Source: Candidatus Levyibacteriota bacterium (lineage in GTDB: Bacteria > Patescibacteriota > Microgenomatia > Levybacterales > GWA1-39-11). From it: a stretch of DNA of 64,000 bases. A program made the translations under genes and the position numbers. Positions 1 to 64,000 of the stretch are shown piece after piece; the first letter of the stretch is position 1, and the number at the start of each line of letters is the position of its first letter. The notes under the pieces were generated by a model. That model had not been told where the DNA came from. It did not search any database and was given only the letters and a program-made list of their open reading frames with translations. The stretch is from contig DAIQMY010000001.1 of the NCBI GenBank assembly GCA_036788695.1, positions 150,792 through 214,791 on the forward strand, in the 5' to 3' direction.

Positions 1-2417
1 CAGGCGGGTGGAGGACCAAACGCTCCGCCGCAGTGCGCAATTAGATTGATTTGAAATAATCCTATACTGTAATCGGGGCATACCTTATTAGTAGCAAATG
101 GATCACTTCCACTTTCAAGGTTACAGATGAGTGAGGCAGTAAGTGCGAGGTCGGGTTGGTTATTAAAATATGGAAGGAGATGTTCATATGAGCAGTATCC
201 TGTTCCTTCTTTAGGTCTGGTGCAGGCATTGGGTGACTGGGAGCCTCCGGGTCCAGCTGTGGATGCGCTTGCTTGTGCCCAGGCAGAGTTTGTTATATTT
301 ATATCAGTTTTTACGGGAAGGACAGTAAAGGTAAATGATGATGCTGCGGCGTTTCCTGAATCTGAAAGATTCCATGACAGTGTGCGGTCAGTTGTGTCAA
401 GCGTATAATTTCCCGAAGTTTTATTATCAACAAGTATAGTATTTTCAGGAATTTGATCAAAAATAATAATATCCTCTTTCCTGACGGTTGAATCTGATGT
501 GAGGGTGTAGGAGATAGTATAGGTAATTTCTCCTATCTCAGCTAATTCTGTTTGTGAAACTGTTTTTTGTAGTGTGAAGCTTGGAATGGGGTTTTGCGTT
601 GGCGGCTGTCCCACGCCTCCCCCTCCCCCTGTCCCACCACCAATTGTGGAACTGCCTGAATTATCAGAGGCAATCGTGATTACAGTCATCACGAACACAA
701 TGAAGAGTAGAATTACGCATGATACGCCAACGGTTACCCCTCCTGCGGGCGTTTTAAGAAAAGTCAGAGCCACTTGACTTACTCCTTTTTTTGCAAGCTG
801 TTGCTCTCCTTTCTTTGCTGCAGATGATGCTGCTTTTTGTGCAGCCTTTTCTCTTAGGCTTTTTCCTAAGCTTCTATTCATGTTTGAAATAGTGGAAAAA
901 GGACTTCTGTCTCGCACGCCACTTCTAAGAATTCGTGATTGCATATGAGGCTGAGAAGTAGATTGGCTAGTTTTTCCTTCCTGTTTTTGTCTTTGTTCTC
1001 GCTGACGCTTATAAAAATCGTAGCTTACGGCTCCAAGTGGGGAGATGACATATCTTCCGTATTTCCAGGTCTTACTTTGCCAAACCTTTGCGTCTCTTAT
1101 TTTTCTTAGCAGCTCAAACCTATCAAAGCCATTTGCAGCAGCTTTTGTTAATATTTTATTGATCTCTATTTTTTGGTATTCCTTTGCAGTTTTTGGTTTT
1201 CTTGCCACCTGTTGCGGTTTATTTGGGGAAGCCGTTTTTTTGGGTAGTATTTTTTTAATTCCCACAACAAAAGAAGGCGGAATTAAATGTTTTGTTTTGC
1301 TATATAAAATCCCAAGAGGCGAATATTTATACACGTTTTTGTACCACTTGAGTGTGGTTGAGGCAGTTTTTTTTGTTGCGGCTAGTGTATTTGATTTTTT
1401 TTGCACTTTTTTTGTATGCAGACTGGTATTATTTTCCTCACTTTTTTCTGTTTTTTCTTTTTTTGAGATATTTCTGTCTGAAATCCCTGCCGCAATTTTT
1501 CGACCCAATTCCCATTCTTTTAAGCGAGGACTTAGTTTGCCCATGAGAAAGCCTAATGGAGTATACTTATATATATCCACATACCCCTTTGCCCCTTTTT
1601 TTGCAGCAGCCTTGAGTGTTTGTCCTGCTTTGGATGGAGTTTTTTTTGGAGTTGTAGGCGTGGGCGGTAACGGTTGTTTTATATTTTCCGGAGACGTGAT
1701 GTTTTTATCTAAATCTTGTGTGGAGGAATCCGTTTGTGAAATTGGTGTGGAGGGTGAATTTTCCGCGGGAGAACTTTGTGCAGATGCGATTTCTTGTGGT
1801 GAATTTGTTTGAGACTGATCAGATTTTGCCTCAGACTGGGCAGTCGTGGTATTAGGTGTGTTCGGGAGCGCTGCCTTTGCAATGGTCTGAGAAGTCTTGC
1901 CTATCTGTTCTTCGTAGTTTCGGTTTTCGTTTACCCTGAATGAGCTATCCTTTTCAAAGGATATAGATGAACTTTTACCAATCCCTCTTTCATTGGTTCC
2001 AGAAGATTCAGGGGGTGTCTTTGCTGATATATTTTCTTCACTTGCGTTTTCTTTTTTGTCTTCCCCATTTTCATTGTGTACCATGTGAACATTGCTATGT
2101 TCTGAGGCGTGCTCTCTCCCATGACCATCTTTCTTGTGGTCTTCTGTTTTTTGTTGGCTCGTTTCCTCCTCCTTTTTGTCTTCGGTATTTTCAGGTTCTA
2201 ACACAAGATTTTTGGTAGCTCGGGCTTTTTCTCTTTCTAGAATATTTATTTTCTTATGTATTTCTGTTTTCTGAGTTTCTCCTTCCTTTAGCGAAAGGGT
2301 ACCGTTTGTAACTGAATCCTCTATGTTGCGCTCGTTAGTCACAAGCTGCTTGATTGAGGAGTCTATATTTTTTATCTGATCCTCGGAAGTAGGGGGTGTA
2401 TCAGAATTGTTTGCCAT
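1..2417 (-). CDS. Partial (C-terminus runs off window edge) large membrane-anchored VirB1-like cell-wall hydrolase: N-terminal charged low-complexity region with three Y-x-Y-x-P-L-G repeats, one TM helix, DUF11-like conserved-repeat beta domain, C-terminal lysozyme-like/lytic transglycosylase motif
   Basis: Manually translated minus strand from ATG (complement of 2415-2417) down to position 1 with no stop (>805 codons). It is not in the ORF track because no stop lies inside the window. TM segment VALTFLKTPAGGVTVGVSCVILLFIVFVMTVITIA. C-terminal NLESGSDPFATNKVCPDYSIGLFQIN resembles the Glu-Ser catalytic and G-L-x-Q-I-N motifs of SLT/lysozyme-like folds. Start is 19 bp downstream of the VirB4 ATPase gene on the same strand. 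Confidence 0.5.
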   Translation of the reverse strand, partial: MANNSDTPPTSEDQIKNIDSSIKQLVTNERNIEDSVTNGTLSLKEGETQKTEIHKKINILEREKARATKNLVLEPENTEDKKEEETSQQKTEDHKKDGHGREHASEHSNVHMVHNENGEDKKENASEENISAKTPPESSGTNERGIGKSSSISFEKDSSFRVNENRNYEEQIGKTSQTIAKAALPNTPNTTTAQSEAKSDQSQTNSPQEIASAQSSPAENSPSTPISQTDSSTQDLDKNITSPENIKQPLPPTPTTPKKTPSKAGQTLKAAAKKGAKGYVDIYKYTPLGFLMGKLSPRLKEWELGRKIAAGISDRNISKKEKTEKSEENNTSLHTKKVQKKSNTLAATKKTASTTLKWYKNVYKYSPLGILYSKTKHLIPPSFVVGIKKILPKKTASPNKPQQVARKPKTAKEYQKIEINKILTKAAANGFDRFELLRKIRDAKVWQSKTWKYGRYVISPLGAVSYDFYKRQREQRQKQEGKTSQSTSQPHMQSRILRSGVRDRSPFSTISNMNRSLGKSLREKAAQKAASSAAKKGEQQLAKKGVSQVALTFLKTPAGGVTVGVSCVILLFIVFVMTVITIASDNSGSSTIGGGTGGGGGVGQPPTQNPIPSFTLQKTVSQTELAEIGEITYTISYTLTSDSTVRKEDIIIFDQIPENTILVDNKTSGNYTLDTTDRTLSWNLSDSGNAAASSFTFTVLPVKTDINITNSAWAQASASTAGPGGSQSPNACTRPKEGTGYCSYEHLLPYFNNQPDLALTASLICNLESGSDPFATNKVCPDYSIGLFQINLIAHCGGAFGPPPA

Positions 2418-2435
2418 ATGATAGTTTTAAAATAA

Positions 2436-4424
2436 TCATTCATTATTCACCTTGTTGTTATCTGTAACAGGAGACGTAATAGGCTGTTGTGTAATTGGTT
2501 GAGATGCCTGTGGAGTAGGTTTCATAGCGGGTTGCGTTAGAGGCGCTTCTGTAGGAGGAGCTTCCTGTTTTGCGTCTGCTTCTTTTATGAATTGTTCTGC
2601 TGCCTGCGTATTTGTTCGTTCTGCCTCATCCAAAATGTCTTGAGGTTTAGAGGTGACCAGTTGATACTCAAAGTTTGATGCCAAAAATTGAGCTGTTAAG
2701 TGGTTTTGCCCTGCAAAAAAAAGTCCCTCTCCAACCTGCGCTGTTAGCAGAAATTGCTTTTCACCTTCTGATAAGTTAAGGGTTGAGGCGAGCGTTTCTA
2801 CCTCAGATGAGTTTTGTTTTAACAGGACCTGCATAGAAGAATTAGATAAGATTGCCTTGCCATAGTCGGAAGACAGGAAATCTTCTATGTCTTGGGTAAG
2901 CGTTGTAACTCCCAGGTAATATTTTCGTGCTCGCTTTGCAATTCCTTGCAAGAATGCAGCAGAGTCAGGATTTTTCATAAGATACCATGCCTCATCTACT
3001 ATTAATATACGTTTTTTCAATTTAGTTCTTACTCTGTTCCAAATAAAATCTAATATTACCTGCATGGCGACTGGCCTAAGAGATTCTTCAAGCTGTTTTA
3101 TTGAAAAAACGGTAAGTTGATTTTTAACATCGTAGTTAGTCTGTGAGTTTAATAGTCCTGAGAACCCTCCTTTGATGTACTTTTCTAGTCTAAACGCAAG
3201 GTCCTTGGCATCTGTTTCTTCCATATTCAAAAGTGTTTTATATAAATCCTCAAGAATGGGTGGTTCATTGCCAAAAGTTGATGGGTCAGGGATTATCCCT
3301 TTTTGCTTGTAACACAAAACGAGCGCGCGGTCTAAAATTGCCTCCTGTGTTGGAGAGAATTCACCAAGCATAATCTTGAGAAGTGAGTGGAGGGATAAAA
3401 ACTTTATTCCAAGCTGCGCTTCTGATCTGTCATCTGAAAGAAGGGCAAACGGATTAATTTTTACCTCAGAGTCTTTTGAAAAAGATATGTATTCTCCATC
3501 GAGCGCATGGCAGAGTGCTTTATATTCATCCTCAGGATCTATGATGAGAATTTCTGTGTCAAACATCATTTGACGCAACACCTCAAGCTTAACTAGAAAT
3601 GATTTTCCAGAACCAGATTTCCCAAAGACAACAGAATTTGCATTCTCAAATGAGAAGCGATCCACAATGATAAGTGAATTATTTAGCGTGTTTACTCCAT
3701 AAAAAATACCGTTTGGTTGAGATATTTCATAGGATGTGAAGGGAAACGTTGAGGCAACGGATGTAGTATCCATGTTTCGGGTAATAAATAATTTATCCTC
3801 CCCCAGGGGGAGTGTTGTTTTAAATCCGTCCTCCATTTGAAGAGTAGCGGGTTTTATAACCAGCAAGTTTGAGGCAAGTAGGGAAGTGAGTTCATTCGTT
3901 TTCTTATCAAGTTCATCAACTGTTTTTGCTGAAAGTGTAACATAGAGTCCAAATTGAAAGAATCGTTCAAGTCCCCGCGCTAACTCTTCACGCAGGGCGA
4001 TCGCGTCCTCAAGGGATGCTCGAACCTTAGGATCAGGTTCTATGCCGTTTTTCATATCTGATTCAATCGTTGCTTCCATTTCTCCAATTTTGCGTTTCAA
4101 ATTGGAAAGAATATCCCGACTTTCAACTGGGTATATAAACATAGATACGTTCATGGTTTCCTTGTAGTCTATAAGTATAGAAAGCCAATTTGGAGAAACT
4201 TCGCGCGGATAGTCAATTACAATAAACGTTCGGTAGAAAGCGTCTCCTACGCGAATATATTTAAAATCTACCTCAACGGATGAGGGAGCAAGAAGATCTA
4301 TCAGAGACACAGACCCACTTTTTAATTTCCCAACATCGTGTGTGATTTGAGGTTGTGGTGCAGATTGAGCTGTTTGTGCAGGTGCACTTTTTTCTGTTTG
4401 TTTTTTCTTTCCTAGTCCTAGCAT
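2436..4424 (-). CDS. virB4: VirB4/TrbE/CagE-family T4SS ATPase, C-terminal ATPase portion (662 aa)
   Basis: Walker A VVFGKSGSGKSF and Walker B RILIVDEAWYL (the DEAW motif is typical of VirB4). N-terminal stretch LIDLLAPSSVEVDFKYIRVGD...YPREVSPNWLSIL resembles the VirB4 middle region. Own RBS AAAGGAG 9 nt upstream of ATG. Confidence 0.8.
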   Translation of the reverse strand: MLGLGKKKQTEKSAPAQTAQSAPQPQITHDVGKLKSGSVSLIDLLAPSSVEVDFKYIRVGDAFYRTFIVIDYPREVSPNWLSILIDYKETMNVSMFIYPVESRDILSNLKRKIGEMEATIESDMKNGIEPDPKVRASLEDAIALREELARGLERFFQFGLYVTLSAKTVDELDKKTNELTSLLASNLLVIKPATLQMEDGFKTTLPLGEDKLFITRNMDTTSVASTFPFTSYEISQPNGIFYGVNTLNNSLIIVDRFSFENANSVVFGKSGSGKSFLVKLEVLRQMMFDTEILIIDPEDEYKALCHALDGEYISFSKDSEVKINPFALLSDDRSEAQLGIKFLSLHSLLKIMLGEFSPTQEAILDRALVLCYKQKGIIPDPSTFGNEPPILEDLYKTLLNMEETDAKDLAFRLEKYIKGGFSGLLNSQTNYDVKNQLTVFSIKQLEESLRPVAMQVILDFIWNRVRTKLKKRILIVDEAWYLMKNPDSAAFLQGIAKRARKYYLGVTTLTQDIEDFLSSDYGKAILSNSSMQVLLKQNSSEVETLASTLNLSEGEKQFLLTAQVGEGLFFAGQNHLTAQFLASNFEYQLVTSKPQDILDEAERTNTQAAEQFIKEADAKQEAPPTEAPLTQPAMKPTPQASQPITQQPITSPVTDNNKVNNE

Positions 4425-4463
4425 GTTTTACAATAACTCCTTTTTGTCGTATGTAGCGTATTT

Positions 4464-5078
4464 CTACACAATAATATTTTTAACGTCACTTGTTGAAAAG
4501 TCCACATTCATGCTTGTCTGGTTGAAAAGTTCAAAAAATACTCGTCCTAACTCTTCAGCCTTAATGACTCTACTGGAAAGCCCTATTCGTTCAATTTGCG
4601 TCATAACATTTGTTCTCTTGCTAGCTATTGCATCCGCGGTGCGTGCTTCGTGCGTCTTTTTACTGCCTCCTGATGTTGGCCCTAGCTCGAGCGCATTAAA
4701 TGGGATTACCACATATGTTTTTTTATCTAGCAGCCCATCTTCTTTTATAAGTTCCTGGATGAAATCCTTGTAGAGCCTTAAGTGCTCAGCCACTCGTGCG
4801 TTTTGGGTAACGGTAATTTTGTGATCAAGAGATGAGACATATGATGAGAGATCAATTCTTTTGGAAACTATCACAATCTGGATTGCAAAAGAGAGAGAAT
4901 TTAAAAGCGACATATACCCATATATACGCGCGTTTTGTTCGTCTTGGGAAAGAAGAAAAAAGTTAACAGATGAAACTTCCAGGATAGAGCATGCATTTTT
5001 TCCTTTTAAAAATACCGTGTCATCCCGAATATCTTCGATCTCAATAAAGGATTGTGTTGTCGATTTAATTTTAGCCAT
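4464..5078 (-). CDS. Stand-alone VirB4 N-terminal (CagE_TrbE_VirB-like) domain protein, 204 aa
   Basis: IEIEDIRDDTVFLKGKNACSILEVSSVNFFLLSQDEQNARIYGYMSLLNSL resembles the N-terminal domain of Gram-positive VirB4 homologs (PrgJ/TcpF/TraE type). Sits directly upstream of the ATPase part on the same strand, separated by a TAG stop and a 39-nt spacer containing an RBS. Confidence 0.5.
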   Translation of the reverse strand: MAKIKSTTQSFIEIEDIRDDTVFLKGKNACSILEVSSVNFFLLSQDEQNARIYGYMSLLNSLSFAIQIVIVSKRIDLSSYVSSLDHKITVTQNARVAEHLRLYKDFIQELIKEDGLLDKKTYVVIPFNALELGPTSGGSKKTHEARTADAIASKRTNVMTQIERIGLSSRVIKAEELGRVFFELFNQTSMNVDFSTSDVKNIIV

Positions 5079-5086
5079 GGGCAGTT

Positions 5087-6154
5087 TTATAAAGTATTTT
5101 GTGCAACTCCAAACAATTCACGTCTTAATTTTTCGCGTTGGTCTACAGATATTACTTGAATAGGTTGAGCCACTGATCCATCAAGCGTTATTCTGGTATC
5201 TTGAAACTCTTGTTTTTTTAACGTGTCCTCAAGGTGCAGGGTATATGTTCCGCTTGGAAGTGGAGTTGCGGCTCTAAAAAAACCATTTGCGTCAGTTCGG
5301 AAGGTTCGGAGTGGAACGTTTTGCGTATCAAGCACTTCCACAATGATGTGGGGGAGCGGTTTTCCTCTTGGGTCAAGTATTTTGCCTTGTAAAATATTGG
5401 CTATGTCTATGCCTCCTACAGATACTTGAGAGGGTGCCACTGGAGGGGTTATCGGTTGCGTTTCAGCTACTGCATGAGGCGTAGGAGGAACAATTTGTGA
5501 TTGAGAAGCAGAAGATTCTGTTTGGCTTGTACTTTCCTGAACAGGAGGGACTGAAGTTTCCGTATGGGGAGCAGATAATTCCCCAGACGTTCCTTCTTGC
5601 GTGTGTATGGCAGAGGCTTGCGTTGTGGGAGTTTTTTCATCGGCCTTAATAACTCTATTCGTAAATCCGCCCTGCTGTGTTGTGCCATCTTTGAAGAGGT
5701 TGCTCACGTTTTCTACTTGAGACTTCTCATCAGCATCAGGCTTAAAATAAGAACTTGCAAGCTGATTAAAAAGTTTTGCTTTTTGTACTGCTGCGCTGTC
5801 TCCTGAATTTGAGTCAGTAACGTTAGTGTGCGACGGAGGGGTAAATGTAAAGTATGGCATTTGTACTCCGTGTTTTTTGTAAATATATTGATTTTCCGCG
5901 GGAATTGCCTTAAAGAAGTTAAAAAGCATCTTATCCATAGGTCTTCCATCAATAGGCACAAACGCAAGACAAAGCCCTACGCCTCCTGAGAGAAGCATAA
6001 AGGGAAGCTTTAGTAAAAACGGAATGGGGAAAAAATAGAACAAGAGTGCAAAAACCCCGCCACCTAAAAGATATAAAAATTGTTTTACCGTAACAGATCC
6101 TATAAGCCTAAATTTAAACCCTGTAACGTCTTGGGGGATAGGATGATTTTCCAT
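5087..6154 (-). CDS. VirB3/PrgI-like small T4SS membrane protein fused to a long Ser/Thr/Pro/Gln-rich linker and a C-terminal transthyretin/carboxypeptidase-regulatory-like beta-sandwich domain
   Basis: N-terminal FKFRLIGSVTVKQFLYLLGGGVFALLFYFFPIPFLLKLPFMLLSGGVGLCLAF gives two TM helices in the VirB3/PrgI arrangement. Position immediately upstream of VirB4 in the conserved VirB3-VirB4 order. C-terminal GKILDPRGKPLPHIIVEVLD...GTYTLHLEDTL resembles a prealbumin-like fold. Confidence 0.4.
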   Translation of the reverse strand: MENHPIPQDVTGFKFRLIGSVTVKQFLYLLGGGVFALLFYFFPIPFLLKLPFMLLSGGVGLCLAFVPIDGRPMDKMLFNFFKAIPAENQYIYKKHGVQMPYFTFTPPSHTNVTDSNSGDSAAVQKAKLFNQLASSYFKPDADEKSQVENVSNLFKDGTTQQGGFTNRVIKADEKTPTTQASAIHTQEGTSGELSAPHTETSVPPVQESTSQTESSASQSQIVPPTPHAVAETQPITPPVAPSQVSVGGIDIANILQGKILDPRGKPLPHIIVEVLDTQNVPLRTFRTDANGFFRAATPLPSGTYTLHLEDTLKKQEFQDTRITLDGSVAQPIQVISVDQREKLRRELFGVAQNTL

Positions 6155-6402
6155 ATATTAAAGGGTATAACGTGAAACATATGCTTTCAAGATTATCAAA
6201 ATAGGTCAAAAAAAAGACATTCTGTGCGTAACGTGAAAAGCGCTGTGCTTTCTTGACACGCGCTTATGTTTTGCCGTACCATAAATAAAGAGAATGTTGT
6301 AAGCAGTTTGTTATTTTGTAGTTAAGAAGAATAGTGAAAAGAAGCCTATAATGCGAGTAAGATAATGATAAAAGAAATACTTTCTAAAATTATTTCATAA
6401 CT

Positions 6403-6741
6403 ATGGAATTTACACCGGAAAAGAAAAAAACAGTAGAGAAAATGATAGTTGATTCAATGATAGACGCTGTAGGGGCAGGAATTGTTCCTGAAGAAGAGCT
6501 TACTAGTATCTCTGATTTTGTTTTAGCTCGAATAGATGCCATAAACAATGAAGATGAATTGGTTATTTTTCTTGTTGAACTTTCTCAAAAATGGTCATTT
6601 TTCTTACCGATTGAACGCTTCATTGAAGGTGAGGCGAAAGAGGCGGAAGATAAAAAGTCAGTAGATAAAGCAGAAAATCTTATAAAGGATGGACAAATAG
6701 ATCAAGCGCTGCAGGTTTTAAAGGCAGCAGAGGGAGCATGA
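6403..6741 (+). CDS. Small acidic hypothetical protein (112 aa), translationally coupled to the next gene
   Basis: ORF with ATG start; its stop overlaps the start of the 645-aa ORF (6741/6743). Highly acidic composition. Confidence 0.45.
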   Translation: MEFTPEKKKTVEKMIVDSMIDAVGAGIVPEEELTSISDFVLARIDAINNEDELVIFLVELSQKWSFFLPIERFIEGEAKEAEDKKSVDKAENLIKDGQIDQALQVLKAAEGA

Positions 6742-6742
6742 T

Positions 6743-8680
6743 ATGACAAAGAATATACAAACAGAGGCAGCAGCGCGTGCCATAACAAATAGAACAGAGC
6801 TAACTCCGGCTGAGCAGCAAGATAAACAAAAACAGCTCGCAGCAGGTGCTGCAAAAAGAAGTCTTGAAAAAAGACGTGAGGCCCTGGGTGGAGACGACCA
6901 TGGCTTTATGGAGGGAATGAGGAGTACAAAAAAAGAGACACTTGATGTGCCAACCGCAGATGATGCAGAGAAGGTAATTGAATCAGCCGCCAATACTCCT
7001 GAACAAAAAAGCGAAGCAAAAAAAATAGACGCAGTTTTGCGAGCAGTATTCTCAGGAGATAAAGCCTATCTTGAGGAACATCAGAATGCAACAAGTGACT
7101 CGTTAATTGCTCCTATTCGTGAAATGATGAGAAGGGACCCTGCCTTCAAAGAACTAGCAGATGCGATTGACAATAGTCCTGCTTCTTTCAATGAATGGGT
7201 TCAATTTGTGGCAGAGCAGTTAGATTCGGGGCGTAATCCAGGGGATAACAGGTTTGTGGACAATCTTCAGGCAAAGTATAAATCGTTTATGGAGAAGGAC
7301 AGAGAGGAATCGGGGGATAAGACGGCAATTCGAAGAAAGCTTGATATGCAAAAAGCAAAAGAAGACGCGCTAAACGATCAGTATCAGGCAAATATAAAAG
7401 AAGTTGAAGAAAATCGAGCACGAAAAGAATCTTTTTCTGATATGGATAACGGTGCGGGAAAAGAATTAAAGGAGATAACTGATACGGTTGCTAGTGAGGC
7501 TGAAGATCGGAAGCGGATAGAGGAGGAGATTGCGGAATTAAGAGTTGATAAAGCAAGAGTAGATGAAGATGCGCATAGCACTAATTTGTCAATAAGAAGA
7601 GAAGCCGAGCAAACACTGCGTCGATTGAGGACGAATATTTCTGATAAAGAAAAAGAGCTTGCCCCATTTAAAAAAAATATTGTTAAAAAAGAATCATTGA
7701 CTTCTGAAATGAAAGGATTAAATAATACGCACGAAAAACTTTTGCAAGATCAAGGAAGTCTTGCAACTCAAATTGAAACGATTCGTGAGGAGCGAACAAA
7801 GATAGAGAAACAATTAAATATCGGAGGCGGTAAGGATAAGGAGGACTTCGTAGGGGACCTGCGAGCTATTATGGGTGATGCTTTTCGGGACACTATGATT
7901 GCCAGATTTGATGCACAGCAGGCAGGCGTTAGTGAATCCTTTAAGGAGCTTATTGCGGAAGCACGCGATCCTCACGTTAAGGCAGCACTGGAGCAGCTGC
8001 AAGATAGTCATAATCGTTGGAAGGATTGGGATTCGGTCTGGAAAACAAAGCTGAAGGTTCCTTATGGTCGCAAGGAAGAGCCAAGTATGCAAAAGGATCT
8101 TATGAAGGAAGATGTAGACATTTTGCTTAAAGAGGGTCCTGAGAGTTTTATGAGAAGATTTCTTAGCCACAAGATGGATCCGGATACGAAAAACGCAGGT
8201 AATCCTCAGGGAATGATGTACTCTAAAGAAAAGATAGACGAACTCATTTCAGATAAAGACTTTATGGCTGCGGTACAGCCAAAGGCTGCCGGGTTATTAG
8301 TTCGCCAGGCAGTACAGACAAACGTATTGTCTGAGCGTCAAATGGCTGAGTTGAGAGATACAGAATGGGGAATGAGTGCGATTGAAAGTGCGCTGATGTT
8401 GGATAAGACTGCAGTTGAGAGCGGTAGAGCGCATCAGGCAATAGACTACATAAAGAAGCATCCAAAATTTGCGTGGTGGATGCTTCTTACGTTTTTATGG
8501 CCACCAGCAGGATTATTCGTTGCGGGAGTATACGCAGGTAAAGAGGTTGTGTCTGGAGTATTTCCGGGTAAAAATAAAGAGCATGCCGGAGGGCATGATA
8601 AAAAGCCTGTGAATGTTGAGCCTCCTCCATCACCTCACAATGAGCAGCAGTTTGCGCCTAGCCTCGCACCTGCGCATTAA
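6743..8680 (+). CDS. Large charged coiled-coil protein (645 aa) with a hydrophobic segment near the C-terminus (HPKFAWWMLLTFLWPPAGLFVAGVYAG); unknown function
   Basis: Long ORF with K/E/R/D/Q-rich, helical-looking sequence and a C-terminal TM helix. No recognisable catalytic motif. Confidence 0.55.
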   Translation: MTKNIQTEAAARAITNRTELTPAEQQDKQKQLAAGAAKRSLEKRREALGGDDHGFMEGMRSTKKETLDVPTADDAEKVIESAANTPEQKSEAKKIDAVLRAVFSGDKAYLEEHQNATSDSLIAPIREMMRRDPAFKELADAIDNSPASFNEWVQFVAEQLDSGRNPGDNRFVDNLQAKYKSFMEKDREESGDKTAIRRKLDMQKAKEDALNDQYQANIKEVEENRARKESFSDMDNGAGKELKEITDTVASEAEDRKRIEEEIAELRVDKARVDEDAHSTNLSIRREAEQTLRRLRTNISDKEKELAPFKKNIVKKESLTSEMKGLNNTHEKLLQDQGSLATQIETIREERTKIEKQLNIGGGKDKEDFVGDLRAIMGDAFRDTMIARFDAQQAGVSESFKELIAEARDPHVKAALEQLQDSHNRWKDWDSVWKTKLKVPYGRKEEPSMQKDLMKEDVDILLKEGPESFMRRFLSHKMDPDTKNAGNPQGMMYSKEKIDELISDKDFMAAVQPKAAGLLVRQAVQTNVLSERQMAELRDTEWGMSAIESALMLDKTAVESGRAHQAIDYIKKHPKFAWWMLLTFLWPPAGLFVAGVYAGKEVVSGVFPGKNKEHAGGHDKKPVNVEPPPSPHNEQQFAPSLAPAH

Positions 8681-8699
8681 GGAAAAGTGGGAAGTATGA

Positions 8700-9056
8700 T
8701 TAGAGTTTCTCTTCTGTTTTCGGAGGACTTGTGAGTTGGTTTAAGTCAACGCCCGTGAATTGAGACAAAAGGTTTATCATGACAAATGACATCATGATAA
8801 TAACTAGCCCAATAATTGCATAGGTAAGTCTTTTTCTGGCATTGTCCACTTTTTCTTTATCCCCTGAAGACGTTACATATTGGTAGCCTGAGTAAATGAT
8901 AAGAAATACGGCAACTACGCCGGATAGGACTAGTGCTGCATTAATTACATTTTGTAAGACAATCCATATGCAGGATATGGTAGCTACTCCTGTTGCATCT
9001 GGAATTCCCTCCAATGGTCTTACACATTCTCCCCAATCTTCTGTGAATAAATCCAT
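8700..9056 (-). CDS. T4SS pilin-like small membrane protein (VirB2/TrbC-type, T4SS_pilin family), paralog 3
   Basis: Two hydrophobic helices flanking the loop YVTSSGDKEKVDNARKRLTYAIIGLVII. The same architecture and motif recur in three neighbouring genes. Confidence 0.6.
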   Translation of the reverse strand: MDLFTEDWGECVRPLEGIPDATGVATISCIWIVLQNVINAALVLSGVVAVFLIIYSGYQYVTSSGDKEKVDNARKRLTYAIIGLVIIMMSFVMINLLSQFTGVDLNQLTSPPKTEEKL

Positions 9057-9121
9057 GTGCTATTAGCATAAAACAAATGTGAAAGATAATTCAAGAGGAA
9101 AGGTGTAAGTAGGCACCGTAC

Positions 9122-9577
9122 TTATTGGCTAGTATTCCGAAGTGTAGGTATTTCAAACCCAGAAGTAAGGTAATTACCGGTAAAGATGTAAAGGACTGCG
9201 TTTATGATAACGTAGGCTAATATAACTATGATAAGTCCTACAATTGCTGCAACTATTGTAGAGCGTGCAGTATCAATTTTTCCTTTATCTCCGCCTGAAA
9301 GAATCCATCGAACGCCTCCATACAAAAGGAAAATAAGGGATAAAACAATTCCGATAATTATAATAGCGTTTATAATAAAAGCAATCAGTTGATTTGGTGA
9401 CACGTCAATATTCCCGATTGATTTAGGTGACTTAATTATTATAGGTTCAATATTCTGAGCAAATGCAGGGGTCGCTAGAACGGACATAAGAAGTGAGCCA
9501 AATGATACTGAGGCGGTATTTATTATTTTTTGCAAACTCATATGATTAATTAGAACATGTTTTTTTTTGCATGTCAA
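9122..9577 (-). CDS. T4SS pilin-like small membrane protein, paralog 2, with an N-terminal Sec-type signal peptide
   Basis: Core IFLLYGGVRWILSGGDKGKIDTARSTIVAAIVGLIIVIL. The track start at 9577 is TTG. An in-frame ATG at 9541 gives MSLQKIINTASVSFGSLLMSVLATPAFA-QN, a classic signal peptide. Confidence 0.6.
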   Translation of the reverse strand: MTCKKKHVLINHMSLQKIINTASVSFGSLLMSVLATPAFAQNIEPIIIKSPKSIGNIDVSPNQLIAFIINAIIIIGIVLSLIFLLYGGVRWILSGGDKGKIDTARSTIVAAIVGLIIVILAYVIINAVLYIFTGNYLTSGFEIPTLRNTSQ

Positions 9578-9583
9578 TAAGCG

Positions 9584-9913
9584 TTATTGTTTTCCTATGT
9601 CTTGTAGGACTTGCGCGCCCAGGAGTAAGCCCACAATTCTTACAATGATAAAGGATAGGAGGATAATAATAAGCCCTACTATTGCGTACGTGATAGTGCG
9701 TCTTGCGCGGTCCAGTTTTGCCTTATCTCCTTGAGACGTAATCCATAAAACTCCCGCGTATAAAAGAAAAATAAGAGACGCAATAATGCCTATGGTAACG
9801 AACAGTCCTAATCCGAAGTTAATAATATCAGATGGGGCGTTTGCGCCTGATGGGATATTTTCAGGTGTTTGCACGTCTCCATATCCGGGTATTTTTAAAG
9901 ATAAGTATTTCAT
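9584..9913 (-). CDS. T4SS pilin-like small membrane protein, paralog 1
   Basis: Core IFLLYAGVLWITSQGDKAKLDRARRTITYAIVGLIIILL. Its ATG directly abuts the stop of the upstream pilin-like frame (TAATATG). Confidence 0.6.
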   Translation of the reverse strand: MKYLSLKIPGYGDVQTPENIPSGANAPSDIINFGLGLFVTIGIIASLIFLLYAGVLWITSQGDKAKLDRARRTITYAIVGLIIILLSFIIVRIVGLLLGAQVLQDIGKQ

Positions 9914-9914
9914 A

Positions 9915-10401
9915 TTATTGAAAGCCTGGTATTCGCAAAATGTTTATACCTATAAACTCAAGTATCGCAATTGAGAGAATAATAAATATTAGTCCAGTGA
10001 TTGCTGCGGTTATTTGTTCCCGTGCTTGACCCACTTTTTCTTTGTTTCCCGCAGATGTCATGATGGTATATCCTGCGCGGATAAAGAAAAGGAGAGCTGC
10101 AACTCCTCCGATTGAGAGTACTATGGTAAAAATATCACGTACAAAAAATTGAGGCTCTGTGCTGATCTTTATTCCAAGTGCTGTTGGAATTTTTTTGCAA
10201 TACCCAGTTGTCTGATCTATATCTTGCTTATCGCAAAGCGCTCGGGGTTGAGACCATGGAATTGCAACTCCTAACTCTTTGCCATATGGATCTTTTATTG
10301 CTGTGCCTATTGTTCCTGTTTCTCCGCCGCTTGCTATTGTAAGCGGAATAAAGTAGTAGGTGAAATCGTTTTGTTCGCAGGTAAAAGTGTTTCCATTTTT
10401 T
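9915..10401 (-). CDS. Fourth T4SS pilin-like domain in an open frame of ~160 codons that lacks any ATG/GTG/TTG start; likely the C-terminal domain of a fusion with the upstream secreted protein via a -1 shift at an A8 tract, or else a pseudogene
   Basis: Manual translation of the minus strand gives ...KKIPTALGIKISTEPQFFVRDIFTIVLSIGGVAALLFFIRAGYTIMTSAGNKEKVGQAREQITAAITGLIFIILSIAILEFIGINILRIPGFQ*, which matches the pilin paralogs. The frame stays open upstream to a TAA at about 10423 and overlaps the last 20 codons of the 419-aa ORF in the -1 frame. The only in-frame Met lies inside the TM helix. Confidence 0.45.
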
Positions 10402-11557
10402 TTAAGTCCCGGCCGTCTTTAATTTTAAGAAGATATTTTCCTTCTGTAAGGGTTCCAAATACATATCCGTCGGCATCTTTTGATTCTGAACTGAGGAACA
10501 TATCTATCTCTCCTGTTCCATCTTCGGGTTTGGGGTTTGCGTTTACAACTAAGCATCTAGGCGCACTCTTGTAATCATTATCCAACCCTTCAACCTGTAG
10601 CCAATAATCATTATAAATATTTGAGTCCTTGCCTGATTTTATGTTTCTACCTTTTAAAATAATGGGTAGGGTGAATCCATTTTTTGTACTATTTGTATTT
10701 AGATTTGTGACAGTTTCCGCTTTTGGCTTTATAATCTCAGGGTAAAAGTGAGTTACGTAAAATACCGCATCCGCCTTTACATCATCAGGGCTTACGCTTT
10801 TACTATCTTTCCCCTGCGATAAATATACATGGTATGTTTTTCCTGCGTGAAACCAATCTCCAGAAGTGAACTGATTCGTTTCAGTACAGTCTTCTTTAAG
10901 TGTTTTTTCTCCATCCCCACACAACTTGCTTAGTATAACTATTCCGTCTCTTGGTTGCGCTTCTTGCCAGTCATCCTCCCCACAATCTTGAGGTTTACTT
11001 TTGAGGCAGTAGAAATATTTTGCGTTTTTAGTAGGATTGGAAAGATTAATAAATCGAACAGAAATATAAGGAACGCTTTCATCTATAAATGCTTGATTCG
11101 TTTTTGGATTTTTTGGAAGTCCTCTTGTTGCGCCCAGTCCCTTACAGATATAGTAAGATTCAGTAGTAATGCAGTCACTCAGGTTTGGATTATTAACTTC
11201 ATCTAAAAATCTGTCTTCGTCAGTTTTTCCCTCCTCGTTTGCACATGTACTTTCTGTAAAAAGAGTTGAATCATCAATTGTAATGGTAGATGTTCCTAAA
11301 GGTTTTTGTATTTTGCGATTTTGTGCCGGAATATCAAAGTACCTGCATAAATTTGTGCAGATATTGTCATCAGGGGGGACAAATGAGATGTCCTTTAAGG
11401 GCACTTCTTTCCCTTTAATAGTTTTAGTTACCAATTTTTGGGAAGAACATTCGCTTAGGTCTTGTCCGCTGAATTGAACACCCGTGGCGTATGTTGTAGC
11501 TGTTGTGAAAATTAAAAATAAGAAGAAGACAGGCAATAGCAGGAAAGTTTTCTTCAT
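10334..11557 (-). CDS. Secreted Cys-rich protein (about 407 aa from the internal ATG; the track ORF starts at a TTG at 11593); candidate pilus-associated adhesin
   Basis: Signal peptide MKKTFLLLPVFFLFLIFTTATTYATG. Numerous Cys residues suggest disulfide-rich extracellular domains. The 3' end contains the A8 tract (plus-strand T run 10396-10403) where a -1 shift joins the downstream pilin frame. Confidence 0.55.
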   Translation of the reverse strand: MKKTFLLLPVFFLFLIFTTATTYATGVQFSGQDLSECSSQKLVTKTIKGKEVPLKDISFVPPDDNICTNLCRYFDIPAQNRKIQKPLGTSTITIDDSTLFTESTCANEEGKTDEDRFLDEVNNPNLSDCITTESYYICKGLGATRGLPKNPKTNQAFIDESVPYISVRFINLSNPTKNAKYFYCLKSKPQDCGEDDWQEAQPRDGIVILSKLCGDGEKTLKEDCTETNQFTSGDWFHAGKTYHVYLSQGKDSKSVSPDDVKADAVFYVTHFYPEIIKPKAETVTNLNTNSTKNGFTLPIILKGRNIKSGKDSNIYNDYWLQVEGLDNDYKSAPRCLVVNANPKPEDGTGEIDMFLSSESKDADGYVFGTLTEGKYLLKIKDGRDLKKMETLLPANKTISPTTLFRLQ

Positions 11558-11598
11558 ATAACTATCATAGGAGGTTTTTTGCTCTAAAGTCAAGAAAT

Positions 11599-12930
11599 TT
11601 ATGGAAGAAAGCGGTATCCTCTACCTTTTATAGTAGTAAGATGTGTCGGGTTGTTTGGGTCTTCTTCAATCTTTCGTCTGACTCTGTATATGATTTGATC
11701 AAGTGCTTGGTCGGTCACGCCCTCACGTGTCTTTTCATCTGACCATACAGACTCTATTATTTCCTCTTTTGTACACACCTTATCAGTGTTTTGAATTAAA
11801 AACCGTAACAGTTTAAATTCTGATGGTGAGAGTATATCCGTTAGCGACTCGTTCCCTGCTTTTATTTCTTGAGTATCTGTGTCAAATGTTATTTTCTCAG
11901 TTGCGGGGTGTGGAAAGTGGGACAGATTTTTTTCAAATAAAGGAATTTGAATTTCTCCGTTCTGAACAAGATAAGAGTATTGCAGAAAAGAATCTTTTGG
12001 AGTATCTTTTGGGGATTTGAGAAGTATTTTTTGCTCAATTGGTATAAGCGAATTCCATATTTCAGTCAAAGCTCCTTGAATTGCAGCTTTTGAAAGTAAA
12101 AAAGTTGCCATATCCGCGTGCTTTCCCTCTTGAGCAAGCACAGTTTCAAGGGCTATTCTGGATAATTTTCCATGTCCCCCTGTAAGTTTTATAATTTCTT
12201 TGTGCGTTGCAGGACTAACCGTTCTTCCGCTCGTTTTCTCAAGATAGGCAAAGCGGAAAGCATTCGCCTCAGCGTCACAAAGGGGAAGGAAAACGTGGTT
12301 TCCTACGACAAATTCATAGAAATCCCCGTATATGCTAGGTTCCAATAACTCCTCAAGCGGTCGTTCTAGGGAGAAAACGCAAGAAAATCTATATTTTGCC
12401 CTATTTCGTAAAACATGCAAATCTGTAAAAAAAGAAGAACTTATCTGTGGGAAATAGGTGTCAAATCTATCAAAGAGAAGAACTACGGTTAGCTCCCGCT
12501 CTATAGACAAATAGTCTATGGCACGTTTTAACGCCTGAAAAAGTATTAATTCATCCTGAAAAGAAATCGCCTCCTTGAGAATGTTGTTTACCGCCTCTTG
12601 TTCTTCCTCCATCTTCCGTTCTGAAAAAGAGTAGGAAAGGGAGATAAGAATAAATTTTATTAGTTCGTAAAAATTTCTTCCCTTAATCTCTGATAGATCC
12701 ATATAGACAAAGTGGTACCATTTATAGTTTTCTCCTAGGTGAAGAACGCGCAAGGGATTATTGTAGGCTAAAAGCCGCAAGACGTTTGAACGACCAACTC
12801 CAGGAAGGCCGACAACTTGCGCGGAGTTTCCCTTTTGAACGTATGAGAGAATTTTATCTATCTCATGTGTCCTGGAGGATGGAGGATAAAGAGAGTCAAA
12901 ATGCATGGGTTCTGAGGCTAAAGTAGTCAT
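11599..12930 (-). CDS. Putative transcriptional regulator: N-terminal P-loop NTPase-like domain (AAA/STAND-like) plus C-terminal OmpR/PhoB-type winged-helix DNA-binding domain
   Basis: P-loop-like VVGLPGVGRSNVL. C-terminus TKEEIIESVWSDEKTREGVTDQALDQIIYRVRRKIEEDPNNPTHLTTIKGRGYRF matches the trans_reg_C winged-helix signature (W...V.V.I.RLR.K...........I.TV.G.GYR). Confidence 0.55.
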   Translation of the reverse strand: MTTLASEPMHFDSLYPPSSRTHEIDKILSYVQKGNSAQVVGLPGVGRSNVLRLLAYNNPLRVLHLGENYKWYHFVYMDLSEIKGRNFYELIKFILISLSYSFSERKMEEEQEAVNNILKEAISFQDELILFQALKRAIDYLSIERELTVVLLFDRFDTYFPQISSSFFTDLHVLRNRAKYRFSCVFSLERPLEELLEPSIYGDFYEFVVGNHVFLPLCDAEANAFRFAYLEKTSGRTVSPATHKEIIKLTGGHGKLSRIALETVLAQEGKHADMATFLLSKAAIQGALTEIWNSLIPIEQKILLKSPKDTPKDSFLQYSYLVQNGEIQIPLFEKNLSHFPHPATEKITFDTDTQEIKAGNESLTDILSPSEFKLLRFLIQNTDKVCTKEEIIESVWSDEKTREGVTDQALDQIIYRVRRKIEEDPNNPTHLTTIKGRGYRFLP

Positions 12931-13003
12931 ATGTTAGTTAATTGTAAGCTTCTTATAAGGATAATATCAAGTTTGAAGGTGCATCTTCCCCTATACTTGC
13001 CTC

Positions 13004-16000
13004 ATGAATGAAAGATTTTTGCCACAAGAATTGACAGCAGGAAGGGTATCTTCTACACTTAATGTAAGGAGTACTATGCCAGAGCCACAAAAAGAAGAAC
13101 CTATTGTTCTCAAAAAAAATGAAGTGCATCCTCCCAGGATAAGTAATTCTCCACGACCAGAATCAATACAAGAGCTTATGCAAAGTCAGGCAGAACGTGA
13201 GGCGGCACGAGCCATAATGGAAGAGGCTCGGAAGCAAGGAAAAACATTATCTGAGGATGAAAAAAAAATGATTCTTGCTTCAGGAATTAAATTTCCTATT
13301 TTTGGAGGCGCTGATGTGCCAGAAAATGATTCTTATAATCCAGACAGTGAAGACAGTGAAGAAAACCAGGGCGGAGAGGTTATAAGAAGGGGTTTTGAGC
13401 TGCGACCCCCACGTGATCACGCCCATAACCCGCAACTCCTTGATGAGATAGAAAAATTTAATAGGGTAGCTGAGTTGGGTGTTGATTTTGATGATCTCAA
13501 ACGCGAGGCAGATAAAATCATGAATCTTCAGTCGTTAGACCCAAACAATCCGATTACATCTGAGCAAAGACAAGACCTTATAAGACAGCTTTCTAAGAAA
13601 GGACAAGAGATTGCGGAAGCAAGAATGAATAATCCAGACAGGTTTGGTTTTTACCTTGAAACCCAAGACTTACGAGAATTGGATGATGATCCTATAGCAT
13701 GGCTAGATTCTCAATTTGGTCAAATATACAATTTGTCTAGATTGGGGAATGAGTTAGATTCTCCCGCTTTGCAGCGTGCGCAGACAGAAGTACAAGAAGC
13801 ATCTGCATATCTCCTGAAGAGATTTGGAAAATTCAGAAAAGAGGGGATTAAAAATGCCAAAGACGTTGATCAGGCAAATCAGGATAGTAAGTTGTTGTTG
13901 GAATTTAATGAAACATTTATGATCAGGTTAAACCTCATTTTTGCCAGAACAGCAATTGATCAAAGAAATATGGAGCAAATACAGGGCGCAGTTGGAAGAC
14001 TAAGAACTTTAGGTTTTGCCGGAGCCCAAGCTTTTGACAATGGAGCAGTTGGTGCTATGTATAACCGTATGGAGGCGATGCTTGGGAATTTGCGGCTTGC
14101 AGAAGGTGGGCGTGAGCATCACCTTAATCCTATGTCTTTAAACAAGTTGCAGGAAAGAACTATAGACGAGCAGATAAAACTTGCAAAAGAAGGCGTAGGT
14201 ATATTTGCCGATAGATATAAGGATATCCTGTTGGATCCAAAGAAACGGTTGAATGCTGATGACGTATTAAAACGCGAGATAATCAGGTCTGTTAGAACAG
14301 CATACGATATTTTAGTTGTATCCCAGAGAGTAGCAATAGTTGCCGCTCGCGGTAATTATAGAGGAGACAGGCAGCAGTACTTCTCTGATAATGGTGGTGC
14401 TTTTGCTGTATTTAACTTGGAACAAATGACTATTAATAAGTGGGACCTATTAAATCATGAGGAGCAGGAGTTCTTTGATTTTCTCAAGCTTGACATGGCT
14501 ATTAATAATAAAAAAGGAGTAGATGTATCCGGGTTGACGCGTGAACAATTATTAGACTTAGGAGGAAGGCTATTTAGGGATCTGTATGTAGTTCCTGATT
14601 TTTATTCATCATCCTGGAGAATGAATGGAATGAGGGATCAGTTGGGGAGGGTAATTCAGTATAGGGCTGAAAACGACAAAATGATTGAGAAGTTGATAGA
14701 AGATCCTAATTTTACTCCCGCTGATGAAAGACTAGTGGAGTTGCAACGGCAAATGAGGGCAGACAAAGAAAGTTATATGAAGGCATGGGATGAGCGTAAT
14801 CCTTCAAATAGAATATTGCCGGGAGATCGCGAAATTGCGCAAAGACAATTTTCCCGCCAAATGTTTGAGAAAGTCTTAACCCGTGACCAAAGAGAGCTAT
14901 GCCTGAGAGTTCTGACACCGGACGACATGATGGATGTTATAAATGTTGCAATAAAAAAAGCCGGTACGCAGTTAGGAAAAGAGGTTGGAGACTTTGCTCT
15001 GTTTGTACAGTTGAAGCAAAGTTTGGGACATTTAGGACATCGCTCTGGATCACCGGAAGATATACGTAAAGAGACACGTAACTACAGGACTGAAGTTTGG
15101 GAAAAGATTCAAAAATTTAAAACAGAGGATGTTATACAGTTGATAAGAGGTCGGGCACGACCAGATATATACACGGAAGACTACAATAACTTGCGTGAGT
15201 TATATACGCTTTTTGAGAAAAATGATCCAGAATTGGGAGTACTAACTAATGAGCAGAAAGAATTGCAAAAAACGGGGGGCATAGAAGCATTTCATACATA
15301 TGATAGGTTTATTGAGAAATACGGTTCAGTAATTCAGGCAGTACGTCAAGACGCAATGCGAAACAGCTTAACTGGTCCAGAGCAGGTAGATATGACCAAT
15401 CTAAACCCTCGACAGATTGAAATGGTTAACAGAATGCTAGGGAATGGAGCAGCGGTTACTCTCCAAAATATCTATAAGGACATGAACAAATTTATAAATC
15501 GTCACGGTATTGTCAAGGAACTTGTGACAAGCCATAAGTACATAGATCTTTACAATAGAGTAATAAACGTAGAGGATGTAATGCTTGACACATTAGAATC
15601 AATACCTGAAAACGCGAGCTTCCAGAAGTTATCAGATTATTTCACTGCAGAGTCAGGAGCAGATGCCTTAAAACGAAACTTTAATGATATAGGAAATGCG
15701 GTGAATGCAGGGAACGCATTTATTAAATTTATCACAACTGAAGACAAGGAAGGAAGATTTAAAGAATCCAAAGTTATGAAAGGCGCTGTGGAGGCGTATA
15801 ATGGTCGCGGAAACGGTGCTGAAGTTATGCGATTTACCTATGGAACAGAATTATTATATTCTCTGCAGTACTATTGGGTTAATATGTTGCGTTTAGGTGC
15901 ACTTCCGTTAAGAAAGCCAACCTCAGTGAAGCAGGAGCATTATGGAATTGGAGCAAAATCCTTAACCAGAGAAGATGTCCGTGGAGATTTGGATCATCAC

Positions 16001-16195
16001 AAAACAGAATTTGTAGGACGAGGAGCAGATGCTGATCAGTGGTTTGTCCAATTAGAGGAGCTAACAGGGACAGATATGGAATCTACAATGAAGAGAAATG
16101 CGCTAACACTTCTGATATATGCGTTCTTGGGGATAGTGGTAGGAGCGCCGGTTGGGGCTGCGGCAGCAGCACTGGCAGGAGCGCAGAAAGGATAA
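13004..16195 (+). CDS. Very large hypothetical protein (1063 aa), charged and mostly helical, with an extreme C-terminal hydrophobic tail (LLIYAFLGIVVGAPVGAAAAALAGA); unknown function
   Basis: Uninterrupted 3.2 kb ORF with ATG start, divergent from the regulator gene. No recognisable enzymatic motif. Confidence 0.55.
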   Translation: MNERFLPQELTAGRVSSTLNVRSTMPEPQKEEPIVLKKNEVHPPRISNSPRPESIQELMQSQAEREAARAIMEEARKQGKTLSEDEKKMILASGIKFPIFGGADVPENDSYNPDSEDSEENQGGEVIRRGFELRPPRDHAHNPQLLDEIEKFNRVAELGVDFDDLKREADKIMNLQSLDPNNPITSEQRQDLIRQLSKKGQEIAEARMNNPDRFGFYLETQDLRELDDDPIAWLDSQFGQIYNLSRLGNELDSPALQRAQTEVQEASAYLLKRFGKFRKEGIKNAKDVDQANQDSKLLLEFNETFMIRLNLIFARTAIDQRNMEQIQGAVGRLRTLGFAGAQAFDNGAVGAMYNRMEAMLGNLRLAEGGREHHLNPMSLNKLQERTIDEQIKLAKEGVGIFADRYKDILLDPKKRLNADDVLKREIIRSVRTAYDILVVSQRVAIVAARGNYRGDRQQYFSDNGGAFAVFNLEQMTINKWDLLNHEEQEFFDFLKLDMAINNKKGVDVSGLTREQLLDLGGRLFRDLYVVPDFYSSSWRMNGMRDQLGRVIQYRAENDKMIEKLIEDPNFTPADERLVELQRQMRADKESYMKAWDERNPSNRILPGDREIAQRQFSRQMFEKVLTRDQRELCLRVLTPDDMMDVINVAIKKAGTQLGKEVGDFALFVQLKQSLGHLGHRSGSPEDIRKETRNYRTEVWEKIQKFKTEDVIQLIRGRARPDIYTEDYNNLRELYTLFEKNDPELGVLTNEQKELQKTGGIEAFHTYDRFIEKYGSVIQAVRQDAMRNSLTGPEQVDMTNLNPRQIEMVNRMLGNGAAVTLQNIYKDMNKFINRHGIVKELVTSHKYIDLYNRVINVEDVMLDTLESIPENASFQKLSDYFTAESGADALKRNFNDIGNAVNAGNAFIKFITTEDKEGRFKESKVMKGAVEAYNGRGNGAEVMRFTYGTELLYSLQYYWVNMLRLGALPLRKPTSVKQEHYGIGAKSLTREDVRGDLDHHKTEFVGRGADADQWFVQLEELTGTDMESTMKRNALTLLIYAFLGIVVGAPVGAAAAALAGAQKG

Positions 16196-16207
16196 AACAT
16201 AAAAATT

Positions 16208-17932
16208 TTATCTTCCAAGCATTCCTTTAAAGAATTTTTTCGCTCCTCCAATAGCTTCAGGTGTGGTTGATCCGGCTTTATATTCTGCCTTTGCTCCAAA
16301 CGCCATTTCTTTGACACCACTAATACCTTTTCCTCCTACTGCCTGGGAAGCGCCAAAGGATGTCCTAATATCTTTTAGTCCAAAGTCCATAGCGCCAACT
16401 GCCTTTCGGGTTCTATCAAGTATACTTGGCATGGATATGATAAAGCCAAAGCCTATAAATGCCGCTATAGCAGGACTTCCGCCGACCGCGTCACCTATAA
16501 GCGGAGGAGAGAAGAGCCCACCTTGACTTCCTACGTTGCTCATAATTGTTTTCCCAAGTAATATTACGCCAAACGCCATAGGAAAAACTGATAAATGGCC
16601 CATGAGATGCCGTATCCAACTAGAAAATCCTAATTTACTTCCCGGAAATATTCCAGCAGTTATCCAGAGGGGAGCAACTATTACATCTATGAGAACATAG
16701 ATAAAAGATTTTATAAGCGTAAACCATACGCGGAACAATGAGAATATAATAGCAATGAGTATTATTAAAAATGTAACAATAGTAAAAAGGCTGATAATCG
16801 CTGCCCTGAAGAACGATTCAACAAAATTACACCCTCCTCCCGCAAACAACCCTCCTATGGGCGTATCCCTTAGCCATCCTCCCAATCCTGGCACATATCC
16901 CAATGCTCCTACGCCCGCTGTGACCCCAATTTTCCCTAGATCTACGACTCCACACCCAATAGAGCTGACGGCATTAAAGGGGGTGAAGAAGACCTGGAAA
17001 AAAGATGAGATGGTAGACTCTAAAAAGTCTATTGAGATATTTCCTAAAACCTTGCTAATGCCCCAGGAAGTTTGCCCGGCGATCCCTATAATTCCGGGAA
17101 TATGATTTATACCGCTCAGATTTGGTGTGTCTATACTAAATGATTTGTTTACTACGCCAAATACGGTAGAGGAGGTGCTAACATTTGTTGGTATAAGACT
17201 ATTAAATGTTAGAATAACAAGATAAAGGGTCACATACATAAAATCTATAAGAAGTCCGGCGATTGCGTAAGAAAAAGTGACTAAAATAAGCGCTATTATC
17301 ATTTTGGGGATTTGGTTTTGAATACTCATAACCGTACGTGCATCAATTTTTACCCTGAACATAATTGCAAGTCCCACAATAGTAAACCCTAAAACAAAGG
17401 CGAGGTATGCAATATCTCTAAATCGTGCCCATATTCCAACAAGCGGTCGTAACCTGTCAAATCCTACTCCGTTTTCTTTAGGGTCATTCTCTGCGTAAGC
17501 GCTGCGTGCTACGCCAAAGTTTCCTGCCATATATGCTGCGTAGTCCACTCCGGATACTGGTAGAGTAAAGGTTTCACCTATAAGTCTTCCCATGACCTGT
17601 GTTGCTCCTCCTCCTTGGGCCTCATATCCTATTTGTCCACTTTTTAGATCTACCCCCAAACAGGTTTTTTTTGGGTCTAGAGGGTTATATCCTGAAAGCA
17701 CGCAGACTGTGCTTGCTAGTGTATTGATGAGTGTCGCTTGAGTAAGCGTATTAAGATTTTGAGGAACTTGAGGGTTAACATTTCCATACAGCATTTGATT
17801 ATTCATTGTTGCGACAGTTGGATAGGTAGTTGCAGAAGGAGTAATTATGGGTGCTTGAGCAAGAATGGGTTTTATACTGCTTGCAATAAGAAAGAAGACA
17901 AGAACGTACAGAATATGTTTTAGTTTTCTCAT
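16208..17932 (-). CDS. Polytopic membrane protein, VirB6/TrbL-like candidate, with a signal peptide and an N-terminal extracytoplasmic domain followed by at least six TM helices
   Basis: Internal ATG at 17932 gives signal peptide MRKLKHILYVLVFFLIASSIKPILAQA (the track start at 17977 is TTG). Multiple long hydrophobic helices and Gly-rich loops, and its position in a T4SS-like island. Family assignment is by architecture and context only. Confidence 0.4.
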   Translation of the reverse strand: MRKLKHILYVLVFFLIASSIKPILAQAPIITPSATTYPTVATMNNQMLYGNVNPQVPQNLNTLTQATLINTLASTVCVLSGYNPLDPKKTCLGVDLKSGQIGYEAQGGGATQVMGRLIGETFTLPVSGVDYAAYMAGNFGVARSAYAENDPKENGVGFDRLRPLVGIWARFRDIAYLAFVLGFTIVGLAIMFRVKIDARTVMSIQNQIPKMIIALILVTFSYAIAGLLIDFMYVTLYLVILTFNSLIPTNVSTSSTVFGVVNKSFSIDTPNLSGINHIPGIIGIAGQTSWGISKVLGNISIDFLESTISSFFQVFFTPFNAVSSIGCGVVDLGKIGVTAGVGALGYVPGLGGWLRDTPIGGLFAGGGCNFVESFFRAAIISLFTIVTFLIILIAIIFSLFRVWFTLIKSFIYVLIDVIVAPLWITAGIFPGSKLGFSSWIRHLMGHLSVFPMAFGVILLGKTIMSNVGSQGGLFSPPLIGDAVGGSPAIAAFIGFGFIISMPSILDRTRKAVGAMDFGLKDIRTSFGASQAVGGKGISGVKEMAFGAKAEYKAGSTTPEAIGGAKKFFKGMLGR

Positions 17933-18029
17933 AGGGCAGGTAGTTTTAGTATGGCTCAAAAAGCAACAAAAAGTCAAGGAATATATAAGTAGGGGTTTTT
18001 ATTGACAACTATATATAAAACAGGGTATC

Positions 18030-18596
18030 ATGCGACTAGGTATGAAAGTAAAAGTTTCCACCCTAATTTTTATAAGTTTCTTTTTTGTTTTTATAAGTGC
18101 AAAAACGGTTTCTGCGCAGGTGATAGAGCTTTCACCGACCATTCCTATATCAACACCTGCTGCAGCAGTTCAAACTGTAGATTACCAACTTCCATATCCG
18201 GGTCTTCTTCCAGACAACCCTTTATATGTGTTTAAGGCGGCGCGAGACAAGGTAGTAGAATTTCTTATTTCTGATCCGGTTAAAAAAGCTGAATTTTACC
18301 TACTTTCATCAGATAAAAGGGTAAACACAGGTTATTACCTTATTATAAAAGGAAAGCATGATATGGGAATGTTATATATCTCCAAAAGTAATAGCTACCT
18401 AAGTCTTGCAAATTCTGCCACTACACAAAGCGGTGAAAATGGGAAGAGCATTCGTGACAGGCTAGACTTGGCAGTAAAAAAACATATAGAGTTGCTTAAT
18501 TCTTTAACAAAGAGAATTGATAAAAAAAATAGCACAAAACTTGCAAATGAGATTAAGAGATTAGAGAAATTTCAAACGCTTATAAATAAGAAATAG
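18030..18596 (+). CDS. Secreted hypothetical protein with a DUF5667-like motif (LPYPGLLPDNPLYVFK)
   Basis: Signal peptide followed by the conserved LP.PG.LPD.P.Y motif, characteristic of a domain common in CPR-type genomes. Confidence 0.5.
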   Translation: MRLGMKVKVSTLIFISFFFVFISAKTVSAQVIELSPTIPISTPAAAVQTVDYQLPYPGLLPDNPLYVFKAARDKVVEFLISDPVKKAEFYLLSSDKRVNTGYYLIIKGKHDMGMLYISKSNSYLSLANSATTQSGENGKSIRDRLDLAVKKHIELLNSLTKRIDKKNSTKLANEIKRLEKFQTLINKK

Positions 18597-18807
18597 TCTT
18601 ATCTTCTCTCAGTCTTCGTTTCGTGTCTGGCATTCTCTTTAATCACACTTCGCACCGTATTATAAATGATCTGATTTTTTGAGTCTTATAGGCGTAACTA
18701 GAACACATAAAATACTCAGCAGAAAAGTGGAAATCTCTTCAAATTTCTTACATGAAAATAGTGAGGCTAAAAAAAGACCTGCATCTTTTTGATACAGTAA
18801 TTACCTG

Positions 18808-18836
18808 TTGACAGGATAAATATAGTGTCTTACCAT
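18808..18836 (+). promoter_or_regulatory. Candidate sigma70-type promoter for nrdR (TTGACA, 17 nt spacer, TACCAT) with an overlapping NrdR-box-like sequence AGGATAAATATAGTGT (18813-18828)
   Basis: -35 TTGACA at 18808-18813 and -10 TACCAT at 18831-18836. The 3' half of the overlapping 16-mer (ATATAGTGT) matches the NrdR box consensus half acaCwAtATaTwGtgt; the 5' half is degenerate (12/16 overall). Confidence 0.3.
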
Positions 18837-18923
18837 AGTTTTTGGCACTAAATATGGTTCAAGCCTATGATAGCCAAATAAGAAAGATCAATTAGGCAAA
18901 GAGTAAATTGAAAACAAAACAGA

Positions 18924-19373
18924 ATGCATTGTCCATATTGTACAAGTCAGGAAACGGAAGTAGTTGAAACGAGAGTAGGTGAGGATGGCACAAATATTAG
19001 GCGTAGAAGAACATGCGCTGCTTGTCAAAAACGTTTCACAACATACGAGCGGATAGAGAACATACCACTAATAGTCAAAAAAAAAGACGGGAAAAGGGAA
19101 CAGTTTGATCGGGATAAATTGCAGAAAGGAATGATCACGGCAACTCAAAAAACAACAGTTACCGTTGTAAACATAACACAAATAGTAGATGAGATTGAGC
19201 GAGAGCTGCGGGGAGGAGAAAGCGTTGAGATTGAAAGTAAAAAGATAGGGCAACTGGTTGCAGCGAAACTGAAAAAGATAGATAAGATAGCATATATTAG
19301 GTTTTCAAGTGTATTTAGACAATTTGTTGACCTAGAGGACTTTCAGAAAGAATTACAAAAATTAATTAAATAA
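18924..19373 (+). CDS. nrdR: Transcriptional repressor NrdR (zinc ribbon plus ATP-cone)
   Basis: MHCPYCTSQETEVVETRVGEDGTNIRRRRTCAACQKRFTTYERIE is the canonical NrdR N-terminus. Located immediately upstream of the ribonucleotide reductase gene. Confidence 0.9.
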   Translation: MHCPYCTSQETEVVETRVGEDGTNIRRRRTCAACQKRFTTYERIENIPLIVKKKDGKREQFDRDKLQKGMITATQKTTVTVVNITQIVDEIERELRGGESVEIESKKIGQLVAAKLKKIDKIAYIRFSSVFRQFVDLEDFQKELQKLIK

Positions 19374-19375
19374 TT

Positions 19376-21826
19376 ATGACAAAACAATTAGAAGGACTAT
19401 CACAAAAAGTATTTTTAGATCGTTATTCCCTAAAGGATAAAGATGGTAACCCTGTTGAGAAAACTCCAGATGAGATGTGGAAGCGGGTTGCCCGTGGAAT
19501 CGCCGAGGTAGAGCCCCAAGATAAAAGAGCTGAATGGAGAAAGAAATTCTACAATGTAATGCGAGACTTTAAGTTTCTGCCAGGAGGTCGTATTTTTGCG
19601 GGAGCAGGAACCGGGTATGATGTTACTTACTATAATTGTTTCGTTATCCCAAGCCCTAAAGATTCAAGAGACGGAATACTAGACAACCTTAAATCTATGA
19701 TTGAGATTATGGCGCGTGGCGGAGGTGTAGGTCTTAATCTTTCTTCTCTGCGCCCTCGGGGTGCTCGCGTTAAAAAAGTAAATGGATTCTCATCAGGTCC
19801 TATTAATTGGGCAGAATTATACTCACTTGCTACTAAAGATATCGTGCAGCAGGGTGGAAGCAGGCGCGGTGCTCTTATGCTTATGCTTCATGATTGGCAT
19901 CCTGATATAGAAGAGTTTATTACCGTAAAACAGGATTTAACCCGTATAAATGGTGCAAATCTTTCCGTTTGTGTTTCTGATGCGTTTATGGAGGCGGTGA
20001 AAAAAGACGCAGATTGGGATTTGGTTTACCCAGACCTAGATGATCCTCTTTATGATTCTCATTGGGATGGAAATCTTGATGAATGGAAGAAATTAGGGGG
20101 GAAGGTAAAAGTGCAGAAAACCATCAAGGCAGCAGAGTTGTGGAACCTCATTTGTGAAGCGGCTTGGCGATCAGCAGAACCAGGTCTTCATTTCTTGGAA
20201 AGATCAAATAAAAGATCAAATACCTATTATTTTGAGAAACTTATTGCGACTAATCCCTGCGGTGAGCAACCCCTATCTGCATGGGCGGTTTGTAATTTAG
20301 GCGCTATGAACTTAGTTTCTTATGTAAAAAATGAGAAATTTGATTATGAAACATTTGGTGAGGATGTAAAAGTTGCAATGCGATTTTTAGATGATGTTAT
20401 TGATTCAACATATTACTTTCTTCCCGAAAATGAAAAATGCGCAAAGGATATAAGGCGAACTGGACTTGGCATCATGGGGTTAGGAGATGCCTTAATCATG
20501 ATGAAGTTGCGATACGGTGCGGAAGAATCTCTTCCTGTAATTGAAAAAATCTTTAAAACTCTTCGGGATAACGCATATATTGCCTCGTCTGATATAGCAC
20601 GAGAAAAGGGATCATTCCCCATGTTTGATCGTGAAAAATACCTAGAGGGGTATCATATTAAAGCACTTCCAAAACAAATTCGTGATAGGATTGCAAAAAA
20701 TGGAATTAGAAACGCTGTACTACTAACAATTGCTCCAACAGGGACAACAAGTCTTCTAGCGGGAACAACATCCGGCATAGAGCCGGTGTATGAATTCGAA
20801 TTTATTAGACGTTCTAAGTTGGGAATTGATAAGCTCTATCATCCTCTTTATGACCAATGGAAAAAAGATCACCCAGAAGAGAAGCGTCCATCCTATTTTG
20901 TATCCGCAAATGACCTTGCCCCTATGGATCACGCTAAAGTTCAGGCAATAGCACAGCAATACATAGATTCTTCAATTTCAAAGACCGTAAATGCTCCTAA
21001 TGCACACACAATAGATGACGTAAAAACGCTTTATATGGCTGCATATGATTTGGGCATGAAAGGAATTACCTATATGAGAGACGGATCACGCCAGGGGGTG
21101 TTGCAGCGTGAAGAGAAAAAAGAAGACTTACCTGCAGGTGAGGCAGGGAAAAAAGAAGGAGCAGTATCAGTTCCTCCTGCAAAGTCTCCAATTCTTCGCC
21201 GTCCCATGGTGATGCGTGGACTAACCTATAAAACACAAACTCCGTTGGGGGATGCATTTGTGACCATAAATAGTGATGATAATAACAATCCATTTGAAAT
21301 GTTTGTAACTATTGGGAAATCAGGATCAGACGTTGCTGCTATGGCAGATGCTTTAGGCCGTATTATATCATTGGTATTGCGTCTTCAGAGTCCAGTTGAG
21401 TCGCGTGAACGTGTCAGGCAAATTATTGCGCAACTTTCAGGAATTGGTGGAGTGCGCTCTGTTGGATTTGGTCCTAATAGAGTTAGATCCGTTCCGGATG
21501 CTATGGCAAAAGTACTTGCTGAGGAGTTTGAATTTAAGGTAAATGGGAGAGTGGTAGATTCACCTAAAACTGCGACTCCTGCAGATGCGGTACCAACAGC
21601 AGTTAATGGTGGAGCAAGCCTAAGCGCTACCGGGACACCAGTTATTAATGCAGATGCTGTAAGTCAGACACCGCAAGACACAAAGACTGCAACAATTGAA
21701 CAATTACCACTTGAGGCAGTAGAAACTCATTCTCATGCAGATGTGTGCCCACAGTGTGGAGTTGCCTCATTTGTTCATGAAGAAGGATGCAGCAAGTGCT
21801 ACAGTTGCGGACATGCCGAGTGTTAA
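19376..21826 (+). CDS. nrdJ: Ribonucleotide reductase, probably class II adenosylcobalamin-dependent (NrdJ-like), with a C-terminal Cys-rich zinc-ribbon tail
   Basis: RNR active-site region TNPCGEQPLS, a single large polypeptide with no adjacent small subunit, an adjacent PduO-type adenosyltransferase, and a C-terminal CPQCG...CSKCYSCG. Confidence 0.8.
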   Translation: MTKQLEGLSQKVFLDRYSLKDKDGNPVEKTPDEMWKRVARGIAEVEPQDKRAEWRKKFYNVMRDFKFLPGGRIFAGAGTGYDVTYYNCFVIPSPKDSRDGILDNLKSMIEIMARGGGVGLNLSSLRPRGARVKKVNGFSSGPINWAELYSLATKDIVQQGGSRRGALMLMLHDWHPDIEEFITVKQDLTRINGANLSVCVSDAFMEAVKKDADWDLVYPDLDDPLYDSHWDGNLDEWKKLGGKVKVQKTIKAAELWNLICEAAWRSAEPGLHFLERSNKRSNTYYFEKLIATNPCGEQPLSAWAVCNLGAMNLVSYVKNEKFDYETFGEDVKVAMRFLDDVIDSTYYFLPENEKCAKDIRRTGLGIMGLGDALIMMKLRYGAEESLPVIEKIFKTLRDNAYIASSDIAREKGSFPMFDREKYLEGYHIKALPKQIRDRIAKNGIRNAVLLTIAPTGTTSLLAGTTSGIEPVYEFEFIRRSKLGIDKLYHPLYDQWKKDHPEEKRPSYFVSANDLAPMDHAKVQAIAQQYIDSSISKTVNAPNAHTIDDVKTLYMAAYDLGMKGITYMRDGSRQGVLQREEKKEDLPAGEAGKKEGAVSVPPAKSPILRRPMVMRGLTYKTQTPLGDAFVTINSDDNNNPFEMFVTIGKSGSDVAAMADALGRIISLVLRLQSPVESRERVRQIIAQLSGIGGVRSVGFGPNRVRSVPDAMAKVLAEEFEFKVNGRVVDSPKTATPADAVPTAVNGGASLSATGTPVINADAVSQTPQDTKTATIEQLPLEAVETHSHADVCPQCGVASFVHEEGCSKCYSCGHAEC

Positions 21827-21904
21827 GATTGAATTAAGACTTATGAATTTAGAAGTAAATTTTTGTTTCAGAATTCCTAGATCTTAATAATTTGTTAACG
21901 TTGG

Positions 21905-22027
21905 TAACTTGGGTGGAATTCCCGGCCTGTGCCGCAACTGTTATAGACAGAAAACTTCGTTGACCGGTTCCGCTCGAGCAAGCTTTTTTATGGCCTTCTC
22001 GAGTACCGAGGAGGCTTTTTTCGTTTT
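21905..22027 (+). promoter_or_regulatory. Putative cobalamin (AdoCbl) riboswitch with an intrinsic-terminator expression platform, upstream of the PduO-type adenosyltransferase
   Basis: 21911-21942 GGGTGGAATTCCCGGCCTGTGCCGCAACTGT resembles the conserved aptamer core GGUG..AAUCC...GC.G.CCCGC.ACUGU. Downstream hairpin CCTTCTCG-AGTAC-CGAGGAGG (21994-22014) is followed by T6 (22016-22021). A duplicated CTCGAG element (21973-21978 and 21999-22004) could form an alternative antiterminator pairing. Confidence 0.45.
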
Positions 22028-22037
22028 TAAAACACAT

Positions 22038-22586
22038 ATGGTGATTTATACAAAAACTGGAGACCGCGGAAAGACAGCGCTTTTTTCCGGGAAAAGAGTA
22101 TGGAAGGATGACACCCGGATAGATGCTTATGGGACACTAGATGAGCTAAATTCTGTGATTGGAATAATACTGTCCTTTAATACTAAAAAGACAAAAGAGA
22201 ATAAATATATTGTTCGCATTCTTTTATCTATTCAAGTGGCAATTTTTCCAATCTGTTCATATCTGGCAGACCTTCCAGATACGCTTTCTGATGTAGATCT
22301 TGAACTAGAAACAAAAAAATTGGAAAAAGAGATAGACAAAATGACAAAAAAAATGCCAGAACTTTCTAATTTTATTCTACCGGGTGGAGGAGTGGTAGGT
22401 GCGAATTTACATTTAGCAAGAACAGTAAGCAGGCGGGCAGAGCGGAAAATTATAAAACTTCATAAAAAAGAAAAAGTAGATATTTGCGTAATCCAATATG
22501 TAAATAGACTCTCAGATGTGTTTTTTACCCTGGCCCGATACGCAAATTATCTAGAGCATAAAAAGGAGACCATTTGGGAGAGATAA
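22038..22586 (+). CDS. pduO: ATP:cob(I)alamin adenosyltransferase, PduO/MMAB type
   Basis: MVIYTKTGDRGKTALFSGKRVWKDDTRIDAYGTLDELNSVIG matches the PduO-type ATR N-terminus. The true start is probably the ATG at 22038 rather than the track start at 21909. Confidence 0.8.
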   Translation: MVIYTKTGDRGKTALFSGKRVWKDDTRIDAYGTLDELNSVIGIILSFNTKKTKENKYIVRILLSIQVAIFPICSYLADLPDTLSDVDLELETKKLEKEIDKMTKKMPELSNFILPGGGVVGANLHLARTVSRRAERKIIKLHKKEKVDICVIQYVNRLSDVFFTLARYANYLEHKKETIWER

Positions 22587-22588
22587 TC

Positions 22589-23929
22589 ATGAGTGAATTT
22601 CTTTTGCCCCAACAAAAAAACCACTTACCCCCTTTTTTCGTAGAGACAGAAGCAACACCAGTTATTCCCTCAATGGCTTTTGATGTTGCAAGAATTAAGA
22701 GAAGCGGGGAGGAAGACCTTTACGGTTTAAAAGATACTGGTTTTCAGGTGAAGACACAAATTGACCTATTGCTTGAGAATTATAAAAATGGGATTCCCCT
22801 CTCAAACTCATTTCAACAATTAGAACAGGACATCCAAGGTTTTAAGACAGAATACCTGGTTGAACTTCCTGTGTTTCCTATTGTTTTAGAGAAAGCATTA
22901 TATAAGGGAGAAATGAGATTAGTGGGGAAACTGTATGGAGGAAAGCCTGTAGTAGATGCGACTGATGATAAGGAAAGACATGGAGCGGTTAAGAAGTCTA
23001 TTAAAAAGATAGAAGAAAAGTTAATTGATGCGCCGGCAGGAACTATGGCTGTTATGACTAGTCCCAAGGGATGGAGTGGGTATGAAGGGATAACATATCC
23101 AGATTCTCAAACGTATTGTTTTGAAGTTCAAGAGGATGGTGGGATAAGAGGTTTTACCTTAAAAACAGACATGAGTCTTTCTCAAAACAAAGAACTTTTA
23201 ATGAATTTAGGAGTACCTAAAAATGATTTTAAGGAGGAAAAAGATGCAATAAGCAGCATAAAAGAAGTGGTAAGCAATGTAGCATTTATACCTTCAGAAA
23301 ATGGTAAAAAGATTGAAGATATAGTGCAAATAATAAAGCATATAAAAGGTGACGAATCAGCTTATAAGGATAGTAGTGGGAAAAGTAGGACTTTTAACGA
23401 GATGATAAATCACTTAAAAAACCCGGAACACTTGTGGACCTTAGACTCAAAAACAAGAAGATTAATAGATGATTTTAGGGAATACGCATCATACCGCTTT
23501 GCAACTAAAGACAGTCTGTTAAGGCAGGACTTGGGAACTGGTTTAGGATACACTGTTTTAAAGCTTATGCATGAGATAAGAATGCCCCAAATAAAAGGTA
23601 AATATATGGAAAAGGGTAAGGTCTATGATCCGGCTCAAAAAGTTGTGGTTCCCTTTAATGCACGGGATACTCTTGAGAATTTGAAAAAAATTGGTGGATG
23701 CGCGGGTGGAGGAAATAAAAATAAAATAGGTGATCCAGTTAAGCAAATTATTAACTCCATAACGCCTCGGTTAGGATCTACAAATTTGTTTGAAGATGAA
23801 GGGCAGGAGTGGTTTACGTGCCCTAAATGTAGTTTTAAGGCAGACGGTCCGGTAGGGAATCAGTGCCCAGGATGTAAAATTACCATGGAGGAATACGCTC
23901 AGGAAGAAGGAGCAGTAGTTTGCGCATAA
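22589..23929 (+). CDS. Hypothetical protein (about 446 aa) ending in a CxxC...CxxC zinc ribbon; unknown function
   Basis: ATG at 22589 lies 2 nt after the pduO stop with GGGAGAG 6 nt upstream (the track start at 22574 is TTG). C-terminal WFTCPKCSFKADGPVGNQCPGCK. No recognisable enzymatic motif. Confidence 0.5.
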   Translation: MSEFLLPQQKNHLPPFFVETEATPVIPSMAFDVARIKRSGEEDLYGLKDTGFQVKTQIDLLLENYKNGIPLSNSFQQLEQDIQGFKTEYLVELPVFPIVLEKALYKGEMRLVGKLYGGKPVVDATDDKERHGAVKKSIKKIEEKLIDAPAGTMAVMTSPKGWSGYEGITYPDSQTYCFEVQEDGGIRGFTLKTDMSLSQNKELLMNLGVPKNDFKEEKDAISSIKEVVSNVAFIPSENGKKIEDIVQIIKHIKGDESAYKDSSGKSRTFNEMINHLKNPEHLWTLDSKTRRLIDDFREYASYRFATKDSLLRQDLGTGLGYTVLKLMHEIRMPQIKGKYMEKGKVYDPAQKVVVPFNARDTLENLKKIGGCAGGGNKNKIGDPVKQIINSITPRLGSTNLFEDEGQEWFTCPKCSFKADGPVGNQCPGCKITMEEYAQEEGAVVCA

Positions 23930-23931
23930 AT

Positions 23932-24087
23932 ATGGATAGCAATATATGTGAGGTTTGTTTTAAAATAAAATGTAGAGGGTGCGGGTGGGAGCCGGATTAC
24001 AATCAGGTAGTTCTTATCCAAAAAGAAATCCTCACCGCCTGTCCTGATTGTGGCTGGAAACCAGGGGAATCTATCACTACCTCTTGA
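23932..24087 (+). CDS. Small Cys-rich zinc-ribbon protein (51 aa), not in the ORF track
   Basis: Manual translation gives MDSNICEVCFKIKCRGCGWEPDYNQVVLIQKEILTACPDCGWKPGESITTS*. Three CxxC-like pairs; the start is 2 nt after the preceding stop. Confidence 0.35.
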   Translation: MDSNICEVCFKIKCRGCGWEPDYNQVVLIQKEILTACPDCGWKPGESITTS

Positions 24088-24105
24088 ACATGGTACAATC
24101 CACAT

Positions 24106-24537
24106 ATGCCTCAGAAGTTACCTTTAAATGAATTCCTGAAAACCTTTGAAAAAGTTCCTCGCGTTGCAATAAGTCTTTTTATAAAAAACAGCAGCCATGA
24201 AATTCTTTTAACAAAGCGTCTAATTGAACCTGGTAAAAACACATGGCATCTTCCCGGAAGCTTTATTTTAAAAGGAGAACGGATAGAGGAGTGTATAGCA
24301 CGTATTTTAAAAACTGAACTTGGATCAGAGAGTAGTTTTCGTGCCTATGTAGAAAATGTATTTGAGGATTTAGAAAAAGACCCACGCGGTCACATAGTAG
24401 AGATGATTTATAGAGTAGAGGGGGATATAACTCCTCATGCTACAGAAGAGACTGCGGAATCATGTTATTTCAGTGTCTTGCCTAGGGATATAGGATTTAA
24501 CCATAAAGAAGTCCTCCGGGTTTTAGGGTACAAATAA
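24106..24537 (+). CDS. NUDIX hydrolase
   Basis: Nudix box GSFILKGERIEECIARILKTELG (G x5 E x7 R E x2 E E x G). Confidence 0.8.
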   Translation: MPQKLPLNEFLKTFEKVPRVAISLFIKNSSHEILLTKRLIEPGKNTWHLPGSFILKGERIEECIARILKTELGSESSFRAYVENVFEDLEKDPRGHIVEMIYRVEGDITPHATEETAESCYFSVLPRDIGFNHKEVLRVLGYK

Positions 24538-24696
24538 GTACTATTTAGCCTCAAAATGAATAGAACAACCTGTAGTAAACACCATAAAATGTGGATAAAA
24601 GGTTTATAAGATAAAAGAGTAGACCTGTAGTATGTATTTAAGATAAATAAAACTTGTGAGTACTACTACTTCTACGAAGATTATATACTTATATCT

Positions 24697-25401
24697 ATGC
24701 CAAGCTTCATTTTAGACTTTTTATTTCCAAAAAAATGCATAAGTTGTAAAAAATTCGGGTCTTATATATGTGATGCATGCTTTTCTTCTATAGAGCCGTT
24801 TGACCAATATGTGTGTCCTATGTGTCTTAAGCACTCAATTACCGGTGAAACGCATCCAGGTTGCGTTACCCCTTTTTCTCTGGATGGGTTAATATGCGGA
24901 GTGGTATATAAAGGGGTTATGAAAAAAATGATTTTTAGACTCAAATATAGCCCTTATGTTTTGGATATAGGCACAATTATGGGAGAAATAGCAGTTGATG
25001 TTTTGAGTCAAAATGAGCTTTTTTCTAGAGTACTCTCCTCCCATCCTATAGTTGTGGAAGTGCCTCTCTCTTCTTATAAATTGAAAAAAAGAGGTTATAA
25101 TCAGGCAGAAATCCTGAGCAAATTTTTGGCAAATGAATTAAATATATCTTTTACGAAGGAAATATTAGTAAGAATTAAATCAACAAACCCTCAATTTAAG
25201 TTAGATAAAAAAGAACGACAAAAAAATGTGTTGGGGGCTTTTGAAATAAACAAAAAATATAAAAACATAACAAAAAACAAAACGGTAGTTTTAGTAGATG
25301 ACCTTTCTACTTCATGTGCTACCTTACGGGAATGCGCAAAAGTGTTAAAACGAGCCGGTGCAAAAAAGGTATATGGTGTAACTTTTGCCAGGGAACTGTA
25401 A
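24697..25401 (+). CDS. comF: ComF/GntX-family protein (double zinc ribbon plus phosphoribosyltransferase domain)
   Basis: N-terminal CISCKK...CDAC...CPMC zinc fingers and C-terminal PRTase motif VVLVDDLSTSCATLRECAKVLKRAGAKKVYGVTFAR. Confidence 0.8.
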   Translation: MPSFILDFLFPKKCISCKKFGSYICDACFSSIEPFDQYVCPMCLKHSITGETHPGCVTPFSLDGLICGVVYKGVMKKMIFRLKYSPYVLDIGTIMGEIAVDVLSQNELFSRVLSSHPIVVEVPLSSYKLKKRGYNQAEILSKFLANELNISFTKEILVRIKSTNPQFKLDKKERQKNVLGAFEINKKYKNITKNKTVVLVDDLSTSCATLRECAKVLKRAGAKKVYGVTFAREL

Positions 25402-25525
25402 GTATCAGCTCGAAGAATACCAATATGTACGGTATAATACCTATATACGAATTTTTAATAAGCCTTGCATCCTACGGTATTTTAGAGGAAGTATGTTTTG
25501 AGGTTCTTAAAAACGTTTATATAGT

Positions 25526-25972
25526 ATGAAAATTTTTAATAAACAAGCACCAGGAAATTTTAATGTTGAAGAGAGATATGAGGCGGGAATTGTTCTTCAG
25601 GGTCAAGAGGTGAAAGCCATAAAATTAGGGCATGCGGATCTAACCGGATCATACGTAAAACTTTTGGGATCTGAGGCGTATCTTATAAATTCCCGTATAT
25701 TCCCTTATGAATATGCGCGAGCGCAAGGTTATCAAGAGACAAGAACTAGAAAATTATTACTTCATAAAAAAGAATTATTAAAGTTAAAAAATAAACTTTC
25801 TGAAGGGAAACATACTTTAGTTGGTCTTTCTCTTTATGATACGAAAACAGGACTTGTAAAGATAGAGATTGGGCTTTCAAAAGGGAAAAAGAAACATGAG
25901 CGGGAAAAGGACGTAAGGCGCAGAGAATTAGACCTGCAATCCGAAAGGGAGTTTAAAGAAAAAAACTACTAG
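25526..25972 (+). CDS. smpB: SsrA-binding protein SmpB
   Basis: EAGIVLQGQEVKAIKLGHADLTGSYV and overall SmpB-like sequence. The tmRNA gene lies immediately downstream. Confidence 0.9.
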   Translation: MKIFNKQAPGNFNVEERYEAGIVLQGQEVKAIKLGHADLTGSYVKLLGSEAYLINSRIFPYEYARAQGYQETRTRKLLLHKKELLKLKNKLSEGKHTLVGLSLYDTKTGLVKIEIGLSKGKKKHEREKDVRRRELDLQSEREFKEKNY

Positions 25973-26058
25973 AATAGCCTCAAAACTGGACATTCAGCCT
26001 CAGATTTGGTATACTACATGTAATCTTTTCGAGGCCAGGAACGCTTCGAAAAGACTCT

Positions 26059-26459
26059 GGGGATGCAATGCATCGACAGGAATTGCTCTTTTACAACTGC
26101 AAGCCGGCGATGGTTCACAGCCGTAAAATAGGACCAAAAATACACGGTAAGTTTAATCTTACCCAGGGTCTCAAACGCGTTTTCGCGGATAGAGACATGT
26201 TTAAAGTAGGGCAACCTGCTTTTAACTTCGCTTAATAGCGCCTTGCTTACGCCCTTTCTTTTCTTAACGGATAAGCGTAGGTAAAAACCTTGTTAAGATA
26301 GGATTCAAGAAGTGATTAAACTTGAATTAGAAAAATTAGATCTTGGAACTGTTTCCCCTGTCAATTGGGTCAGAAATAGTTCGACAACAAAAAATTGACT
26401 ACGCTTGTAGATGTTTTAAAAAGTAGTTTTTGGACGGGAGGTCAAACTCCCCATCTCCA
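26059..26459 (+). ncRNA. ssrA: tmRNA (ssrA), about 401 nt, one-piece
   Basis: 5' GGGGATGCAATGCATCGACAGG (tRNA-like 5' end). 3' GGACGGGAGGTCAAACTCCCCATCTCCA (T-arm plus acceptor strand complementary to the 5' GGGGATG). Candidate tag ORF GCG GAT ... GCT TAA TAG (26185-26238) encodes ADRDMFKVGQPAFNFA followed by a double stop. Confidence 0.75.
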
Positions 26460-26466
26460 CACTTTA

Positions 26467-26491
26467 AGCCCTCAAAACCTGAGGGCTTTTT
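26467..26491. terminator. Rho-independent terminator (bidirectional position between ssrA and the convergent minus-strand gene)
   Basis: AGCCCTCA-AAACC-TGAGGGCT hairpin followed by TTTTT. Confidence 0.6.
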
Positions 26492-26496
26492 CGTAT

Positions 26497-28281
26497 TTAG
26501 TAGTCTACTGAATACACTTTGTTTTCAGAGACTACATATATTTTTTTCTCTTTCTCGTCTGCTGCGATTGATTTTGGAGCTTTCATGCCGGAAAGAGGTA
26601 TGCTTAACACAAGATTTCCGTTTTTATCTACAACATATACGATCTTTTTTTCAGGATCGAGTATATATAAATTTGCATAGTCTATATCTGTATATATGCG
26701 GGAGTTAGTAGATAATGCTTTGCCTTTATAGCTGAAGCTGTCTTCCTTTCCTCTGGTATATTTTTTTATAGACCCATTTTCTATCACATAAATTGATGCG
26801 TCTATTGCAAGGCTTGAAGGATTTTGAATTGTTGTATCACCTGTAAAATACGCAGCCTTTCCAAAACTTTCCGGGAGATATTTGTAAATTGTTTTATCAG
26901 TTTTTGAAAGAAGGTAGATATTCCCTCCAAACGTATCGATTGAAATAGGATTTGCCTGTTTTTCAATTATCGTTTCTATTTCTCCATTAGATTTTGTGAC
27001 TCGCTCAACTGTTTCTCCGGTTAGAATATAGACATTTTTTTCATCTGCCGTAATTCCATAAACGGAGCCCACTCCATTAAACGTAGAGACTACTGATCCG
27101 TCAGATGTTAATAATCCTCCCTTTGAACTTCCAATCACCGCAATCTCTCCTCCCTTTGCTGTTATATATACAATGTTTGGAATTTCGGTGTTTTTTCTAG
27201 CATCAAAAAAAACATTTATTTTTGATTTCCTGCCTGAGGCATCTTCGCCCAATGATTTGTTCACGCTTTCTAAGAATACACCAAGTGATTTTCGAGCATT
27301 ACTTTCCGGCGGGAATTGTGAGATTTTACTTTCAACATTTGATTTTATTTCAGATAGCTCTTCTATCGCAAGACTCTTATTCAGGCTCATAAGTGCTATA
27401 GCGTCTTCATACTTTTGTTTATTTTCAGAAAGAATTAATTGTGCTTGTTCATTAAGGTGAGCATTTTCTCTTCCTGTTTTTTCAAGAAATATAGCTATCG
27501 CCAGAACAACAAGTAAAACTAAAACGCAAATAACAATAAGTTGTTTTTTTGAAAAATTTCTCAGTGATGGAAGTTTTATTTTTTTGATTATCCCTTCCAA
27601 ATGGAATTTGGGTATATGTACTACTTTCTCTTTTTCCTCTGTGTTTGTCAGGTCAAGCGTGTCGTTGTCAGGCGCCGCTTCATCTTCTTCAGCTACTTTT
27701 CTTTCTCCGATCATGCTCCATATGAGTGCGGCTTCTTTTCCTGTTGGGTTATCATGAATGAATGGGGCAATAGATTCACTAATATTGTGAGGGGTGCCTG
27801 CGCTCAATGATTTTTCAATTTCATCAGATGATACAGTTGTGAGTAAGCCTTCCGTTGCGACTAAAATAATATCTTCTGGTTCAACAATTCCTGAAAAACC
27901 AGTTGTTGTATTGGGTTCGCCAGTTGCAATAATTATTGTTTTTCCACCGCGCCGCAATAAAACGCTACCCGAATGAGCAATTATTATGTAAAGTGTTGAA
28001 TTAACTATTGTTGTGAGAACAAGTGATAATGACACGTTTTTAGAGAGTTCGCCCACAACTGTTTCAACAGCCCTCTTCAGTGTCTCTAGATTTTTTTCGT
28101 CCAGAGCAAAAAACTCTCTTTGTAGGCGCTCCAGAGTATCTTTCCCTAGTGATGCGATTGTTTCCTTACCTTCCTCACAAAGACTTACGACAAGGTGTAG
28201 CTTGCCTGCGCTATAAGCCTGCGCCCAAGAAGAGGAAGTAGCAGTAGCGACAACTTTGGCAACGGGAGAAGAATGTTCCAT
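26497..28281 (-). CDS. PP2C-family protein phosphatase-like domain, one TM helix, and a C-terminal beta-propeller-like repeat domain
   Basis: N-terminal AHSGSVLLRRGGKTIIIATGEP and EPEDIILVATEGLLTTVSSDEI resemble PPM/PP2C motifs. Mid-protein TM LIVICVLVLLVVLAIAIFL. The C-terminal region has repeated hydrophobic-Tyr beta-strand motifs. Likely start is the ATG at 28281 (the track start at 28296 is TTG). Confidence 0.5.
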   Translation of the reverse strand: MEHSSPVAKVVATATSSSWAQAYSAGKLHLVVSLCEEGKETIASLGKDTLERLQREFFALDEKNLETLKRAVETVVGELSKNVSLSLVLTTIVNSTLYIIIAHSGSVLLRRGGKTIIIATGEPNTTTGFSGIVEPEDIILVATEGLLTTVSSDEIEKSLSAGTPHNISESIAPFIHDNPTGKEAALIWSMIGERKVAEEDEAAPDNDTLDLTNTEEKEKVVHIPKFHLEGIIKKIKLPSLRNFSKKQLIVICVLVLLVVLAIAIFLEKTGRENAHLNEQAQLILSENKQKYEDAIALMSLNKSLAIEELSEIKSNVESKISQFPPESNARKSLGVFLESVNKSLGEDASGRKSKINVFFDARKNTEIPNIVYITAKGGEIAVIGSSKGGLLTSDGSVVSTFNGVGSVYGITADEKNVYILTGETVERVTKSNGEIETIIEKQANPISIDTFGGNIYLLSKTDKTIYKYLPESFGKAAYFTGDTTIQNPSSLAIDASIYVIENGSIKKYTRGKEDSFSYKGKALSTNSRIYTDIDYANLYILDPEKKIVYVVDKNGNLVLSIPLSGMKAPKSIAADEKEKKIYVVSENKVYSVDY

Positions 28282-28288
28282 AACTCCA

Positions 28289-28531
28289 TTATACAAAAAT
28301 TGTTACAAGAAGCAGTAGTAATGTTCCAAAAATAACGCTATATGCTATAAATTTAAGAACAGGAGAGAATGAAACCTGATTAACAAGTTTTGTAAGGGAT
28401 GAGATTTGACGCGTTAAAACTATGGTGAATAGTAAAAATAGCAACTCTAATAACACCAGAGCAATTTTTATGAAAACATCAGGTGAGTTTAAAAAATTAG
28501 TAACGTTTGTAATTATATCTTCTAGGCTCAT
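28289..28531 (-). CDS. Small membrane protein, hypothetical
   Basis: Short ORF with two hydrophobic helices. The internal ATG at 28531 is the probable start. Confidence 0.35.
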   Translation of the reverse strand: MSLEDIITNVTNFLNSPDVFIKIALVLLELLFLLFTIVLTRQISSLTKLVNQVSFSPVLKFIAYSVIFGTLLLLLVTIFV

Positions 28532-28535
28532 ATTG

Positions 28536-29213
28536 TTATACGGGTTTATCAACTACTAATTCGCCGATTATTTTTCTTACCAGGTTGGGATTCGGTGCGC
28601 GGTCGTATTCAATATTTTGATGAATACCCTCTGTTTGTATGAATATATCTCCATAATCAAAAAAACTTCTGATCCCGCCTGCTTGAGTAAATGATACGTC
28701 TACAATACTTGGAAGGCGAGCTTCAGAAATCATTTTTACAAGAATATTTGGTACATCTATGTCCATTGCTCGTTTGTTAGTGACTATCCCTACGTTAAAA
28801 TACCAAATTGCGAAATTTAATAATATAAAAGCAAAAACTATCAAATAGTAAAACAATGTAGAAAGTATTAAAAGGATTGGGGATATAATTATTGCGGGAA
28901 AAAAGATTGGTGCAAAGAAAAAAATTACGGGGGGGACAAAAAGAAGAAGTATAGATGAGAGAGTCCAGGGTACATTCGTGATGAAGTCTCGTCTCACTAA
29001 TAGTACCACATCCTCATCTGCCTCCTGATTTTGGAATGTTACACCGTCAGGGTAAACAGACATAGAAGAATAAAACTTAGGTTTTTTGTGTTCGTGATGA
29101 TGGACAAGAAGCTCTGATTTTGGATCTTTTTCCTGTGCATTTTCCTGATGTTTTTCTGAAATTTCTTTCTGTTGGCTTAAGATAAACTCACCTTTTAATT
29201 TTTCATTATCCAT
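28536..29213 (-). CDS. Membrane protein with a bacterial PH-like (bPH_2/YdbT-like) domain
   Basis: Two TM helices followed by ...GIVTNKRAMDIDVPNILVKMISEARLPSIVDVSFTQAGGIRSFFDYGDIFIQTEG, resembling the bPH_2 fold found in YdbS/YdbT proteins. Confidence 0.45.
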   Translation of the reverse strand: MDNEKLKGEFILSQQKEISEKHQENAQEKDPKSELLVHHHEHKKPKFYSSMSVYPDGVTFQNQEADEDVVLLVRRDFITNVPWTLSSILLLFVPPVIFFFAPIFFPAIIISPILLILSTLFYYLIVFAFILLNFAIWYFNVGIVTNKRAMDIDVPNILVKMISEARLPSIVDVSFTQAGGIRSFFDYGDIFIQTEGIHQNIEYDRAPNPNLVRKIIGELVVDKPV

Positions 29214-29263
29214 AATATAAGAATTCGTTTGTTTTTTACAATTCAAGTAATTATAGCAGACTG

Positions 29264-31018
29264 CTACTGTTTTTCGACGTTATAGAGAGGTCCTACTATC
29301 TGCAGGTTTGCGGGTGCACGAAGGTTGAAGTATGTTTTAAAGTCCGCAGCAGAAAATGTTTTTGATCCACCGTCTCCGTTAAAGGTTATGGAAGTGGTTC
29401 TTCCGCTTCCTTTATCCCAATCAACTGATGCGCCTGACACTGAATTAAATGGTGTACCACCCCTACTTGAAAGTTCCTGTCTCACGCGTGCCGCATCCCA
29501 CGTTTCAGTCCCGGCGGGATTTGGTTTATCAGGTTGGTATAGATGTTCGTGAGTGCTTGAATCTTTTTGTGCAAGCATTAAAACATTCACTATATCTCCC
29601 ACTTCCTCACTCTTCATCCACGCGGTACCACTATAAGCACTTCTTGATCCCCAGTCACAGTAAAACCACGGAGATGCCTTATCATAGGCGCTATTTTTTA
29701 AGTCATCAAATGAATTTATTGTGTCTGTGGTTGTGTCTTTTGCATTTTTTGTATATGGGGTACTATTCCATCCGATATCACTTGATGTGTAAACGTACCC
29801 TCCATGTGTTGATGAGAACCATGCTTTAATTGGATTGCCTCCATTTGTGAGGACTTGTCCTGCTGTTGCATTCACAGCGTCTATCCAGGATTGAGCATTG
29901 AGCTCTTTTTTAACAACTTGGCATGATTGAGAAGGACAGATAGTGCCGCTGCCATTATTTGTATAGGCAAGAGCATATGAGCGTGCGGCTATAGCTTGAG
30001 CCTTTAATGCTTCAGATGGCCAGCCTGACGGTACTTCGTAAACATGCTTAACATATTCTTCTATATTCCATGTATCATCAAATGATTGACCATATTCATT
30101 TGTCCCCGTAACATGAATGGATGCTCCCTGATTATATCCAGATGTGAGATCGGCATTATAATATGATTTTAATATCTGCTCTGCGTTCTGTCCCGCCTCA
30201 GCCCTTCCCTTAGCTCCATATTGATTTAGTCCAACTCTGTTTGGTACCCCAAAAGTAAAAAATCCAAAACGGGGAGAAAACCCAGGATCTTTACCATTTG
30301 TTAAGTCAGAAGAGCACCCTCCACCAATTCCCGCGTATGCTGATTGGGGAATGTTTAAGCTCGCAAGTCTTTGTGACAAAATAGACTGTTGCTTTGCTGA
30401 AAGTTCAGCAATCTGTGAGGTAAGGGTTGCTTGATATGCACGTGCACCGTCCACTAATTTTTGTACATCTGCCTTTTGTGTATCAACCTGTTTTTTTATT
30501 GAGGCGAGCTTTACTTGTTCTTCCTCGAGCGCTTTTTTTCGATCCTCAAGATCAATTATTTTTAATGCAATTGATGTAATAATTGCTTTATCTTCATCTT
30601 GACCTTTTTTTTGGTATGCAATTATTTTCGTTGCGTCTTGCGCGTCTTTTGATGATAAAAATATAAGCAAAGGAGAGAATACATAATTTTTTATGTAATA
30701 GTCACGTACTGCTTTGTTAAAAACAGCTCGCTGTTCCCCTAAATCTATATAGCCCTGGGCAATGTTTTTTTTCTTTTCAGCAATATCTGATTCAATGCCG
30801 ACAACTTGGGCGGTTATTGCGTCCAACTGTTTTTTCATGCTTACCAATTGTGATTCAAACGGAGCTGTTGCGCGTTGAGATGATGAGAGTGAACTTTGGA
30901 GCTCCGCAATTTTACGGCTAATATCATCAAGCTCATCAGAATATGCTTGGGATTTTATAAAAAAGATTGAAGAAATTAAAAAAAGGATAACTACAACAAG
31001 ACTTAAAAGTTTTCTCAT
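29264..31018 (-). CDS. SpoIID/LytB-domain peptidoglycan hydrolase with signal peptide and N-terminal coiled coil
   Basis: EEYVKHVYEVPSGWPSEALKAQAIAARSYALAY closely matches the SpoIID signature (EEYL.GVVP.EMP.SWP.EALKAQAVAARTYAL); GLNQYGAKGRAEAGQNAEQILKSYY matches a second SpoIID motif. Confidence 0.75.
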   Translation of the reverse strand: MRKLLSLVVVILFLISSIFFIKSQAYSDELDDISRKIAELQSSLSSSQRATAPFESQLVSMKKQLDAITAQVVGIESDIAEKKKNIAQGYIDLGEQRAVFNKAVRDYYIKNYVFSPLLIFLSSKDAQDATKIIAYQKKGQDEDKAIITSIALKIIDLEDRKKALEEEQVKLASIKKQVDTQKADVQKLVDGARAYQATLTSQIAELSAKQQSILSQRLASLNIPQSAYAGIGGGCSSDLTNGKDPGFSPRFGFFTFGVPNRVGLNQYGAKGRAEAGQNAEQILKSYYNADLTSGYNQGASIHVTGTNEYGQSFDDTWNIEEYVKHVYEVPSGWPSEALKAQAIAARSYALAYTNNGSGTICPSQSCQVVKKELNAQSWIDAVNATAGQVLTNGGNPIKAWFSSTHGGYVYTSSDIGWNSTPYTKNAKDTTTDTINSFDDLKNSAYDKASPWFYCDWGSRSAYSGTAWMKSEEVGDIVNVLMLAQKDSSTHEHLYQPDKPNPAGTETWDAARVRQELSSRGGTPFNSVSGASVDWDKGSGRTTSITFNGDGGSKTFSAADFKTYFNLRAPANLQIVGPLYNVEKQ

Positions 31019-31078
31019 GGGAGTAATAATAATAACAATTTTTACCTATGCTTACAACCCGGGGAAGGAGGTTGTGGG

Positions 31079-31150
31079 TGGGCGCGGCAGGATTTGAACC
31101 TGCGACCAATTGTGTATAAGACAACCGCTCTACCACTGAGCTACACGCCC
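31079..31150 (-). tRNA. tRNA-Ile with anticodon UAU (decodes AUA), 72 nt
   Basis: Reverse complement GGGCGTG-TA-GCTC-AGTGGTA-GAGC-G-GTTGT-CTTATAC-ACAAT-TGGTC-GCAGG-TTCAAAT-CCTGC-CGCGCCC-A. Clean cloverleaf with a 7-bp acceptor stem, U33, anticodon TAT, A37 and discriminator A. Confidence 0.7.
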
Positions 31151-31205
31151 AAAAACGAAACTGTGGTAAATTATAGCACGAGAAAGGTAAATATTCGATT
31201 CGTAA

Positions 31206-33638
31206 TTATACAAGGCCGCCGTTGCCGCCACCTAGTTTATCTTCTCCCGGGTTACCAAATGGGTCCTCACCGCCAGGGCCCAGGTCACCAAACACCTCAA
31301 AGAGTTTAGATCGTTTTGCAATTTCTGCTTCTACCAATTCCTTGGGTTTTCCGTACTTTAGTCTGGATAATTCTTTAACTAGTTCAGCGACCCGAGGGTT
31401 TGCCATCCTTCGTTCTGCTTCAATATCCCGTGTAAGATCCATTGAAAATGGGGGAGCTGGTTCATTTTTTATAACAGTTTTTACATAAGCGTGACGAGCT
31501 TCAATATTTATTAAATCAGCTTCGGTAAAGGTAGGTTGGAATTCATGCTGAAGATAATTTGCGTCAGATACACCTACTCGGAAGGATACAATGGTTCCAA
31601 CATTTCCAAAGATAGCATTTTTAATTTCCTCTTCAATCTGTCCTATGAACTGGTTTGCAACTATCAAGTTCAATCTATATTTTCTTGCCTCAGAGAGTAT
31701 TTGTGCAAAATCAGGTGTTGCAAAGTTTTGGAACTCGTCAACATAGAGGAAAAAATCGCGTCTTTGTTCTTGTGGAATATCTTGTCTACTCATGGCAGCA
31801 ACGAGTATTTTAGGAACGAGTATAAGCCCAAGAAAGTTTGAGTTTTCTTCACCTATTTTCCCTTTGGCAAGAGAGATAAGAAGAATTTTACCCTCATCCA
31901 TTGAGCGTCTAAAATTAAAGGAGGAATCAGATTGACCAATCATATTTCTCATCATAGTGTTTGTAACAAATCGTCCAAATTTTGAGGTAATATAATCCAG
32001 TACTTCAGATTTATGAAAATCTGATGTCTGAGCAATCTGGTCAGTCCAGTAACGTCTAATAATAGGATCTTTTACTTTGGGAAGAAGTTCTTGAACAAAA
32101 TTTTGATCAGTTAAAACACGCATAACCTCTACAAAGGTGTTCCCTGGCTCCGACATAACAGTAAGCATAGCGTTTCTTACAGCGTGTTCAAATCGAGGTC
32201 CTATGATACCTGTTTGGTGTGGGTCAAAGAGTTTATACATGAGCCCTATAATAGATGTTACAACCAAATGTTTTTGTTCTTCGGTTTGTGCTTCAAGCAT
32301 GTTTAACCCCATGGGGCGTTCTGTGTCTGATGGGTCAAAAAGTATTACGTCTTCCGCGCGTTCAGGTGGGATAAGCGGTAAGATTAAGTCTATTGTGTCA
32401 TGAGGATCAATAAAGCAAACTCCGTGACCGGCCTTAATATCTTGCAGTATCATATCTTTTAGAAATTCAGACTTTCCGACCCCCGTTTTTCCAACTATAT
32501 ACATATGCCGTCTCCTGTCATCTTCTCCTATGTATATAGGCTTGGAATTTCCTCTGTATTCACTTTTCCCTATGTAGAGTCCGGTTGTTGGAATACTTGC
32601 GGGCGCAGGCGCGCTGCGGGCAGCCAACCAGTGGATATGTGGGCTTTCAACTGATTTATTTGGAAAGTGGAAAATAGTTGCGAGTTCATCAACTGAAAGT
32701 ACAGAACCTTTCTTCAGAAGAGGGAGCGTTCTGTAGATAAAATCCACCATGAACATCCCTTTAAAATACTTCATTTTTTCCTTGGAGAAAGAATTATATG
32801 AGGAGAATTGTGTAAATGAGGTCACCATATTTTCTAAGTGCGCATTTGCTGCTTCTTTTGAGGAAGATGAGACAACAAGTCTAATATAGGTATTAAATGC
32901 GGGTTTTGACAGTTTTCCTTCAATTGCTTCTAGTTCTTTTTGGTCGACTGAATATTTTGCTGTCTCAGGATTTGCTTCTCGTTTTTTAATACCGGTGATA
33001 TGTGCTCTCCCTTGCTTTTTCCATTTCCCGTCAGTAGGGGTGATAAGTATTTGAATAGCAGCAGACTCCCCTTCCTGCATTTTTCCAAGAGTTGAAACCA
33101 TAGTTGACATTGGATCAACAGGAAGTTGCTGAAATGACTTGATCGGGATATAAGGCGAAGACTTAAGAACCAGTCCTGCAAATGCTACCTTGCTTTCATC
33201 CGTAAAAATATCATATTCCTCAGCAGGTGAAATGTTTGCGTCGGGATATGCTCCGTGGATTTGTTTCTCAACCATATCCTCCAATTTTTTAGGAATTGAT
33301 ACATAAAACCTGATATCTCCTGGTTTTGCGACTATTTCAAACGCGATATAATCAGGTACTTTTGAAAATCCAAGTAGTCCTTTTGCGCCTTTTATTCCAG
33401 AAAAGGCTGAAAACATTTGTTCTGCTGCATCTATCTTTATCTCATTTTCGCGAGGTAGCTGTACCTCAAGCAAGACCATATCAAGAGCCTTTTTCTGTCT
33501 TTCTCGGTTTTTTTTCCAGAAAAGATAAGCAATATACGCTCCTAGGACCGCAAACACAATTATGCTGGTGAGAAGAATCCCTATTGCAAGAACAAAAAGA
33601 AGCGTGATGATGTTGTTTACTACGTCTATTCCTGTCAT
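31206..33638 (-). CDS. VirD4/TraG/TraD-like type IV coupling protein candidate (membrane-anchored P-loop ATPase, 810 aa)
   Basis: N-terminal TM region. Walker A HMYIVGKTGVGKSEF. Walker B FFLYVDEFQNFA (the DEFxN motif is typical of T4CPs). Followed by ARKYRLNLIVANQFIGQI, which is like the T4CP xxQSxxQL motif. HerA/FtsK-like alternatives cannot be excluded from sequence alone. Confidence 0.5.
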   Translation of the reverse strand: MTGIDVVNNIITLLFVLAIGILLTSIIVFAVLGAYIAYLFWKKNRERQKKALDMVLLEVQLPRENEIKIDAAEQMFSAFSGIKGAKGLLGFSKVPDYIAFEIVAKPGDIRFYVSIPKKLEDMVEKQIHGAYPDANISPAEEYDIFTDESKVAFAGLVLKSSPYIPIKSFQQLPVDPMSTMVSTLGKMQEGESAAIQILITPTDGKWKKQGRAHITGIKKREANPETAKYSVDQKELEAIEGKLSKPAFNTYIRLVVSSSSKEAANAHLENMVTSFTQFSSYNSFSKEKMKYFKGMFMVDFIYRTLPLLKKGSVLSVDELATIFHFPNKSVESPHIHWLAARSAPAPASIPTTGLYIGKSEYRGNSKPIYIGEDDRRRHMYIVGKTGVGKSEFLKDMILQDIKAGHGVCFIDPHDTIDLILPLIPPERAEDVILFDPSDTERPMGLNMLEAQTEEQKHLVVTSIIGLMYKLFDPHQTGIIGPRFEHAVRNAMLTVMSEPGNTFVEVMRVLTDQNFVQELLPKVKDPIIRRYWTDQIAQTSDFHKSEVLDYITSKFGRFVTNTMMRNMIGQSDSSFNFRRSMDEGKILLISLAKGKIGEENSNFLGLILVPKILVAAMSRQDIPQEQRRDFFLYVDEFQNFATPDFAQILSEARKYRLNLIVANQFIGQIEEEIKNAIFGNVGTIVSFRVGVSDANYLQHEFQPTFTEADLINIEARHAYVKTVIKNEPAPPFSMDLTRDIEAERRMANPRVAELVKELSRLKYGKPKELVEAEIAKRSKLFEVFGDLGPGGEDPFGNPGEDKLGGGNGGLV

Positions 33639-33650
33639 ATGTGTATTTCT

Positions 33651-34172
33651 TTAAGCAGCTTTTTTACCACCTAGAATTTTAGGTAATTTCCCCCATTTTA
33701 AAATTTTCCACCTGTCGTGAGTGGCTTTATTAAGAACTTTCCCATCTCCTGTCCCAAACGGTTTAGAATTCAGTACGTTAAAATCAGAAATTGTAGGAAT
33801 ATTTTGATCTAGGGATACGTTGTTGCCAGATATGCCTTCCACGGGGTGAATATGCCCAGTTACTTCAGCTTGTGTTCCATCAAGCGCCTGTACGGTTTCC
33901 TGTGCAGTTAGGTGTTCACTTGTAGGCTGAACAAATTTGACTACATCCTCAGAAACCTTTGGGTCGATAGATTCTTTGGCAGCTTCAATATTAGGGGAAG
34001 TTTCAAGTGTTTTTTCAATTGCTGCATCAGATACAGCATTACTTGTTATCTCTTTTTCAACTTCTACTGCCTCTTCTGTGGCAATTTCATTTGAGAGCCC
34101 TGTATCTTTTCCCTGTGCTGACAGTTCTGGGTTAAGAGATGTATTTTTAACTTCGTTTTGTGCTTGACCCAT
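33651..34172 (-). CDS. Acidic hypothetical protein (173 aa)
   Basis: ORF with ATG start. Low-complexity acidic sequence with no recognisable motif. Confidence 0.35.
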   Translation of the reverse strand: MGQAQNEVKNTSLNPELSAQGKDTGLSNEIATEEAVEVEKEITSNAVSDAAIEKTLETSPNIEAAKESIDPKVSEDVVKFVQPTSEHLTAQETVQALDGTQAEVTGHIHPVEGISGNNVSLDQNIPTISDFNVLNSKPFGTGDGKVLNKATHDRWKILKWGKLPKILGGKKAA

Positions 34173-34253
34173 GCATCCATGATATCACCTATGCATTCTT
34201 TTGGCAATTTCACAAACCTAACAGAAGAGTAACAAGATGAAACGAGTAATATG

Positions 34254-34345
34254 CGGAGGAGACAGGATTTGAACCTGCGCGAGCCTGTTTAAGGGGCTCA
34301 GGGGGTTAGCAACCCCCCGCAATGGACCAACTATGCGACTCCTCC
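34254..34345 (-). tRNA. tRNA-Ser (anticodon GCU), class II with long variable arm
   Basis: Reverse complement GGAGGAG-TC-GCA-TAGTTGGTCCAT-TGC-G-GGGGG-TTGCTAA-CCCCC-(variable arm GAGCC...GGCTC)-GCAGG-TTCAAAT-CCTGT-CTCCTCC-G. Confidence 0.85.
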
Positions 34346-34411
34346 AAGCCTTGCAATTATACCATGAGGAAGTAGAAATATGGCTTGTTACATGATATAG
34401 TCTGAATGTGA

Positions 34412-34496
34412 GGAGAGGTCGCATAGTGGTCTAGTGCAGCGGTTTACTAAACCGCCGTATCGCAAGATACCGAGAGTTCGAATCTCTCCCTCTCCG
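34412..34496 (+). tRNA. Class II Ser-type tRNA with apparent anticodon ACU (atypical); paralog of the tRNA-Ser(UGA) at 35456
   Basis: GGAGAGG-TC-GCA-TAGTGGTCTAG-TGC-A-GCGGT-TTACTAA-ACCGC-(variable arm GTATC-GCAA-GATAC)-GAGAG-TTCGAAT-CTCTC-CCTCTCC-G. The 5-bp GC-rich anticodon stem forces a TTACTAA loop, giving positions 34-36 as ACT. Confidence 0.55.
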
Positions 34497-34519
34497 CATT
34501 ATTATAATTCTCTTCTTTT

Positions 34520-34530
34520 TGGTATAATTC
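34520..34530 (+). promoter_or_regulatory. Extended -10 promoter element TGGTATAAT, 8 nt upstream of the ATG of the 142-aa gene (short or absent leader)
   Basis: TGgTATAAT at 34520-34528; ATG at 34537. Confidence 0.3.
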
Positions 34531-34536
34531 CCCTTC

Positions 34537-34965
34537 ATGAGTATTATTGAAGCAGCAACATCTATATTTGAAGATAAAATTCAAAGAACAGCCGCAAGGG
34601 AAATGAATATGCGATATAAAAAAGGGGAGGAGCTGATACTGGATACAGCAAGAGACGCGCGGTGGATTGTTTCAGAAAGTGGATTTTCAGATATTTTAAT
34701 GGTTCAGGATTCGCTTCGGGCATTTGTAGATATAGGAATTAGGAAAAGAGATTTGCAGATTGCAGACGATACAAGGTTGGCTTTTCTAAATATTCCAAGC
34801 CCTATGGTACAAAAAGCTATATTGAGGGGAGCTTGTCGGGAGGCAATCTTGTTTTGGGATGAAAAACTGCGTGAACCTGATGCATTATATGAAGTTGTAC
34901 AATATGGTCCTGAGAGGATTGATTTTTTTAATTTTCAACTTGCCAACCTACAACAAAAGACGTAA
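34537..34965 (+). CDS. Hypothetical protein (142 aa)
   Basis: ORF with ATG start and a promoter-like element immediately upstream. Confidence 0.4.
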   Translation: MSIIEAATSIFEDKIQRTAAREMNMRYKKGEELILDTARDARWIVSESGFSDILMVQDSLRAFVDIGIRKRDLQIADDTRLAFLNIPSPMVQKAILRGACREAILFWDEKLREPDALYEVVQYGPERIDFFNFQLANLQQKT

Positions 34966-35053
34966 AGAGGCGCAGTTACTTGTCTTACCGTATTCTCACA
35001 GTTTTCATATAGACTTTTTGTGTAGTCCGGCAGTATACTGTATATAATAAGGT

Positions 35054-35365
35054 ATGCTAGCACTACTATTAATAATTCTTATTGCCCTATGGTTTTTAGG
35101 ATATATTCACATTGCAGGGTATATTCCTAACTTTCCCTTATTTTCTATTAATAATCACAGTGTTTCTTTGTGGGACATTTTAATTCTTTTGGCAATTGGG
35201 TGGGCAATAGGAATTCTCCCAAGCCCTCTTCGTCAAATAGCTGCGGCACTCCTTATTATTTGGATTCTTGCAACGCTTGGAATAATCGCTATTGGAGGAC
35301 TTGCACAAATAATAGTTCTTGCTATTATCGCGGGAGTGATCCTTGCGCTTCTAGATGTTGTGTAG
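35054..35365 (+). CDS. Small hydrophobic membrane protein (103 aa), hypothetical
   Basis: ORF composed almost entirely of hydrophobic helices. Confidence 0.35.
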   Translation: MLALLLIILIALWFLGYIHIAGYIPNFPLFSINNHSVSLWDILILLAIGWAIGILPSPLRQIAAALLIIWILATLGIIAIGGLAQIIVLAIIAGVILALLDVV

Positions 35366-35455
35366 CTTCATATTAGACCCCAAATACGTTATAATACATA
35401 AACTTGGAGAGATCGTGTAAGGAACTTTATAGACCTTGTTTGACTCTCCATATAT

Positions 35456-35542
35456 GGAGAGGTCGCATAGTGGTTTAGTGCGAAGGTCTTGAAAACCTTT
35501 ATGGGGGAAACCTCATCGGGGGTTCGAATCCCCCCCTCTCCG
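35456..35542 (+). tRNA. tRNA-Ser (anticodon UGA), class II
   Basis: GGAGAGG-TC-GCA-TAGTGGTTTAG-TGC-G-AAGGT-CTTGAAA-ACCTT-(variable arm)-GGGGG-TTCGAAT-CCCCC-CCTCTCC-G. Confidence 0.85.
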
Positions 35543-35650
35543 CATAAGGTCGTTGATGTGCCAAGCTTGGCTGTGAAATAACGGAAATCCTATTGATTTG
35601 TTCTGTCTCCTCTGTTAAGAATTTATTAATTTCTCAATACCAAAAAAATT

Positions 35651-36697
35651 ATGAAAAAAAAATTAACCGTTCTTACATCTTTAATAGGTATAGTGGTTAT
35701 CGCGGGATTTTTTTACCTTCAGAAAAATGAAAAAATGGTAAGTCCATTAGAAATGTTGAAGCCAACTCCAACCCCAAAACCTTTGCTTGTCTATACATTT
35801 AACAATCTTAGGAAAACGTCTTTTCTGAAAACACAAATCACCATGGGGAGAATAATTGATGAGACAGATGATTCTATCTCTCAAATGTTTTATTATAAAG
35901 TACCAACACGCCCTAGCTCTCAAAATGTAAAAACGGTAAGTGGGCTTGCAAACATACCCAAAAAACCTGGCGAGTACCCGGTAATTGTTATGTTGCGGGG
36001 ATTTGTACCTAGTGAATTATTTTTTTCTGGAGTAGGGACACAGCCTTCTGCGACTCAACTAGTGAAGAATGGGTACATAACACTTGCTCCTGATTTTTTA
36101 GGTTTTGGGGAATCAGATACATTTGCGTCTGACTCATTTGAGAATAGGTTCCAAACATACACAACTACGCTTTCACTTTTTTCATCTATTCCCACATTGA
36201 ATGAAGGGTTATCCGCAAGTTATTCTGGAACTATTACGGCAGATACTACAAAGATAGGATTATGGGGGCATAGTAATGGGGGGCATATAGCTCTCTCAAC
36301 ACTTGCCATAAGTGGAGCAAAATACCCTACTGTTTTATGGGCACCTGTTTCAAAATCATTTCCGTATTCAATTTTATACTACACGGATGAATCAGATGAT
36401 CAAGGTAAAACATTACGATGGGTTTTAGCTCAATTTGAAAAAGCATATGACACTTATGATTTTTCTCCTGAAAGATACTACCAATGGATTAAGGCACCAA
36501 TTCTTATAAATCAAGGGGGGGCAGATCAGGAAGTTCCATATTGGTGGAGTGATGAGCTTATGGAAGATTTAAAAGAAAAAAAAGTAGACGCTGTTGCAAC
36601 GATATATCCTGGAGCGGATCACAACATGCGACCCCTAGAAGCTTGGAATCAGGCAGTTGGAGCAACTATAGAGTTTTATAATACTCACTTAAAATAA
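35651..36697 (+). CDS. Secreted alpha/beta-hydrolase-fold enzyme (esterase or peptidase-like)
   Basis: Signal peptide. Nucleophile elbow GLWGHSNGGHIA (G-H-S-x-G) and a downstream Asp/His-containing region (GADHNM). Confidence 0.65.
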   Translation: MKKKLTVLTSLIGIVVIAGFFYLQKNEKMVSPLEMLKPTPTPKPLLVYTFNNLRKTSFLKTQITMGRIIDETDDSISQMFYYKVPTRPSSQNVKTVSGLANIPKKPGEYPVIVMLRGFVPSELFFSGVGTQPSATQLVKNGYITLAPDFLGFGESDTFASDSFENRFQTYTTTLSLFSSIPTLNEGLSASYSGTITADTTKIGLWGHSNGGHIALSTLAISGAKYPTVLWAPVSKSFPYSILYYTDESDDQGKTLRWVLAQFEKAYDTYDFSPERYYQWIKAPILINQGGADQEVPYWWSDELMEDLKEKKVDAVATIYPGADHNMRPLEAWNQAVGATIEFYNTHLK

Positions 36698-36784
36698 AAG
36701 AATTTGAATTATTTAGTCTAGGTAGTTATAATCCTTTCATGGTAAGAAAAGAAGATAAATTAAGTGGATTGGTAGCTAATTTCC

Positions 36785-37294
36785 ATGAGTAAGATGATTG
36801 AAAGAGTTACATTAAGATTTGAAACAAAGAGAAAAGAGCAGCATGAAAAGGGGGAAGGTGATTTAGCTAAGACATGGGGGAAACTAATGAAGGATAAGAA
36901 ACAAGAAGCAGGAGATCTCCCTTCCCGTTTTGCATTTAAATACTCTTCGGCAACGGAACGGTCTTATTATACTTTTGTAGAGCATGATAACACAAAGCTA
37001 GTATTTGATGACATTGATAGAGATCAAAATACTGGAGTAAGACAGTGTGTTGTTTTACATGATGGGGACGTTACTCTTTTAGCTACAGTTAAGCCGGTAG
37101 GTTGGGATGGAAGAGATAAGCATAGGTGGGAAGTCGTTGCTGATAGTCAGTTACAAAAGCTACTTCTTGAAAGCATTTATGGAAGTTTTAAAAATGCACC
37201 AGTTTTTGACCCAAAAGGAAAATTTCCCTGGAAAGGACTTTATCCAGATACCACAGAAGTTTTAAAAATATTACGCTCTGAAGGTAAGATGTAA
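36785..37294 (+). CDS. Hypothetical protein (169 aa)
   Basis: ORF with ATG start. No recognisable motif. Confidence 0.35.
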   Translation: MSKMIERVTLRFETKRKEQHEKGEGDLAKTWGKLMKDKKQEAGDLPSRFAFKYSSATERSYYTFVEHDNTKLVFDDIDRDQNTGVRQCVVLHDGDVTLLATVKPVGWDGRDKHRWEVVADSQLQKLLLESIYGSFKNAPVFDPKGKFPWKGLYPDTTEVLKILRSEGKM

Positions 37295-37489
37295 GTTATA
37301 GATTGTAAGATGAGCACAATCTGGATAAGAGTAGTTGGGACTACTTTTTTTTATCTTTCTTCTGCTTTTTTTTCTCCTTTTTTGCGTGAGAATGTCTTTC
37401 AGCCATATATTAATAGTAGACGAGTCTTTTACAAAATTCAAGAGACATATTCTGCCCACCCTATGGAAATAAAAAAAGCACCTAAAAGT

Positions 37490-38332
37490 CTACTTAATCT
37501 TCTGGGCTTTTATAACTACATTATTTACTTCCCACCTATTGGTAAAGATTTTAGCTAAAAGCTTTTTAAAAGTATAAAATGTTTTAAAAGCATGAAATGT
37601 ATGTACTTCTAAAATTTTAAACCCACTTATTTCAAGCTCCATTTTTAAAATATCAATAGAGTAGTCTCTTACGTGCCCACTTAGATTTATTTTGTTTTTA
37701 CGAAGGTGCTCGTTTAATGGAGTTGAGATTAAGAATATTCCATGAGGGTTTAGACTTTTATTAACATCGCTTAAAAAAATGAGTATTTTTTTTGGGGAGA
37801 TATGTTCAAGCACTTCAATTGCTAGAATCACATCAAATTTACTTTTATTAAATATTCTTGACATGTTAAGAATGTCGCCCACAACAAAGTGACCCTTAAA
37901 TTTTTTCCTTGCCCTATCAACTACAGTTTTTGAGATATCAAGTCCAAACATATTTATCTTTTTTCCTTTTTTCTTTGCTAATTCTTCGAGATACCCCTGT
38001 CCAAAACCAAGATCAAGAAAGGGACCTTCTGTTTGTGGGAGTAAAGAGAATATTTTGTATATTTTATCTTTTGTCATTCGATCCTGATCGCTAAAGGAAA
38101 GCTCTTTTTTAAAATGGTTATTCCAAAAAAGTCCAGAATTTCTATTCGGGATTTCTTTAAGTTTTTTTTCATACAACTTCTTAAAAATATCCCGATTTTT
38201 ATCAGAAGCTGCAAGTTTTCTTGCGTCTTCAACTATAAAAGGGTTCTTGTTGCATTCTGAACAAAGCAATTCATTTTTTGTTTTTTGTTTGCAAAAATAA
38301 CAGAGAAAATTCACTTGACTTTTATTATCCAT
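37490..38332 (-). CDS. Class I SAM-dependent methyltransferase with an N-terminal Cys4 zinc ribbon
   Basis: CYFCKQ...CSEC zinc ribbon. Motif I FLDLGFGQGYL, and motif-II/III-like DVILAIEVLEHI. Confidence 0.65.
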   Translation of the reverse strand: MDNKSQVNFLCYFCKQKTKNELLCSECNKNPFIVEDARKLAASDKNRDIFKKLYEKKLKEIPNRNSGLFWNNHFKKELSFSDQDRMTKDKIYKIFSLLPQTEGPFLDLGFGQGYLEELAKKKGKKINMFGLDISKTVVDRARKKFKGHFVVGDILNMSRIFNKSKFDVILAIEVLEHISPKKILIFLSDVNKSLNPHGIFLISTPLNEHLRKNKINLSGHVRDYSIDILKMELEISGFKILEVHTFHAFKTFYTFKKLLAKIFTNRWEVNNVVIKAQKIK

Positions 38333-38350
38333 TTTTTCTAATAATATACT

Positions 38351-40552
38351 ATGCTTAGAATAGCGTTCTTGCTACGAGTTATTTTACCAGTAATCGTACT
38401 ATTTTCGTACTGCTATTTTTATGTAAATAATACCTACGCTAGCGATTTTTCGAACGACCCTTGGGTTAATTCTCCTATTGCTCTTAACGTCGGGCTAGCA
38501 AGTCATAATTTATTTACATTTGGGAACAAAATATACGTATTAGGAGGAGCAAACACAGACGATTATAACTCTGTGTATTCAACGGTTAGTAATAATGATG
38601 GATCAATTTCAAATTTGAGTTTTGTGAATAATCTTCCAGAGACAAGGTATTGGTCAGCTTTGGCAAAAACAAATAAAAAAGTATATCTTCTTGGAGGAGC
38701 GAAATTTGATGCAGGCGAATATTTTAAGGACACTGTTTATGGTGCTAATATTTTGGATGGTGGAGGAATTTCCACTTGGGATGCATTGGAACCTTTACCA
38801 ATTCCACTCGGGCAAGGAGGGTCAACGGTAGTAGGGAATTGGATATATTACTTAGGTGGGAAAAATAGTGACAGCGTTAAAGATAAAGTCTATTACTCTC
38901 ATATTAATGAAGATGGAAGTATTGAGAATTGGAATACTAGTCTTGTCAGCCTTCCTCATCCTATGACTGGAATGGGAGTAGTATCCTACAAGAATAATAT
39001 TATTGTGGTAGGGGGTGTTGTTTCCGGTATGGTGACAAACAAAGTATATAAGGCAGCAGTTGATCCTGCAAACGGCACTATCTCTGAATGGCAAGAGCTC
39101 ACGGATTTACCATCTCTTTTCAATGGAACAAATCAAGCAATCGTTGTAGAAAATAAATTAATAACAGTAGGGGGTGGGGATAGTAACGGTCCCACAGATA
39201 AAGTCCTATATACAACTATTAATCCTGATGGAACTATTCAGGATTGGGTGGAAAGCGCTAATGTTTTGCCTCAGCCAGTAGGGGGAGGAGCAATAGGATA
39301 TGTAGATGGTTATTTATATAGTATAGGCGGATATAATAATGGATATTTAAATAATGTCTATTACAGTAAGATCAGTATAGATAAAGTCTTAGACGTTCCT
39401 TTATTAAAACAGACCGATCCTTTTTGGGGGGACTTAGTGTATGATTCAGCAAATGTTTGGTCGCCACAGGATCCATCAATTGCTAGCTGGGGATGCGCTT
39501 TAACGTCTGCCGCCATGATCTTTAATTATCATGGCATTACTACCTTACCAAATGATCTCCCTCTTACTCCAAAGAGGTTGAATGAATGGTTAAAGAGTGA
39601 GGCTGATGGGTATGTTGGGAGCGGACTTGTTAACTGGCTTGCGTTATCTAGGCTGTCTAGAGAGGCTAAAGATAAAAACCCCAATTTCTCATACGATGCG
39701 TTGGAATATACTAGAACCGGATTTAATTCAATAACCCTGAAAGATGATTTGAAAAACAACCTCCCTTTAATTTTAGAGGTGCCGGAGCATTTTATTGTAG
39801 CGCAAGGAAGTACGAATGATACATTTTATATAAATGATCCGTATTACTCAAAAACATTACTTTCAGACTACGGTAATACCGCACTCTCAATGGGTAAATT
39901 TACTCCCTCAAATACTGATCTTTCCTACGTTATGTTAGTTGTAGATGATGGAGTAAATCTTTCTGTTTTTCAAAAATTCGGACCCTTAAGTATTCCTGTT
40001 GGATCAGGATTCCTTCAGCAACCACTAGTAAAAGAGGAGGGAACTGAAAAAAGTGGACCTCCTATGAATTTTCACTATATCCCAAAACCAACAGATGGTG
40101 GAGATTTTTTAGTAAATGTTTCTTCAAATATGACAAAACCATATACCCTCAAAGCCTACTTTTATGACATAAACGGAAACGTAAGGATAGAAACTATAAA
40201 AGGAATTGCAGGGGGTGATGTTCCAGAAAGTTATATAATATTATTTAATAAACAAAACCTTGAGAGTTCTACAATTTCCAAAAAATACTCATTCGATTCG
40301 TTAATTGCAGATTTAGACAGATTCTATAAAGATAAACAGATTACAAATACAAAAATATATAAAGCTTTGAGGTTAGATGTTGTTGAGGCAAAGAAGCTTT
40401 CTGTTAAACAAAAGAAATTATCCAGAGCACTTTTAGGCACATTTATTATTATGCTTGATACAAGTCATAAACTTTTCATAAAGAAAGATGCGTATCAAGT
40501 GCTCAGACCGCAGGCAGTTTTTCTCTATAACTCACTAAAAACTACAAATTAA
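38351..40552 (+). CDS. Secreted Kelch-repeat beta-propeller protein fused to a C39-like papain-fold cysteine peptidase/transglutaminase-like domain
   Basis: Repeated Kelch-like blocks (IYVLGGANTDD, VYLLGGAKFDAGEY, WIYYLGGKN, IIVVGGVVSG, LITVGGGDSNG, YLYSIGGYNNG). Downstream WSPQDPSIASWGCALTSAAMIFNYHG resembles the C39-family catalytic Cys region. Confidence 0.5.
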   Translation: MLRIAFLLRVILPVIVLFSYCYFYVNNTYASDFSNDPWVNSPIALNVGLASHNLFTFGNKIYVLGGANTDDYNSVYSTVSNNDGSISNLSFVNNLPETRYWSALAKTNKKVYLLGGAKFDAGEYFKDTVYGANILDGGGISTWDALEPLPIPLGQGGSTVVGNWIYYLGGKNSDSVKDKVYYSHINEDGSIENWNTSLVSLPHPMTGMGVVSYKNNIIVVGGVVSGMVTNKVYKAAVDPANGTISEWQELTDLPSLFNGTNQAIVVENKLITVGGGDSNGPTDKVLYTTINPDGTIQDWVESANVLPQPVGGGAIGYVDGYLYSIGGYNNGYLNNVYYSKISIDKVLDVPLLKQTDPFWGDLVYDSANVWSPQDPSIASWGCALTSAAMIFNYHGITTLPNDLPLTPKRLNEWLKSEADGYVGSGLVNWLALSRLSREAKDKNPNFSYDALEYTRTGFNSITLKDDLKNNLPLILEVPEHFIVAQGSTNDTFYINDPYYSKTLLSDYGNTALSMGKFTPSNTDLSYVMLVVDDGVNLSVFQKFGPLSIPVGSGFLQQPLVKEEGTEKSGPPMNFHYIPKPTDGGDFLVNVSSNMTKPYTLKAYFYDINGNVRIETIKGIAGGDVPESYIILFNKQNLESSTISKKYSFDSLIADLDRFYKDKQITNTKIYKALRLDVVEAKKLSVKQKKLSRALLGTFIIMLDTSHKLFIKKDAYQVLRPQAVFLYNSLKTTN

Positions 40553-40613
40553 TTTTCCGATTTCAAAAGTATGGGTTGAAGAATGCTACAGTTCTCCTGC
40601 ATAATAGGAGAGT

Positions 40614-41435
40614 ATGGTAAGCTTAAAGGTTGTAAAAAGAAACGGAGATCTTGAGCCGTATAGTGAAGAAAAGGTGATTCATACCATGAACCGTGTAGGC
40701 GTCCCTCCTCAGATTCAACCAGATGTTCTGAATCATGTACGCGAGCAGTTTGCGGGGGATTATATTACAACAGATGAAATATTTAAGCACGTATTTGAAT
40801 ATCTAAAAAAAATTGATAAAAAGGCAAGCCTTCGGTTGAATTTAAGAAGAGCTATTACTGATTTAGGTCCAACAGGATTTCCATTTGAAAAATACCTCGC
40901 CCGCATCTTCCAGGATCAAGGTTATAAGACTACGGTAGACGCACACTTAAAGGGAGAATGTGTTAATCATGAGATAGACATTATTTTAGAGAAGGAAGGA
41001 AAGCGGGATATAGTTGAGGTAAAGTTTCATAATGATCTTCAGGGAAAAACAGATCTTCATGTAGCACTCTACACATATGCTCGATATTTAGATCTTAAAA
41101 CAAAGCACCAAATTGATAACGTTTGGGTTATTACAAATACAAAATTGAGTCAGGATGCAGTTATCTATGCGCAATGTAAAAAAATGAAGATTTTGGCATG
41201 GAATTATCCATCGGAAAATCACTTACAACACTTTGTGGAATCTCCCAAAATGTACCCGGTCACTATTCTTACAGACTTAACAAGAGAAGAAAAACTAAGA
41301 CTTATTGAGGATAATTTAGTATTATGTAGGGACCTTCTTGCATTATCAGAGCAAGAGGTGGAAAGCTTTCCTTTTATAAAGCGATCACATCTAATACGAG
41401 CGCGGGAAAACGCAAGGTTACTACTGAATACGTAA
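40614..41435 (+). CDS. ATP-cone domain fused to an Mrr-like PD-(D/E)xK restriction endonuclease domain
   Basis: N-terminal VVKRNGDLEPYSEEKVIHTMNRVG (ATP-cone). Downstream HEIDIILEKEGKRDIVEVKF (E/D...EVK nuclease core). Strong RBS ATAGGAGAG upstream. Confidence 0.55.
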   Translation: MVSLKVVKRNGDLEPYSEEKVIHTMNRVGVPPQIQPDVLNHVREQFAGDYITTDEIFKHVFEYLKKIDKKASLRLNLRRAITDLGPTGFPFEKYLARIFQDQGYKTTVDAHLKGECVNHEIDIILEKEGKRDIVEVKFHNDLQGKTDLHVALYTYARYLDLKTKHQIDNVWVITNTKLSQDAVIYAQCKKMKILAWNYPSENHLQHFVESPKMYPVTILTDLTREEKLRLIEDNLVLCRDLLALSEQEVESFPFIKRSHLIRARENARLLLNT

Positions 41436-41498
41436 TTGCTTATTTATGTATTTATCATTGACATAGACAGGCATTCATACTAGGATTAAATTAAGAAG

Positions 41499-41960
41499 AT
41501 GTTAAATTTTTTGAAGATATCATTTCCTTATGCTGTAGCTCATGCCCACTGTGATATTCCCTGTGGAATATACGACCCAAACGGTGCCCAGTTAGCGGCG
41601 CATACTGTGCTTAGGATGACACAGTTACTATCTGAGAAAACTGAGACCCATGACGTAGCAAGAATTACTCATGTTAAAGAGGAACATGGTGAGGCAATTG
41701 AAGAAGAGTTGGGTACGCTTGAAAATGATTATTTTAAACCAGAACACTTTGAGCAATTTCCGGAATTAAAAGGTCTTCTTTCTGATTCAGTGAAGTTATC
41801 TATTGAAACCCGGCAGCACATAGATATTCAAAAAGCTGAAGAGCTACTTGAGAAAGTCTTACAAATTTCAGAGATATTTTATAAAACAAAGAATGTAACT
41901 CCAGTAAGGGTTTCTTCTGTTTATCCAACAAAAGGAGAGATTGTAGCCTATACCGCATGA
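41499..41960 (+). CDS. sodN: Nickel-containing superoxide dismutase precursor (NiSOD)
   Basis: Leader MLNFLKISFPYAVAHA followed by HCDIPCGIYDP, the Ni-hook (His1, Cys2, Cys6 of the mature protein). Confidence 0.85.
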   Translation: MLNFLKISFPYAVAHAHCDIPCGIYDPNGAQLAAHTVLRMTQLLSEKTETHDVARITHVKEEHGEAIEEELGTLENDYFKPEHFEQFPELKGLLSDSVKLSIETRQHIDIQKAEELLEKVLQISEIFYKTKNVTPVRVSSVYPTKGEIVAYTA

Positions 41961-42241
41961 TTCTAGGTATCTTCAAAATAACAGGTCACAGTATGGAGCC
42001 TACGATTAAAAATGGTGATAGTGTTCTTGCGGTGGGCATGTTTTCCATCAAAAAAGGGGATGTGATTGTATTCCAGAATGACTCTAAATATTTTGTAAAG
42101 CGGGTAGCCGCAATAATTGGGGATAAGGTGAAAGTTTTAGGAGATAACCCGGAAGATAGTTTTGACAGCCGTAATTTTGGAGAAATTGAAAAAGATGTTA
42201 TTATTGGGAAAGTAATAAAAAAATTTAAATGGTTTTTTTAA
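41957..42241 (+). CDS. sodX: NiSOD maturation peptidase SodX (S24/S26 signal-peptidase-like)
   Basis: GHSMEPTIKNGDSVL catalytic Ser motif. Overlaps the sodN stop (ATGA). Confidence 0.75.
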   Translation: MILGIFKITGHSMEPTIKNGDSVLAVGMFSIKKGDVIVFQNDSKYFVKRVAAIIGDKVKVLGDNPEDSFDSRNFGEIEKDVIIGKVIKKFKWFF

Positions 42242-42741
42242 TAGCATTTATACTCATCGTTATCTTGCTCCTCTTGCTTTCGGCAGTTTGGCCGCCGGAT
42301 TCACCTTGGAGTCCATGGTGGAAAACATACAAAAAAGCAGGACTTGCCGCGATTAGGCTTGCAGATATAACATCAAAAGATAAAGTATATGAATTAGGTT
42401 CAGGGGACGCAGAATTTTTGCTTCTCGTGGCAAAAGAAACTGGTGCTGCTTGCGTAGGTATTGAGATTGACCCGCTTCGTCACATAGTAGCCTTGTTCAG
42501 GGTGAGGATGAATGGTCTAGGATCATACATTACGCTCAAGAAAAAATCTTTTTACCATGAAGATATTTCTTCTGCTACTGTGATTTATATGTATCTCATA
42601 CCAAGAGTTCTTAAAAAGATTACTCCAAAGCTGCAAAAGGAACTAAAAAAAGAAACACGCATTATTTCTTATAAATACAAGATGGATCTACCACTTATAA
42701 AAGAAGATAAGAATCGTAAGCTGTATATGTACCACATATGA
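42229..42741 (+). CDS. Small membrane-anchored class I SAM-dependent methyltransferase-like protein
   Basis: N-terminal TM, then VYELGSGDAEFLLLVAKETGAACVGIEID (motif I-like). Confidence 0.45.
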   Translation: MVFLIAFILIVILLLLLSAVWPPDSPWSPWWKTYKKAGLAAIRLADITSKDKVYELGSGDAEFLLLVAKETGAACVGIEIDPLRHIVALFRVRMNGLGSYITLKKKSFYHEDISSATVIYMYLIPRVLKKITPKLQKELKKETRIISYKYKMDLPLIKEDKNRKLYMYHI

Positions 42742-42774
42742 TTTGCGTAAAGGTGCTATACTATTAGAGTTATT

Positions 42775-43041
42775 ATGGAATCGCCCCGATGTCAGAGTTG
42801 TGGGCAACCACTCTCTATTACTAACTTCGGTACAAATGCAAGTGGTACTTATAATGAAGAGTACTGTAGTATGTGTTTTCAGAAAGGACAGTTTACGGAT
42901 TCGGACATCACGCTTTCCCAAATGATGCAAATATCCGTGAATCATATGGTAAATGCGCTTCACATGAATGAGAATGAAGCAAGAAGTACTGTTTTAGAAG
43001 TAATACCAAAACTTAAAAGATGGAAAAATGTGAGAACTTAA
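42775..43041 (+). CDS. Zinc-ribbon domain protein (88 aa)
   Basis: CQSCGQ...CSMC pairs. Confidence 0.4.
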   Translation: MESPRCQSCGQPLSITNFGTNASGTYNEEYCSMCFQKGQFTDSDITLSQMMQISVNHMVNALHMNENEARSTVLEVIPKLKRWKNVRT

Positions 43042-44081
43042 AGTTTCTTTTTAAGGCTTAAAAGACTCCATCTTACTTTATCTGCAACTTTAATAAATTC
43101 ATACATTACTGGGTTTATTATCAGGTCATAACTTCCTACGTATTCTGTAAGAGTTGCGCCGTATCCTTGTTTGAATTTGTGGAAGCCATACCATGGATCT
43201 TTTGTGTTGGGATCAGGGTTTAGTGCGCCCCACATATCAAACTTTTTCAATTTTTCTTTTTTCCCAAAACGGATTGCTTCCCACATTATTAAATTGTTTG
43301 CCATCATTTCCCTGTGTTCCCTGGAAGACGCGCCATAGGGATAGTAAAGAGTATCATGAAACGAGAAAAGTACCCAAGAAGTCAGTATCTTTTCAGTTTC
43401 ATCAACGTTGACTGATGCATGGAACAGGTGGTATGAAAGTGCGGAGGTTTTTTTAGATAATTCTTCCCAGAGTTTTCTGTGATAAGAACGTGTATGAGCA
43501 TAAAATTTTTGTCGTGTAGTTGTTTCTTCATATAGTTTTAAAAATGATAAAAATCCTTTCTCTGAGTTGTCCTCTTTAATTTCTACATTATGCTTTAGGG
43601 CAATTTTTATATTGTAGCGGGTCTTTGGATGCATACCTGATAGAAGGCTTTCTTCTCCAGGAGTTAAATCTAGAACAAATGAATACTTAGTGAAGAGTGG
43701 GCGGAAGGAGTATTTTAGTGGGATATTTTCATTTAGTATCAATTGTTCAATTTCAAACGTACCGGCTGAGGCAGTAATATTTGGTTCAAGTTGTATGTAT
43801 ATACAATTATGTTTTTTTGCCTGCTCAGCAATATCTGCTAGAAGTTTAGTATTTGGAAGATTTCCCTTTGGAAGATAGCCAATAGTATATGGTAATTTCG
43901 GAATTTTGTGAATAGTCATGGTGTAGCAATTTGTAATATTTTTCTTTTCCCCAATTTCGCCACGTCTTACAATTTTGACCCCAGTACTTTTCCTAAATTC
44001 ACCCCATTCATATGACTGAAGAGGGTGTGTAACTGCCTTATTATATTCCTCTTTATAATTGTTTGTGATATCTGTAAACAT
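43038..44081 (-). CDS. FemAB-family peptidoglycan interpeptide-bridge aminoacyltransferase candidate
   Basis: N-terminal LQSYEWGEFRKSTG resembles the FemAB N-terminus (SWEWGEF). Length and alpha/beta pattern are consistent. Confidence 0.55.
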   Translation of the reverse strand: MFTDITNNYKEEYNKAVTHPLQSYEWGEFRKSTGVKIVRRGEIGEKKNITNCYTMTIHKIPKLPYTIGYLPKGNLPNTKLLADIAEQAKKHNCIYIQLEPNITASAGTFEIEQLILNENIPLKYSFRPLFTKYSFVLDLTPGEESLLSGMHPKTRYNIKIALKHNVEIKEDNSEKGFLSFLKLYEETTTRQKFYAHTRSYHRKLWEELSKKTSALSYHLFHASVNVDETEKILTSWVLFSFHDTLYYPYGASSREHREMMANNLIMWEAIRFGKKEKLKKFDMWGALNPDPNTKDPWYGFHKFKQGYGATLTEYVGSYDLIINPVMYEFIKVADKVRWSLLSLKKKL

Positions 44082-44113
44082 ACAAAATTGGTACTGATTA
44101 TAAGTATGTACCT

Positions 44114-45967
44114 TTATAAAAATGGTGGTGCACCGTTTTCAATTATCTCTGTATTATTATCTAATACTTCTTGCGGTAATTCAAAGATGAATCTTGAAAC
44201 AGAATTTGTTACTCTCTGTCCAAAGAAAAGTCTTCTTCTGGCAAATGTTAAATAAAGCTTTTCTTTAGCACGTGTAATTCCTACATATGCAAGTCTTCTC
44301 TCTTCCTCAATGCTTTCTGATTCTAAAATTGATTGTGCGTGAGGAAATAACCCTTCTTCCATTCCAATTAAGAAAACCATTTTAAACTCTAAACCTTTTG
44401 CTGCGTGGATTGTCATTAAGGTGATTGCGTTTTTTTCCGCATTTTTGTCTTTCGTTTCCGGAACGTACTCTTGCTCAACTAGTGCAATATTCTCTAAAAA
44501 GTCAACTACGTTTGGAAATTCTATAGCAACTGATCGTAATTCTTTTATGTTCTCAAGTCTACTTCTGTCTTCCGGATCATTCTCATCATACATCTTTAAA
44601 TAATTTGTATGAGATAAAACTTCATCCAATATATCAATAGTTGGAGCATCATGTATTTTCCCAAGTGCTATAGATTTTTCAAGATATGCAGTAAAAAGAC
44701 TCAGTCTTTTTTTCCCAAGTTTTTCAATTCTTTTATATGCGACCTTATCCTTCTGATTTACAAGAAATGATAGAAATGAAATTGCATCTTTTACTTCTTT
44801 TCTTGAATAAAACCTTGTTCCGCCTACTAAAACGTAAGGGATACTGTGATGAAGAAAAGTTTCCTCAAGTGCACGGGACTGCGCATTTGTTCTGTATAAA
44901 ACTGCCACGTCTTTTAGATGAAACGATGTATCATGTGACCTTTTTTGTAGTACTTTTTGAATGATAAATTCGGCTTCATTGTGTTCACTATCTGCTAGAA
45001 ACAACTCTATGTTTTCCCCAACTTTTTTATCAGTCCAGAGTGATAAAACTGGATGGGTGGTATTATGTGATATAACTGAAAATGCTGCGTCTAGAATCGG
45101 TTGTGTTGATCTATAATTTTGCGACAAGGATAACTCTTTAGTTTCAGGAAAATCTATCTTAAATTTTTCTAAATTTTTGTAGTCTGCTCCTCTAAATGAA
45201 TAAATACTTTGTGAAAAATCTCCTACTATGCATATATTTCTATGTTTTCCTGACAAGAATTTAGTTAATAGATATTGTGCAGGATTTGTGTCTTGATATT
45301 CATCAACTAATATATATGAAAATTGATTTTGGAAAATGGACAGAATATCAGAGTTGCTTTTGAATAATTCAATTGTTTTAAGCATTAAATCATCAAAATC
45401 TACCGCATCTTGTTCTTGAAGTAATTTTTGATAGACACTATATACCGCAGCGACTCCTTTTTGAAAATTTCCCCGTGCTATTGATGCATAGGTTTCAGGG
45501 TCAATCATTTGGTTTTTTGCATCAGAGATGGTATGAAGCGCACTTTTTGGTTTTATGTCTTTTGGGGAAAAATCCAATATTTCAAAGGCTTGTTTAACCA
45601 CATCTAACTGATCTTCAGTATCATATATACGAAAGGAATGTGATAAAGAAACATGGTTGCCATATTTTCTGAGTATTCTTGCGCACAGAGAGTGAAAAGT
45701 TCCAACAATTGGCAGCTCACTATTTTGTAAATGATAAGCCATGGCGGACTTTATTCGTTCTTTCATTTCGGACGCAGCTTTATTTGTGAAAGTAACCATG
45801 AGAATGTTTTCACCCTTGATATGTTTCTCCTGCATAAGATAGAGAACTTTATGAATGAGAACCCGCGTCTTTCCGGACCCAGCACCTGCTAGCACTATGA
45901 GTGGTCCGTCAGTTGTAGTGACTGCATTTCTTTGTTCGGAGTTTAATGTATTGAGAATGTCTTGCAT
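44114..45967 (-). CDS. pcrA: UvrD/PcrA/Rep-family ATP-dependent DNA helicase
   Basis: LNSEQRNAV, Walker A AGAGSGKTRVL, and a series of SF1 helicase motifs (VDEYQDTN, TFHS, TIHAAKGLEF, VGITRAK). Confidence 0.85.
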   Translation of the reverse strand: MQDILNTLNSEQRNAVTTTDGPLIVLAGAGSGKTRVLIHKVLYLMQEKHIKGENILMVTFTNKAASEMKERIKSAMAYHLQNSELPIVGTFHSLCARILRKYGNHVSLSHSFRIYDTEDQLDVVKQAFEILDFSPKDIKPKSALHTISDAKNQMIDPETYASIARGNFQKGVAAVYSVYQKLLQEQDAVDFDDLMLKTIELFKSNSDILSIFQNQFSYILVDEYQDTNPAQYLLTKFLSGKHRNICIVGDFSQSIYSFRGADYKNLEKFKIDFPETKELSLSQNYRSTQPILDAAFSVISHNTTHPVLSLWTDKKVGENIELFLADSEHNEAEFIIQKVLQKRSHDTSFHLKDVAVLYRTNAQSRALEETFLHHSIPYVLVGGTRFYSRKEVKDAISFLSFLVNQKDKVAYKRIEKLGKKRLSLFTAYLEKSIALGKIHDAPTIDILDEVLSHTNYLKMYDENDPEDRSRLENIKELRSVAIEFPNVVDFLENIALVEQEYVPETKDKNAEKNAITLMTIHAAKGLEFKMVFLIGMEEGLFPHAQSILESESIEEERRLAYVGITRAKEKLYLTFARRRLFFGQRVTNSVSRFIFELPQEVLDNNTEIIENGAPPFL

Positions 45968-46020
45968 ATTGCTATAATGGAGTATTCCCTATCATATGGG
46001 AATACTATTATAACTGCAAT

Positions 46021-46698
46021 ATGGAGAAAAAACGGATAATAGCGAATTGGAAATCATATAAGACAGCAGAGGAAACTGTGCTTTTTCTAGATTCGTTGAA
46101 AGCAGCTTGGGACGAATTACCATTGGAGAATAAGGAAATAATAATTCTCCCTTCCTATATGTCTCTTTCGACTGCGTACGTTTATAAAGAGACAGAGAGT
46201 TTACCTATTTTTATAGGGGCGCAAGATATTTCAACATATGATGAGGGGCCATATACCGGTGAGGTAAGCGGGAGGCAGATTTCGGAGTTTTGTCAATTTG
46301 TGCTTATTAACCACTCAGAAAGAAGAAGATACAATCATGAAGGAGACCAAGAGGCAAGAGCAAAAGTTCTTCAAACACTCAAATATAATTTAACACCCCT
46401 GTATTGTGTTCAGGATGAGAACGCTGCAGTACCTGATAATGTATTTGAAATTGTGTATGAGCCTCCTTCCGCAATTTCAACATTCCAGGAAGGAGCAAGA
46501 GTACAAGATGTAGCAGAAATAGAGCGGGTCTTTAGTGTTTTGGGTAAACGGTATCCGCAGGCAAAACTATATTATGGAGGAAGTGTTGATGCAGAGAGTA
46601 TTAAGAATCTAGTGCTTTTACCTCATATTGCAGGATTTTTGGTAGGAAGCGCAAGCTTAAGCCCTGAAAGTTTTGCAAAAATATTAATGGCATGGTAA
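46021..46698 (+). CDS. tpiA: Triosephosphate isomerase (divergent)
   Basis: ANWKSY, GAQD, YTGE, INHSERR, YEPPSAIST, YGGSV and GSASL correspond to the TIM signature blocks (NWK, GAQN, FTGE, GHSERR, YEPVWAIGTG, YGGSV, GGASL). Confidence 0.75.
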   Translation: MEKKRIIANWKSYKTAEETVLFLDSLKAAWDELPLENKEIIILPSYMSLSTAYVYKETESLPIFIGAQDISTYDEGPYTGEVSGRQISEFCQFVLINHSERRRYNHEGDQEARAKVLQTLKYNLTPLYCVQDENAAVPDNVFEIVYEPPSAISTFQEGARVQDVAEIERVFSVLGKRYPQAKLYYGGSVDAESIKNLVLLPHIAGFLVGSASLSPESFAKILMAW

Positions 46699-47834
46699 TA
46701 AATAAAAAAATAGCAATTGGTGTAGGCTTTGTTATTTTAATCATTTTTCTTTTGATTATACTCAAGACACTGCCCATATTTTGGGGAGTATTTATTGATA
46801 AAAAAATTAATGTTAAAAAAAGTGAAAATGGAAACATAAATATATTACTGCTAGGTATTGGAGGGGCAAAACATGATGGGCCAGATTTAACTGACACAAT
46901 TATTTTAGCAAGTATAAATCCTCAGAAAAATATTGTTCACCTGGTTTCAATACCCCGAGACTTATATGTGGATAGTCTACAAAGTAAGATAAATGCAGCA
47001 TATGCAAATGGACAGGAAAAAGGTGGGAAAGGTATATTGCTTGCACGTTCAACTGTTGCCTCAATAACCGGGATAAGGCCGGACTACGTATTTGTATTAG
47101 ATTTTTCTGGGTTTATAAAATTAGTGGATTTGATAGGGGGGATTGATGTGCCTGTTCAAAACACTTTGGATGATTATGCATACCCTGAAGAGGGGAAGGA
47201 GAACGAATTGTGTGGTGTAACAGATGATGGACTTGCTTCTTTTTCTGCGCAAATCGCAACGGGAAGTGCAACAGAATTTGATTTATTTCCTTGTAGATTT
47301 TTACATTTACATGTTCCTGCAGGGGTACAACATATGGATGGTGAGTTAGCATTAAAATTTGTACGCTCAAGGCATGCGCTTGGGCAAGAGGGGTCAGACT
47401 TTGCAAGAAGTAAGCGGCAGCAGTTAGTTATAAACGCAGTAAGAGACAAAATATTATCCCTTGGAACACTTGCGAATCCGGTTAAGTTGATAGGAATAGT
47501 TGGGATATTGGGAGACAATATACGTACGGACATACCAGAAGGGCAATTTGATGATTTTATAAAGCTCGCGCAAAAAATGAAAGGTGCAAAAATTGAAAGC
47601 ACGGTAATAGATGAAGGAGATCTGGGGCAAGAAAGATATGGGTTATTAATAAACCCTCCGCTTCAAGAATATAATGGTCAATGGGTTTTAGCTCCTAGAG
47701 CAGGGCGTGGTAACTATTCAGAAATAAAGACTTATCTTTCATGCGTCTTGAAGGGTGGGAAGTGCTTGATTACAAAAGATAGTGTTGAAATAGTGAAGGC
47801 ACCGCCTAGCGTGACTCCAAGTTCTCATAAGTAA
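46692..47834 (+). CDS. LytR-CpsA-Psr (LCP) family cell-wall glycopolymer transferase
   Basis: N-terminal TM, then NILLLGIGGAKHDGPDLTDTIILASINPQKNIVHLVSIPRDLYV (the LCP core motif). Confidence 0.8.
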   Translation: MVINKKIAIGVGFVILIIFLLIILKTLPIFWGVFIDKKINVKKSENGNINILLLGIGGAKHDGPDLTDTIILASINPQKNIVHLVSIPRDLYVDSLQSKINAAYANGQEKGGKGILLARSTVASITGIRPDYVFVLDFSGFIKLVDLIGGIDVPVQNTLDDYAYPEEGKENELCGVTDDGLASFSAQIATGSATEFDLFPCRFLHLHVPAGVQHMDGELALKFVRSRHALGQEGSDFARSKRQQLVINAVRDKILSLGTLANPVKLIGIVGILGDNIRTDIPEGQFDDFIKLAQKMKGAKIESTVIDEGDLGQERYGLLINPPLQEYNGQWVLAPRAGRGNYSEIKTYLSCVLKGGKCLITKDSVEIVKAPPSVTPSSHK

Positions 47835-50025
47835 TTTTAAAAATTGTAGTTTTCCCGTTTTTACTTTTAAAAATGCGTCGTCCAAGAAGATTAAAGTTAT
47901 TGATATTTAACCCCGAATATTTGCTTTTTTCAAGCTCTCCAACGATTACATATGAGATGTTATACTTTTTAATAATCTGCTTTGCTTCATCATATGTTCC
48001 CGCGTAAGCTTTTCGGATTTCTTCAATTCTTGGTGCGGGCACATCATATGTTCCGCGCCACAACCATTCATGTACTGTCCACCCTAAAATAGTTGGTAAT
48101 CCAGTGTTTGCTGATATTCTTGCAAAGTCCGTATAAGAATCTCCTTGAGCCTCTAGGATAACTGGCTGTCCGTAAACATTTTTTTGCAGAAAATCTATTG
48201 CTTCAAGATCTCCTGGGTATAAATTCACAAGATAGCTAGTTCCATCTAAGCCAGAATAGGTTTTAAAATCACCATAGTATGATTTTATAGCAAAGAATGG
48301 ATAGGTAAGAACAAGAGTAAGTAAGAAAAGGCTAGTAAGTAAGAAAAGTATTTTTAATAGTTTTCTTCGAATTGATATGAGAAGAAAAATGATTATATAG
48401 CCACTTGCTATCCCTAACATGATAAAGGACTGATAAACAAGTTTAAACATGGTATTTGCCCGGTAATGTTGAGGATAAATATCTTTAGCATATAGTATCT
48501 CAGGGAGGAGAATTAAGAGAGTTGATAGGAGAATGAGTATGAGAATAAATAGATTTCTACGCCCAGTTTCTTCAGAAAATGATAAATAGGAAAAATATTT
48601 CTTCCTGTTTTTAGTCTGTATGTTCACGTTTTTTGCAAAAAATAAAAATACAAAGAATACAAAAGCAAAGAAGTAGAAAAATCCATAAAGAATTAACAAC
48701 TGATAAAGTGGAGAGTGCTGGCAGTGGTCCGCCTCAAAAAGAAAGGGTCCAAGTTTTTGTAGATTGGGATAAATGTTAGATACACATAAAACTCCGATTC
48801 CTGAGACGAAAGGTTTGAAAAAGAGACTAAAAGGGATGGTAAAAACAGCATATAGCAATACAGTGATTCCTGCTTCTAATATAAATTTTTCAAAAGCCTG
48901 CTTTAATCCCAGAATTTTTTTAATTGGGAAATACCCTTTTGTTTTCTTAAGCGCTATTTTTACATGGGTAAGACTAAGAGCAAGAAATACAAAAAAGGTT
49001 AGTAGCATATAAATAATTCCATCCCATACATTTGTCATATACATAATGGCAAGCAGAAAAGATAAAAAAACAATTTGTGTTTTTAATAGTTTTTTTGAGT
49101 TAATGATTCCATACAGTAAGGCAATTATGGTAAGTACAAATGGGATATCTGCTACATGCCCATGAAGATCTGATACGACAAATGAATAAAGTGGGAATTC
49201 ATGGATGGTAAATGGAATAAATCTGGTCGCGTTTGGATACCAATAGCTATTTGGAAACAAGTGAGGAGTAAAAGATAAAAGCCATGGAGGCACAGGATTT
49301 TCACCTTTGTATGCTGTAAAAAATGCATAAAGTGTATGTAGGTTTCCTGAGAGTGATATGAGTGTTCCGCCTAATATTCCTCCTAGAACTGAAATCTTTT
49401 TGCCGTATTTATAAAACATACTGTAAAGAATTGAGAAACCCCCAGTGAATGTGAATGCGAAAAGCGTTGCTATCATAAGGTTATAGCTTATGTTTGAAGG
49501 AACTCCTGAAAGTCGTGTTAATACTGCTGCTGTTAAATGCCCAAAAAAGTAATAGTTTATGGAGAAGGGAGCAAGCCAGATATCTTTAGGCGGAAAGTAT
49601 GAGGAGCGAAGTATTGAATTAACAAATCCATAATCCATAAACTTCTCAAGCCCATGGATGCTTGGTTCGTGCGATCGTATATATGCCCAAATGATAATAC
49701 ACAGAAAGAAAAGCACTTCTTGAAGCATAATAATACCTGTATTCTTGAAAGAAAAAGAATAAAAATATTTTTTAAATAGTATAAAATTTATGATTCCTGA
49801 AGCAGTTATGAGAGCAAGGAGTGAATATAGGTGAAATGGTAATACGTGAAGCGTTCCTAGAAGAAGTGATCCGTAAGACAAGATACCAATTCCTACTATT
49901 TTAGAAAAAATATAATATCTGTTTTTTGTATCCTGGAATAAGTACTTCGTGAAGGGTAAAAAAATTATACCAATAATAAAAAGAGTTACCCACCACCTCA
50001 ATATAAAAATAAAATCATTTATCAT
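47806..50025 (-). CDS. Large polytopic membrane protein of the DUF2298/YYY-type (putative glycosyltransferase-associated), 739 aa
   Basis: More than 15 hydrophobic helices. A C-terminal soluble domain with LEAQGDSYTDFARISANTGLPTILGWTVHEWLWRG resembles the conserved C-terminal block of DUF2298 proteins. Confidence 0.45.
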   Translation of the reverse strand: MINDFIFILRWWVTLFIIGIIFLPFTKYLFQDTKNRYYIFSKIVGIGILSYGSLLLGTLHVLPFHLYSLLALITASGIINFILFKKYFYSFSFKNTGIIMLQEVLFFLCIIIWAYIRSHEPSIHGLEKFMDYGFVNSILRSSYFPPKDIWLAPFSINYYFFGHLTAAVLTRLSGVPSNISYNLMIATLFAFTFTGGFSILYSMFYKYGKKISVLGGILGGTLISLSGNLHTLYAFFTAYKGENPVPPWLLSFTPHLFPNSYWYPNATRFIPFTIHEFPLYSFVVSDLHGHVADIPFVLTIIALLYGIINSKKLLKTQIVFLSFLLAIMYMTNVWDGIIYMLLTFFVFLALSLTHVKIALKKTKGYFPIKKILGLKQAFEKFILEAGITVLLYAVFTIPFSLFFKPFVSGIGVLCVSNIYPNLQKLGPFLFEADHCQHSPLYQLLILYGFFYFFAFVFFVFLFFAKNVNIQTKNRKKYFSYLSFSEETGRRNLFILILILLSTLLILLPEILYAKDIYPQHYRANTMFKLVYQSFIMLGIASGYIIIFLLISIRRKLLKILFLLTSLFLLTLVLTYPFFAIKSYYGDFKTYSGLDGTSYLVNLYPGDLEAIDFLQKNVYGQPVILEAQGDSYTDFARISANTGLPTILGWTVHEWLWRGTYDVPAPRIEEIRKAYAGTYDEAKQIIKKYNISYVIVGELEKSKYSGLNINNFNLLGRRIFKSKNGKTTIFKITYENLESR

Positions 50026-50098
50026 TGAATTGAATTATTATACTATATTCTATGTGGATTGAGCGTTTTTCCCAGGAAAGATAGATCAAGTAAGTTTT

Positions 50099-51499
50099 TT
50101 ACCAATTTACCTGTGGAGATTTAAGGCAGGAAGATATATTTTCAAAACCAAATAATTGCATTGTTATTCTATCATTTTTAGGATCAGGGAAAAGTACTTT
50201 ACATTCAGAGAATGGTACAGGGGTGTCATTATCTTTATACCATTTTAGTCTCATTGTTCTACTTCTCGACGCGAAAAGAAATTGTATATTGTATGTAGCT
50301 CCATCATTCCCCGAAATTGTTTTCTCTGTGTTATATATCTTTTGCCCAAAGTACATGTGTGTTCCCCAAATATGCTTTCCTATGATATCAGTTGAAAAAA
50401 ATAAACCTACAATTAAAAACATAAAAAATATATATAAAAAAAATAGCTTTACATATTTGTTTTTTATAGTCCAAATTGCTGTCAGGGATAAAAATAGAAG
50501 AAAAGGGATAATGGGGAGTTCATATCGCGGAATTGTAAAAGTTTGAAATGTTAATATACAAAGAGTATATATTGCCGAAAATAAAAACATAAAAAGAAAG
50601 AGCCTTGAATTTTTACTTCCAGAAGTAATAAAAAGTTTGAAATTTTGTCTATTTTTCCCTACGATTAAATAACGAAATAGGAAAAAAAATGTGATTAGAA
50701 GTAGAACCCATAGAAAATTTAAAAATAAAACTTGAAGAGCGTGAGTTAGGAAAAAGAAATTGATAAATTTAAAGAATAATAGATTGTTTATTATAGTATA
50801 AAAGGAGCCGTGCTGGGCAGTTTCTGAAAATATATAATCTTTCCACGCACTTTTTCCGGATATATGCAAAAATAAAGACCATAAGAGATACGCACTAGCA
50901 GGTAAACCGTACGGAAAGAGAAAGGAAAGATTTTTTAGAAAAGTTTTTTTAATGGGGAAAGTATCTATTATAAAAAAGCTAAGAAGAGCAATAAGACCTG
51001 TTTCCTTTGTTAAAATAAGAAGCGTGAGAGAGAGTGAAAATAAAAACCGTTTCTTTGCCAAAAATAATGCGCAACAAAGTAGCAAAAAACATGTTAGTAG
51101 ATAATCTGTTAAGGCAAAAACTGCCGTTGAGATAAATAGTGGTTGGATTGAAAGAGCTACTGAGAAGAAAATTGCAAATGTTTTATCTATCATGCGCTTT
51201 CCAATATAATAAGCAGATATTATTCCTATAATTCCAGTTATATATCCGAGCAGACTATACGTAACACTATGAACACCTGCGATTTGGAAGATGAGAGCAG
51301 AAATGACCTCTTTTAGAGGAGGATGAATGGAGTTGAATTGAGAAAAGTAAAGCGGAAATCCTCCCTTTAAAAAATAATAAGATTTGACAAAGTCTATGTT
51401 ACCGTCACGTAAAGGAATAACAGTTACAAATGGAATTATTAAAATGGTAAATATAAATAGTGGGATGAGAATATATATATTTTTATATAATATTTTCAT
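50099..51499 (-). CDS. GT-C fold glycosyltransferase (family 39/83-like, ArnT/PMT type)
   Basis: Polytopic membrane protein with an LTKETGL-type loop motif and the overall GT-C topology. 4-nt overlap with the upstream gene. Confidence 0.5.
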   Translation of the reverse strand: MKILYKNIYILIPLFIFTILIIPFVTVIPLRDGNIDFVKSYYFLKGGFPLYFSQFNSIHPPLKEVISALIFQIAGVHSVTYSLLGYITGIIGIISAYYIGKRMIDKTFAIFFSVALSIQPLFISTAVFALTDYLLTCFLLLCCALFLAKKRFLFSLSLTLLILTKETGLIALLSFFIIDTFPIKKTFLKNLSFLFPYGLPASAYLLWSLFLHISGKSAWKDYIFSETAQHGSFYTIINNLLFFKFINFFFLTHALQVLFLNFLWVLLLITFFFLFRYLIVGKNRQNFKLFITSGSKNSRLFLFMFLFSAIYTLCILTFQTFTIPRYELPIIPFLLFLSLTAIWTIKNKYVKLFFLYIFFMFLIVGLFFSTDIIGKHIWGTHMYFGQKIYNTEKTISGNDGATYNIQFLFASRSRTMRLKWYKDNDTPVPFSECKVLFPDPKNDRITMQLFGFENISSCLKSPQVNW

Positions 51500-53139
51500 T
51501 TCGTTAGGATACCCATAATTTCTTGAGAAGAATAATGTTTTATATTTTTAAAAATAATAATTTTTGGATGGTCGTAGACCTGAAATGATTCCTCTGATGC
51601 ATCATCGTTTATTTCAAGCCCAAATAAAGAGGGATACGAGGAGAACTCCGCTACTTTTTTATATCCCAATTTTTCGGCAAAAAGATATTTATAATACTTA
51701 CTTGTTGTAGGATAACTTTCTGGTAAATGGATGAGTGAACCATGAAGTCGTCTTGTCGTAAGACTTATATAGTCAGCAGATGAGAGCATGGTGGCCAAAT
51801 ATTCTCCTTTGTTGCTAAATTCATTATCATAAATTGTAAGCTGTCTAGTGGTAAATGGAGTATCCTTTCCTGGAATATATATAGGGAGTCCGTCATCCCA
51901 GTGTTCTGTAAGCACTATTTCACCTGGCTTAATATTTTCTAACATCCAAAGTGAGGCAGTATATCTTGTCTGCGGTTTTGAGTAAATTGACATATATGAA
52001 ACTGCCCAGAGGACTGTAGCTAGTAAAAATATCCAAAGCATTATCTTCCCAATAAAATTATGTTTTTTTAAAAAAAATGAAAGAGTAAAGGCAGCATAAA
52101 GTGAGAAGAACGGCAAAAGAGGAGTCATATATCTTATAAATTTTGCGTGCCATGAAGCAGCATACAGAAAATAAATAACAGGGAATACGAGAATAAAAAG
52201 ATATGAAACCTGTTTTTTTTTAAAAGTAAAATAAAAGACAAGACCAAATCCTATAATTGATAGAGCAAAAACAGGTCCCATTTGCCAAAACAGATTATAT
52301 ATTTCATACAGATAAGAAATTGTTTTATCAAATTGATGGGTATATGGAACAATTATTCTTCCGGTTGCGACCCCGGTCTCATAATTCATCGATTGTAAAA
52401 ATTTGTGATAAGAAAAGAAAGTATATGGAGAAAAAAGAAAAAAAGTAACAAAGGTCAGTATGACAAAAAACACTAGTTTAAAAATAAAAGAAATAATTTT
52501 TTTCCCCCGACTTTGAAAATCTATTAGAAGAAAACTCAAAAAAGGAATCATCAGAAAAGATAATGCCGTAGTCTTGGCTGCGATCCCTAGTCCAGAAATA
52601 ATAGCGAGTGCGGCAAGCACGAGTGTTTTAGGTTTCTCATAATAACACAAGGAAAGATAGACAAGAAGCGTAATTGTCAAAATAAGAAAGCTTTCAGTGG
52701 TTGCAAAATGTGCTATCTGTATGGAAGAAACAGTAAATGCAAAAATAAAACTTGCAATAATTCCCGTTGTTTTATTGAATAGTTTTTTGCCAAGTAAAAA
52801 TAAAATCAAAATTGTGAGAGTTGAAAAAAATGCAGAAAAAGTTCTTCCAACTTGATTTATATGCCCCCATTCAGTAGTCCAAATGTTTGTTTGCTGTAGG
52901 GAGTTCATAATTTCCCCCGTACTTTTATAGAGATATACAGGCAAGCCCCCATAGGCAAAAAAGTCAGGGTCAAGTTGTGATACAAATTGAACCTTTGTAA
53001 CAGCGTTATCTATATTTCGTTCATCTGGGTGGAAAATTTGATAATTATCCCAATTTGTATTGTAGAAACGCATATATCCACCTATTAAAATAATGAATAC
53101 CACAAGAAGTAATTGAGAGTGTTTTTTAAAAATATTCAT
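51496..53139 (-). CDS. GT-C fold glycosyltransferase (family 39-like, PMT_2 type)
   Basis: First extracytoplasmic loop HPDERN (DE catalytic motif of GT-C enzymes) after TM1. At least 11 TM helices. Confidence 0.55.
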   Translation of the reverse strand: MNIFKKHSQLLLVVFIILIGGYMRFYNTNWDNYQIFHPDERNIDNAVTKVQFVSQLDPDFFAYGGLPVYLYKSTGEIMNSLQQTNIWTTEWGHINQVGRTFSAFFSTLTILILFLLGKKLFNKTTGIIASFIFAFTVSSIQIAHFATTESFLILTITLLVYLSLCYYEKPKTLVLAALAIISGLGIAAKTTALSFLMIPFLSFLLIDFQSRGKKIISFIFKLVFFVILTFVTFFLFSPYTFFSYHKFLQSMNYETGVATGRIIVPYTHQFDKTISYLYEIYNLFWQMGPVFALSIIGFGLVFYFTFKKKQVSYLFILVFPVIYFLYAASWHAKFIRYMTPLLPFFSLYAAFTLSFFLKKHNFIGKIMLWIFLLATVLWAVSYMSIYSKPQTRYTASLWMLENIKPGEIVLTEHWDDGLPIYIPGKDTPFTTRQLTIYDNEFSNKGEYLATMLSSADYISLTTRRLHGSLIHLPESYPTTSKYYKYLFAEKLGYKKVAEFSSYPSLFGLEINDDASEESFQVYDHPKIIIFKNIKHYSSQEIMGILTK

Positions 53140-54416
53140 GAGGAAGATGCGATGTCAGCAATTTTTTGACCTAACTCAACTGCATAATTTGTTCCCCTAT
53201 CCCATGGGTATACCTGTTCAATATTTGCAAGATACACCTTTTTAAAAGGCGTATAGAATGAAGGTATAAATCTGGAATAGTTTGGTGGAATAATAGGCTG
53301 CGCAAAAGGTGCACGAAAAACTTTAAAGGAAATAATATCTTTGTAATACTCTGGATTAATTTTTTTGAGCCATGGGTCATATAACTTTAATAATTTATTC
53401 TCATCCAGGGTAAATCTTGGGTCTGATGTTTCCATGTAGTTTCCGACATATAGTAAATGTTCATTATTATAGTGTTTTTTATCCATAAAATTAGTATGTT
53501 CAACTATAGCAAGTATAGGTGACTTGAGGTCACACATAGAAAGCCAATATGTTCCGTTTGAGAAGAATGGTTTTTTAAGTCGTAACACCAGATTCATAGC
53601 CGCGATGCCCTTGAGTTTTCCGAGTGAATCTTTGTAATCTTCAGGAAGTTGATTGGCAATTTTTTTAAATAAAAATGAAGGAGTTGTGACAATAACTGAG
53701 TCAAATTTTTTTACATACTCTTTTCCACGAGTTACGTATTTTATTGTAACATTATCATCTGATGAGAGATGAGTTACTTCTGTTTTAAAATAAAATGTAC
53801 CTCCCTTTTTTTCTATAACATCTTGTAGATGGGTTGCAAATTCTAAAAAACCTCCTTCAGGGTACGCAAGATTTGAAGTTCTTTTATAAATTCTTGCCCA
53901 AAACCAGGATAATGAAACTTGCCTTGAATATTTTCCTAATTTGTTCACCATTAACGGTTCCCATAATTTCTTATAAGCATTTTCTCCCATACTTTTCATA
54001 AGATAAGGTTCTGCTTTAAATTTTTCGAGAGGTTTCCATAGTGGGTTATATCTAAGTAATGCAAGAGATATTCCCATCCGAAAACGATCAATAATATTTA
54101 ATTTTGGAAATTTTAAAACTGAAAGTGGGGAATCAAGTTGATATATATCATCCTCTACGAAAGAGCAGGTAATTGGACGTTTAACAAGAACTTTGTGGCC
54201 TATCTCGTGTGCCAGGGCTAAAACGCTTTTATCGTTTGTGAACCAGTGGTGATAGTGATATTCAAGTGACCAGTCCCACCCTTTTTCTTTATAGCCAATT
54301 GCAAGCCCGCCAGGCTTAGTATCTAACTCAAAAATGGTAACGGTATGCCCTTTTTTTGTTAAATAATAGGCAGCAGATAATCCTGTGAATCCAGAGCCAA
54401 CAATTGCAATATTCAT
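53136..54416 (-). CDS. FAD/NAD(P)-dependent oxidoreductase (amine-oxidase/PPOX-like Rossmann fold)
   Basis: N-terminal IAIVGSGFTGLSAAYYL...TIFE...GG dinucleotide-binding motif. Confidence 0.6.
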   Translation of the reverse strand: MNIAIVGSGFTGLSAAYYLTKKGHTVTIFELDTKPGGLAIGYKEKGWDWSLEYHYHHWFTNDKSVLALAHEIGHKVLVKRPITCSFVEDDIYQLDSPLSVLKFPKLNIIDRFRMGISLALLRYNPLWKPLEKFKAEPYLMKSMGENAYKKLWEPLMVNKLGKYSRQVSLSWFWARIYKRTSNLAYPEGGFLEFATHLQDVIEKKGGTFYFKTEVTHLSSDDNVTIKYVTRGKEYVKKFDSVIVTTPSFLFKKIANQLPEDYKDSLGKLKGIAAMNLVLRLKKPFFSNGTYWLSMCDLKSPILAIVEHTNFMDKKHYNNEHLLYVGNYMETSDPRFTLDENKLLKLYDPWLKKINPEYYKDIISFKVFRAPFAQPIIPPNYSRFIPSFYTPFKKVYLANIEQVYPWDRGTNYAVELGQKIADIASSS

Positions 54417-54438
54417 AAATAAATTTGAGAAAAAGCCT

Positions 54439-55809
54439 TTATAGTATAAGCAACAATATAGATCCTGACACTATAAAAAGAATTGAGATGGATGTCAAGA
54501 AAATGCTTTGACTGACGCTTCCCGTTGGTGGCAGGGGCGGAGGAGAAGTAGGTGTTATTGCAGTTGCTGTCGGGATAGGGGTCTGTGTAGGGGCTAGGGT
54601 TGGGGTAGAGGACGATGTAGGAGTAGGAGTCGTTGTAAGGTTAATAGTAGGAAGGGCCGTGACGGTTGGTGTGGGTGCTAGTACTTGGGTAGGGGTAGGC
54701 TTTGCGGATGGTGTCGCGTCTTCAGCAATTTGTGAGCCAGATGCAAGAATTGTGAAGGAGCTTGCGACAGTTTTTGTTGCGCCGTTTGCGTCAGCAGCTT
54801 GTAGCTTTATTGTATATGCCCCTTGTGTCAGTGAAACAGCAGGTCTATACGCCCAGTTTCCATTTGGATCAGTTCTTACTTGTACATTTATTAAATCAGG
54901 TTCTGTAGATAGTGCTATAAGCGAATTTGGGAATGCAGTACCTTTGAATTGAGGCTTCTCATCAGTATATGTTTGACCATTTCTAGGTGAAATAATTAGA
55001 ATTTGTGCAGTTTTTTTACCAGTAGGGATTGCAAGAAGGCTTGATTGTGAGCTGAGGTTTTCCTCATCAGTACTAGCAATAAATGAATAGTTGCTAGATA
55101 AGGTAATCGTGGGTATCTCTGTGGATGGGGAATATGTGTATAGTATGTCAGATGTAAGATCCCCTTTTTTTGCGGAGAGGGAAATATGTGTATTAGGCAC
55201 GAGTGTTAGTATTTGGTCATGAGAAGTATTTCGTATAAGGTATGTTGGTATAGAATATTTTCCTTCAGAATTTGTAACAGCAGATATTGGGGCAGCATTC
55301 GGTATTTTAATATCTAATAAAACATCATTTGCGTTTTCGCCATTAGGTAAAATAACTTTTCCTGAAAGTGCATACGTGTTTCCTGAAGAAGGAGCATCTC
55401 CGTCAGCAGTTGTCGTGGTATAGAAGGTTCCATTATCCGTATACTCGTCCCCATTTGACAGGAGTGTGAATTTATATTGTGTATTTGGTTTCAGATTTGT
55501 AACTGTTATGAAATGGTTTATATATGATTGATTTCCCTGAGCGTCTCTGACATCAAATACAACAGAAGGAGAATCCGGATTATTGATTTGTACTGCTGAT
55601 AAGGTGGGGTCAAGCGTTGTAAAAGTTACAGTAAATGAACTATTTGTGATGTTTGATATGGACACGTTTTGTGGTTTTTCGTTAGGAGTTGCTTGGCTTG
55701 ATTTGAACACTCCAATTTGTACTAAAAATGCAGTTACAAAAAGTCCAGAAATAAGTATTATGAATGCAAAAACTGTAGGAATTCTTTTCTGGAATAAGTT
55801 TTTTTTCAT
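54439..55809 (-). CDS. Cell-surface protein with FN3/Ig-like domains, a Pro/Thr-rich stalk and a C-terminal LPPTG motif followed by a hydrophobic segment
   Basis: Signal peptide. FTVTFTTLDPT and other beta-sandwich-like segments. A long PT-repeat. C-terminal PPLPPTGSVSQSIFLTSISILFIVSGSILLLIL. Confidence 0.5.
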   Translation of the reverse strand: MKKNLFQKRIPTVFAFIILISGLFVTAFLVQIGVFKSSQATPNEKPQNVSISNITNSSFTVTFTTLDPTLSAVQINNPDSPSVVFDVRDAQGNQSYINHFITVTNLKPNTQYKFTLLSNGDEYTDNGTFYTTTTADGDAPSSGNTYALSGKVILPNGENANDVLLDIKIPNAAPISAVTNSEGKYSIPTYLIRNTSHDQILTLVPNTHISLSAKKGDLTSDILYTYSPSTEIPTITLSSNYSFIASTDEENLSSQSSLLAIPTGKKTAQILIISPRNGQTYTDEKPQFKGTAFPNSLIALSTEPDLINVQVRTDPNGNWAYRPAVSLTQGAYTIKLQAADANGATKTVASSFTILASGSQIAEDATPSAKPTPTQVLAPTPTVTALPTINLTTTPTPTSSSTPTLAPTQTPIPTATAITPTSPPPLPPTGSVSQSIFLTSISILFIVSGSILLLIL

Positions 55810-55814
55810 ACTAG

Positions 55815-56153
55815 TTATATTTCCGGGATAGATATCTCATTCGGGTTGTCTATGCTTGTTGTAGGAGTAGGTAATAGTATTGATTGTGATTGAGTTGGCG
55901 TTGGTAAAGGTGGGGTAGGCGTAGGTGACGCGCTTTGTGTGGCAATATTTTGACCCAAATCCACCGGTATCTGAAGTCGTGATCTGAGGTCTTCAATTGT
56001 CTGATTATTAAAATTTGGTGAAATAGGAATAATTTGCTCAGTTACATTACTGTTAATCGTTGACGCGTTGAAAATGTTATAGATAGTCAATGATATCCAC
56101 ACGAGAACTACAAACGTTGTAAATACTGCAAGGTATGCTAAATTTTTTAACAT
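55815..56153 (-). CDS. Membrane-anchored Pro/Thr-rich small protein (112 aa), hypothetical
   Basis: N-terminal TM helix followed by a PTPTPPLPTPTQ low-complexity region. Confidence 0.35.
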   Translation of the reverse strand: MLKNLAYLAVFTTFVVLVWISLTIYNIFNASTINSNVTEQIIPISPNFNNQTIEDLRSRLQIPVDLGQNIATQSASPTPTPPLPTPTQSQSILLPTPTTSIDNPNEISIPEI

Positions 56154-56165
56154 AGATATATTTGT

Positions 56166-56771
56166 TTATTCTTTTGCAAAGTACGCTTTGCCTGAAAACG
56201 ATAGTTCTAATTGTCCTTTGTCTGTTTTTCCAGTTGTAATTTTTTGAATACTAATTATTCTTTGGAAATTCGTTACGTTTTCAATAAACGTATTAACATT
56301 TTGTTCGCTTCCTGTTACATCAACTGTTATTGCATATCCGTATAACTTCCCACCTGCTTCAAGTGGATAATATTGAAGGGGAGACACGGTTAGCGACCCA
56401 AGTTCAACCTGATTTCTAGATGCCAATGTTTCAATTTGTCGAGTTAGTGTTGGAATATCTGGTATTACTGGAATTGCATTATATATTAATGGCAAATCCG
56501 GCTTGATTTGTGAATACTCAGCATCAAGACTCTGAAGTGCTGCAAGTTTTTTCTGCAAAGCAACATAAACATTCTTATTGTCCTCAAGTTTTTTTTGTAG
56601 ATTAGTAATAGTAGAAATAGCAGGTCGGAGAATAAAAAACCCAAAGAAAGATACTGAAAAAAGAGTGAACACTATGTATAAATAAGCGCCTGTTTCCTTT
56701 CTGGTTTTGACGCGTAAAAATTCCTGACGTAGCCAATATACTGGTTGTTTCTTTTTTTGTTCCGTGTTCAT
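56166..56771 (-). CDS. PilO-like type IV pilus assembly protein candidate
   Basis: Short cytoplasmic N-terminus, one TM, a coiled-coil segment (LQKKLEDNKNVYVALQKKLAALQSL) and a C-terminal alpha/beta domain. 4-nt overlap with the upstream PilN-like gene. Confidence 0.45.
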   Translation of the reverse strand: MNTEQKKKQPVYWLRQEFLRVKTRKETGAYLYIVFTLFSVSFFGFFILRPAISTITNLQKKLEDNKNVYVALQKKLAALQSLDAEYSQIKPDLPLIYNAIPVIPDIPTLTRQIETLASRNQVELGSLTVSPLQYYPLEAGGKLYGYAITVDVTGSEQNVNTFIENVTNFQRIISIQKITTGKTDKGQLELSFSGKAYFAKE

Positions 56772-57322
56772 AGTGAAATATCTGTTTGTTGTAAAGTAGT
56801 AACGAGTTTAAATCTAATCCCTTGATCAAGGCTCGTTAGTTCCTCGATAGATATGGAAACAACAGATGGATTTTTCTTTAACTTATCAATAAGTGTATTA
56901 AGCGTAAATATGGAGTAAGTCTGACCATCAATTGCAATACTGGTATCAGAAACATTTAAATTGCTTGTTAAAAATTCAGAGGTATTAAGATAGCTTACTA
57001 ATTCGCTTAGAAAAACCACTTTTTTTTGAGTATCGTTCTCAATTGTTTTAATTGTAGATAGCCTATTCTGAAGATTTCTATATTTTTTTTCGTTTACTGC
57101 TTGGGCTTCGATAAAAATTTGAGATTTTCGTATTTGGTCATTAAGGTCAACTATCTGTCGGTCAATAATAAATCTATAGCCTAGTGCGGCAAGCGTTAAA
57201 AGTTCAACCCCCACAATAATTACTCTCCCAGTATTTATTGTCCACTTGATGAATAGGCTAGAAGTTGATTCTGTATCTTTTCTGCCAAGGTTAATAGATA
57301 GGCGCTGTGCGTCATTTTGCAT
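56768..57322 (-). CDS. PilN-like type IV pilus assembly protein candidate
   Basis: N-terminal RLSINLGRK (like the PilN INLLP motif), one TM (VIIVGVELLTLAALGYRFII) and a periplasmic coiled coil. Confidence 0.45.
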   Translation of the reverse strand: MQNDAQRLSINLGRKDTESTSSLFIKWTINTGRVIIVGVELLTLAALGYRFIIDRQIVDLNDQIRKSQIFIEAQAVNEKKYRNLQNRLSTIKTIENDTQKKVVFLSELVSYLNTSEFLTSNLNVSDTSIAIDGQTYSIFTLNTLIDKLKKNPSVVSISIEELTSLDQGIRFKLVTTLQQTDISL

Positions 57323-57384
57323 GATTTAAGTGTAATGCGTTTTCGTGTGTTTGTCAAAGAAAAAAAGATGGGGTTTTGGTAAAA

Positions 57385-57705
57385 TTACTTACTTTTTTTT
57401 GAGGGTGCTTTTTTAACTGCGGGTTTTGCTTTCTTTGCTACAGATACTTTTTTTGCCTTTATATCTGCCCCTACAGCTTTTTTCGTAACGAGTGCTGACT
57501 TAATTCTTGATCCTTTATTTTTGTGAATCAAATGTTTTTTAACAGCCTTATCGATTACTGAGAAGGCACTGGAGATATCTTTATCGCTTTTAGATTTCTT
57601 CGCGGCTCGAACAACTGTTTCAAGCTTATTGCGGAAGAGTTCATTTTCAATAGCGACCTTTTTATCTCTTCGTAGTTTTTTTATTGCTGATTTAATAACT
57701 GGCAT
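57385..57705 (-). CDS. rpsT: 30S ribosomal protein S20 with a Lys/Ala-rich C-terminal extension
   Basis: MPVIKSAIKKLRRDKKVAIEN...KHLIHKNKGSRIKSAL matches S20. The probable start is the ATG at 57705 (the track ORF begins at a TTG at 57753). Confidence 0.8.
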   Translation of the reverse strand: MPVIKSAIKKLRRDKKVAIENELFRNKLETVVRAAKKSKSDKDISSAFSVIDKAVKKHLIHKNKGSRIKSALVTKKAVGADIKAKKVSVAKKAKPAVKKAPSKKSK

Positions 57706-57876
57706 AATAAATAATAGTTCTTTAGAAAACCTTGTTTTCCTAAAGACAGACAATATTGTACCATGCTATACTTGAAAAATAAAGCCCAGGGTAGAATTTT
57801 TTAGTATTGCCACAAGATGTAGGAAATAGTGATTTTGCAGTTGTAGTGTTATTTTTAAAGTTATTAAGATAGAAAA

Positions 57877-59520
57877 ATGAAAGAAATCTTCCAAAAAAGC
57901 ATAAATGCGCTTATTTCAAAACAAACAAACATTTTTTCCGCTGCTCTTTTTATTATTCTAACTACAGTAATATCTCAGTTATTAGGACTTTTTAAATATA
58001 GAATACTCGTTTCCTTATTTGGTGCATCAACAGAGCTTGGTGTTTTTTTCGCAGCCTTTAGAGTACCAGATTTTATTTTTCAGGTTGCTATAGCGGGTGC
58101 ATTATCAACGGCATTTATACCAGTATTTACTGAATATGTGGTACATGGAAAGAGAAGGGAAGCAGATTCTTTTACTTCATCACTTCTTACCATTGGTGTA
58201 ATTTTTTATGTTCTGGTAAGTATTATTGTTATTTTATTCTCTTATCAACTCGCGGAGTTAGTTGCTCCAGGTTTTTCCCCTCATGAGCTGAGATTGATGG
58301 CCCAGTTTATGATTATTATTCAACTTGCTCAAATGTTTTTTATTTTGGGTACAGTTGCAACAGCCGTCCTTCAGTCTTTGCAGCATTTTTTGATTCCTGG
58401 GATAGCAACAGCCGCATATAACTTGGGAATAATTTTAGGGCTTGTTGTTTTTGTCCCCTTTATAGGTTTCTATTCGGCAACTGTAGGTGTAGTTATAGGT
58501 TCTGTTTTATTTTTTATTGTGCAGCTTCCTCTTCTTATCCATTCAGGGTTTGTATATAAACCAACTATAGATTTAAAGAACGGTACGTTAAAAGTCATTC
58601 ATCTTATGGTTCCCAGATCAGCTACATTGATTGTAACGCAGCTTGCGATAACTGGTAACGTTTTTTTTGCGTCTTTTTTAGGGGCAAGAAGTTTAGTTGT
58701 TTTTGACCTAGCTCAAACGCTTGTTATGGCACCGGTGTTATTATTCGGTCAGTCTATCGCACAAGCATCATTCCCTGCTTTATCTCAGAAAAAAAATGAT
58801 AAAAAAACATTTGATTCAATTTTTATCTCCTCATTTAATCAGATATTATATTTAACGCTTCCATTGTCTGTATTATTTATTGTTTTAAGAATTCCACTCA
58901 TTCGACTTTTTTTTGGTGCTTCTCGATTTGACTGGACTGCTACAGTAGACACAGGAAGAACTCTTGCGTATTTTTCCGTATCTATCGCAGCTCAATCTCT
59001 GATATATCTATTGGCTAGGGGATTTTATGCTCATAAAGACACGAAAACTCCCTTTTTTGTGACTATTTTTGCAGTCTGTATAAATATCAGCATTTCATAC
59101 GTTTTTGTTCTTATTTATCACCTTCCCATATTTTTTCTTGCGCTAGCGTTCTCGATCTCAAATATACTTGCCTGCATTATCCTTTTTTTACTTTTAGACA
59201 AAAAAATACATTTACCAAAAAGAAGTATTATCATAACAAGCACAAAAATTCTTTTTGCAACCTTAATTATGGGAATTGCCTTGTATATTCCCATAAAATT
59301 GCTTGATCAGTTGGTTTTTGATACCACAAAAACAATAAATCTGATTCTTTTAACGGGTATTGCGTCTTCTGCCGGGTTAATTACATATATACTCTTTACA
59401 TGGCTGTTTAATATCCAAGAAGCAAGGTATGTGGTAGAAGTCGTAAAGAAATTTAAAAATGGGAAAAAATTATTACAAGACATGGGGGAATTAATAAACG
59501 GTCCAAAGCCTACGTTGTAG
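57877..59520 (+). CDS. murJ: Lipid II flippase MurJ (MviN family)
   Basis: More than 12 TM helices. N-terminal region LGASTELGVFFAAFRVPDFIFQVAIAGALSTAFIPVFTEY is characteristic of MurJ. Confidence 0.8.
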   Translation: MKEIFQKSINALISKQTNIFSAALFIILTTVISQLLGLFKYRILVSLFGASTELGVFFAAFRVPDFIFQVAIAGALSTAFIPVFTEYVVHGKRREADSFTSSLLTIGVIFYVLVSIIVILFSYQLAELVAPGFSPHELRLMAQFMIIIQLAQMFFILGTVATAVLQSLQHFLIPGIATAAYNLGIILGLVVFVPFIGFYSATVGVVIGSVLFFIVQLPLLIHSGFVYKPTIDLKNGTLKVIHLMVPRSATLIVTQLAITGNVFFASFLGARSLVVFDLAQTLVMAPVLLFGQSIAQASFPALSQKKNDKKTFDSIFISSFNQILYLTLPLSVLFIVLRIPLIRLFFGASRFDWTATVDTGRTLAYFSVSIAAQSLIYLLARGFYAHKDTKTPFFVTIFAVCINISISYVFVLIYHLPIFFLALAFSISNILACIILFLLLDKKIHLPKRSIIITSTKILFATLIMGIALYIPIKLLDQLVFDTTKTINLILLTGIASSAGLITYILFTWLFNIQEARYVVEVVKKFKNGKKLLQDMGELINGPKPTL

Positions 59521-59600
59521 ATATGAGTATTTTTTTAAATTAATGCTAATCTGTTTTATAAGTCACAAAATATATCCTCTTTTTTTCTTTATTAAAAATA

Positions 59601-61028
59601 ATGGAAGATAGACTACGTCATAAATGTGGAGTATTTGGTGTATTTGGTAAAGGACTTGACGTATCAAAAATAACATATTTCGGTTTATACGCATTGCAAC
59701 ATAGAGGTCAAGAGAGTTCCGGAATTGCAGTATCAAATGGTAAAAAAATTTCATCCCACAAGGGCGCAGGTCTAGTTGCCCAAATATACACAGAACAGAT
59801 ATTAAAAAAATTAAAAGGAAATATTGCAATTGGTCATAATAGGTATTCCACATCCGGTGGAGCTCATGGCGCGCATACGCAGCCTGTTTGTGTGAAAGGG
59901 GATAAGATGGCACTTGCACACAATGGAAATCTTCCAGTATTGGAAAAGTTAGAAAATTTTTTGACCGCAAAGGGGTTAAAAACTCAAGGGCATAATGATT
60001 CAGAGCTTATGCATATGGCAATTTCTTATTATCTTAAAAAAGGTGAAAGCATTGAGAATGCCGTACGTCTGTCATTCCCATTATTTACTGGATCATTTTG
60101 TTTATTAATAATGACAAAGGATAAATTAGTTGCAGTGAGAGATGCTTTTGGAATCCGTCCATTATCTTTAGGTAAAACGAAAGAAGGGTATATTGTATCT
60201 TCTGAAACATGTGCAATTGACACGGTATCCGCAGAATATCTGCGAGACGTGAATCCCGGAGAGATGGTTGTCATTTCTCAAAATGGTCTTCGTTCATACA
60301 AGCTTGAAAACGCATCGCAAAAACTTGATATTTTTGAACTTGTGTATTTTGCAAGACCAGACAGCATACTATTGGGTAAGCGCGTACACAACATAAGAAG
60401 AAGATTGGGGCAAGAATTGGCTCGTGAGGTAAAGATTGATGCTGACGTTGTCATTCCTGTACCTGATTCCGCTATTCCTGCTGCTATTGGATACGCGGCT
60501 GCATCAGGTATTCCTTTTGATTTTGGGCTCGTTAAAAATAGATACATTGGAAGAACATTTATATTGCCTGAACAAAGACTTCGGGAGAATAGTGTTCAAA
60601 TGAAATTGAATCCCATTCACGATATTATTGACGGAAAGAAGGTGATAGTTATTGACGATTCAATTGTGAGAGGCACAACCTTAAGAAAACTAGTTGAACT
60701 CCTGAAAAAAACAGGAGCAAAGGAAGTGCATGTGCTAAGCAGTTCACCTCCTGTGGTTTATCCGGACTTCTATGGTATTGACACTCCTGATCAGAAAGAA
60801 TTAATTGCATTTCATAAGACAATACAGCAAATACAAGAATATATTGGTGCTGATTCTCTACACTATTTATCATATGATGGGCTGATTAAGGCGACTGACC
60901 TTTCTGAAGATTTGTTTTGCATGTCTTGTTTTACCGGGGAATACCCAATTGATATAGGAGAAAACTACAAATCTATTGGTGTACCAAAGGCAAGAGGTAA
61001 AGGAGTAAGAATAAAAACAAAAGATTAG
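59601..61028 (+). CDS. purF: Amidophosphoribosyltransferase (PurF) with an N-terminal propeptide
   Basis: Propeptide followed by CGVFGVFG (N-terminal nucleophile Cys), plus PRTase motif VIVIDDSIVRGTT. Confidence 0.9.
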   Translation: MEDRLRHKCGVFGVFGKGLDVSKITYFGLYALQHRGQESSGIAVSNGKKISSHKGAGLVAQIYTEQILKKLKGNIAIGHNRYSTSGGAHGAHTQPVCVKGDKMALAHNGNLPVLEKLENFLTAKGLKTQGHNDSELMHMAISYYLKKGESIENAVRLSFPLFTGSFCLLIMTKDKLVAVRDAFGIRPLSLGKTKEGYIVSSETCAIDTVSAEYLRDVNPGEMVVISQNGLRSYKLENASQKLDIFELVYFARPDSILLGKRVHNIRRRLGQELAREVKIDADVVIPVPDSAIPAAIGYAAASGIPFDFGLVKNRYIGRTFILPEQRLRENSVQMKLNPIHDIIDGKKVIVIDDSIVRGTTLRKLVELLKKTGAKEVHVLSSSPPVVYPDFYGIDTPDQKELIAFHKTIQQIQEYIGADSLHYLSYDGLIKATDLSEDLFCMSCFTGEYPIDIGENYKSIGVPKARGKGVRIKTKD

Positions 61029-61034
61029 TCTTAT

Positions 61035-61634
61035 ATGAAAAAACTTGTAGTTCTCATCTCTGACACTGGAAAAGGAAGTAACATGCGCTCATTGATTGAT
61101 GCATGCATGAGTGGCTTATTACGCGCGGAGATAGTACAAGTAATTTCTGACACAGAAAATGCAAAAGGACTTGCGTATGTTAGGGAAAATAATATTCCGT
61201 ATAGTATAGTCCCAAATAAAAATGATTTATTGAGTAAGCTACAAGTGTATACACCTGATTTTATTTGTCTATCTGGATGGAAGCAGTTTATTGTTGGGGA
61301 AGTAATTGATGAATTTCAGGGTAAAATTACAAATTTACATCCTGGAATTATTCCAGAAACTATAAACGGTGAATATGAAAATCCTGACGGAACAAAAGCG
61401 TTATGGAATAGAGGAAAACTTACTGGGGCTGCAATTCAGAATGTTTTGAATTCTCACGCAACATATGCAGGTTCGTCAATTCACATCTTAACGCATGAGT
61501 TTGATTTTGGACCGGTTCTTGGCAGGTGTTTTGAGAAAGTCATACCTCAGGATACGGTAGAGTCTTTATATACAAGGCTAAAAACAAAAGAAAACAAATT
61601 ATACCAGGAGGTAATGATTCAACTATGTCACTAA
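61035..61634 (+). CDS. purN: Phosphoribosylglycinamide formyltransferase (PurN-like)
   Basis: LISDTGKGSNMRSLIDAC, NLHPGIIPE and HILTHEFDFGPVL correspond to the PurN blocks (SGxGSNL, NIHPSLLP, HxVxExxDxGxII). Confidence 0.65.
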   Translation: MKKLVVLISDTGKGSNMRSLIDACMSGLLRAEIVQVISDTENAKGLAYVRENNIPYSIVPNKNDLLSKLQVYTPDFICLSGWKQFIVGEVIDEFQGKITNLHPGIIPETINGEYENPDGTKALWNRGKLTGAAIQNVLNSHATYAGSSIHILTHEFDFGPVLGRCFEKVIPQDTVESLYTRLKTKENKLYQEVMIQLCH

Positions 61635-62947
61635 AAAACATTCTTATATTGGGATCCGGTGGACGTGAACATGCGCTTGCTGATGCATATTCTAAAGATA
61701 AAAAAGTAAAAATGGTATATGTCGCGCCTGGGAACCAATTTATGAGTTTTAAAAATAAAAAAATAATTCCGCTCTTGCATGTTCCGGCAACTAATTTTAA
61801 AGAAATATATAACGCGTGTAAGAACTATAAAATTAATCTTGTAGATGTTGCCCAAGATGAACCTATATCTCTTGGCTTTATTGATCTTCTCAAGAAAGAA
61901 GGAATACCTTGTTTTGGCCCATCACAAGCAGCTTCAGAAATTGAATGGAACAAAGAATGGTCGCGTTCGTTTATGAAAAAGTACAACCTTCCGATTCCTC
62001 AGTTTTCAATTTTTACGAATGAAAAGAAAGCAATAGAATATATTACTCACAAAAAAGATCAACCTCTTTACATAAAAGCGTCTGGTTTGGCTCAGGGAAA
62101 GGGAGCTATATTTGCAGTCAATAAAAAAGAGGCAATTCAGGCTGTTTTGAAAATGAAGGAGTTTGGTTTAGCGGGTGCCACTTTTTTAGTAGAGGAATGT
62201 ATGGTGGGGGAGGAGTTTTCATTATTTGTAATTTGCGATGGTGAAGATTACAAAATAATAGGTGCAGCCCAGGATCACAAGACGGTATTCAATAAAGGCT
62301 TGGGGAAGAACACTGGAGGCATGGGATGTGTTTTCCCCTCTACTCTAGTTGATAAAAAAATAATCCTTGAGACAGAAAAGAAGATTATAACCCCTTTTTT
62401 AAAAGGAATGGTTCAGGAAGAAAGAAGATATTCAGGCATACTATATGTTGGTTGTATGATTACAGAAAAAGGAGTTAAAGTTGTAGAATTTAATTCGCGT
62501 TGGGGAGATCCTGAAGCAGAGGTTATTCTTCCCGCAATAAGAACTGACTATCTGAAAATTGTTGAAAGTGTACTTCGGGGGGAATTAAAACAGCTCTCAG
62601 TTGTACTTGATAAAAATACGAGGGTGAGTGTTGCCGGATGCGCACATGGGTATCCTGAAAATTACAGTAAGACACGGGGGAAGAAGATATTTGGACTTGA
62701 AGAGAAAATACCTGGAATAAAAATATTTGGATCAGGAATAGACAAAAAGGGAGATGAGTTTATTGTATCAGGAGGTAGAATATTTCATGTAATGGGTGTT
62801 GGGAAAAATATTACTGAGGCAAGAAAAAGAGCATACGGAGCAATAGCGGGCATGTATGTAGAGGATAATAATTTACATTACAGAACAGATATTGGTTTTA
62901 AGGACATCGAAAGAGAAATTAAAAATAGAGAAAAAATGAGAATTTAA
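61625..62947 (+). CDS. purD: Phosphoribosylamine-glycine ligase (PurD)
   Basis: ILILGSGGREHALA at the N-terminus and an ATP-grasp core. Confidence 0.9.
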   Translation: MSLKNILILGSGGREHALADAYSKDKKVKMVYVAPGNQFMSFKNKKIIPLLHVPATNFKEIYNACKNYKINLVDVAQDEPISLGFIDLLKKEGIPCFGPSQAASEIEWNKEWSRSFMKKYNLPIPQFSIFTNEKKAIEYITHKKDQPLYIKASGLAQGKGAIFAVNKKEAIQAVLKMKEFGLAGATFLVEECMVGEEFSLFVICDGEDYKIIGAAQDHKTVFNKGLGKNTGGMGCVFPSTLVDKKIILETEKKIITPFLKGMVQEERRYSGILYVGCMITEKGVKVVEFNSRWGDPEAEVILPAIRTDYLKIVESVLRGELKQLSVVLDKNTRVSVAGCAHGYPENYSKTRGKKIFGLEEKIPGIKIFGSGIDKKGDEFIVSGGRIFHVMGVGKNITEARKRAYGAIAGMYVEDNNLHYRTDIGFKDIEREIKNREKMRI

Positions 62948-62979
62948 ATCTCCTGTTATCTTCTTGGATGCGTGCTTCA

Positions 62980-62988
62980 TGGTATAAT
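62980..62988 (+). promoter_or_regulatory. Extended -10 promoter element TGGTATAAT, 6 nt upstream of the lepA ATG (leaderless-type transcript possible)
   Basis: TGgTATAAT at 62980-62988; ATG at 62995. The identical TGGTATAAT also occurs at 34520. Confidence 0.3.
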
Positions 62989-62994
62989 CTTTGG

Positions 62995-64000
62995 ATGAAT
63001 CAAAGAAACATTCGAAATTTTGCGATAATTGCGCATGTGGATCATGGAAAATCTACGTTAGCTGACAGGCTTCTTGTATTGACAGGCACGATTAGAAAAG
63101 AAGAAATCGGAGAGCAGTTTTTAGACTCAAGCCCAATCTCAAGAGAACGGGGGATAACAATTAAGCTTGCACCAGTACGCATGAATTACAATTTGGATGG
63201 TGAAGATTATATTTTAGATCTAATAGATACCCCTGGACATGTTGACTTTTCTTATGAGGTAGTGAGGACACTATATGCGTGTGAGGGTGCAGTGTTGTTA
63301 GTAGATGCTACAAAAGGAATTCAAGCCCAAACCGTGGCAAATTATAACTACGCCAAAAAAATTGGGCTGAAAGTAATACCTGTTATTAATAAAATTGATC
63401 TCCCCATGGCAAGAGTCGATGAAGTGGAGAAGCATATGATAGATTCTTTAGGCTTTGAGAAATCTGAAATTCTTTACATATCTGCTAAAACTGGTGAAGG
63501 GGTTGAAGACTTATTAAGAGTAATTATAGAAAGAGTTCCTTCTCCATCTGGATCATCTGATGTGCCAACTCAAGCATATATTTTTGACTCAATATATGAT
63601 GAGCACCGCGGTATCGTTATCTTTGTACGAATTGAAAATGGGATTATAAAAAAGGGTGATGAAATCGTTTTTTTATCAGACAATTCACGCGCGCAGGTTA
63701 TGGATATAGGTTTTATGAGACCAACCTTTAATTCAAGCATAGAAATTGCAAACGGTGAGGTGGGTTATGTAATTACGAATGTGAAAGATATAACTCAGGC
63801 TAAGGTTGGGGATACCATGACTACTGTTAAAAACCCAGGAGAAGCTCTTCCCGGATTTTTACCTTTGAAGCCATTTGTTTATTTATCCATCTATCCATCT
63901 AGCAACAGTGAGTTTCAAGCTTTACGAAAAGCAATTTACAAATTAAAGTTAAACGATGCAGCACTTACTATTTCCCCTGAACACTCAACGATTTTTGGAC
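62995..64000 (+). CDS. lepA: Elongation factor 4 (LepA), N-terminal part; continues beyond the window
   Basis: MNQRNIRNFAIIAHVDHGKSTLADRLL (G1 motif) and DTPGHVDF (G3). No stop before the window end. Confidence 0.85.
   Translation, partial: MNQRNIRNFAIIAHVDHGKSTLADRLLVLTGTIRKEEIGEQFLDSSPISRERGITIKLAPVRMNYNLDGEDYILDLIDTPGHVDFSYEVVRTLYACEGAVLLVDATKGIQAQTVANYNYAKKIGLKVIPVINKIDLPMARVDEVEKHMIDSLGFEKSEILYISAKTGEGVEDLLRVIIERVPSPSGSSDVPTQAYIFDSIYDEHRGIVIFVRIENGIIKKGDEIVFLSDNSRAQVMDIGFMRPTFNSSIEIANGEVGYVITNVKDITQAKVGDTMTTVKNPGEALPGFLPLKPFVYLSIYPSSNSEFQALRKAIYKLKLNDAALTISPEHSTIFG

Follow-up and report, generated by a model that had tools for sequence, protein, structure and literature searches.

The only genetically tractable member of the Patescibacteria cannot grow on its host without the T4SS (PMC10633639). 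The T4SSs of this group generally carry no relaxase and have been proposed to be protein exporters (PMC10633639; PMC12102498), and homologues of VirB6 and VirB8 have been reported to be scarce in Microgenomatia (PMC12102498). [quoted passage not shown]

The window analysed here (the whole stretch of DNA, 64,000 nucleotides) comes from Candidatus Levybacteria, an ultra-small CPR bacterium, and contains an MPF-FATA-like, pilus-forming T4SS locus composed of VirB4, TrsD, PrgI/VirB3 and an array of VirB2-like pilins. This is the same type of machine as the patescibacterial T4SS described before, with an MPF-FATA-like VirB4, a separate TrsD, PrgI/VirB3 and a divergent VirB2-like pilin array, in a locus which lacks a relaxase and which in relatives lies close to dnaA (PMC10633639; PMC12102498). 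Within this locus lies a pair of genes, p112 and p645, whose products are mentioned in neither of these two papers (PMC10633639; PMC12102498). Large helical proteins (SEML1_0011, SEML1_0013) occur in the Southlakia cluster as well, whose gene table, however, contains no pair of a small and a tail-anchored protein.

The gene pair and its T4SS neighbours

The features of the locus are the following.

2436..6154, minus strand: T4SS core operon, conserved, divergent to p112-p645 (Pfam/NCBIfam scans)
2436-4424, minus strand: VirB4-like ATPase, part of the core operon
4464-5078, minus strand: TrsD/TraC-like, part of the core operon
5087-6154, minus strand: PrgI/VirB3-like fused to CarboxypepD_reg, part of the core operon
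6253..6282, plus strand: putative promoter-like site, TTGACA, 18 nt, TACCAT (consensus scan)
6403..6741, plus strand: p112, 112 aa, pI 4.35
6729..6735, plus strand: Shine-Dalgarno-like GAGGGAG for p645, inside the 3' end of p112, 7 nt upstream of the ATG
6743..8680, plus strand: p645, all-alpha, 645 aa, fastest-evolving gene of the locus
8700..9913, minus strand: three VirB2-like T4SS pilin genes (PF18895), convergent with p645
13004..16195, plus strand: p1063, charged, hydrophobic C-terminus at aa 1032-1060 and a tail of 3-4 residues
16208-17977, minus strand: polytopic 589-aa protein, candidate VirB6 analogue

An earlier reading of this DNA, made from the sequence alone (the sequence-only reading), had placed the pair in a T4SS-like island. 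T4SS genes do lie on both sides of the pair, as borne out by the Pfam/NCBIfam matches of the neighbours, and a VirD4/TraD-like ATPase is encoded at 31206-33638 of the window. The locus is, however, a conserved chromosomal locus and no island, since its GC content is like that of the surroundings and dnaA/dnaN adjoin the same locus in relatives. T3SS genes are absent from the window, and no regulatory RNA was found with Rfam in the operon region.

Both ORFs are located on the plus strand where the sequence-only reading had put them, but the overlap it described does not exist: the genes are adjacent, the p112 stop codon TGA (6739-6741) being separated from the p645 ATG (6743) by a single spacer base (6742). 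In orthologues the two genes overlap by up to 4 nt or lie up to 13 nt apart (-4 to +13 nt). Translational coupling, also proposed before, is thus plausible from the tight junctions, the spacing of which varies in orthologues. The promoter-like site is found upstream of p112 within the 248-bp divergent intergenic region common to the PrgI/TrsD/VirB4 operon; its -35 box and most of its -10 box are kept between the otherwise diverging alleles of the window and of the related genomes L010 and L004.

A search for homologues next to VirB4 in other genomes showed the pair in ten out of ten Levybacteria-type loci compared, in every one of which the PrgI/TrsD/VirB4 operon flanks it on one side and the pilin array on the other. 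In the more distant relatives L032 and L034 the pair is inverted yet occupies the same position. The pair was found only where TrsD is at least 53% identical to that of the window, and it disappears together with this locus type in more distant Patescibacteria. Such strict synteny across divergent genomes, surviving inversion of the pair, strengthens the link to the T4SS. Judged by sequence comparison, the conservation of the pair and the purifying selection on it are more than chance, and the pair is best explained as a lineage-specific accessory operon of the chromosomal pilus-forming T4SS of Levybacteria.

It is improbable that p645 is an incidental neighbour, i.e. a general envelope or cytoskeletal coiled-coil protein which lies beside the T4SS near the replication origin, for instance a factor for cell division or cell shape, or an ElaB-like tail-anchored protein associated with ribosomes. 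The absence of a T4SS family signature from the pair and the core-chromosomal location beside dnaA/dnaN in relatives, where housekeeping genes cluster, would be in line with this explanation. It fits poorly with a pair which holds its place between PrgI and the pilin array down to 53% TrsD identity, even when inverted, and which is lost together with the locus type; nor do strains which are 98% identical replace housekeeping proteins by alleles of 21-39% identity, as is the case with the pair.

Architecture of p112, p645 and p1063

The small protein is acidic, as noticed before, with 25 D+E versus 13 K+R. Its family comprises 33 clusters of 86-141 aa with the conserved motifs FVLxxID and FLxxLxxKWxFF and a C-terminal G-x-(I/V)-(D/E)-x-A-L helix. 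p112 has no match above threshold in Pfam, NCBIfam, PHROGs or PADLOC, its family profile gave nothing below E = 0.1 against all PDB chains, and Pfam scans of 28 family members yielded nothing consistent and no TPR family; the match to DUF2150 (PF09920) reaches 24 bits, below the gathering cut-off of 28, and is sub-threshold in eight of the 28 members. The profile search found no sequence relation of p112 to the IcmS, IcmW and LvgA chains in the PDB, and what it shares with these proteins and with VirE1 is only the general character of a small, acidic, cytoplasmic protein.

The large protein is charged (220 of 645 residues are D, E, K or R; pI 5.65) and has no N-terminal hydrophobic segment, in agreement with the sequence-only reading, which had noted the charge and the missing signal peptide. 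The p645 family, with 21 cluster representatives among 1.84 billion proteins, is single copy and nearly constant in length (593-695 aa). The protein is divided as follows.

6743..7828, plus strand: variable N-terminal half, aa 1-362 (alignments, dN/dS)
7313..7960, plus strand: predicted antiparallel coiled-coil hairpins (helices aa 191-232, 237-276, 282-360, 369-406)
7829..8467, plus strand: conserved helical C-terminal domain, aa 363-575
8468..8539, plus strand: uncharged 24-residue segment FAWWMLLTFLWPPAGLFVAGVYAG, aa 576-599, predicted weak membrane anchor
8540..8677, plus strand: variable Pro/His/Lys-rich C-terminal tail, 46 aa

The N-terminal half consists of a low-confidence N-terminus, which includes a short conserved motif (E-A-x-x-R-A-I/V-T/G, aa 8-15), a helical region and the first coiled-coil hairpin. 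Structure prediction with AlphaFold agrees with the coiled coils proposed earlier, giving antiparallel hairpins and a helical C-terminal domain; the model used is based on a 22-sequence alignment, with a pLDDT of about 80 for aa 450-560, whereas a version based on four close sequences had a pLDDT of 52. The C-terminal domain carries the motifs DPHxKA, RW, GPE, NPxTG and WG and gave no specific fold match in fold searches. The basic sequence KKHPK directly precedes the hydrophobic segment. The C-terminal tail has a pLDDT below 40; it measures 5-46 aa in most family members and is longer in two.

No match above threshold was found for p645 in Pfam, NCBIfam, PHROGs or PADLOC, and Pfam scans across all 22 family members gave nothing consistent, neither a toxin or enzymatic domain nor a known T4SS structural component. 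Similarly, p112, p645 and p1063 have no Pfam/NCBIfam match to VirB6, VirB8/PrgL, VirB10, VirD4, PrgF, TrsJ and others. Broad family alignments were too divergent for locus scanning, and the narrower alignment used for this retrieved only three species genomes, two titled Levyibacteriota and one labelled as uncultured gammaproteobacterium. Weak matches of the p645 profile to the PDB sequences of IpaB, MakE and Nhe L1 (E about 5e-4) stand beside LINE-1 ORF1p, spike HR1 and keratins and are generic coiled-coil noise.

SMC-like and phage tape-measure proteins, the two unrelated families to which the sequence-only reading had called attention, show no homology to p645. An SMC/Rad50-type ATPase was rejected, as the match to TIGR02168 is confined to the coiled-coil region and reaches 18.6 bits where the cut-off is 567, the Walker A motif is absent and Foldseek TM-scores are 0.2 or below. 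A tape-measure protein was rejected on the absence of a PHROGs match, a best BFVD Foldseek E of 8e-3 with TM of 0.15 or below, and neighbours which are T4SS genes, none being from a tail module. LPXTG surface anchoring of the PrgA type was rejected as well, both the N-terminal hydrophobic segment and an LPXTG-like motif being absent.

In the T3SS translocator operons (ipgC-ipaB, sicA-sipB, lcrH-yopB) the gene for a class II chaperone lies directly upstream of that for a large coiled-coil translocator with hydrophobic helices. These chaperones are built of tetratricopeptide repeats (TPR) and have about 150-170 aa, and the translocators have two central transmembrane helices. In contrast, p112 has 112 aa and no detectable TPR, p645 has one C-terminal segment instead of two central ones and its IpaB matches represent generic coiled-coil similarity and no homology; given also the lack of T3SS genes, a pair of this type was rejected.

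The C-terminal segment of p645 has Pro-Pro at its centre and a Gly-rich second half, and it is flanked by the basic cluster before and a Lys immediately after, at the start of the 46-residue tail. Scripted detection found it in 20 of the 22 aligned family members, and in the other two it is visible in the alignment; its length is 16-26 residues, with one of 51. [quoted passage not shown] Of the C-terminal anchor claimed earlier the single C-terminal segment stands, but its hydrophobicity is only marginal: no 19-residue window reaches a Kyte-Doolittle value of 1.6, and the rough apparent insertion energy is +3.4 (family median +2.9), whereas the pilins and the polytopic protein encoded nearby have values of -1.5 to -5.7. 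The segment may not span a membrane, since the pLDDT of the model is below 50 beyond aa 587 and two prolines are central. Compared with L010 and L007 it shows zero non-synonymous change.

p645 and p1063 are the only two charged ORFs with a single C-terminal hydrophobic segment in the 64 kb. p1063 ends in the peptide noted by the sequence-only reading and has a tail-anchored layout as well (aa 1032-1060 of 1063). The kinship which this reading implied could not be maintained: hhalign gives a probability of 0.4%, paralogy was rejected and the two proteins form separate families. For p1063 no relatives were found in Pfam, NCBIfam or the PDB, and PHROGs and PADLOC likewise yielded no match above threshold.

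In T6SS and type IVB systems, TssL and DotU (IcmH) are inner-membrane components with a tail anchor. p645 would be like them as part of a secretion machine with a helical domain in the cytoplasm and one C-terminal helix as putative membrane anchor, but they have about 200-260 aa, no long coiled coils and a recognisable Pfam family, to which p645 has no match. In a similar way p645, and separately p1063, could be cytoplasmic scaffolds, tail-anchored post-translationally in the cell's own membrane, whose large N-terminal parts, helical in p645 and putatively so in p1063, would lie under the T4SS as stator, spacer or substrate-docking platform. They would then replace components which were not found in this class (VirB8, VirB10, a locus-encoded coupling protein), and p112 would be an assembly partner or regulator. 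We consider this possible, though somewhat unlikely. The single hydrophobic segment in the last 70 residues after a basic cluster, with no signal peptide, agrees with it, as do the strict synteny, single copy and constant length of the p645 family and the membrane-proximal position of the conserved domain, where the conserved VirB4, TrsD and PrgI would sit; coiled-coil spacers, furthermore, tolerate rapid sequence change. The scarcity of VirB6/VirB8 homologues in Microgenomatia suggests that unrecognised substitutes exist (PMC12102498). A scaffold is harder to reconcile with an anchor whose hydrophobicity falls far short of that of the true membrane helices encoded in the locus, and similarity to any T4SS structural family was not found.

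Allele replacement and selection

Three blocks of the locus carry alleles which cannot be aligned between strains with 96-98% identical flanking DNA.

6331..8721: hypervariable block 1, comprising the 5' UTR, both genes of the pair and the final codons of the neighbouring pilin gene (blastn of the window versus L004 and of L010 versus L004)
10162..11493: hypervariable block 2, the part of the large pilin-fusion gene which encodes the N-terminal outer domain with its signal peptide (blastn)
13096..17231: hypervariable block 3, comprising p1063 minus its first 30 codons and the C-terminal 60% of the polytopic 589-aa protein (blastn)

The identity of the flanking DNA is 95.8% between the window and L004 and 98.4-98.6% between L010 and L004. 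Across allele types the DNA cannot be aligned and protein identity is 38-39% for p112 and 21-23% for p645; the breakpoints of block 1 are sharp in the alignment of the alleles. Orthologues of the pilin fusion have 466-626 aa, with the T4SS_pilin domain at the C-terminus. Reassortment is shown by L010, which combines a window-type p112-p645 with L004-type pilA and PrgI. An assembly chimera as the cause of the mosaic was rejected, because the divergent L004-type allele was assembled independently, in the same flanks, from at least five sequencing runs. A diversity-generating retroelement was rejected on the absence of direct or inverted repeats of at least 40 nt in positions 1-27000 of the window and on alleles which differ over whole genes and not over a short region. 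Cassette replacement is deduced from one divergent haplotype (L004 type) compared with two genomes of the other type, and the sampled representatives include no close relative of the L004-type allele. With its cassette pattern the locus clearly exemplifies recombination between strains of an uncultivated lineage.

The pilA groups of Pseudomonas aeruginosa, with their group-specific accessory genes, are allelic cassettes at a surface-organelle locus. The present locus resembles them in its deeply divergent alleles plus accessory gene between conserved flanks of near-identical strains, with sharp breakpoints, but differs in that the swapped genes include those of proteins without signal peptide and that three separate blocks are affected in one T4SS locus. 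For the cytoplasmic structural part discussed above, a wholesale allele swap in step with the extracellular pilin-fusion domain would be unusual.

Both genes of the pair are under purifying selection, with dN/dS of 0.12-0.26 for p112 and 0.17-0.48 for p645; the latter value of 0.48 is the highest of the locus, compared to 0.02-0.09 for VirB4, the regulator, p1063 and the polytopic protein. Within p645 the regional values are 0.16-1.0 in the N-terminal half and 0.04-0.15 in the C-terminal domain (aa 363-575), and the N-terminal half is 19-88% identical to its orthologues, always less than the C-terminal half. At aa 281-362 both dN (0.23) and dS (0.29) are raised versus L010, which indicates recombination in this region.

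In Xanthomonas the X-Tfe/X-Tfi pairs consist of a T4SS toxin and a cognate immunity protein encoded just upstream. By this model p645 would be a polymorphic toxin, in which the N-terminal part is toxic (for instance by forming pores) and varies while the conserved C-terminal domain serves delivery, and p112 its immunity protein, for which speak the cassette-like replacement with sharp breakpoints, the variable N-terminus and conserved C-terminus of p645, and the weak profile matches to coiled coils of helical pore-formers and translocators (IpaB, MakE, Nhe L1). We nevertheless judge it very improbable. Immunity proteins normally co-diversify with the toxic part, yet p112 is 54-62% identical where the supposed toxic half is only 19-30% identical; no enzymatic or toxin domain is present in any family member scanned, the PDB matches are no more than coiled-coil noise, and length and architecture of the family are uniform. 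As p112 is in all orthologue comparisons more conserved than either half of p645, a chaperone which binds a conserved element fits better than an immunity protein which follows a variable domain.

Exclusion proteins of conjugative elements act with VirB6-like TraG/ConG. In the L004 haplotype the C-terminal 60% of the polytopic protein is replaced along with p1063 and the pair, which recalls this, and self-recognition or entry exclusion would mean that the variable proteins set which T4SS-bearing cells engage each other, with p645 and p1063 co-varying with the variable part of the polytopic VirB6-like protein. Of the explanations considered this is the least probable: the exclusion proteins known are small, belong to the envelope and carry a signal or lipoprotein sequence, p645 lacks both a signal peptide and LPXTG, and nothing connects a mostly cytoplasm-synthesised coiled-coil protein of 645 aa to an exclusion role.

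A candidate chaperone and T4SS substrate

The explanation we favour, tentatively and with less than even confidence, is that p112 is a chaperone or adaptor and p645 a membrane-targeted T4SS substrate. A chaperone plus secreted substrate was one of the possibilities raised by the sequence-only reading, and the evidence tilts towards it, because the alleles of the pair are unalignable and vary together with the outer domain of the pilin fusion; a structural filament and an inner-membrane stalk or scaffold were the others, and all of them are candidate explanations. Having no known relatives and being swapped wholesale between near-identical strains, the pair is a candidate cargo or specificity factor. 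The layout of p645, with a variable N-terminal half and a constrained C-terminal domain and segment, appears substrate-like by analogy. p645 resembles T4SS transmembrane effectors in its T4SS context and in the moderately hydrophobic segment in its last 70 residues, and the effectors handled by IcmS/IcmW/LvgA in that its conserved part is C-terminal and its partner a small acidic cytoplasmic protein (PMC12981334). Those effector/adaptor systems belong, unlike the present one, to diderm T4A/T4B machines of intracellular pathogens of eukaryotes (PMC12981334), and p645, whose secretion is putative, is fixed in its locus whereas the effector repertoire of the T4A/T4B systems is scattered.

In a chaperone and substrate system the two proteins would be translated from one mRNA, and p112, being small, acidic and helical, would bind p645 in the cytoplasm as a dedicated chaperone or adaptor and keep its weak C-terminal segment, or its N-terminal motif, from mis-targeting. 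The C-terminal domain (aa 363-575) would be the part recognised by the conserved secretion machinery, p645 would be delivered to the cell-host interface where its C-terminal segment would insert into a membrane, and the fast-evolving N-terminal coiled-coil half would meet host-specific surroundings. The population may maintain distinct allele cassettes, which homologous recombination in the conserved flanks would exchange. Binding of p645 by p112, membrane insertion, export and host contact are steps which we infer.

Some features count against a substrate. The single copy, near-constant length and fixed position of p645 look more like those of a machine part, no known chaperone or effector family was matched by sequence or fold, and part of the rate excess of p645 needs no host contact, because coiled-coil arms evolve fast under weak constraint. 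A more specific version, which we hold to be rather unlikely, is that p645 is a chaperoned tail-anchored coiled-coil protein planted in the host membrane as a translocon, tether or conduit, whose cassettes, exchanged with the adhesin-like domain of the pilus tip, set the host range.

Patescibacteria make up a large share of bacterial diversity, and the locus provides concrete T4SS candidates in two families of charged proteins with a predicted C-terminal anchor, of which one has a partner resembling a chaperone. Both families are fixed in the T4SS locus, yet they are swapped between near-identical strains together with the extracellular pilin-fusion domain. As scaffolds they would take the place of the VirB8/VirB10-type parts which are missing in Microgenomatia, and as cargo or specificity factors they would open a way to study host range and the mechanism of epibiotic parasitism.

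The gene pair in its T4SS locus

The locus is the patescibacterial T4SS of Quinonero-Coronel et al. 2025 (PMC12102498), a known kind of machine, which is MPF-FATA-like, carries TrsD, PrgI and pilin arrays, lacks a relaxase and often lies near dnaA; in Southlakia the patescibacterial T4SS is essential (PMC10633639). The sequence-only reading had placed the pair in a T4SS-like island. T4SS genes do surround it, but the locus is not an island, its GC content being that of its surroundings and its position in relatives adjoining dnaN/dnaA.

Genes and sites of the locus (window positions, strand)
2436-4424 (-): VirB4-like ATPase, CD1110 type (426 bits)
4464-5078 (-): separate TrsD/TraC-like protein, 204 aa
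5087-6154 (-): PrgI/VirB3-like protein with a fused CarboxypepD_reg domain
6253-6282: sigma-70-like site (TTGACA, 18 nt, TACCAT) in the 248-bp region common to the pair and the divergent PrgI gene
6403-6741 (+): p112, 112 aa
6743-8680 (+): p645, 645 aa
8700-9913 (-): three VirB2-like pilins (PF18895)
9914-11593 (-): larger pilin-fusion gene
11599-12930 (-): ATPase and winged-helix regulator
13004-16195 (+): p1063, 1063 aa
16208-17977 (-): polytopic 589-aa membrane protein

The canonical VirB4 N-terminal region is here the separate 204-aa TrsD/TraC-like protein, upstream of the 662-aa VirB4; this agrees with the separate protein being the commonest component of the patescibacterial T4SS (PMC12102498), and no other protein of the locus is as well conserved (78-100% identity in all loci compared). 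Downstream of VirB4 a large ORF (3-2417, - strand) with no NCBIfam match runs past the window start, and its orthologues vary widely in size (814-1258 aa). An 810-aa protein encoded some 13 kb away from the T4SS genes (31206-33638, - strand) has VirD4/TraD-type coupling-protein signatures (Pfam TraG-D_C 26 bits, cut-off 22; weak NCBIfam matches to TraD and the CD1115-family VirD4-like protein) and is a possible substrate receptor, should the T4SS export proteins.

The two ORFs of the pair have exactly the coordinates first proposed, and their described character holds: p112 is acidic (pI 4.35, 25 D+E against 13 K+R) and has no hydrophobic segment, and p645 is charged (34% charged residues, pI 5.65, zero cysteine). 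The genes had been said to overlap, but one spacer base separates the p112 stop (TGA, 6739-6741) from the p645 ATG at 6743. A GAGGGAG motif lies 7 nt upstream of this ATG, within the 3' end of the p112 gene; orthologous genes meet at anything between a 4-nt overlap (ATGA) and a 13-nt gap. Given a junction this tight in the window and in orthologues, translational coupling of p112 and p645 is plausible.

Conservation, families and predicted structure

All ten Levybacteria-type loci compared (the window, L001, L004-L007 and L009-L012) have the two genes together, flanked by the PrgI-like gene and the pilin array; p1063 and the polytopic protein are encoded beyond the regulator. A metagenome scan seeded with TrsD gave 80 loci (TrsD 37-82% identical to that of the window over the matched stretch), 32 of them long enough for analysis. 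Among these 32, a p112 homologue and, after it, a charged protein carrying a hydrophobic segment at its C-terminus were recognised only where TrsD was at least 53% identical. The large partner measures 578-703 aa in four of these loci (L024, L025, L032 and L034) and is short, 249 aa, in three others (L028-L030). L032 and L034 carry the pair in reverse orientation, its position between pilins and PrgI being kept, and their large partner is outside the reach of the p645 family profile.

Some loci show peculiarities of their own. L012 has two inserted 23S_rRNA_IVP family genes (PF05635, four-helix-bundle proteins; 9449-9829 and 17089-17466), which adjoin the small gene and the 1063-aa gene, near two variable-block edges. 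In L024, the pair is separated from PrgI by a transposase-like ORF and small PIN-like ORFs. The L007 contig (CAYMYC010000002.1) carries a whole copy of the locus, 75% identical, under the public title 'uncultured Gammaproteobacteria bacterium', a label that looks wrong for a contig with the gene content of Levybacteria.

Among 5.8 billion proteins searched by word index, p645 has four relatives at 68-100% identity; the identical protein is on record from a metagenome-assembled genome of Candidatus Levybacteria. When 1.84 billion cluster representatives were searched exhaustively by profile, 21 p645 family members came up (593-695 aa, save two of 89 and 308 aa that are likely fragments). The p112 family numbers 33 clusters (86-141 aa). 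For p1063 there are eight relatives, the lowest at 30% identity. Only p645 and p1063 in the 64-kb window are charged with a single C-terminal hydrophobic segment; the kinship which this had implied falls away, as the two are unrelated (hhalign probability 0.4%). Neither the pair nor p1063 had an above-threshold match in Pfam, NCBIfam, PHROGs or PADLOC, DUF2150 matching 8 of 28 p112 family members below threshold. Profile searches against PDB sequences gave no match for p112 and p1063 and only coiled-coil noise for p645 (E 5e-4 or weaker; IpaB, MakE, Nhe L1, LINE-1 ORF1p and spike HR1 among others). By every test run, the pair appears to belong to no known family. Homology to SMC, tape-measure or other known proteins, which would have made the co-location incidental, was not found, so that the sequence-only reading is not refuted on this count; that the pair is an incidental neighbour of the T4SS is less likely. 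The pair is not mentioned in PMC12102498 or PMC10633639, which describe patescibacterial T4SS.

The proposed helical nature of p645 agrees with an AlphaFold2 model (mean pLDDT 73, pTM 0.44; 22-sequence alignment). After a low-confidence start (aa 1-20) and helices to about aa 184 come four long helices (aa 191-232, 237-276, 282-360 and 369-406; pLDDT >90 at aa 200-350), a helical domain with a small beta-hairpin (aa ~410-575; pLDDT ~80 at aa 450-560) and helices at aa 574-606, with confidence <50 past aa 587. Of the claim that p645 is tail-anchored without signal peptide, the absence of an N-terminal hydrophobic stretch and the presence of a C-terminal segment stand, but this segment is only marginally hydrophobic. 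It is the sole uncharged stretch (aa 576-599, FAWWMLLTFLWPPAGLFVAGVYAG), preceded by basic KKHPK and followed by a 46-residue Pro/His/Lys-rich tail. Its position and character are kept throughout the family: 16-26 uncharged residues in all members but one (51), Pro or Pro-Pro in the middle and a second half rich in Gly, with a basic cluster on the N-terminal side and Lys on the C-terminal side. Rough insertion energies (position-independent sums of Hessa-type values, indicative only) were +3.4 for p645 (family median +2.9), +1.3 for p1063, -1.5 to -4.3 for the pilins and -5.7 for the polytopic protein.

Evolutionary rates and allele replacement

p645 outpaces the other genes even where loci are collinear; between L005 and L011 identity is 98% for TrsD, 91% for the regulator, 88% for p112 and 55% for p645. 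Between the window and L010, dN/dS (Nei-Gojobori) is 0.48 for p645 against 0.02-0.09 for VirB4, the regulator, p1063 and the polytopic protein, and at greater distance it is 0.17-0.18 for p645. Within p645 it is 0.16-1.0 at aa 1-362 and 0.0-0.15 at aa 363-599. At aa 281-362 both dN (0.23) and dS (0.29) are raised against L010, as would be expected of a small recombined segment. Both halves of p645 are less conserved than p112 in every comparison.

The window, L010 and L004 form one species-level group (TrsD 100% and regulator 98-99% identical; VirB4 of the window 99% identical to that of L010 and to the partial sequence of L004), in which conserved stretches of DNA are broken by unalignable blocks. 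Window and L004 share 95.8% nucleotide identity at 2700-6330 and 11494-13095, 92-96% at 17232-26100 and 89% in the pilins; for L010 and L004 the conserved stretches give 98.4%, 96.2% and 98.6%. The three blocks are the same in both comparisons.

Unalignable blocks (window positions)
Block 1, 6331-8721: 5' UTR, p112 and p645
Block 2, 10162-11493: N-terminal, signal-peptide-bearing domain of the pilin fusion
Block 3, 13096 to ~17231: p1063 and the C-terminal 60% of the polytopic protein

Between the two haplotypes protein identity is 38-39% for p112, 21-23% for p645 and 34-35% for p1063, p645 giving no BLASTP match yet E = 6e-24 to the family profile. In more distant genomes (flanks 79-84% identical) p645 is 68-75% and p1063 84-90% identical, so that allele identity is decoupled from genome background. 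The breakpoints of block 1 are sharp: sequences are identical to ~6215 and patchily similar to ~6335, with the -35 box and most of the -10 box kept; similarity is then absent to ~8722 and resumes inside the pilin gene 3' end. In the patchy stretch (6215-6335) both allele classes keep GTGCTTTCTTGACA, with the -35 box, and GTTGTTATTTTG, both being candidate operators of the locus regulator.

At least five independent runs yielded assemblies with the divergent allele between the same flanks, so the mosaic is not an assembly chimera. A diversity-generating retroelement is likewise excluded as cause, since the locus holds no repeats of 40 nt or more. L010 combines window-type p112-p645, p1063 and polytopic protein with L004-type pilA (96%) and PrgI (99%); thus the blocks reassort. 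For pilA (8700-9056), the identity of the window to either L010 or L004 is no more than 80-82%, against 96% for the rest of the locus in window and L010, and L010 and L004 have a common pilA allele (96% identical); the reassortment of pilin alleles is therefore independent of the p112-p645 cassette. The allelic-cassette behaviour, a pattern resting on two haplotypes, is unusual. The pilin-fusion gene itself is split in the window by an indel at ~10396-10403, with one base fewer in the A8 run than in L010: the intact L010 orthologue has 547 aa; in the window an ORF of 419 aa is left, with the C-terminal T4SS-pilin domain out of frame. An assembly error, pseudogene formation or slipped-strand phase variation could explain the split.

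Readings of the pair

We tentatively prefer to read the pair as a chaperone or adaptor with a membrane-targeted T4SS substrate. This is favoured because the module is replaced along with the extracellular pilin-fusion domain in near-identical strains, and because the conserved part of p645 is C-terminal, where T4SS signals lie. In character (small, acidic) p112 is like the IcmS/IcmW/LvgA adaptors, and its higher conservation would fit binding to a conserved element. The layout of T3SS chaperone-translocator operons is mirrored by p112-p645, without support from homology. The segment of p645 also favours a substrate, being moderately hydrophobic as reported for secreted transmembrane effectors (PMC12981334).

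The main rival, which we hold to be somewhat less probable, is that p645 is a resident tail-anchored cytoplasmic scaffold. Fast change, common in coiled-coil spacers, would suit it, as would a pair that keeps its position and length and occurs in single copy; wholesale allele replacement is not expected of such a part. VirB6 and VirB8 homologues are reported scarce in Microgenomatia (PMC12102498), so unrecognised substitutes are expected there, which speaks for a scaffold. Less likely, p112 and p645 are a toxin-immunity pair or an exclusion module.

On two points all evidence agrees. The pair is real and under selection, a lineage-specific module of two genes with a functional tie to the T4SS. 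And p645, next to its better conserved small partner, combines a constrained C-terminal domain and a weakly hydrophobic segment with an N-terminal coiled-coil half that changes rapidly. We class the pair as an accessory module of this machine, either a chaperone-like partner with a membrane-targeted protein or a scaffold.

Follow-up and report, generated by a model that had tools for sequence, protein, structure and literature searches.

Tandem arrays of VirB2-like pilin genes in Patescibacteria have already been published (PMC10633639, PMC12102498). The number of arrays reported from this group is 441, each with 2-11 VirB2-like genes; identity between array members averages 25% and reaches at most 54% (Quinonero-Coronel 2025, PMC12102498). 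The pilin series of the Saccharibacterium S. epibionticum is essential (Wang 2023, PMC10633639). PrgF is a VirB2-like pilus protein in a Gram-positive T4SS (bioRxiv 10.64898/2025.12.18.695078). Gram-positive plasmids usually carry one functional copy of such a gene, and none of their pilins has been reported to bear a large ectodomain.

The region at positions 8700-11557 of the window (the whole stretch of 64,000 nucleotides that was analysed) is of this described kind, a VirB2-like pilin array in the T4SS cluster of a Levybacteria-type ultrasmall bacterium. As in the Patescibacterial arrays (PMC10633639, PMC12102498), which are especially common in Microgenomatia, the class including Levybacteria, tandem chromosomal PF18895 proteins of low mutual identity lie beside virB4, prgI/virB3 and trsD; the locus has at least two tandem pilin genes near virB4, low identity among them and a Patescibacterial host. 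In contrast to the published descriptions, this array has a fixed set of four members headed by a 547-aa ectodomain-pilin fusion, which is frameshifted in the window. The conserved set of four and the large ectodomain also set it apart from the Gram-positive plasmids. The nearest named homologs and loci belong to Candidatus Levybacteria or Levyibacteriota MAGs. The features of the locus are as follows.

2436-4424, minus strand: VirB4-like ATPase, 4.3 kb from the array
4464-5078, minus strand: TrsD/TraC-like protein
5087-6154, minus strand: PrgI/VirB3-like protein with a CarboxypepD_reg domain
8700-9056, minus strand: short pilin of 118 aa (group g4), last gene of the array; PF18895, 45.9 bits
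9122-9541, minus strand: short pilin of 139 aa (group g3) with a Sec signal peptide ending ATPAFA before Q; PF18895, 30.0 bits (over 9122-9577)
9584-9913, minus strand: short pilin of 109 aa (group g2); PF18895, 28.1 bits
9915-10418, minus strand: open frame without a start codon, comprising the linker and C-terminal pilin module of the long pilin (about residues 396-547); PF18895, 36.3 bits
10334-11557, minus strand: long pilin gene, first 395 codons up to the shift near 10396 (ORF list, homologs)
10396-10403, minus strand: frameshift site, a run of eight A (A8); public contig TTAAGAAAAAATGG, window TTAAAAAAAATGG
11599-12930, minus strand: putative regulator with an AAA-type NTPase and an OmpR/PhoB-type winged helix (Trans_reg_C), syntenic in 9 loci
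16208-17977, minus strand: 589-aa protein with 7 predicted TM segments (hydropathy scan)

The initial annotation proposed four minus-strand modules with a two-helix pilin core and named a T4SS_pilin HMM as one check. All four modules score above the PF18895 (T4SS_pilin) gathering cut-off of 26.6 bits with the Pfam HMM and the array lies inside a T4SS cluster, in agreement with that proposal; PF18895 annotation was also precomputed on all homologs. Hydropathy and the hairpins returned by AF2, which was run from an alignment of database homologs, show a pair of hydrophobic helices with a short charged loop between them, an architecture shared with VirB2/TrbC conjugative pilins. The conserved loop described earlier is likewise borne out. 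The motif [ST]-x-G-[DN]-K-x-K-x3-A-R is common to all four modules, with S, G, K, K, A and R invariant in their alignment, and among the 253 ORFs of the window that encode 45 aa or more it is present in exactly these four. The net charge of this inter-helix loop is +1 to +3. A holin or other phage two-TM identity was considered and rejected: PHROGs gave no match at E up to 0.01, and the neighbours are T4SS and housekeeping genes.

Sequence matches to the models of better known pilins stay below threshold. VirB2/TrbC (PF04956) gave at best 14.7 bits (E 0.036), below its cut-off of 27.9. A profile of 18 pilin modules found no pilin among PDB sequences, only a spurious SLC13 match (E 0.088), and a Foldseek search of the PDB with the model of the 118-aa pilin returned no match with E <1. 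Neither the diderm pilins VirB2/TrbC/TraA nor archaeal conjugative pilins (e.g. PDB 8dfu) have a significant sequence match to the Levybacterial proteins. Further differences are that two of the four pilins here appear leaderless, that nothing points to cyclisation or bound lipid, and that the host is a monoderm. The nearest NCBIfam model is NF045849 (Mycoplasma ICE Mbov_0395 pilin-like), with 37.1 bits for the 118-aa pilin and further scores of 27.4 and 24.1, all below the cut-off of 40 and denoting similarity only. The Levybacterial proteins resemble PrgF of pCF10, Gram-positive VirB2-like proteins (ter Beek et al. 2025 preprint) and Mbov_0395 as hairpins of monoderm T4SSs with an essential charged loop.

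Four modules do not amount to four small genes. Stand-alone pilin genes number only three (118, 139 and 109 aa), and the earlier count of four tandem small paralogs was wrong: the remaining one belongs to an ectodomain-pilin fusion of 547 aa, frameshifted in the window. The supposed fourth small pilin is the C-terminal domain of this surface-domain/pilin fusion, the gene for which runs to 11557, and the limits of the array accordingly move from 8700-10423 to 8700-11557. Within the frame 9915-10423 there is no ATG, GTG or TTG before a Met at 10061, which leaves an ORF of only 48 aa. The open frame 9915-10418 matches the C-terminus of a 547-aa database protein, P0001, at 100%; P0001 and the conceptual -1 fusion differ in a single residue (Arg in P0001, Lys in the fusion), an identity reported as 100%. 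Just past the shift site, the sequence C-E-x-N-D-F-T-Y-Y-x-I-P-F is conserved in the -1 frame among homologs. That the fourth module might instead be an independent small gene with a non-canonical start, such as the ATT near 10253, is hardly credible. An in-frame AGGAG-N5-ATT would yield a product of 113 aa, near the size of the other small pilins; however, in 18 of 18 homologs and in an otherwise identical contig the ectodomain runs uninterrupted into the fourth-module frame, and the residues upstream of the ATT are conserved as protein. Starts at an ATA overlapping the TAG or at the ATT after AGGAG were both discarded on finding that homologs read through. At 10299-10328, loop-like DNA is 77% identical to the loop of the 139-aa pilin (paralog 2). 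As a fifth loop it was rejected: it sits in the conserved linker I-G-x-G-x-x-P-G-x-I-G-x-x-I-K-D-P with no preceding helix, and we treat the resemblance as chance or as linker sequence.

The interruption itself is a single missing base. The window and NODE_17 of ENA ERZ794922 are identical over 13.6 kb and 22.4 kb bar one G, the loss of which created the A8 run, and a -1 shift at this run restores the 547-aa frame. The upstream frame ends early at TAG 10336-10334, after 12 out-of-frame codons, and by conceptual translation the gene as written would give a secreted 407-aa ectodomain without anchor, the fourth pilin being lost. Either the assembly is in error at this base or the allele is genuine, with function abolished or reduced (hypomorphic). 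The split could also be functional, through a phase-variable on/off switch or through slippage at A_AAA_AAA, whether as programmed -1 ribosomal frameshifting or during transcription. A runs of this kind are known slippage sites, and the deletion places the zero-frame heptamer A_AAA_AAA at the very point from which a -1 shift recovers the full protein. A functional split is nevertheless very improbable. The gene is uninterrupted in the four contigs on record that carry it and in all orthologs, so that the window holds a singleton change that is equally well explained by assembly or consensus error. The A run at the shift site is only 3-6 long in orthologs and is not conserved, a G breaks it in the L001 contig, and a database look-up found none of the frameshifted products (407, 419 and 48 aa) on record. 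Programmed -1 frameshifting is recognised by a slippery site together with split frames conserved in orthologs, whereas here every ortholog is uninterrupted. Neither allele of the shift site had a match (0) when JGI metagenomes were scanned for the exact patterns.

The long pilin opens with a signal peptide (MKKTFLLLPVFFLFLIFTTATTYA) and a variable head; a Cys-rich beta-sandwich ectodomain follows, and the pilin hairpin closes the protein. Residues 130-420 are beta-rich in the AF2 model (pLDDT 80-95), and eight Cys of the ectodomain are invariant in the homolog alignment. Conservation rises along the protein, from 21% in the head through 39% in the ectodomain to 76% in the pilin module. All 18 long-pilin homologs (38-87% identity, 397-626 aa) end in PF18895. 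The long ectodomain-pilin class is widespread: among the best 150 relatives of the long-pilin module (50%-identity clusters), at least 139 are proteins of at least 200 aa with the module at the very C-terminus, and a long ectodomain-pilin is the first gene in every Microgenomatia-type array examined. We did not find the fusion described in the main texts on Patescibacterial arrays (PMC10633639, PMC12102498).

The three small pilins are each distinct. The 118-aa pilin has no signal peptide and an acidic N-tail (charge -5) with two conserved Cys (C11, C29), followed by a hairpin with helices at residues 28-62 and 67-101 (AF2, pLDDT ~90). It has orthologs in 8 loci and 53 database homologs, one of which is named 'pilin' by NCBI. 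The length of 139 aa for the next pilin is that of the gene call in the identical public contig; an upstream TTG at 9577 would extend the product to 151 aa. Its Sec-type leader (MSLQKIINTASVSFGSLLMSVLATPAFA, with putative cleavage before Q) agrees with the divergent N-termini and leader of the initial annotation, and its orthologs keep a leader ending AFA or FAD. The 30-residue C-terminal extension once ascribed to it does not hold up, as the tail measures 19 residues, against 17, 11 and 7 in the other three. The 109-aa pilin is also without signal peptide and has the conserved N-terminus MKYLSLxIPGYG; its ATG lies 1 nt after the long pilin stop, with a spacing to the upstream gene of 1-9 nt in 8 loci. 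Sec-type leaders are confined to the 139-aa and 547-aa proteins, and the apparent lack of a leader in the 118-aa and 109-aa pilins is kept in orthologs.

Two functions had been suggested for such a series, namely major and minor subunits or antigenic diversification of the pilus. Eight Levybacteria-type loci (L001-L004, L006-L009) contain the same four genes with the same order and sizes, as four orthogroups that hold group-specific leaders, cysteines and lengths. Core identity between orthologs is 58-72%, exceeding the 28-42% between paralogs, and each paralog is thus conserved between species. By sequence comparison these values point to four specialised subunits rather than antigenic variation cassettes, which fits the first suggestion and speaks against the second. 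It is improbable that the paralogs form a diversification cassette, that is, interchangeable variants of one pilin serving antigenic variation or a broader host range. Diversification has been suggested in print for Patescibacteria (PMC12102498), and a similar proposal exists for the VirB2 arrays of Bartonella and Anaplasma. Arrays of different lineages count 2 to 8 or more members, and full-length identity between our paralogs is low (24-30%). Against interchangeability, every array position is its own orthogroup with fixed leader, cysteines and length in the eight loci, the pilin modules themselves are the most conserved parts, and the array is free of near-identical copies and recombination-type repeats. 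Tandem amplification of pilin genes is known from Bartonella Trw, with its amplified trwL/trwJ; unlike that amplification, the Levybacterial paralogs are ancient and differentiated rather than recent copies. As judged from these alignments, the Levybacteria array has a constant make-up of four subunits, each differentiated from the others.

The surrounding cluster has the composition of a T4SS. Synteny of the core genes at 2436-6154 is kept in related loci, and the conserved order comprises the 7-TM protein, a 1063-aa protein, the regulator, the array, a coiled-coil protein and the PrgI-like, TrsD-like and VirB4-like proteins. The array is immediately preceded by the putative regulator gene. 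A promoter/terminator scan was informative for a single promoter-like site, at 11593-11564. The 589-aa 7-TM protein, a candidate for a VirB6/PrgH-like platform, has no Pfam match; in 10 loci its gene is a conserved neighbour of the array.

We consider 8700-11557 a likely pilin operon, belonging to a chromosomal T4SS of monoderm type (MPF-FATA-like) in Levybacteria-like Patescibacteria (class Microgenomatia). The operon would encode four differentiated VirB2-like subunits, the 547-aa long pilin followed by the 109-aa, 139-aa and 118-aa pilins. In the long pilin, a Sec leader and a hypervariable head would precede a disulfide-rich beta-sandwich ectodomain, with the very conserved two-helix module at the end; the 109-aa pilin would be translationally coupled to the long pilin. 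Each hairpin is predicted to insert so that both termini face outwards and the K/K/R loop faces the cytoplasm. The two pilins that lack a leader probably insert by a YidC-type route like that of ATP synthase subunit c. A VirB4-like ATPase may then extract the pilins from their membrane position, and the pilins may stack on the VirB6-like platform into a tube with the conserved loop lining the lumen. The long pilin ectodomain would remain outside, at the tip or base, as a host-contact subunit.

It is rather unlikely, in our estimation, that the modules build no extended pilus. In such a reading they would serve as two-helix anchors or, within the T4SS channel, would assemble into a short stalk or a hetero-oligomeric ring in the membrane, and the module of the long protein would simply keep its surface ectodomain tethered to the cell membrane. 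A pilus has yet to be observed in any Patescibacterium, and published papers call the pilus a possibility; the hairpin fold is non-discriminating, and at least 139 of the best 150 relatives of the long-pilin module carry it at the very C-terminus of a larger protein. The database also contains single polypeptides with 3 to 8 tandem pilin modules (6 in P0084, 8 in P0171), and a helical polymer of one subunit is hard to fit to these multi-module polypeptides. Weighing against the absence of a pilus are the family-level similarity to pilin-like conjugation proteins, the essential pilin series of S. epibionticum (PMC10633639) and PrgF, a comparable Gram-positive hairpin that acts as a pilus or channel subunit (bioRxiv 10.64898/2025.12.18.695078). 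In addition, the basic loop is strictly conserved, like lumen-lining loops in solved conjugative pili. Formation of a pilus by the four proteins stays an inference.

Within the pilus model, we propose tentatively that the long pilin is a host-recognition subunit, with VirB5-like function on a VirB2-like module, in which the hypervariable head may set host specificity while the invariant hairpin plugs into the machine. Host contact is the role of VirB5-type tip proteins. The long pilin has no sequence or fold relation to VirB5; its putative adhesive domain is covalently fused to the VirB2-like module. The A8 allele of the window could then represent a genuine 'off' state of this subunit, leaky or phase-variable.

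For annotation, the lesson is that the 'fourth pilin' needs to be merged with its upstream ORF. In the only Patescibacterium tested genetically, epibiotic life requires the T4SS and its pilin series. The four-subunit set, of which one member has a large, tip-variable surface domain, points to a heteromeric assembly that includes a dedicated contact subunit, and not to antigenic variation; the long pilin provides a named protein to test for host binding.

Four pilin modules lie in the array, and each scores above the Pfam cut-off of 26.6 bits for PF18895 (T4SS_pilin). The reading frames concerned, all on the minus strand, are:

8700-9056, minus strand, pilin ORF of 118 aa (PF18895, 45.9 bits)
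9122-9577/9541, minus strand, pilin ORF of 151/139 aa, paralog 2 (30.0 bits)
9584-9913, minus strand, pilin ORF of 109 aa (28.1 bits)
9915-10418, minus strand, start-less open frame of the fourth module (36.3 bits)
9915-10061, minus strand, ORF of the fourth module from its first usable start, only 48 aa
10334-11593/11557, minus strand, ORF of 419/407 aa in another frame, its end overlapped by the fourth-module frame

Alignment of the four modules revealed two hydrophobic helices flanking an invariant S-x-G-x-K-x-K-x3-A-R loop, a motif confined to these modules (4/253) when all window ORFs of 45 aa or more are considered. The HMM search that the initial annotation had proposed as a check therefore upholds its pilin-family label, and the alignment its shared loop core. 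The holin alternative it had named drew no phage or holin family match. Tails C-terminal to helix 2 measure 17, 19, 11 and 7 residues in the four modules, such that the 30-residue C-terminal extension ascribed to paralog 2 is in fact 19 residues long. AlphaFold2 (AF2) modeled the 118-aa pilin as a hairpin (helices 28-62 and 67-101, pLDDT ~90); Foldseek and PDB sequence profile searches with the pilins returned no match.

Four tandem pilin paralogs had been described; four pilin modules are indeed present, but the fourth forms the 3' end of a longer gene rather than an ORF of its own. Its frame is open back to 10418 with no ATG, GTG or TTG ahead of 10061, and a -1 shift at a run of eight A residues (10396-10403) fuses both frames into a 547-aa protein. 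The database contains an intact version (P0001), in which a single residue departs from the conceptual fusion (Arg versus Lys); the search reports this match as 100%. All 18 of 18 homologs (38-87% identity, 397-626 aa) end in PF18895, and the sequence C-E-x-N-D-F-T-Y-Y-x-I-P-F-T-I directly downstream of the shift site is conserved in the -1 frame. In the AF2 model of this long pilin, residues 130-420 form a confident, beta-rich ectodomain (pLDDT 80-95), helices 469-501 and 506-535 come after it, and the head is disordered or unmodeled. Conservation increases along the protein: mean pairwise identity is 21% for the head (25-125), 39% for the ectodomain and 76% for the pilin module. Eight invariant cysteines fit a predicted extracellular location of the ectodomain. 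Thirty nucleotides of the linker (10299-10328, minus strand) are 77% identical to the loop-coding DNA of paralog 2, the same-length peptides being GGETGTIGTA and GGDKGKIDTA; this likeness may be chance or the trace of an old module.

A public assembly contig, ENA ERZ794922 NODE_17, is 100% identical to window positions 21206-43638 and matches 3915-17557 at all but one base, located at the shift site (TTAAGAAAAAATGG in NODE_17, TTAAAAAAAATGG in the window). The long gene is intact in 4/4 contigs on record, and database look-ups found no frameshifted products of it. Orthologs lack a long A run at this site, which excludes a conserved programmed frameshift. Consensus error and real allele are about equally likely explanations of the missing G. 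Should the deletion be real, the gene in its present form would yield an unanchored ectodomain, and translation of the next pilin (109 aa), whose ATG lies 1 nt past the stop of the long gene (spacing of 1-9 nt in orthologs), would probably be uncoupled from it. The heptamer A_AAA_AAA might permit some -1 rescue.

Four genes in unchanged order were found in eight related loci (L001-L004, L006-L009): a long pilin of 456-642 aa (363 aa in L007, where the copy is cut at the contig end), a leaderless pilin of ~109 aa with the N-terminus MKYLSLxIPGYG, a 137-156-aa pilin with a Sec leader, and a leaderless 109-124-aa pilin carrying a conserved pair of Cys. At the same position, cores are 58-72% identical, versus 28-42% between different positions. 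Distant Microgenomatia-type arrays of 6-8 pilins again begin with one or two long, leader-bearing genes, whose modules reach 82-111 bits with the long-pilin profile. HMMER, run in full with the module of the long pilin as query, recovered 10,898 clusters at E <=1e-3; of the 150 top-ranking ones, 139 reach 200 aa or more, nearly all of these ending in the module, and nine carry 3-8 modules per protein. Two database proteins not encoded in the window, P0084 (552 aa) and P0171 (820 aa), contain 6 and 8 tandem T4SS_pilin hairpin modules, respectively, in one polypeptide, each module with its own T-S/A-G-G-N/D-E-E loop. Such polypeptides are hard to reconcile with a simple one-subunit helical pilus. 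A Cys-rich C-terminal extension past the module (..CRAGGGFCDPQFCTAGNPIGSCGAGVICC..) occurs in a 158-aa pilin of the second-gene type (L003, 9353-9829) and in the long pilin P0016, and looks like a small disulfide-knot add-on at the outer face. Record titles of L002, L003, L005-L011 and L015 read "uncultured Gammaproteobacteria bacterium"; they look mislabeled, as gene content and closest relatives are those of Levybacteria or Microgenomatia.

The array belongs to a T4SS cluster that as a whole is syntenic in Levybacteria-type MAGs. Neighboring features are:

2436-4424, VirB4-like ATPase
4464-5078, TrsD/TraC-like protein
5087-6154, PrgI/VirB3-like protein
6743-8680, plus strand, 645-aa coiled-coil protein with hydrophobic C-terminus and no family hit, flanking the array
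within the T4SS cluster, opposite strand to the array, 112-aa protein
11599-12930, minus strand, 443-aa AAA-type NTPase with OmpR/PhoB-type winged helix (Trans_reg_C), directly upstream of the long pilin
13004-16195, plus strand, 1063-aa protein, a single TM segment at its C-terminus, no family hit, flanking the array
16208-17977, minus strand, 589-aa protein, 7 TM segments predicted, conserved beside the array in 10 related loci
31206-33638, minus strand, VirD4-like coupling protein (TraG-D_C, TrwB_AAD_bind, DUF8128), separated by 21 kb from the other T4SS genes

The AAA/winged-helix protein keeps its position upstream of the long pilin in nine loci and is therefore probably a regulator of the array. 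Promoter-like sequences precede the ATGs of the long pilin (TTGACT-18-TATGAT, 11593-11564, minus strand) and the regulator (TTGATA-18-TACAAT, 12970-12941, minus strand); both stop 7-11 nt short of the ATG, which suggests leaders that are very short or absent. The 1063-aa and 645-aa proteins are syntenic in the closest loci and diverge rapidly, with identities of 23-35% in less closely related loci. The 589-aa protein, which has no Pfam or NCBIfam match, is a candidate VirB6/PrgH-like component, a type described as "scarce" in Microgenomatia. Among the window ORFs scanned, none was seen to encode a relaxase. The remaining window holds housekeeping genes (NrdR, RNR, SmpB, UvrD, TIM, MurJ) and type IV pilus assembly genes, indicating chromosome. 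PilO- and PilN-like genes of this separate system (55815-57322, minus strand) adjoin a 456-aa Big_13/fn3 surface protein (54439-55809).

By analogy with VirB2-type pilins and PrgF (bioRxiv 10.64898/2025.12.18.695078), hairpins would span the membrane, the basic loop being on the inner side, and would be extracted by the VirB4-like ATPase and stack on a VirB6-like platform, for which the 589-aa protein is the candidate; the conserved loop would then line the lumen. The long pilin would serve as contact subunit with its ectodomain on the outside. That the four groups form a fixed, conserved set speaks for division of labor among subunits rather than antigenic variation. The initial observation is partly confirmed, and its interpretation as major and minor subunits, or antigenic or functional diversification, is partly supported. 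A series of essential predicted pilins was reported in 2023 for the S. epibionticum T4SS (PMC10633639), and a survey based on this Pfam model described 441 arrays of 2-11 VirB2-like genes each, with Microgenomatia and Saccharimonadia particularly rich in them and a mean identity of 25% (PMC12102498); thus, the four-pilin finding as stated is already of a known type. A possible pilus was discussed in a 2025 review (PMC12857230). In a limited check of the literature on these pilins, we found no mention of an ectodomain-pilin fusion at the array head. The system is an ordinary one, with one correction relevant to annotation and one modestly interesting, apparently undescribed feature.

Follow-up and report, generated by a model that had tools for sequence, protein, structure and literature searches.

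A one-base deletion in one metagenome assembly divides a conserved ectodomain-pilin gene of Candidatus Levybacteria

The pilin array and its interrupted first gene

The window, the whole stretch of 64,000 nucleotides analysed here, contains a T4SS-like gene cluster with an associated series of pilin genes (Table 1). The order of genes is a Trans_reg_C regulator, a large pilin, three small pilins, two unannotated genes on the opposite strand, and then PrgI-like, TrsD/TraC-like and VirB4-like genes; relatives with 67-96% protein identity have the same order. The large pilin gene is the first of the four-gene pilin array and lies about 5.5 kb from the VirB4, TrsD and PrgI homologues. The putative regulator is encoded directly upstream on the same strand, and in relatives it always adjoins the large pilin gene, which encodes an ectodomain and a pilin domain fused in one protein.

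Table 1. Features of the pilin array and the neighbouring T4SS-like cluster (window coordinates)
Feature	Coordinates	Strand	Description
Whole ectodomain-pilin gene	9915..11557	-	547-aa protein; signal peptide, Cys-rich beta-sandwich ectodomain and C-terminal T4SS-pilin hairpin; 1-nt deletion in the window
Secreted Cys-rich upstream ORF	10334-11593	-	419 aa from TTG (11593); 407 aa from ATG (11557)
Truncated upstream frame, GenBank HMS22282.1	10334..11557	-	407 aa; last 20 codons out of frame, METLLPANKTISPTTLFRLQ and stop
Downstream -1 frame	9915..10418	-	167 open codons (9918-10418) and stop (9915-9917)
A8 tract with missing G	10396..10403	-	G absent between plus-strand 10402 and 10401; intact codon AGA = R386
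Ectodomain, beta-rich	10269..11188	-	Residues ~124-430; tandem Ig/FnIII-like sandwiches; AF2 pLDDT 80-96
PF18895 T4SS_pilin domain	9954..10142	-	Residues 473-535; Pfam 35.3 bits, cut-off 26.6
Small VirB2-like pilin paralogue	9584..9913	-	109 aa; PF18895 28.1 bits; conserved synteny
Small VirB2-like pilin paralogue with signal peptide	9122..9541	-	PF18895 30 bits; 139 aa as called in other assemblies
Small VirB2-like pilin paralogue	8700..9056	-	118 aa; PF18895 45.9 bits
Putative regulator	11599..12930	-	Weak N-terminal AAA_16; OmpR/PhoB-type Trans_reg_C winged helix, 74.6 bits
T4SS-like cluster core	2436..6154	-	Pfam, NCBIfam, gene table
PrgI/VirB3-like with CarboxypepD_reg domain	5087-6154	-	
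TrsD/TraC-like	4464-5078	-	
VirB4-like ATPase	2436-4424	-	

As deposited, the large pilin gene is divided between two reading frames. The run of eight T on the plus strand (T8) reads as A8 on the coding strand, in the context GAC TTA AAA AAA ATG GAA. The upstream ORF terminates 20 codons past this tract, its product ending in DLKKMETLLPANKTISPTTLFRLQ, while the downstream frame, in the -1 relation, opens only seven codons ahead of the tract and supplies residues 387-547 when the protein is intact. The downstream frame contains no ATG, GTG or TTG before its first TM helix; the first such codon is the ATG of MTSAGNKEK, which lies within the pilin domain. Restoring one base at the tract yields a fused product of 547 aa whose C-terminus matches the Pfam family PF18895 (T4SS_pilin). 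At the composition of the window, the probability of about 170 codons without a stop is ~1e-5, and the open downstream frame is thus not a product of chance. The A8 tract alone is ordinary, as the window (37.5% GC) has 38 runs of A or T of at least eight nucleotides.

A preliminary description of this locus had reported the A8 tract, the -1 relation of the two frames, the end of the unshifted frame after 20 codons and a pilin frame with no start codon ahead of its TM helix, and all of these, including the coordinates, were verified. It had also placed about 170 open codons upstream of the pilin domain; the open stretch is real, but this figure spans the pilin domain as well, rather than the upstream part alone. 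A fourth pilin with a separate start was considered and ruled out, given that ATG, GTG and TTG are absent and that the relatives are all fused.

The intact gene in other assemblies and in relatives

The restored fusion is identical to a database protein of 547 aa (P0001) at 546 of 547 residues, the sole difference being DLRKNGNTF in P0001 and DLKKNGNTF in the base-restored model. At the nucleotide level, the contig of P0001, NODE_17 (193 kb) of the ENA assembly ERZ794922, which was assembled independently from the same genome, taken as four overlapping pieces that jointly cover window positions 3915-60025 (56,111 bp), aligns with 0 mismatches and one gap, where it reads TTAAGAAAAAATGG against TTAAAAAAAATGG in the window. 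A blastn alignment of 13,644 bp that includes the site has 0 mismatches and this 1 gap, and the ORF on the otherwise identical contig is intact at 547 aa. The intact allele at the tract is AAGAAAAAA (A2-G-A6), not A9. Loss of the G merges A2 and A6, which makes the A8 tract, and with it the apparent slippery heptamer, a by-product of the lesion.

The 407-aa product is recorded from NCBI only, as HMS22282.1 of the TPA MAG of Candidatus Levybacteria to which the window belongs (locus tag PKA38_00810), on a contig of 460,793 bp. Neither the 407-aa nor the 419-aa product had an exact match in the contig index, and in a sequence-cluster look-up the 407-aa form was absent from the Logan and ENA records. 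The 599-aa ORF at 26497-28296 likewise had no exact match, probably owing to a different choice of start codon. The intact protein P0001 was found on four contigs, two of them of 0.2-1 Mb. Flanking proteins of identical sequence occur on six to seven contigs, three of which are of 0.2-1 Mb, and two of these three carry P0001. Logan contigs from runs SRR2107210 and SRR2107211 match the window with 100% identity over the overlapping parts; a literature search returned no papers on these two runs or on ERZ794922. Of the large assemblies that represent this clonal genome, the TPA MAG alone is broken. The k-mers GGGACTTAAGAAAAAATGGAAAC and GGGACTTAAAAAAAATGGAAAC distinguish the alleles across the tract, and a trans-frame product would carry the peptide DLKKNGNTFTCEQNDFTYYFIPLTIASGGETGTIGTAIK in place of the unshifted tail METLLPANK. 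Scans of the GTDB species-representative genomes and the JGI metagenomes for GACGGCCGGGACTTAA and AAAAAATGGAAACACTTTTACC separated by zero or one nucleotide (N0-1) gave 0 matches; the species is in neither collection, hence these scans provide no allele counts.

Relatives carry the gene in one piece. All 20 homologues aligned (37-96% identity to P0001) are contiguous across the junction, with G373 and Y375 invariant before it and C394, F399, G415, D423, P424, E428, C442, G452 and C454 invariant after it. Likewise, at 20 loci in GTDB genomes (29-87% identity) a single-frame tblastn HSP crosses residue 386, and in all but one of these loci the fusion gene is followed by one to three small pilin paralogues. 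When 1.84 billion cluster representatives (50% identity) were searched with a profile, 320 matched at E <= 1e-30; among the best 150 of these 320, most are 400-650 aa in length, with an unbroken match that extends from the ectodomain through the whole pilin hairpin. Judged by these sequences, the gene is strongly conserved and syntenic down to 29% identity. Homologues with a contiguous fusion ORF, which had been suggested as a check on the preliminary description, were thus found in both the 20 homologues and the 20 GTDB loci. The same description had taken the overlap segment for genuine protein, which is borne out by its conservation and by the invariant residues from C394 to C454.

The site itself falls in a variable loop of the 20-homologue alignment. 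The codons of relatives at this position read TTA AGA AAA AAT, TTA AGA AAG AAT, TTA AAG AAA AAC AAA AAT or CTA AGG CAA AAA GGA, and no relative has an A8 or A9 tract or a conserved heptamer at the homologous position. Lysine is tolerated at residue 386, as P0003 reads DLKKNKNG.

The architecture of the intact protein was modelled with AlphaFold2 from the 20-sequence alignment (mean pLDDT 70.5). In this model, an N-terminal signal helix is followed by a variable segment of about 100 aa that is poorly modelled, and then by Cys-rich tandem beta-sandwiches, which form the confidently predicted part of an extracellular domain of about 430 aa overall. A conserved linker, IPTALGIKISTEPQ, joins the ectodomain to two helices (469-501 and 506-540), which form a hairpin about a short charged loop, TSAGNKEKVGQAREQ (SAGNKEK). 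By its HMM score above threshold, its two-helix hairpin and its T4SS core neighbours, the C-terminal domain belongs to the PF18895 family. The match to PF18895 is precomputed for every homologue, and a match to the NCBIfam Mbov_0395 pilin-like family (E 2e-5) is below the cut-off. Furthermore, a loop motif, S-x-G-x-K-x-K...AR, is common to the fused hairpin and the three small pilins (31-35% identity).

R386 is placed by the model in the turn between two long strands (373-388 and 391-409), where the domain has a pLDDT of 86-96, and the deletion parts 11 Cys from three conserved Cys. Given that the cut falls in a folded domain and separates these cysteines, the truncated 407-aa product is unlikely to fold or to be functional, as far as the model indicates. 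Searches beyond the family were less informative about the ectodomain: a sequence search of the PDB with the family profile gave nothing meaningful (best E 0.8), fold searches of the ectodomain against the PDB returned generic beta-sandwich matches only, and no similarity in sequence or fold to the T4SS adhesins and tip proteins PrgB, VirB5 and CagL was found.

Origin of the missing base

The gene is a single conserved frame and the fusion is real. The deletion is unique to the TPA MAG assembly, and the real gene is read in one frame with no recoding. On the evidence of assemblies, not reads, the missing G is probably an assembly or consensus error at an A-rich spot of low coverage. The G of the AGA codon for R386 would have been lost in the assembly consensus, which would have shifted the frame and produced the A8 tract. 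In the Logan assembly of SRR2107210, one contig ends in CTTAAGAAAAA, G included, inside the A6 run, and the next begins 24 nt downstream without overlap. Chance would rarely put a contig end only a few bases from the site (roughly 0.5% for contigs of 4-18 kb, by our estimate). From this break, read support is taken to be thin at the site, which makes a consensus error plausible in another assembler.

The form of the break also bears on its cause. A clean allele bubble in SRR2107210 was considered and rejected, as a 24-nt gap corresponds to 54 missing 31-mers and appears to fit a coverage gap better; the non-overlapping gap looks more like a coverage hole than a two-allele bubble. The break could nevertheless reflect true mixing of alleles rather than low coverage. 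Compared with the indel errors and pseudogenising frameshifts that occur at A/T-rich tracts in MAGs, the present case is similar in that one base in 56 kb splits a conserved ORF and in that a single assembly has the broken version. It differs in that the lost G interrupts two A runs, rather than changing the length of a pure homopolymer. Short-read data classically err in the length of homopolymers, whereas the base lost here is a single G flanked by A runs, an observation that counts against an artefact.

Less probably, the missing G is a genuine mutation, and the window holds a null (pseudogene) allele of the large pilin present in the population of the MAG. Frameshift inactivation of surface proteins is common. 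With the stop 20 codons later the pilin domain would not be made, and loss of the surface protein or pilus might be advantageous and so selected. The deposited sequence does carry the deletion, and two alleles present side by side could account for the contig break in SRR2107210. However, over 56 kb the window differs nowhere else from the assemblies that have the G, and the truncated product is absent from the Logan and ENA assemblies of the same clonal genome, which derive from several runs. The strong conservation and synteny of the gene among relatives down to 29% identity also speak against a null allele.

A third reading, and a very unlikely one, accepts a real deletion and regards the new A8 tract as a contingency or slippage site that restores a full-length protein with R386K in a fraction of cells or transcripts. 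Restoration could proceed by A8-to-A9 slippage in replication or transcription, or by an occasional -1 ribosomal slip on A_AAA_AAA. Poly(A) transcriptional slippage rescues frameshifted genes in endosymbionts, A_AAA_AAA is a valid zero-frame slippery heptamer, and the site lies in a variable loop where lysine is tolerated (P0003). However, this reading presupposes that the deletion is real, the assemblies and protein databases searched yielded no A9 allele, and a stimulatory structure is absent. In addition, the A8 tract occurs in no relative, which argues that it was not selected. In its most specific form, in which a recent real deletion has made a constitutive ectodomain-pilin gene dependent on slippage, with R386K arising only after slippage, the proposal is fainter still; if true, it would provide a snapshot of the origin of a contingency or recoding site.

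Slipped-strand phase variation at an A8/A9 homopolymer had been among the explanations initially offered for this locus. Contingency loci undergo slipped-strand phase variation of surface proteins at homopolymers, and the locus resembles them in being a surface-protein gene with A8 in its coding region. Unlike in such loci, the alternative allele is AAGAAAAAA rather than A7 or A9, and the tracts of relatives are interrupted. Across the assembly and protein collections searched, A2-G-A6 was the sole alternative, and neither A7 nor A9 occurred. As the alternative allele in these collections is not a length variant, classical homopolymer phase variation is effectively refuted.

The remaining explanation supposes that a programmed -1 frameshift has evolved here to control how much free, secreted Cys-rich protein is made relative to the ectodomain-pilin fusion. 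The -1 frameshifting sites of dnaX and of IS elements have an A_AAA_AAG-like heptamer with SD-like and hairpin stimulators. The window resembles these in its in-phase A_AAA_AAA heptamer, which follows the X_XXY_YYZ pattern in the zero frame (TT-A_AAA_AAA-TG), and in the -1 relation of its frames, features that exist in one sequence only, the TPA MAG assembly. Stimulators, on the other hand, are lacking. The 96 nt downstream of the tract fold no better than shuffled sequences (z = +0.29), and the sole downstream hairpin starts about 35 nt past the tract, in contrast to the functional distance of 5-9 nt. Upstream, no SD-like stimulator was recognised: GGC CGG GAC codes for the conserved G-R-D, with synonymous changes among relatives. 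The two-frame layout and the slippery site are conserved in no relative: a single frame is seen in the 20 homologues, at the 20 GTDB loci and in more than 100 cluster representatives, and the slippery site is missing even where protein identity is 96%. Furthermore, the junction cuts a beta-hairpin within a folded domain, rather than falling at a domain boundary. On these sequence comparisons, programmed -1 frameshifting is ruled out for practical purposes, and with it the proposal that frameshifting sets an adhesin to pilin ratio, since the pilin domain has no start of its own in any relative. The option that the preliminary description had placed last, a fusion gene concealed by an indel, is in essence correct, as the two frames are one ectodomain-pilin gene.

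An ectodomain-pilin family beside Patescibacteria T4SS genes

HMS22282.1 (407 aa) probably represents a protein of 547 aa annotated in truncated form, and a corrected gene model is a by-product of this analysis. The locus also provides a cautionary case, in which a one-base discrepancy in a MAG produced a "textbook" slippery heptamer.

In the intact protein, the signal peptide would direct export of the ectodomain by the Sec pathway. The first helix of the hairpin would then stop transfer, the lysine-rich loop would remain cytoplasmic under the positive-inside rule, and the second helix would re-insert into the membrane. The predicted topology would place the N-terminus and its attached domain facing outward, as in VirB2-type pilins. 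By analogy, such a topology would be in keeping with a minor subunit, a tip subunit or a surface protein anchored in the membrane. From the architecture, we infer a possible role as a pilus-tip adhesin.

According to a survey of Patescibacteria T4SS (PMC12102498), VirB2-like genes occur in arrays of 2-11 and are abundant in Microgenomatia, and PrgB-like adhesins were not detected in Patescibacteria. In a second study (PMC10633639), a pilin series in a T4SS cluster is essential for the epibiotic growth of Southlakia epibionticum. The present array resembles those described in these two sources in its PF18895 domain, its tandem arrangement by T4SS genes and its Microgenomatia-type (Levybacteria) genome. 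It differs from them in the N-terminal ectodomain of about 450 aa (of which about 300 aa is beta-sandwich), whereas the pilins described in the sections consulted are small; the ectodomain-pilin fusion does not figure in those sections.

The family to which the large pilin belongs is uncharacterised yet well populated, with 320 strong clusters at 50% identity. In its members, a VirB2-like pilin hairpin is covalently linked to a beta-sandwich ectodomain that measures about 300-450 aa, and the Levybacteria member leads a pilin array beside a Patescibacteria T4SS. Because the survey (PMC12102498) reports no PrgB-like adhesins in Patescibacteria and the pilin series is essential for epibiotic growth in a cultivated relative (PMC10633639), the ectodomain-pilin family is, on its architecture, a reasonable candidate for a component of host contact.

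Assembly break and record names at the pilin locus

In the Logan contigs of run SRR2107210, an independent assembly from a single run, the sequence is broken at the frameshift site itself, with the end of L017 and the start of L019 falling at approximately 10372-10402 of the window. L017 ends within the A6 run, past the G, and L019 begins 24 nt further on with no overlap, a break suggesting that read support at this site is low or heterogeneous. Among the GTDB genome records carrying this Patescibacteria-type pilin locus, many 'MAG TPA_asm' entries (L021, L022, L024, and others; binchicken/SRP isolates) are titled 'uncultured Gammaproteobacteria bacterium', and these titles look like mislabelled organism names.

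Possible additions to the pilin and T4SS repertoire

One homologue of the large ectodomain-pilin protein, P0016 (626 aa), has an additional Cys-rich tail of about 55 residues (…CTAGGGFCDPGTCTSGNPIGSCGTGVVCCSP) beyond its pilin hairpin. Extracellular add-ons can thus be borne at the C-terminus as well as at the N-terminus. Large conserved proteins encoded on either side of the pilin array (Table) match no Pfam or NCBIfam family, and their genes are kept in strict synteny in relatives, with 67-96% identity between the proteins; they may be T4SS components that have so far escaped recognition. The DUF8128 protein, encoded about 20 kb from the T4SS cluster, is possibly a divergent coupling-protein-like ATPase.

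Table. Further genes of the window, by position
Feature	Position	Strand	Details
Conserved proteins flanking the pilin array	6403-8680; 13004-16195; 16208-17977	+; +; -	112, 645, 1063, and ~574-589 aa
smpB	25526-25972		Directly upstream of tmRNA gene
tmRNA	26059-26462	+	Rfam RF00023, 105.8 bits
tRNA-Ile	31075-31151	-	Anticodon TAT
DUF8128 protein	31206-33638	-	810 aa; faint TrwB_AAD_bind/TraG-D_C matches
tRNA-Ser(GCT), standard	34253-34345		Divergently oriented relative to Ser-type tRNA(ACT)
Ser-type tRNA	34412-34497	+	Long variable arm; 7-nt anticodon loop TTACTAA, anticodon ACT (A34)
Nickel superoxide dismutase (Sod_Ni), then S24/S26-type peptidase	41499-42241	+

tRNA and oxidative-stress genes

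In bacteria, A34 is normally limited to tRNA-Arg(ACG), making the ACT anticodon of the Ser-type tRNA unusual. The presence of tRNA-Ile(TAT) implies that AUA is read by a UAU tRNA, and not by a lysidine-modified CAU tRNA. The peptidase encoded after Sod_Ni is probably its maturation protease, and an oxidative-stress module of this kind is notable for a reduced Patescibacteria genome.
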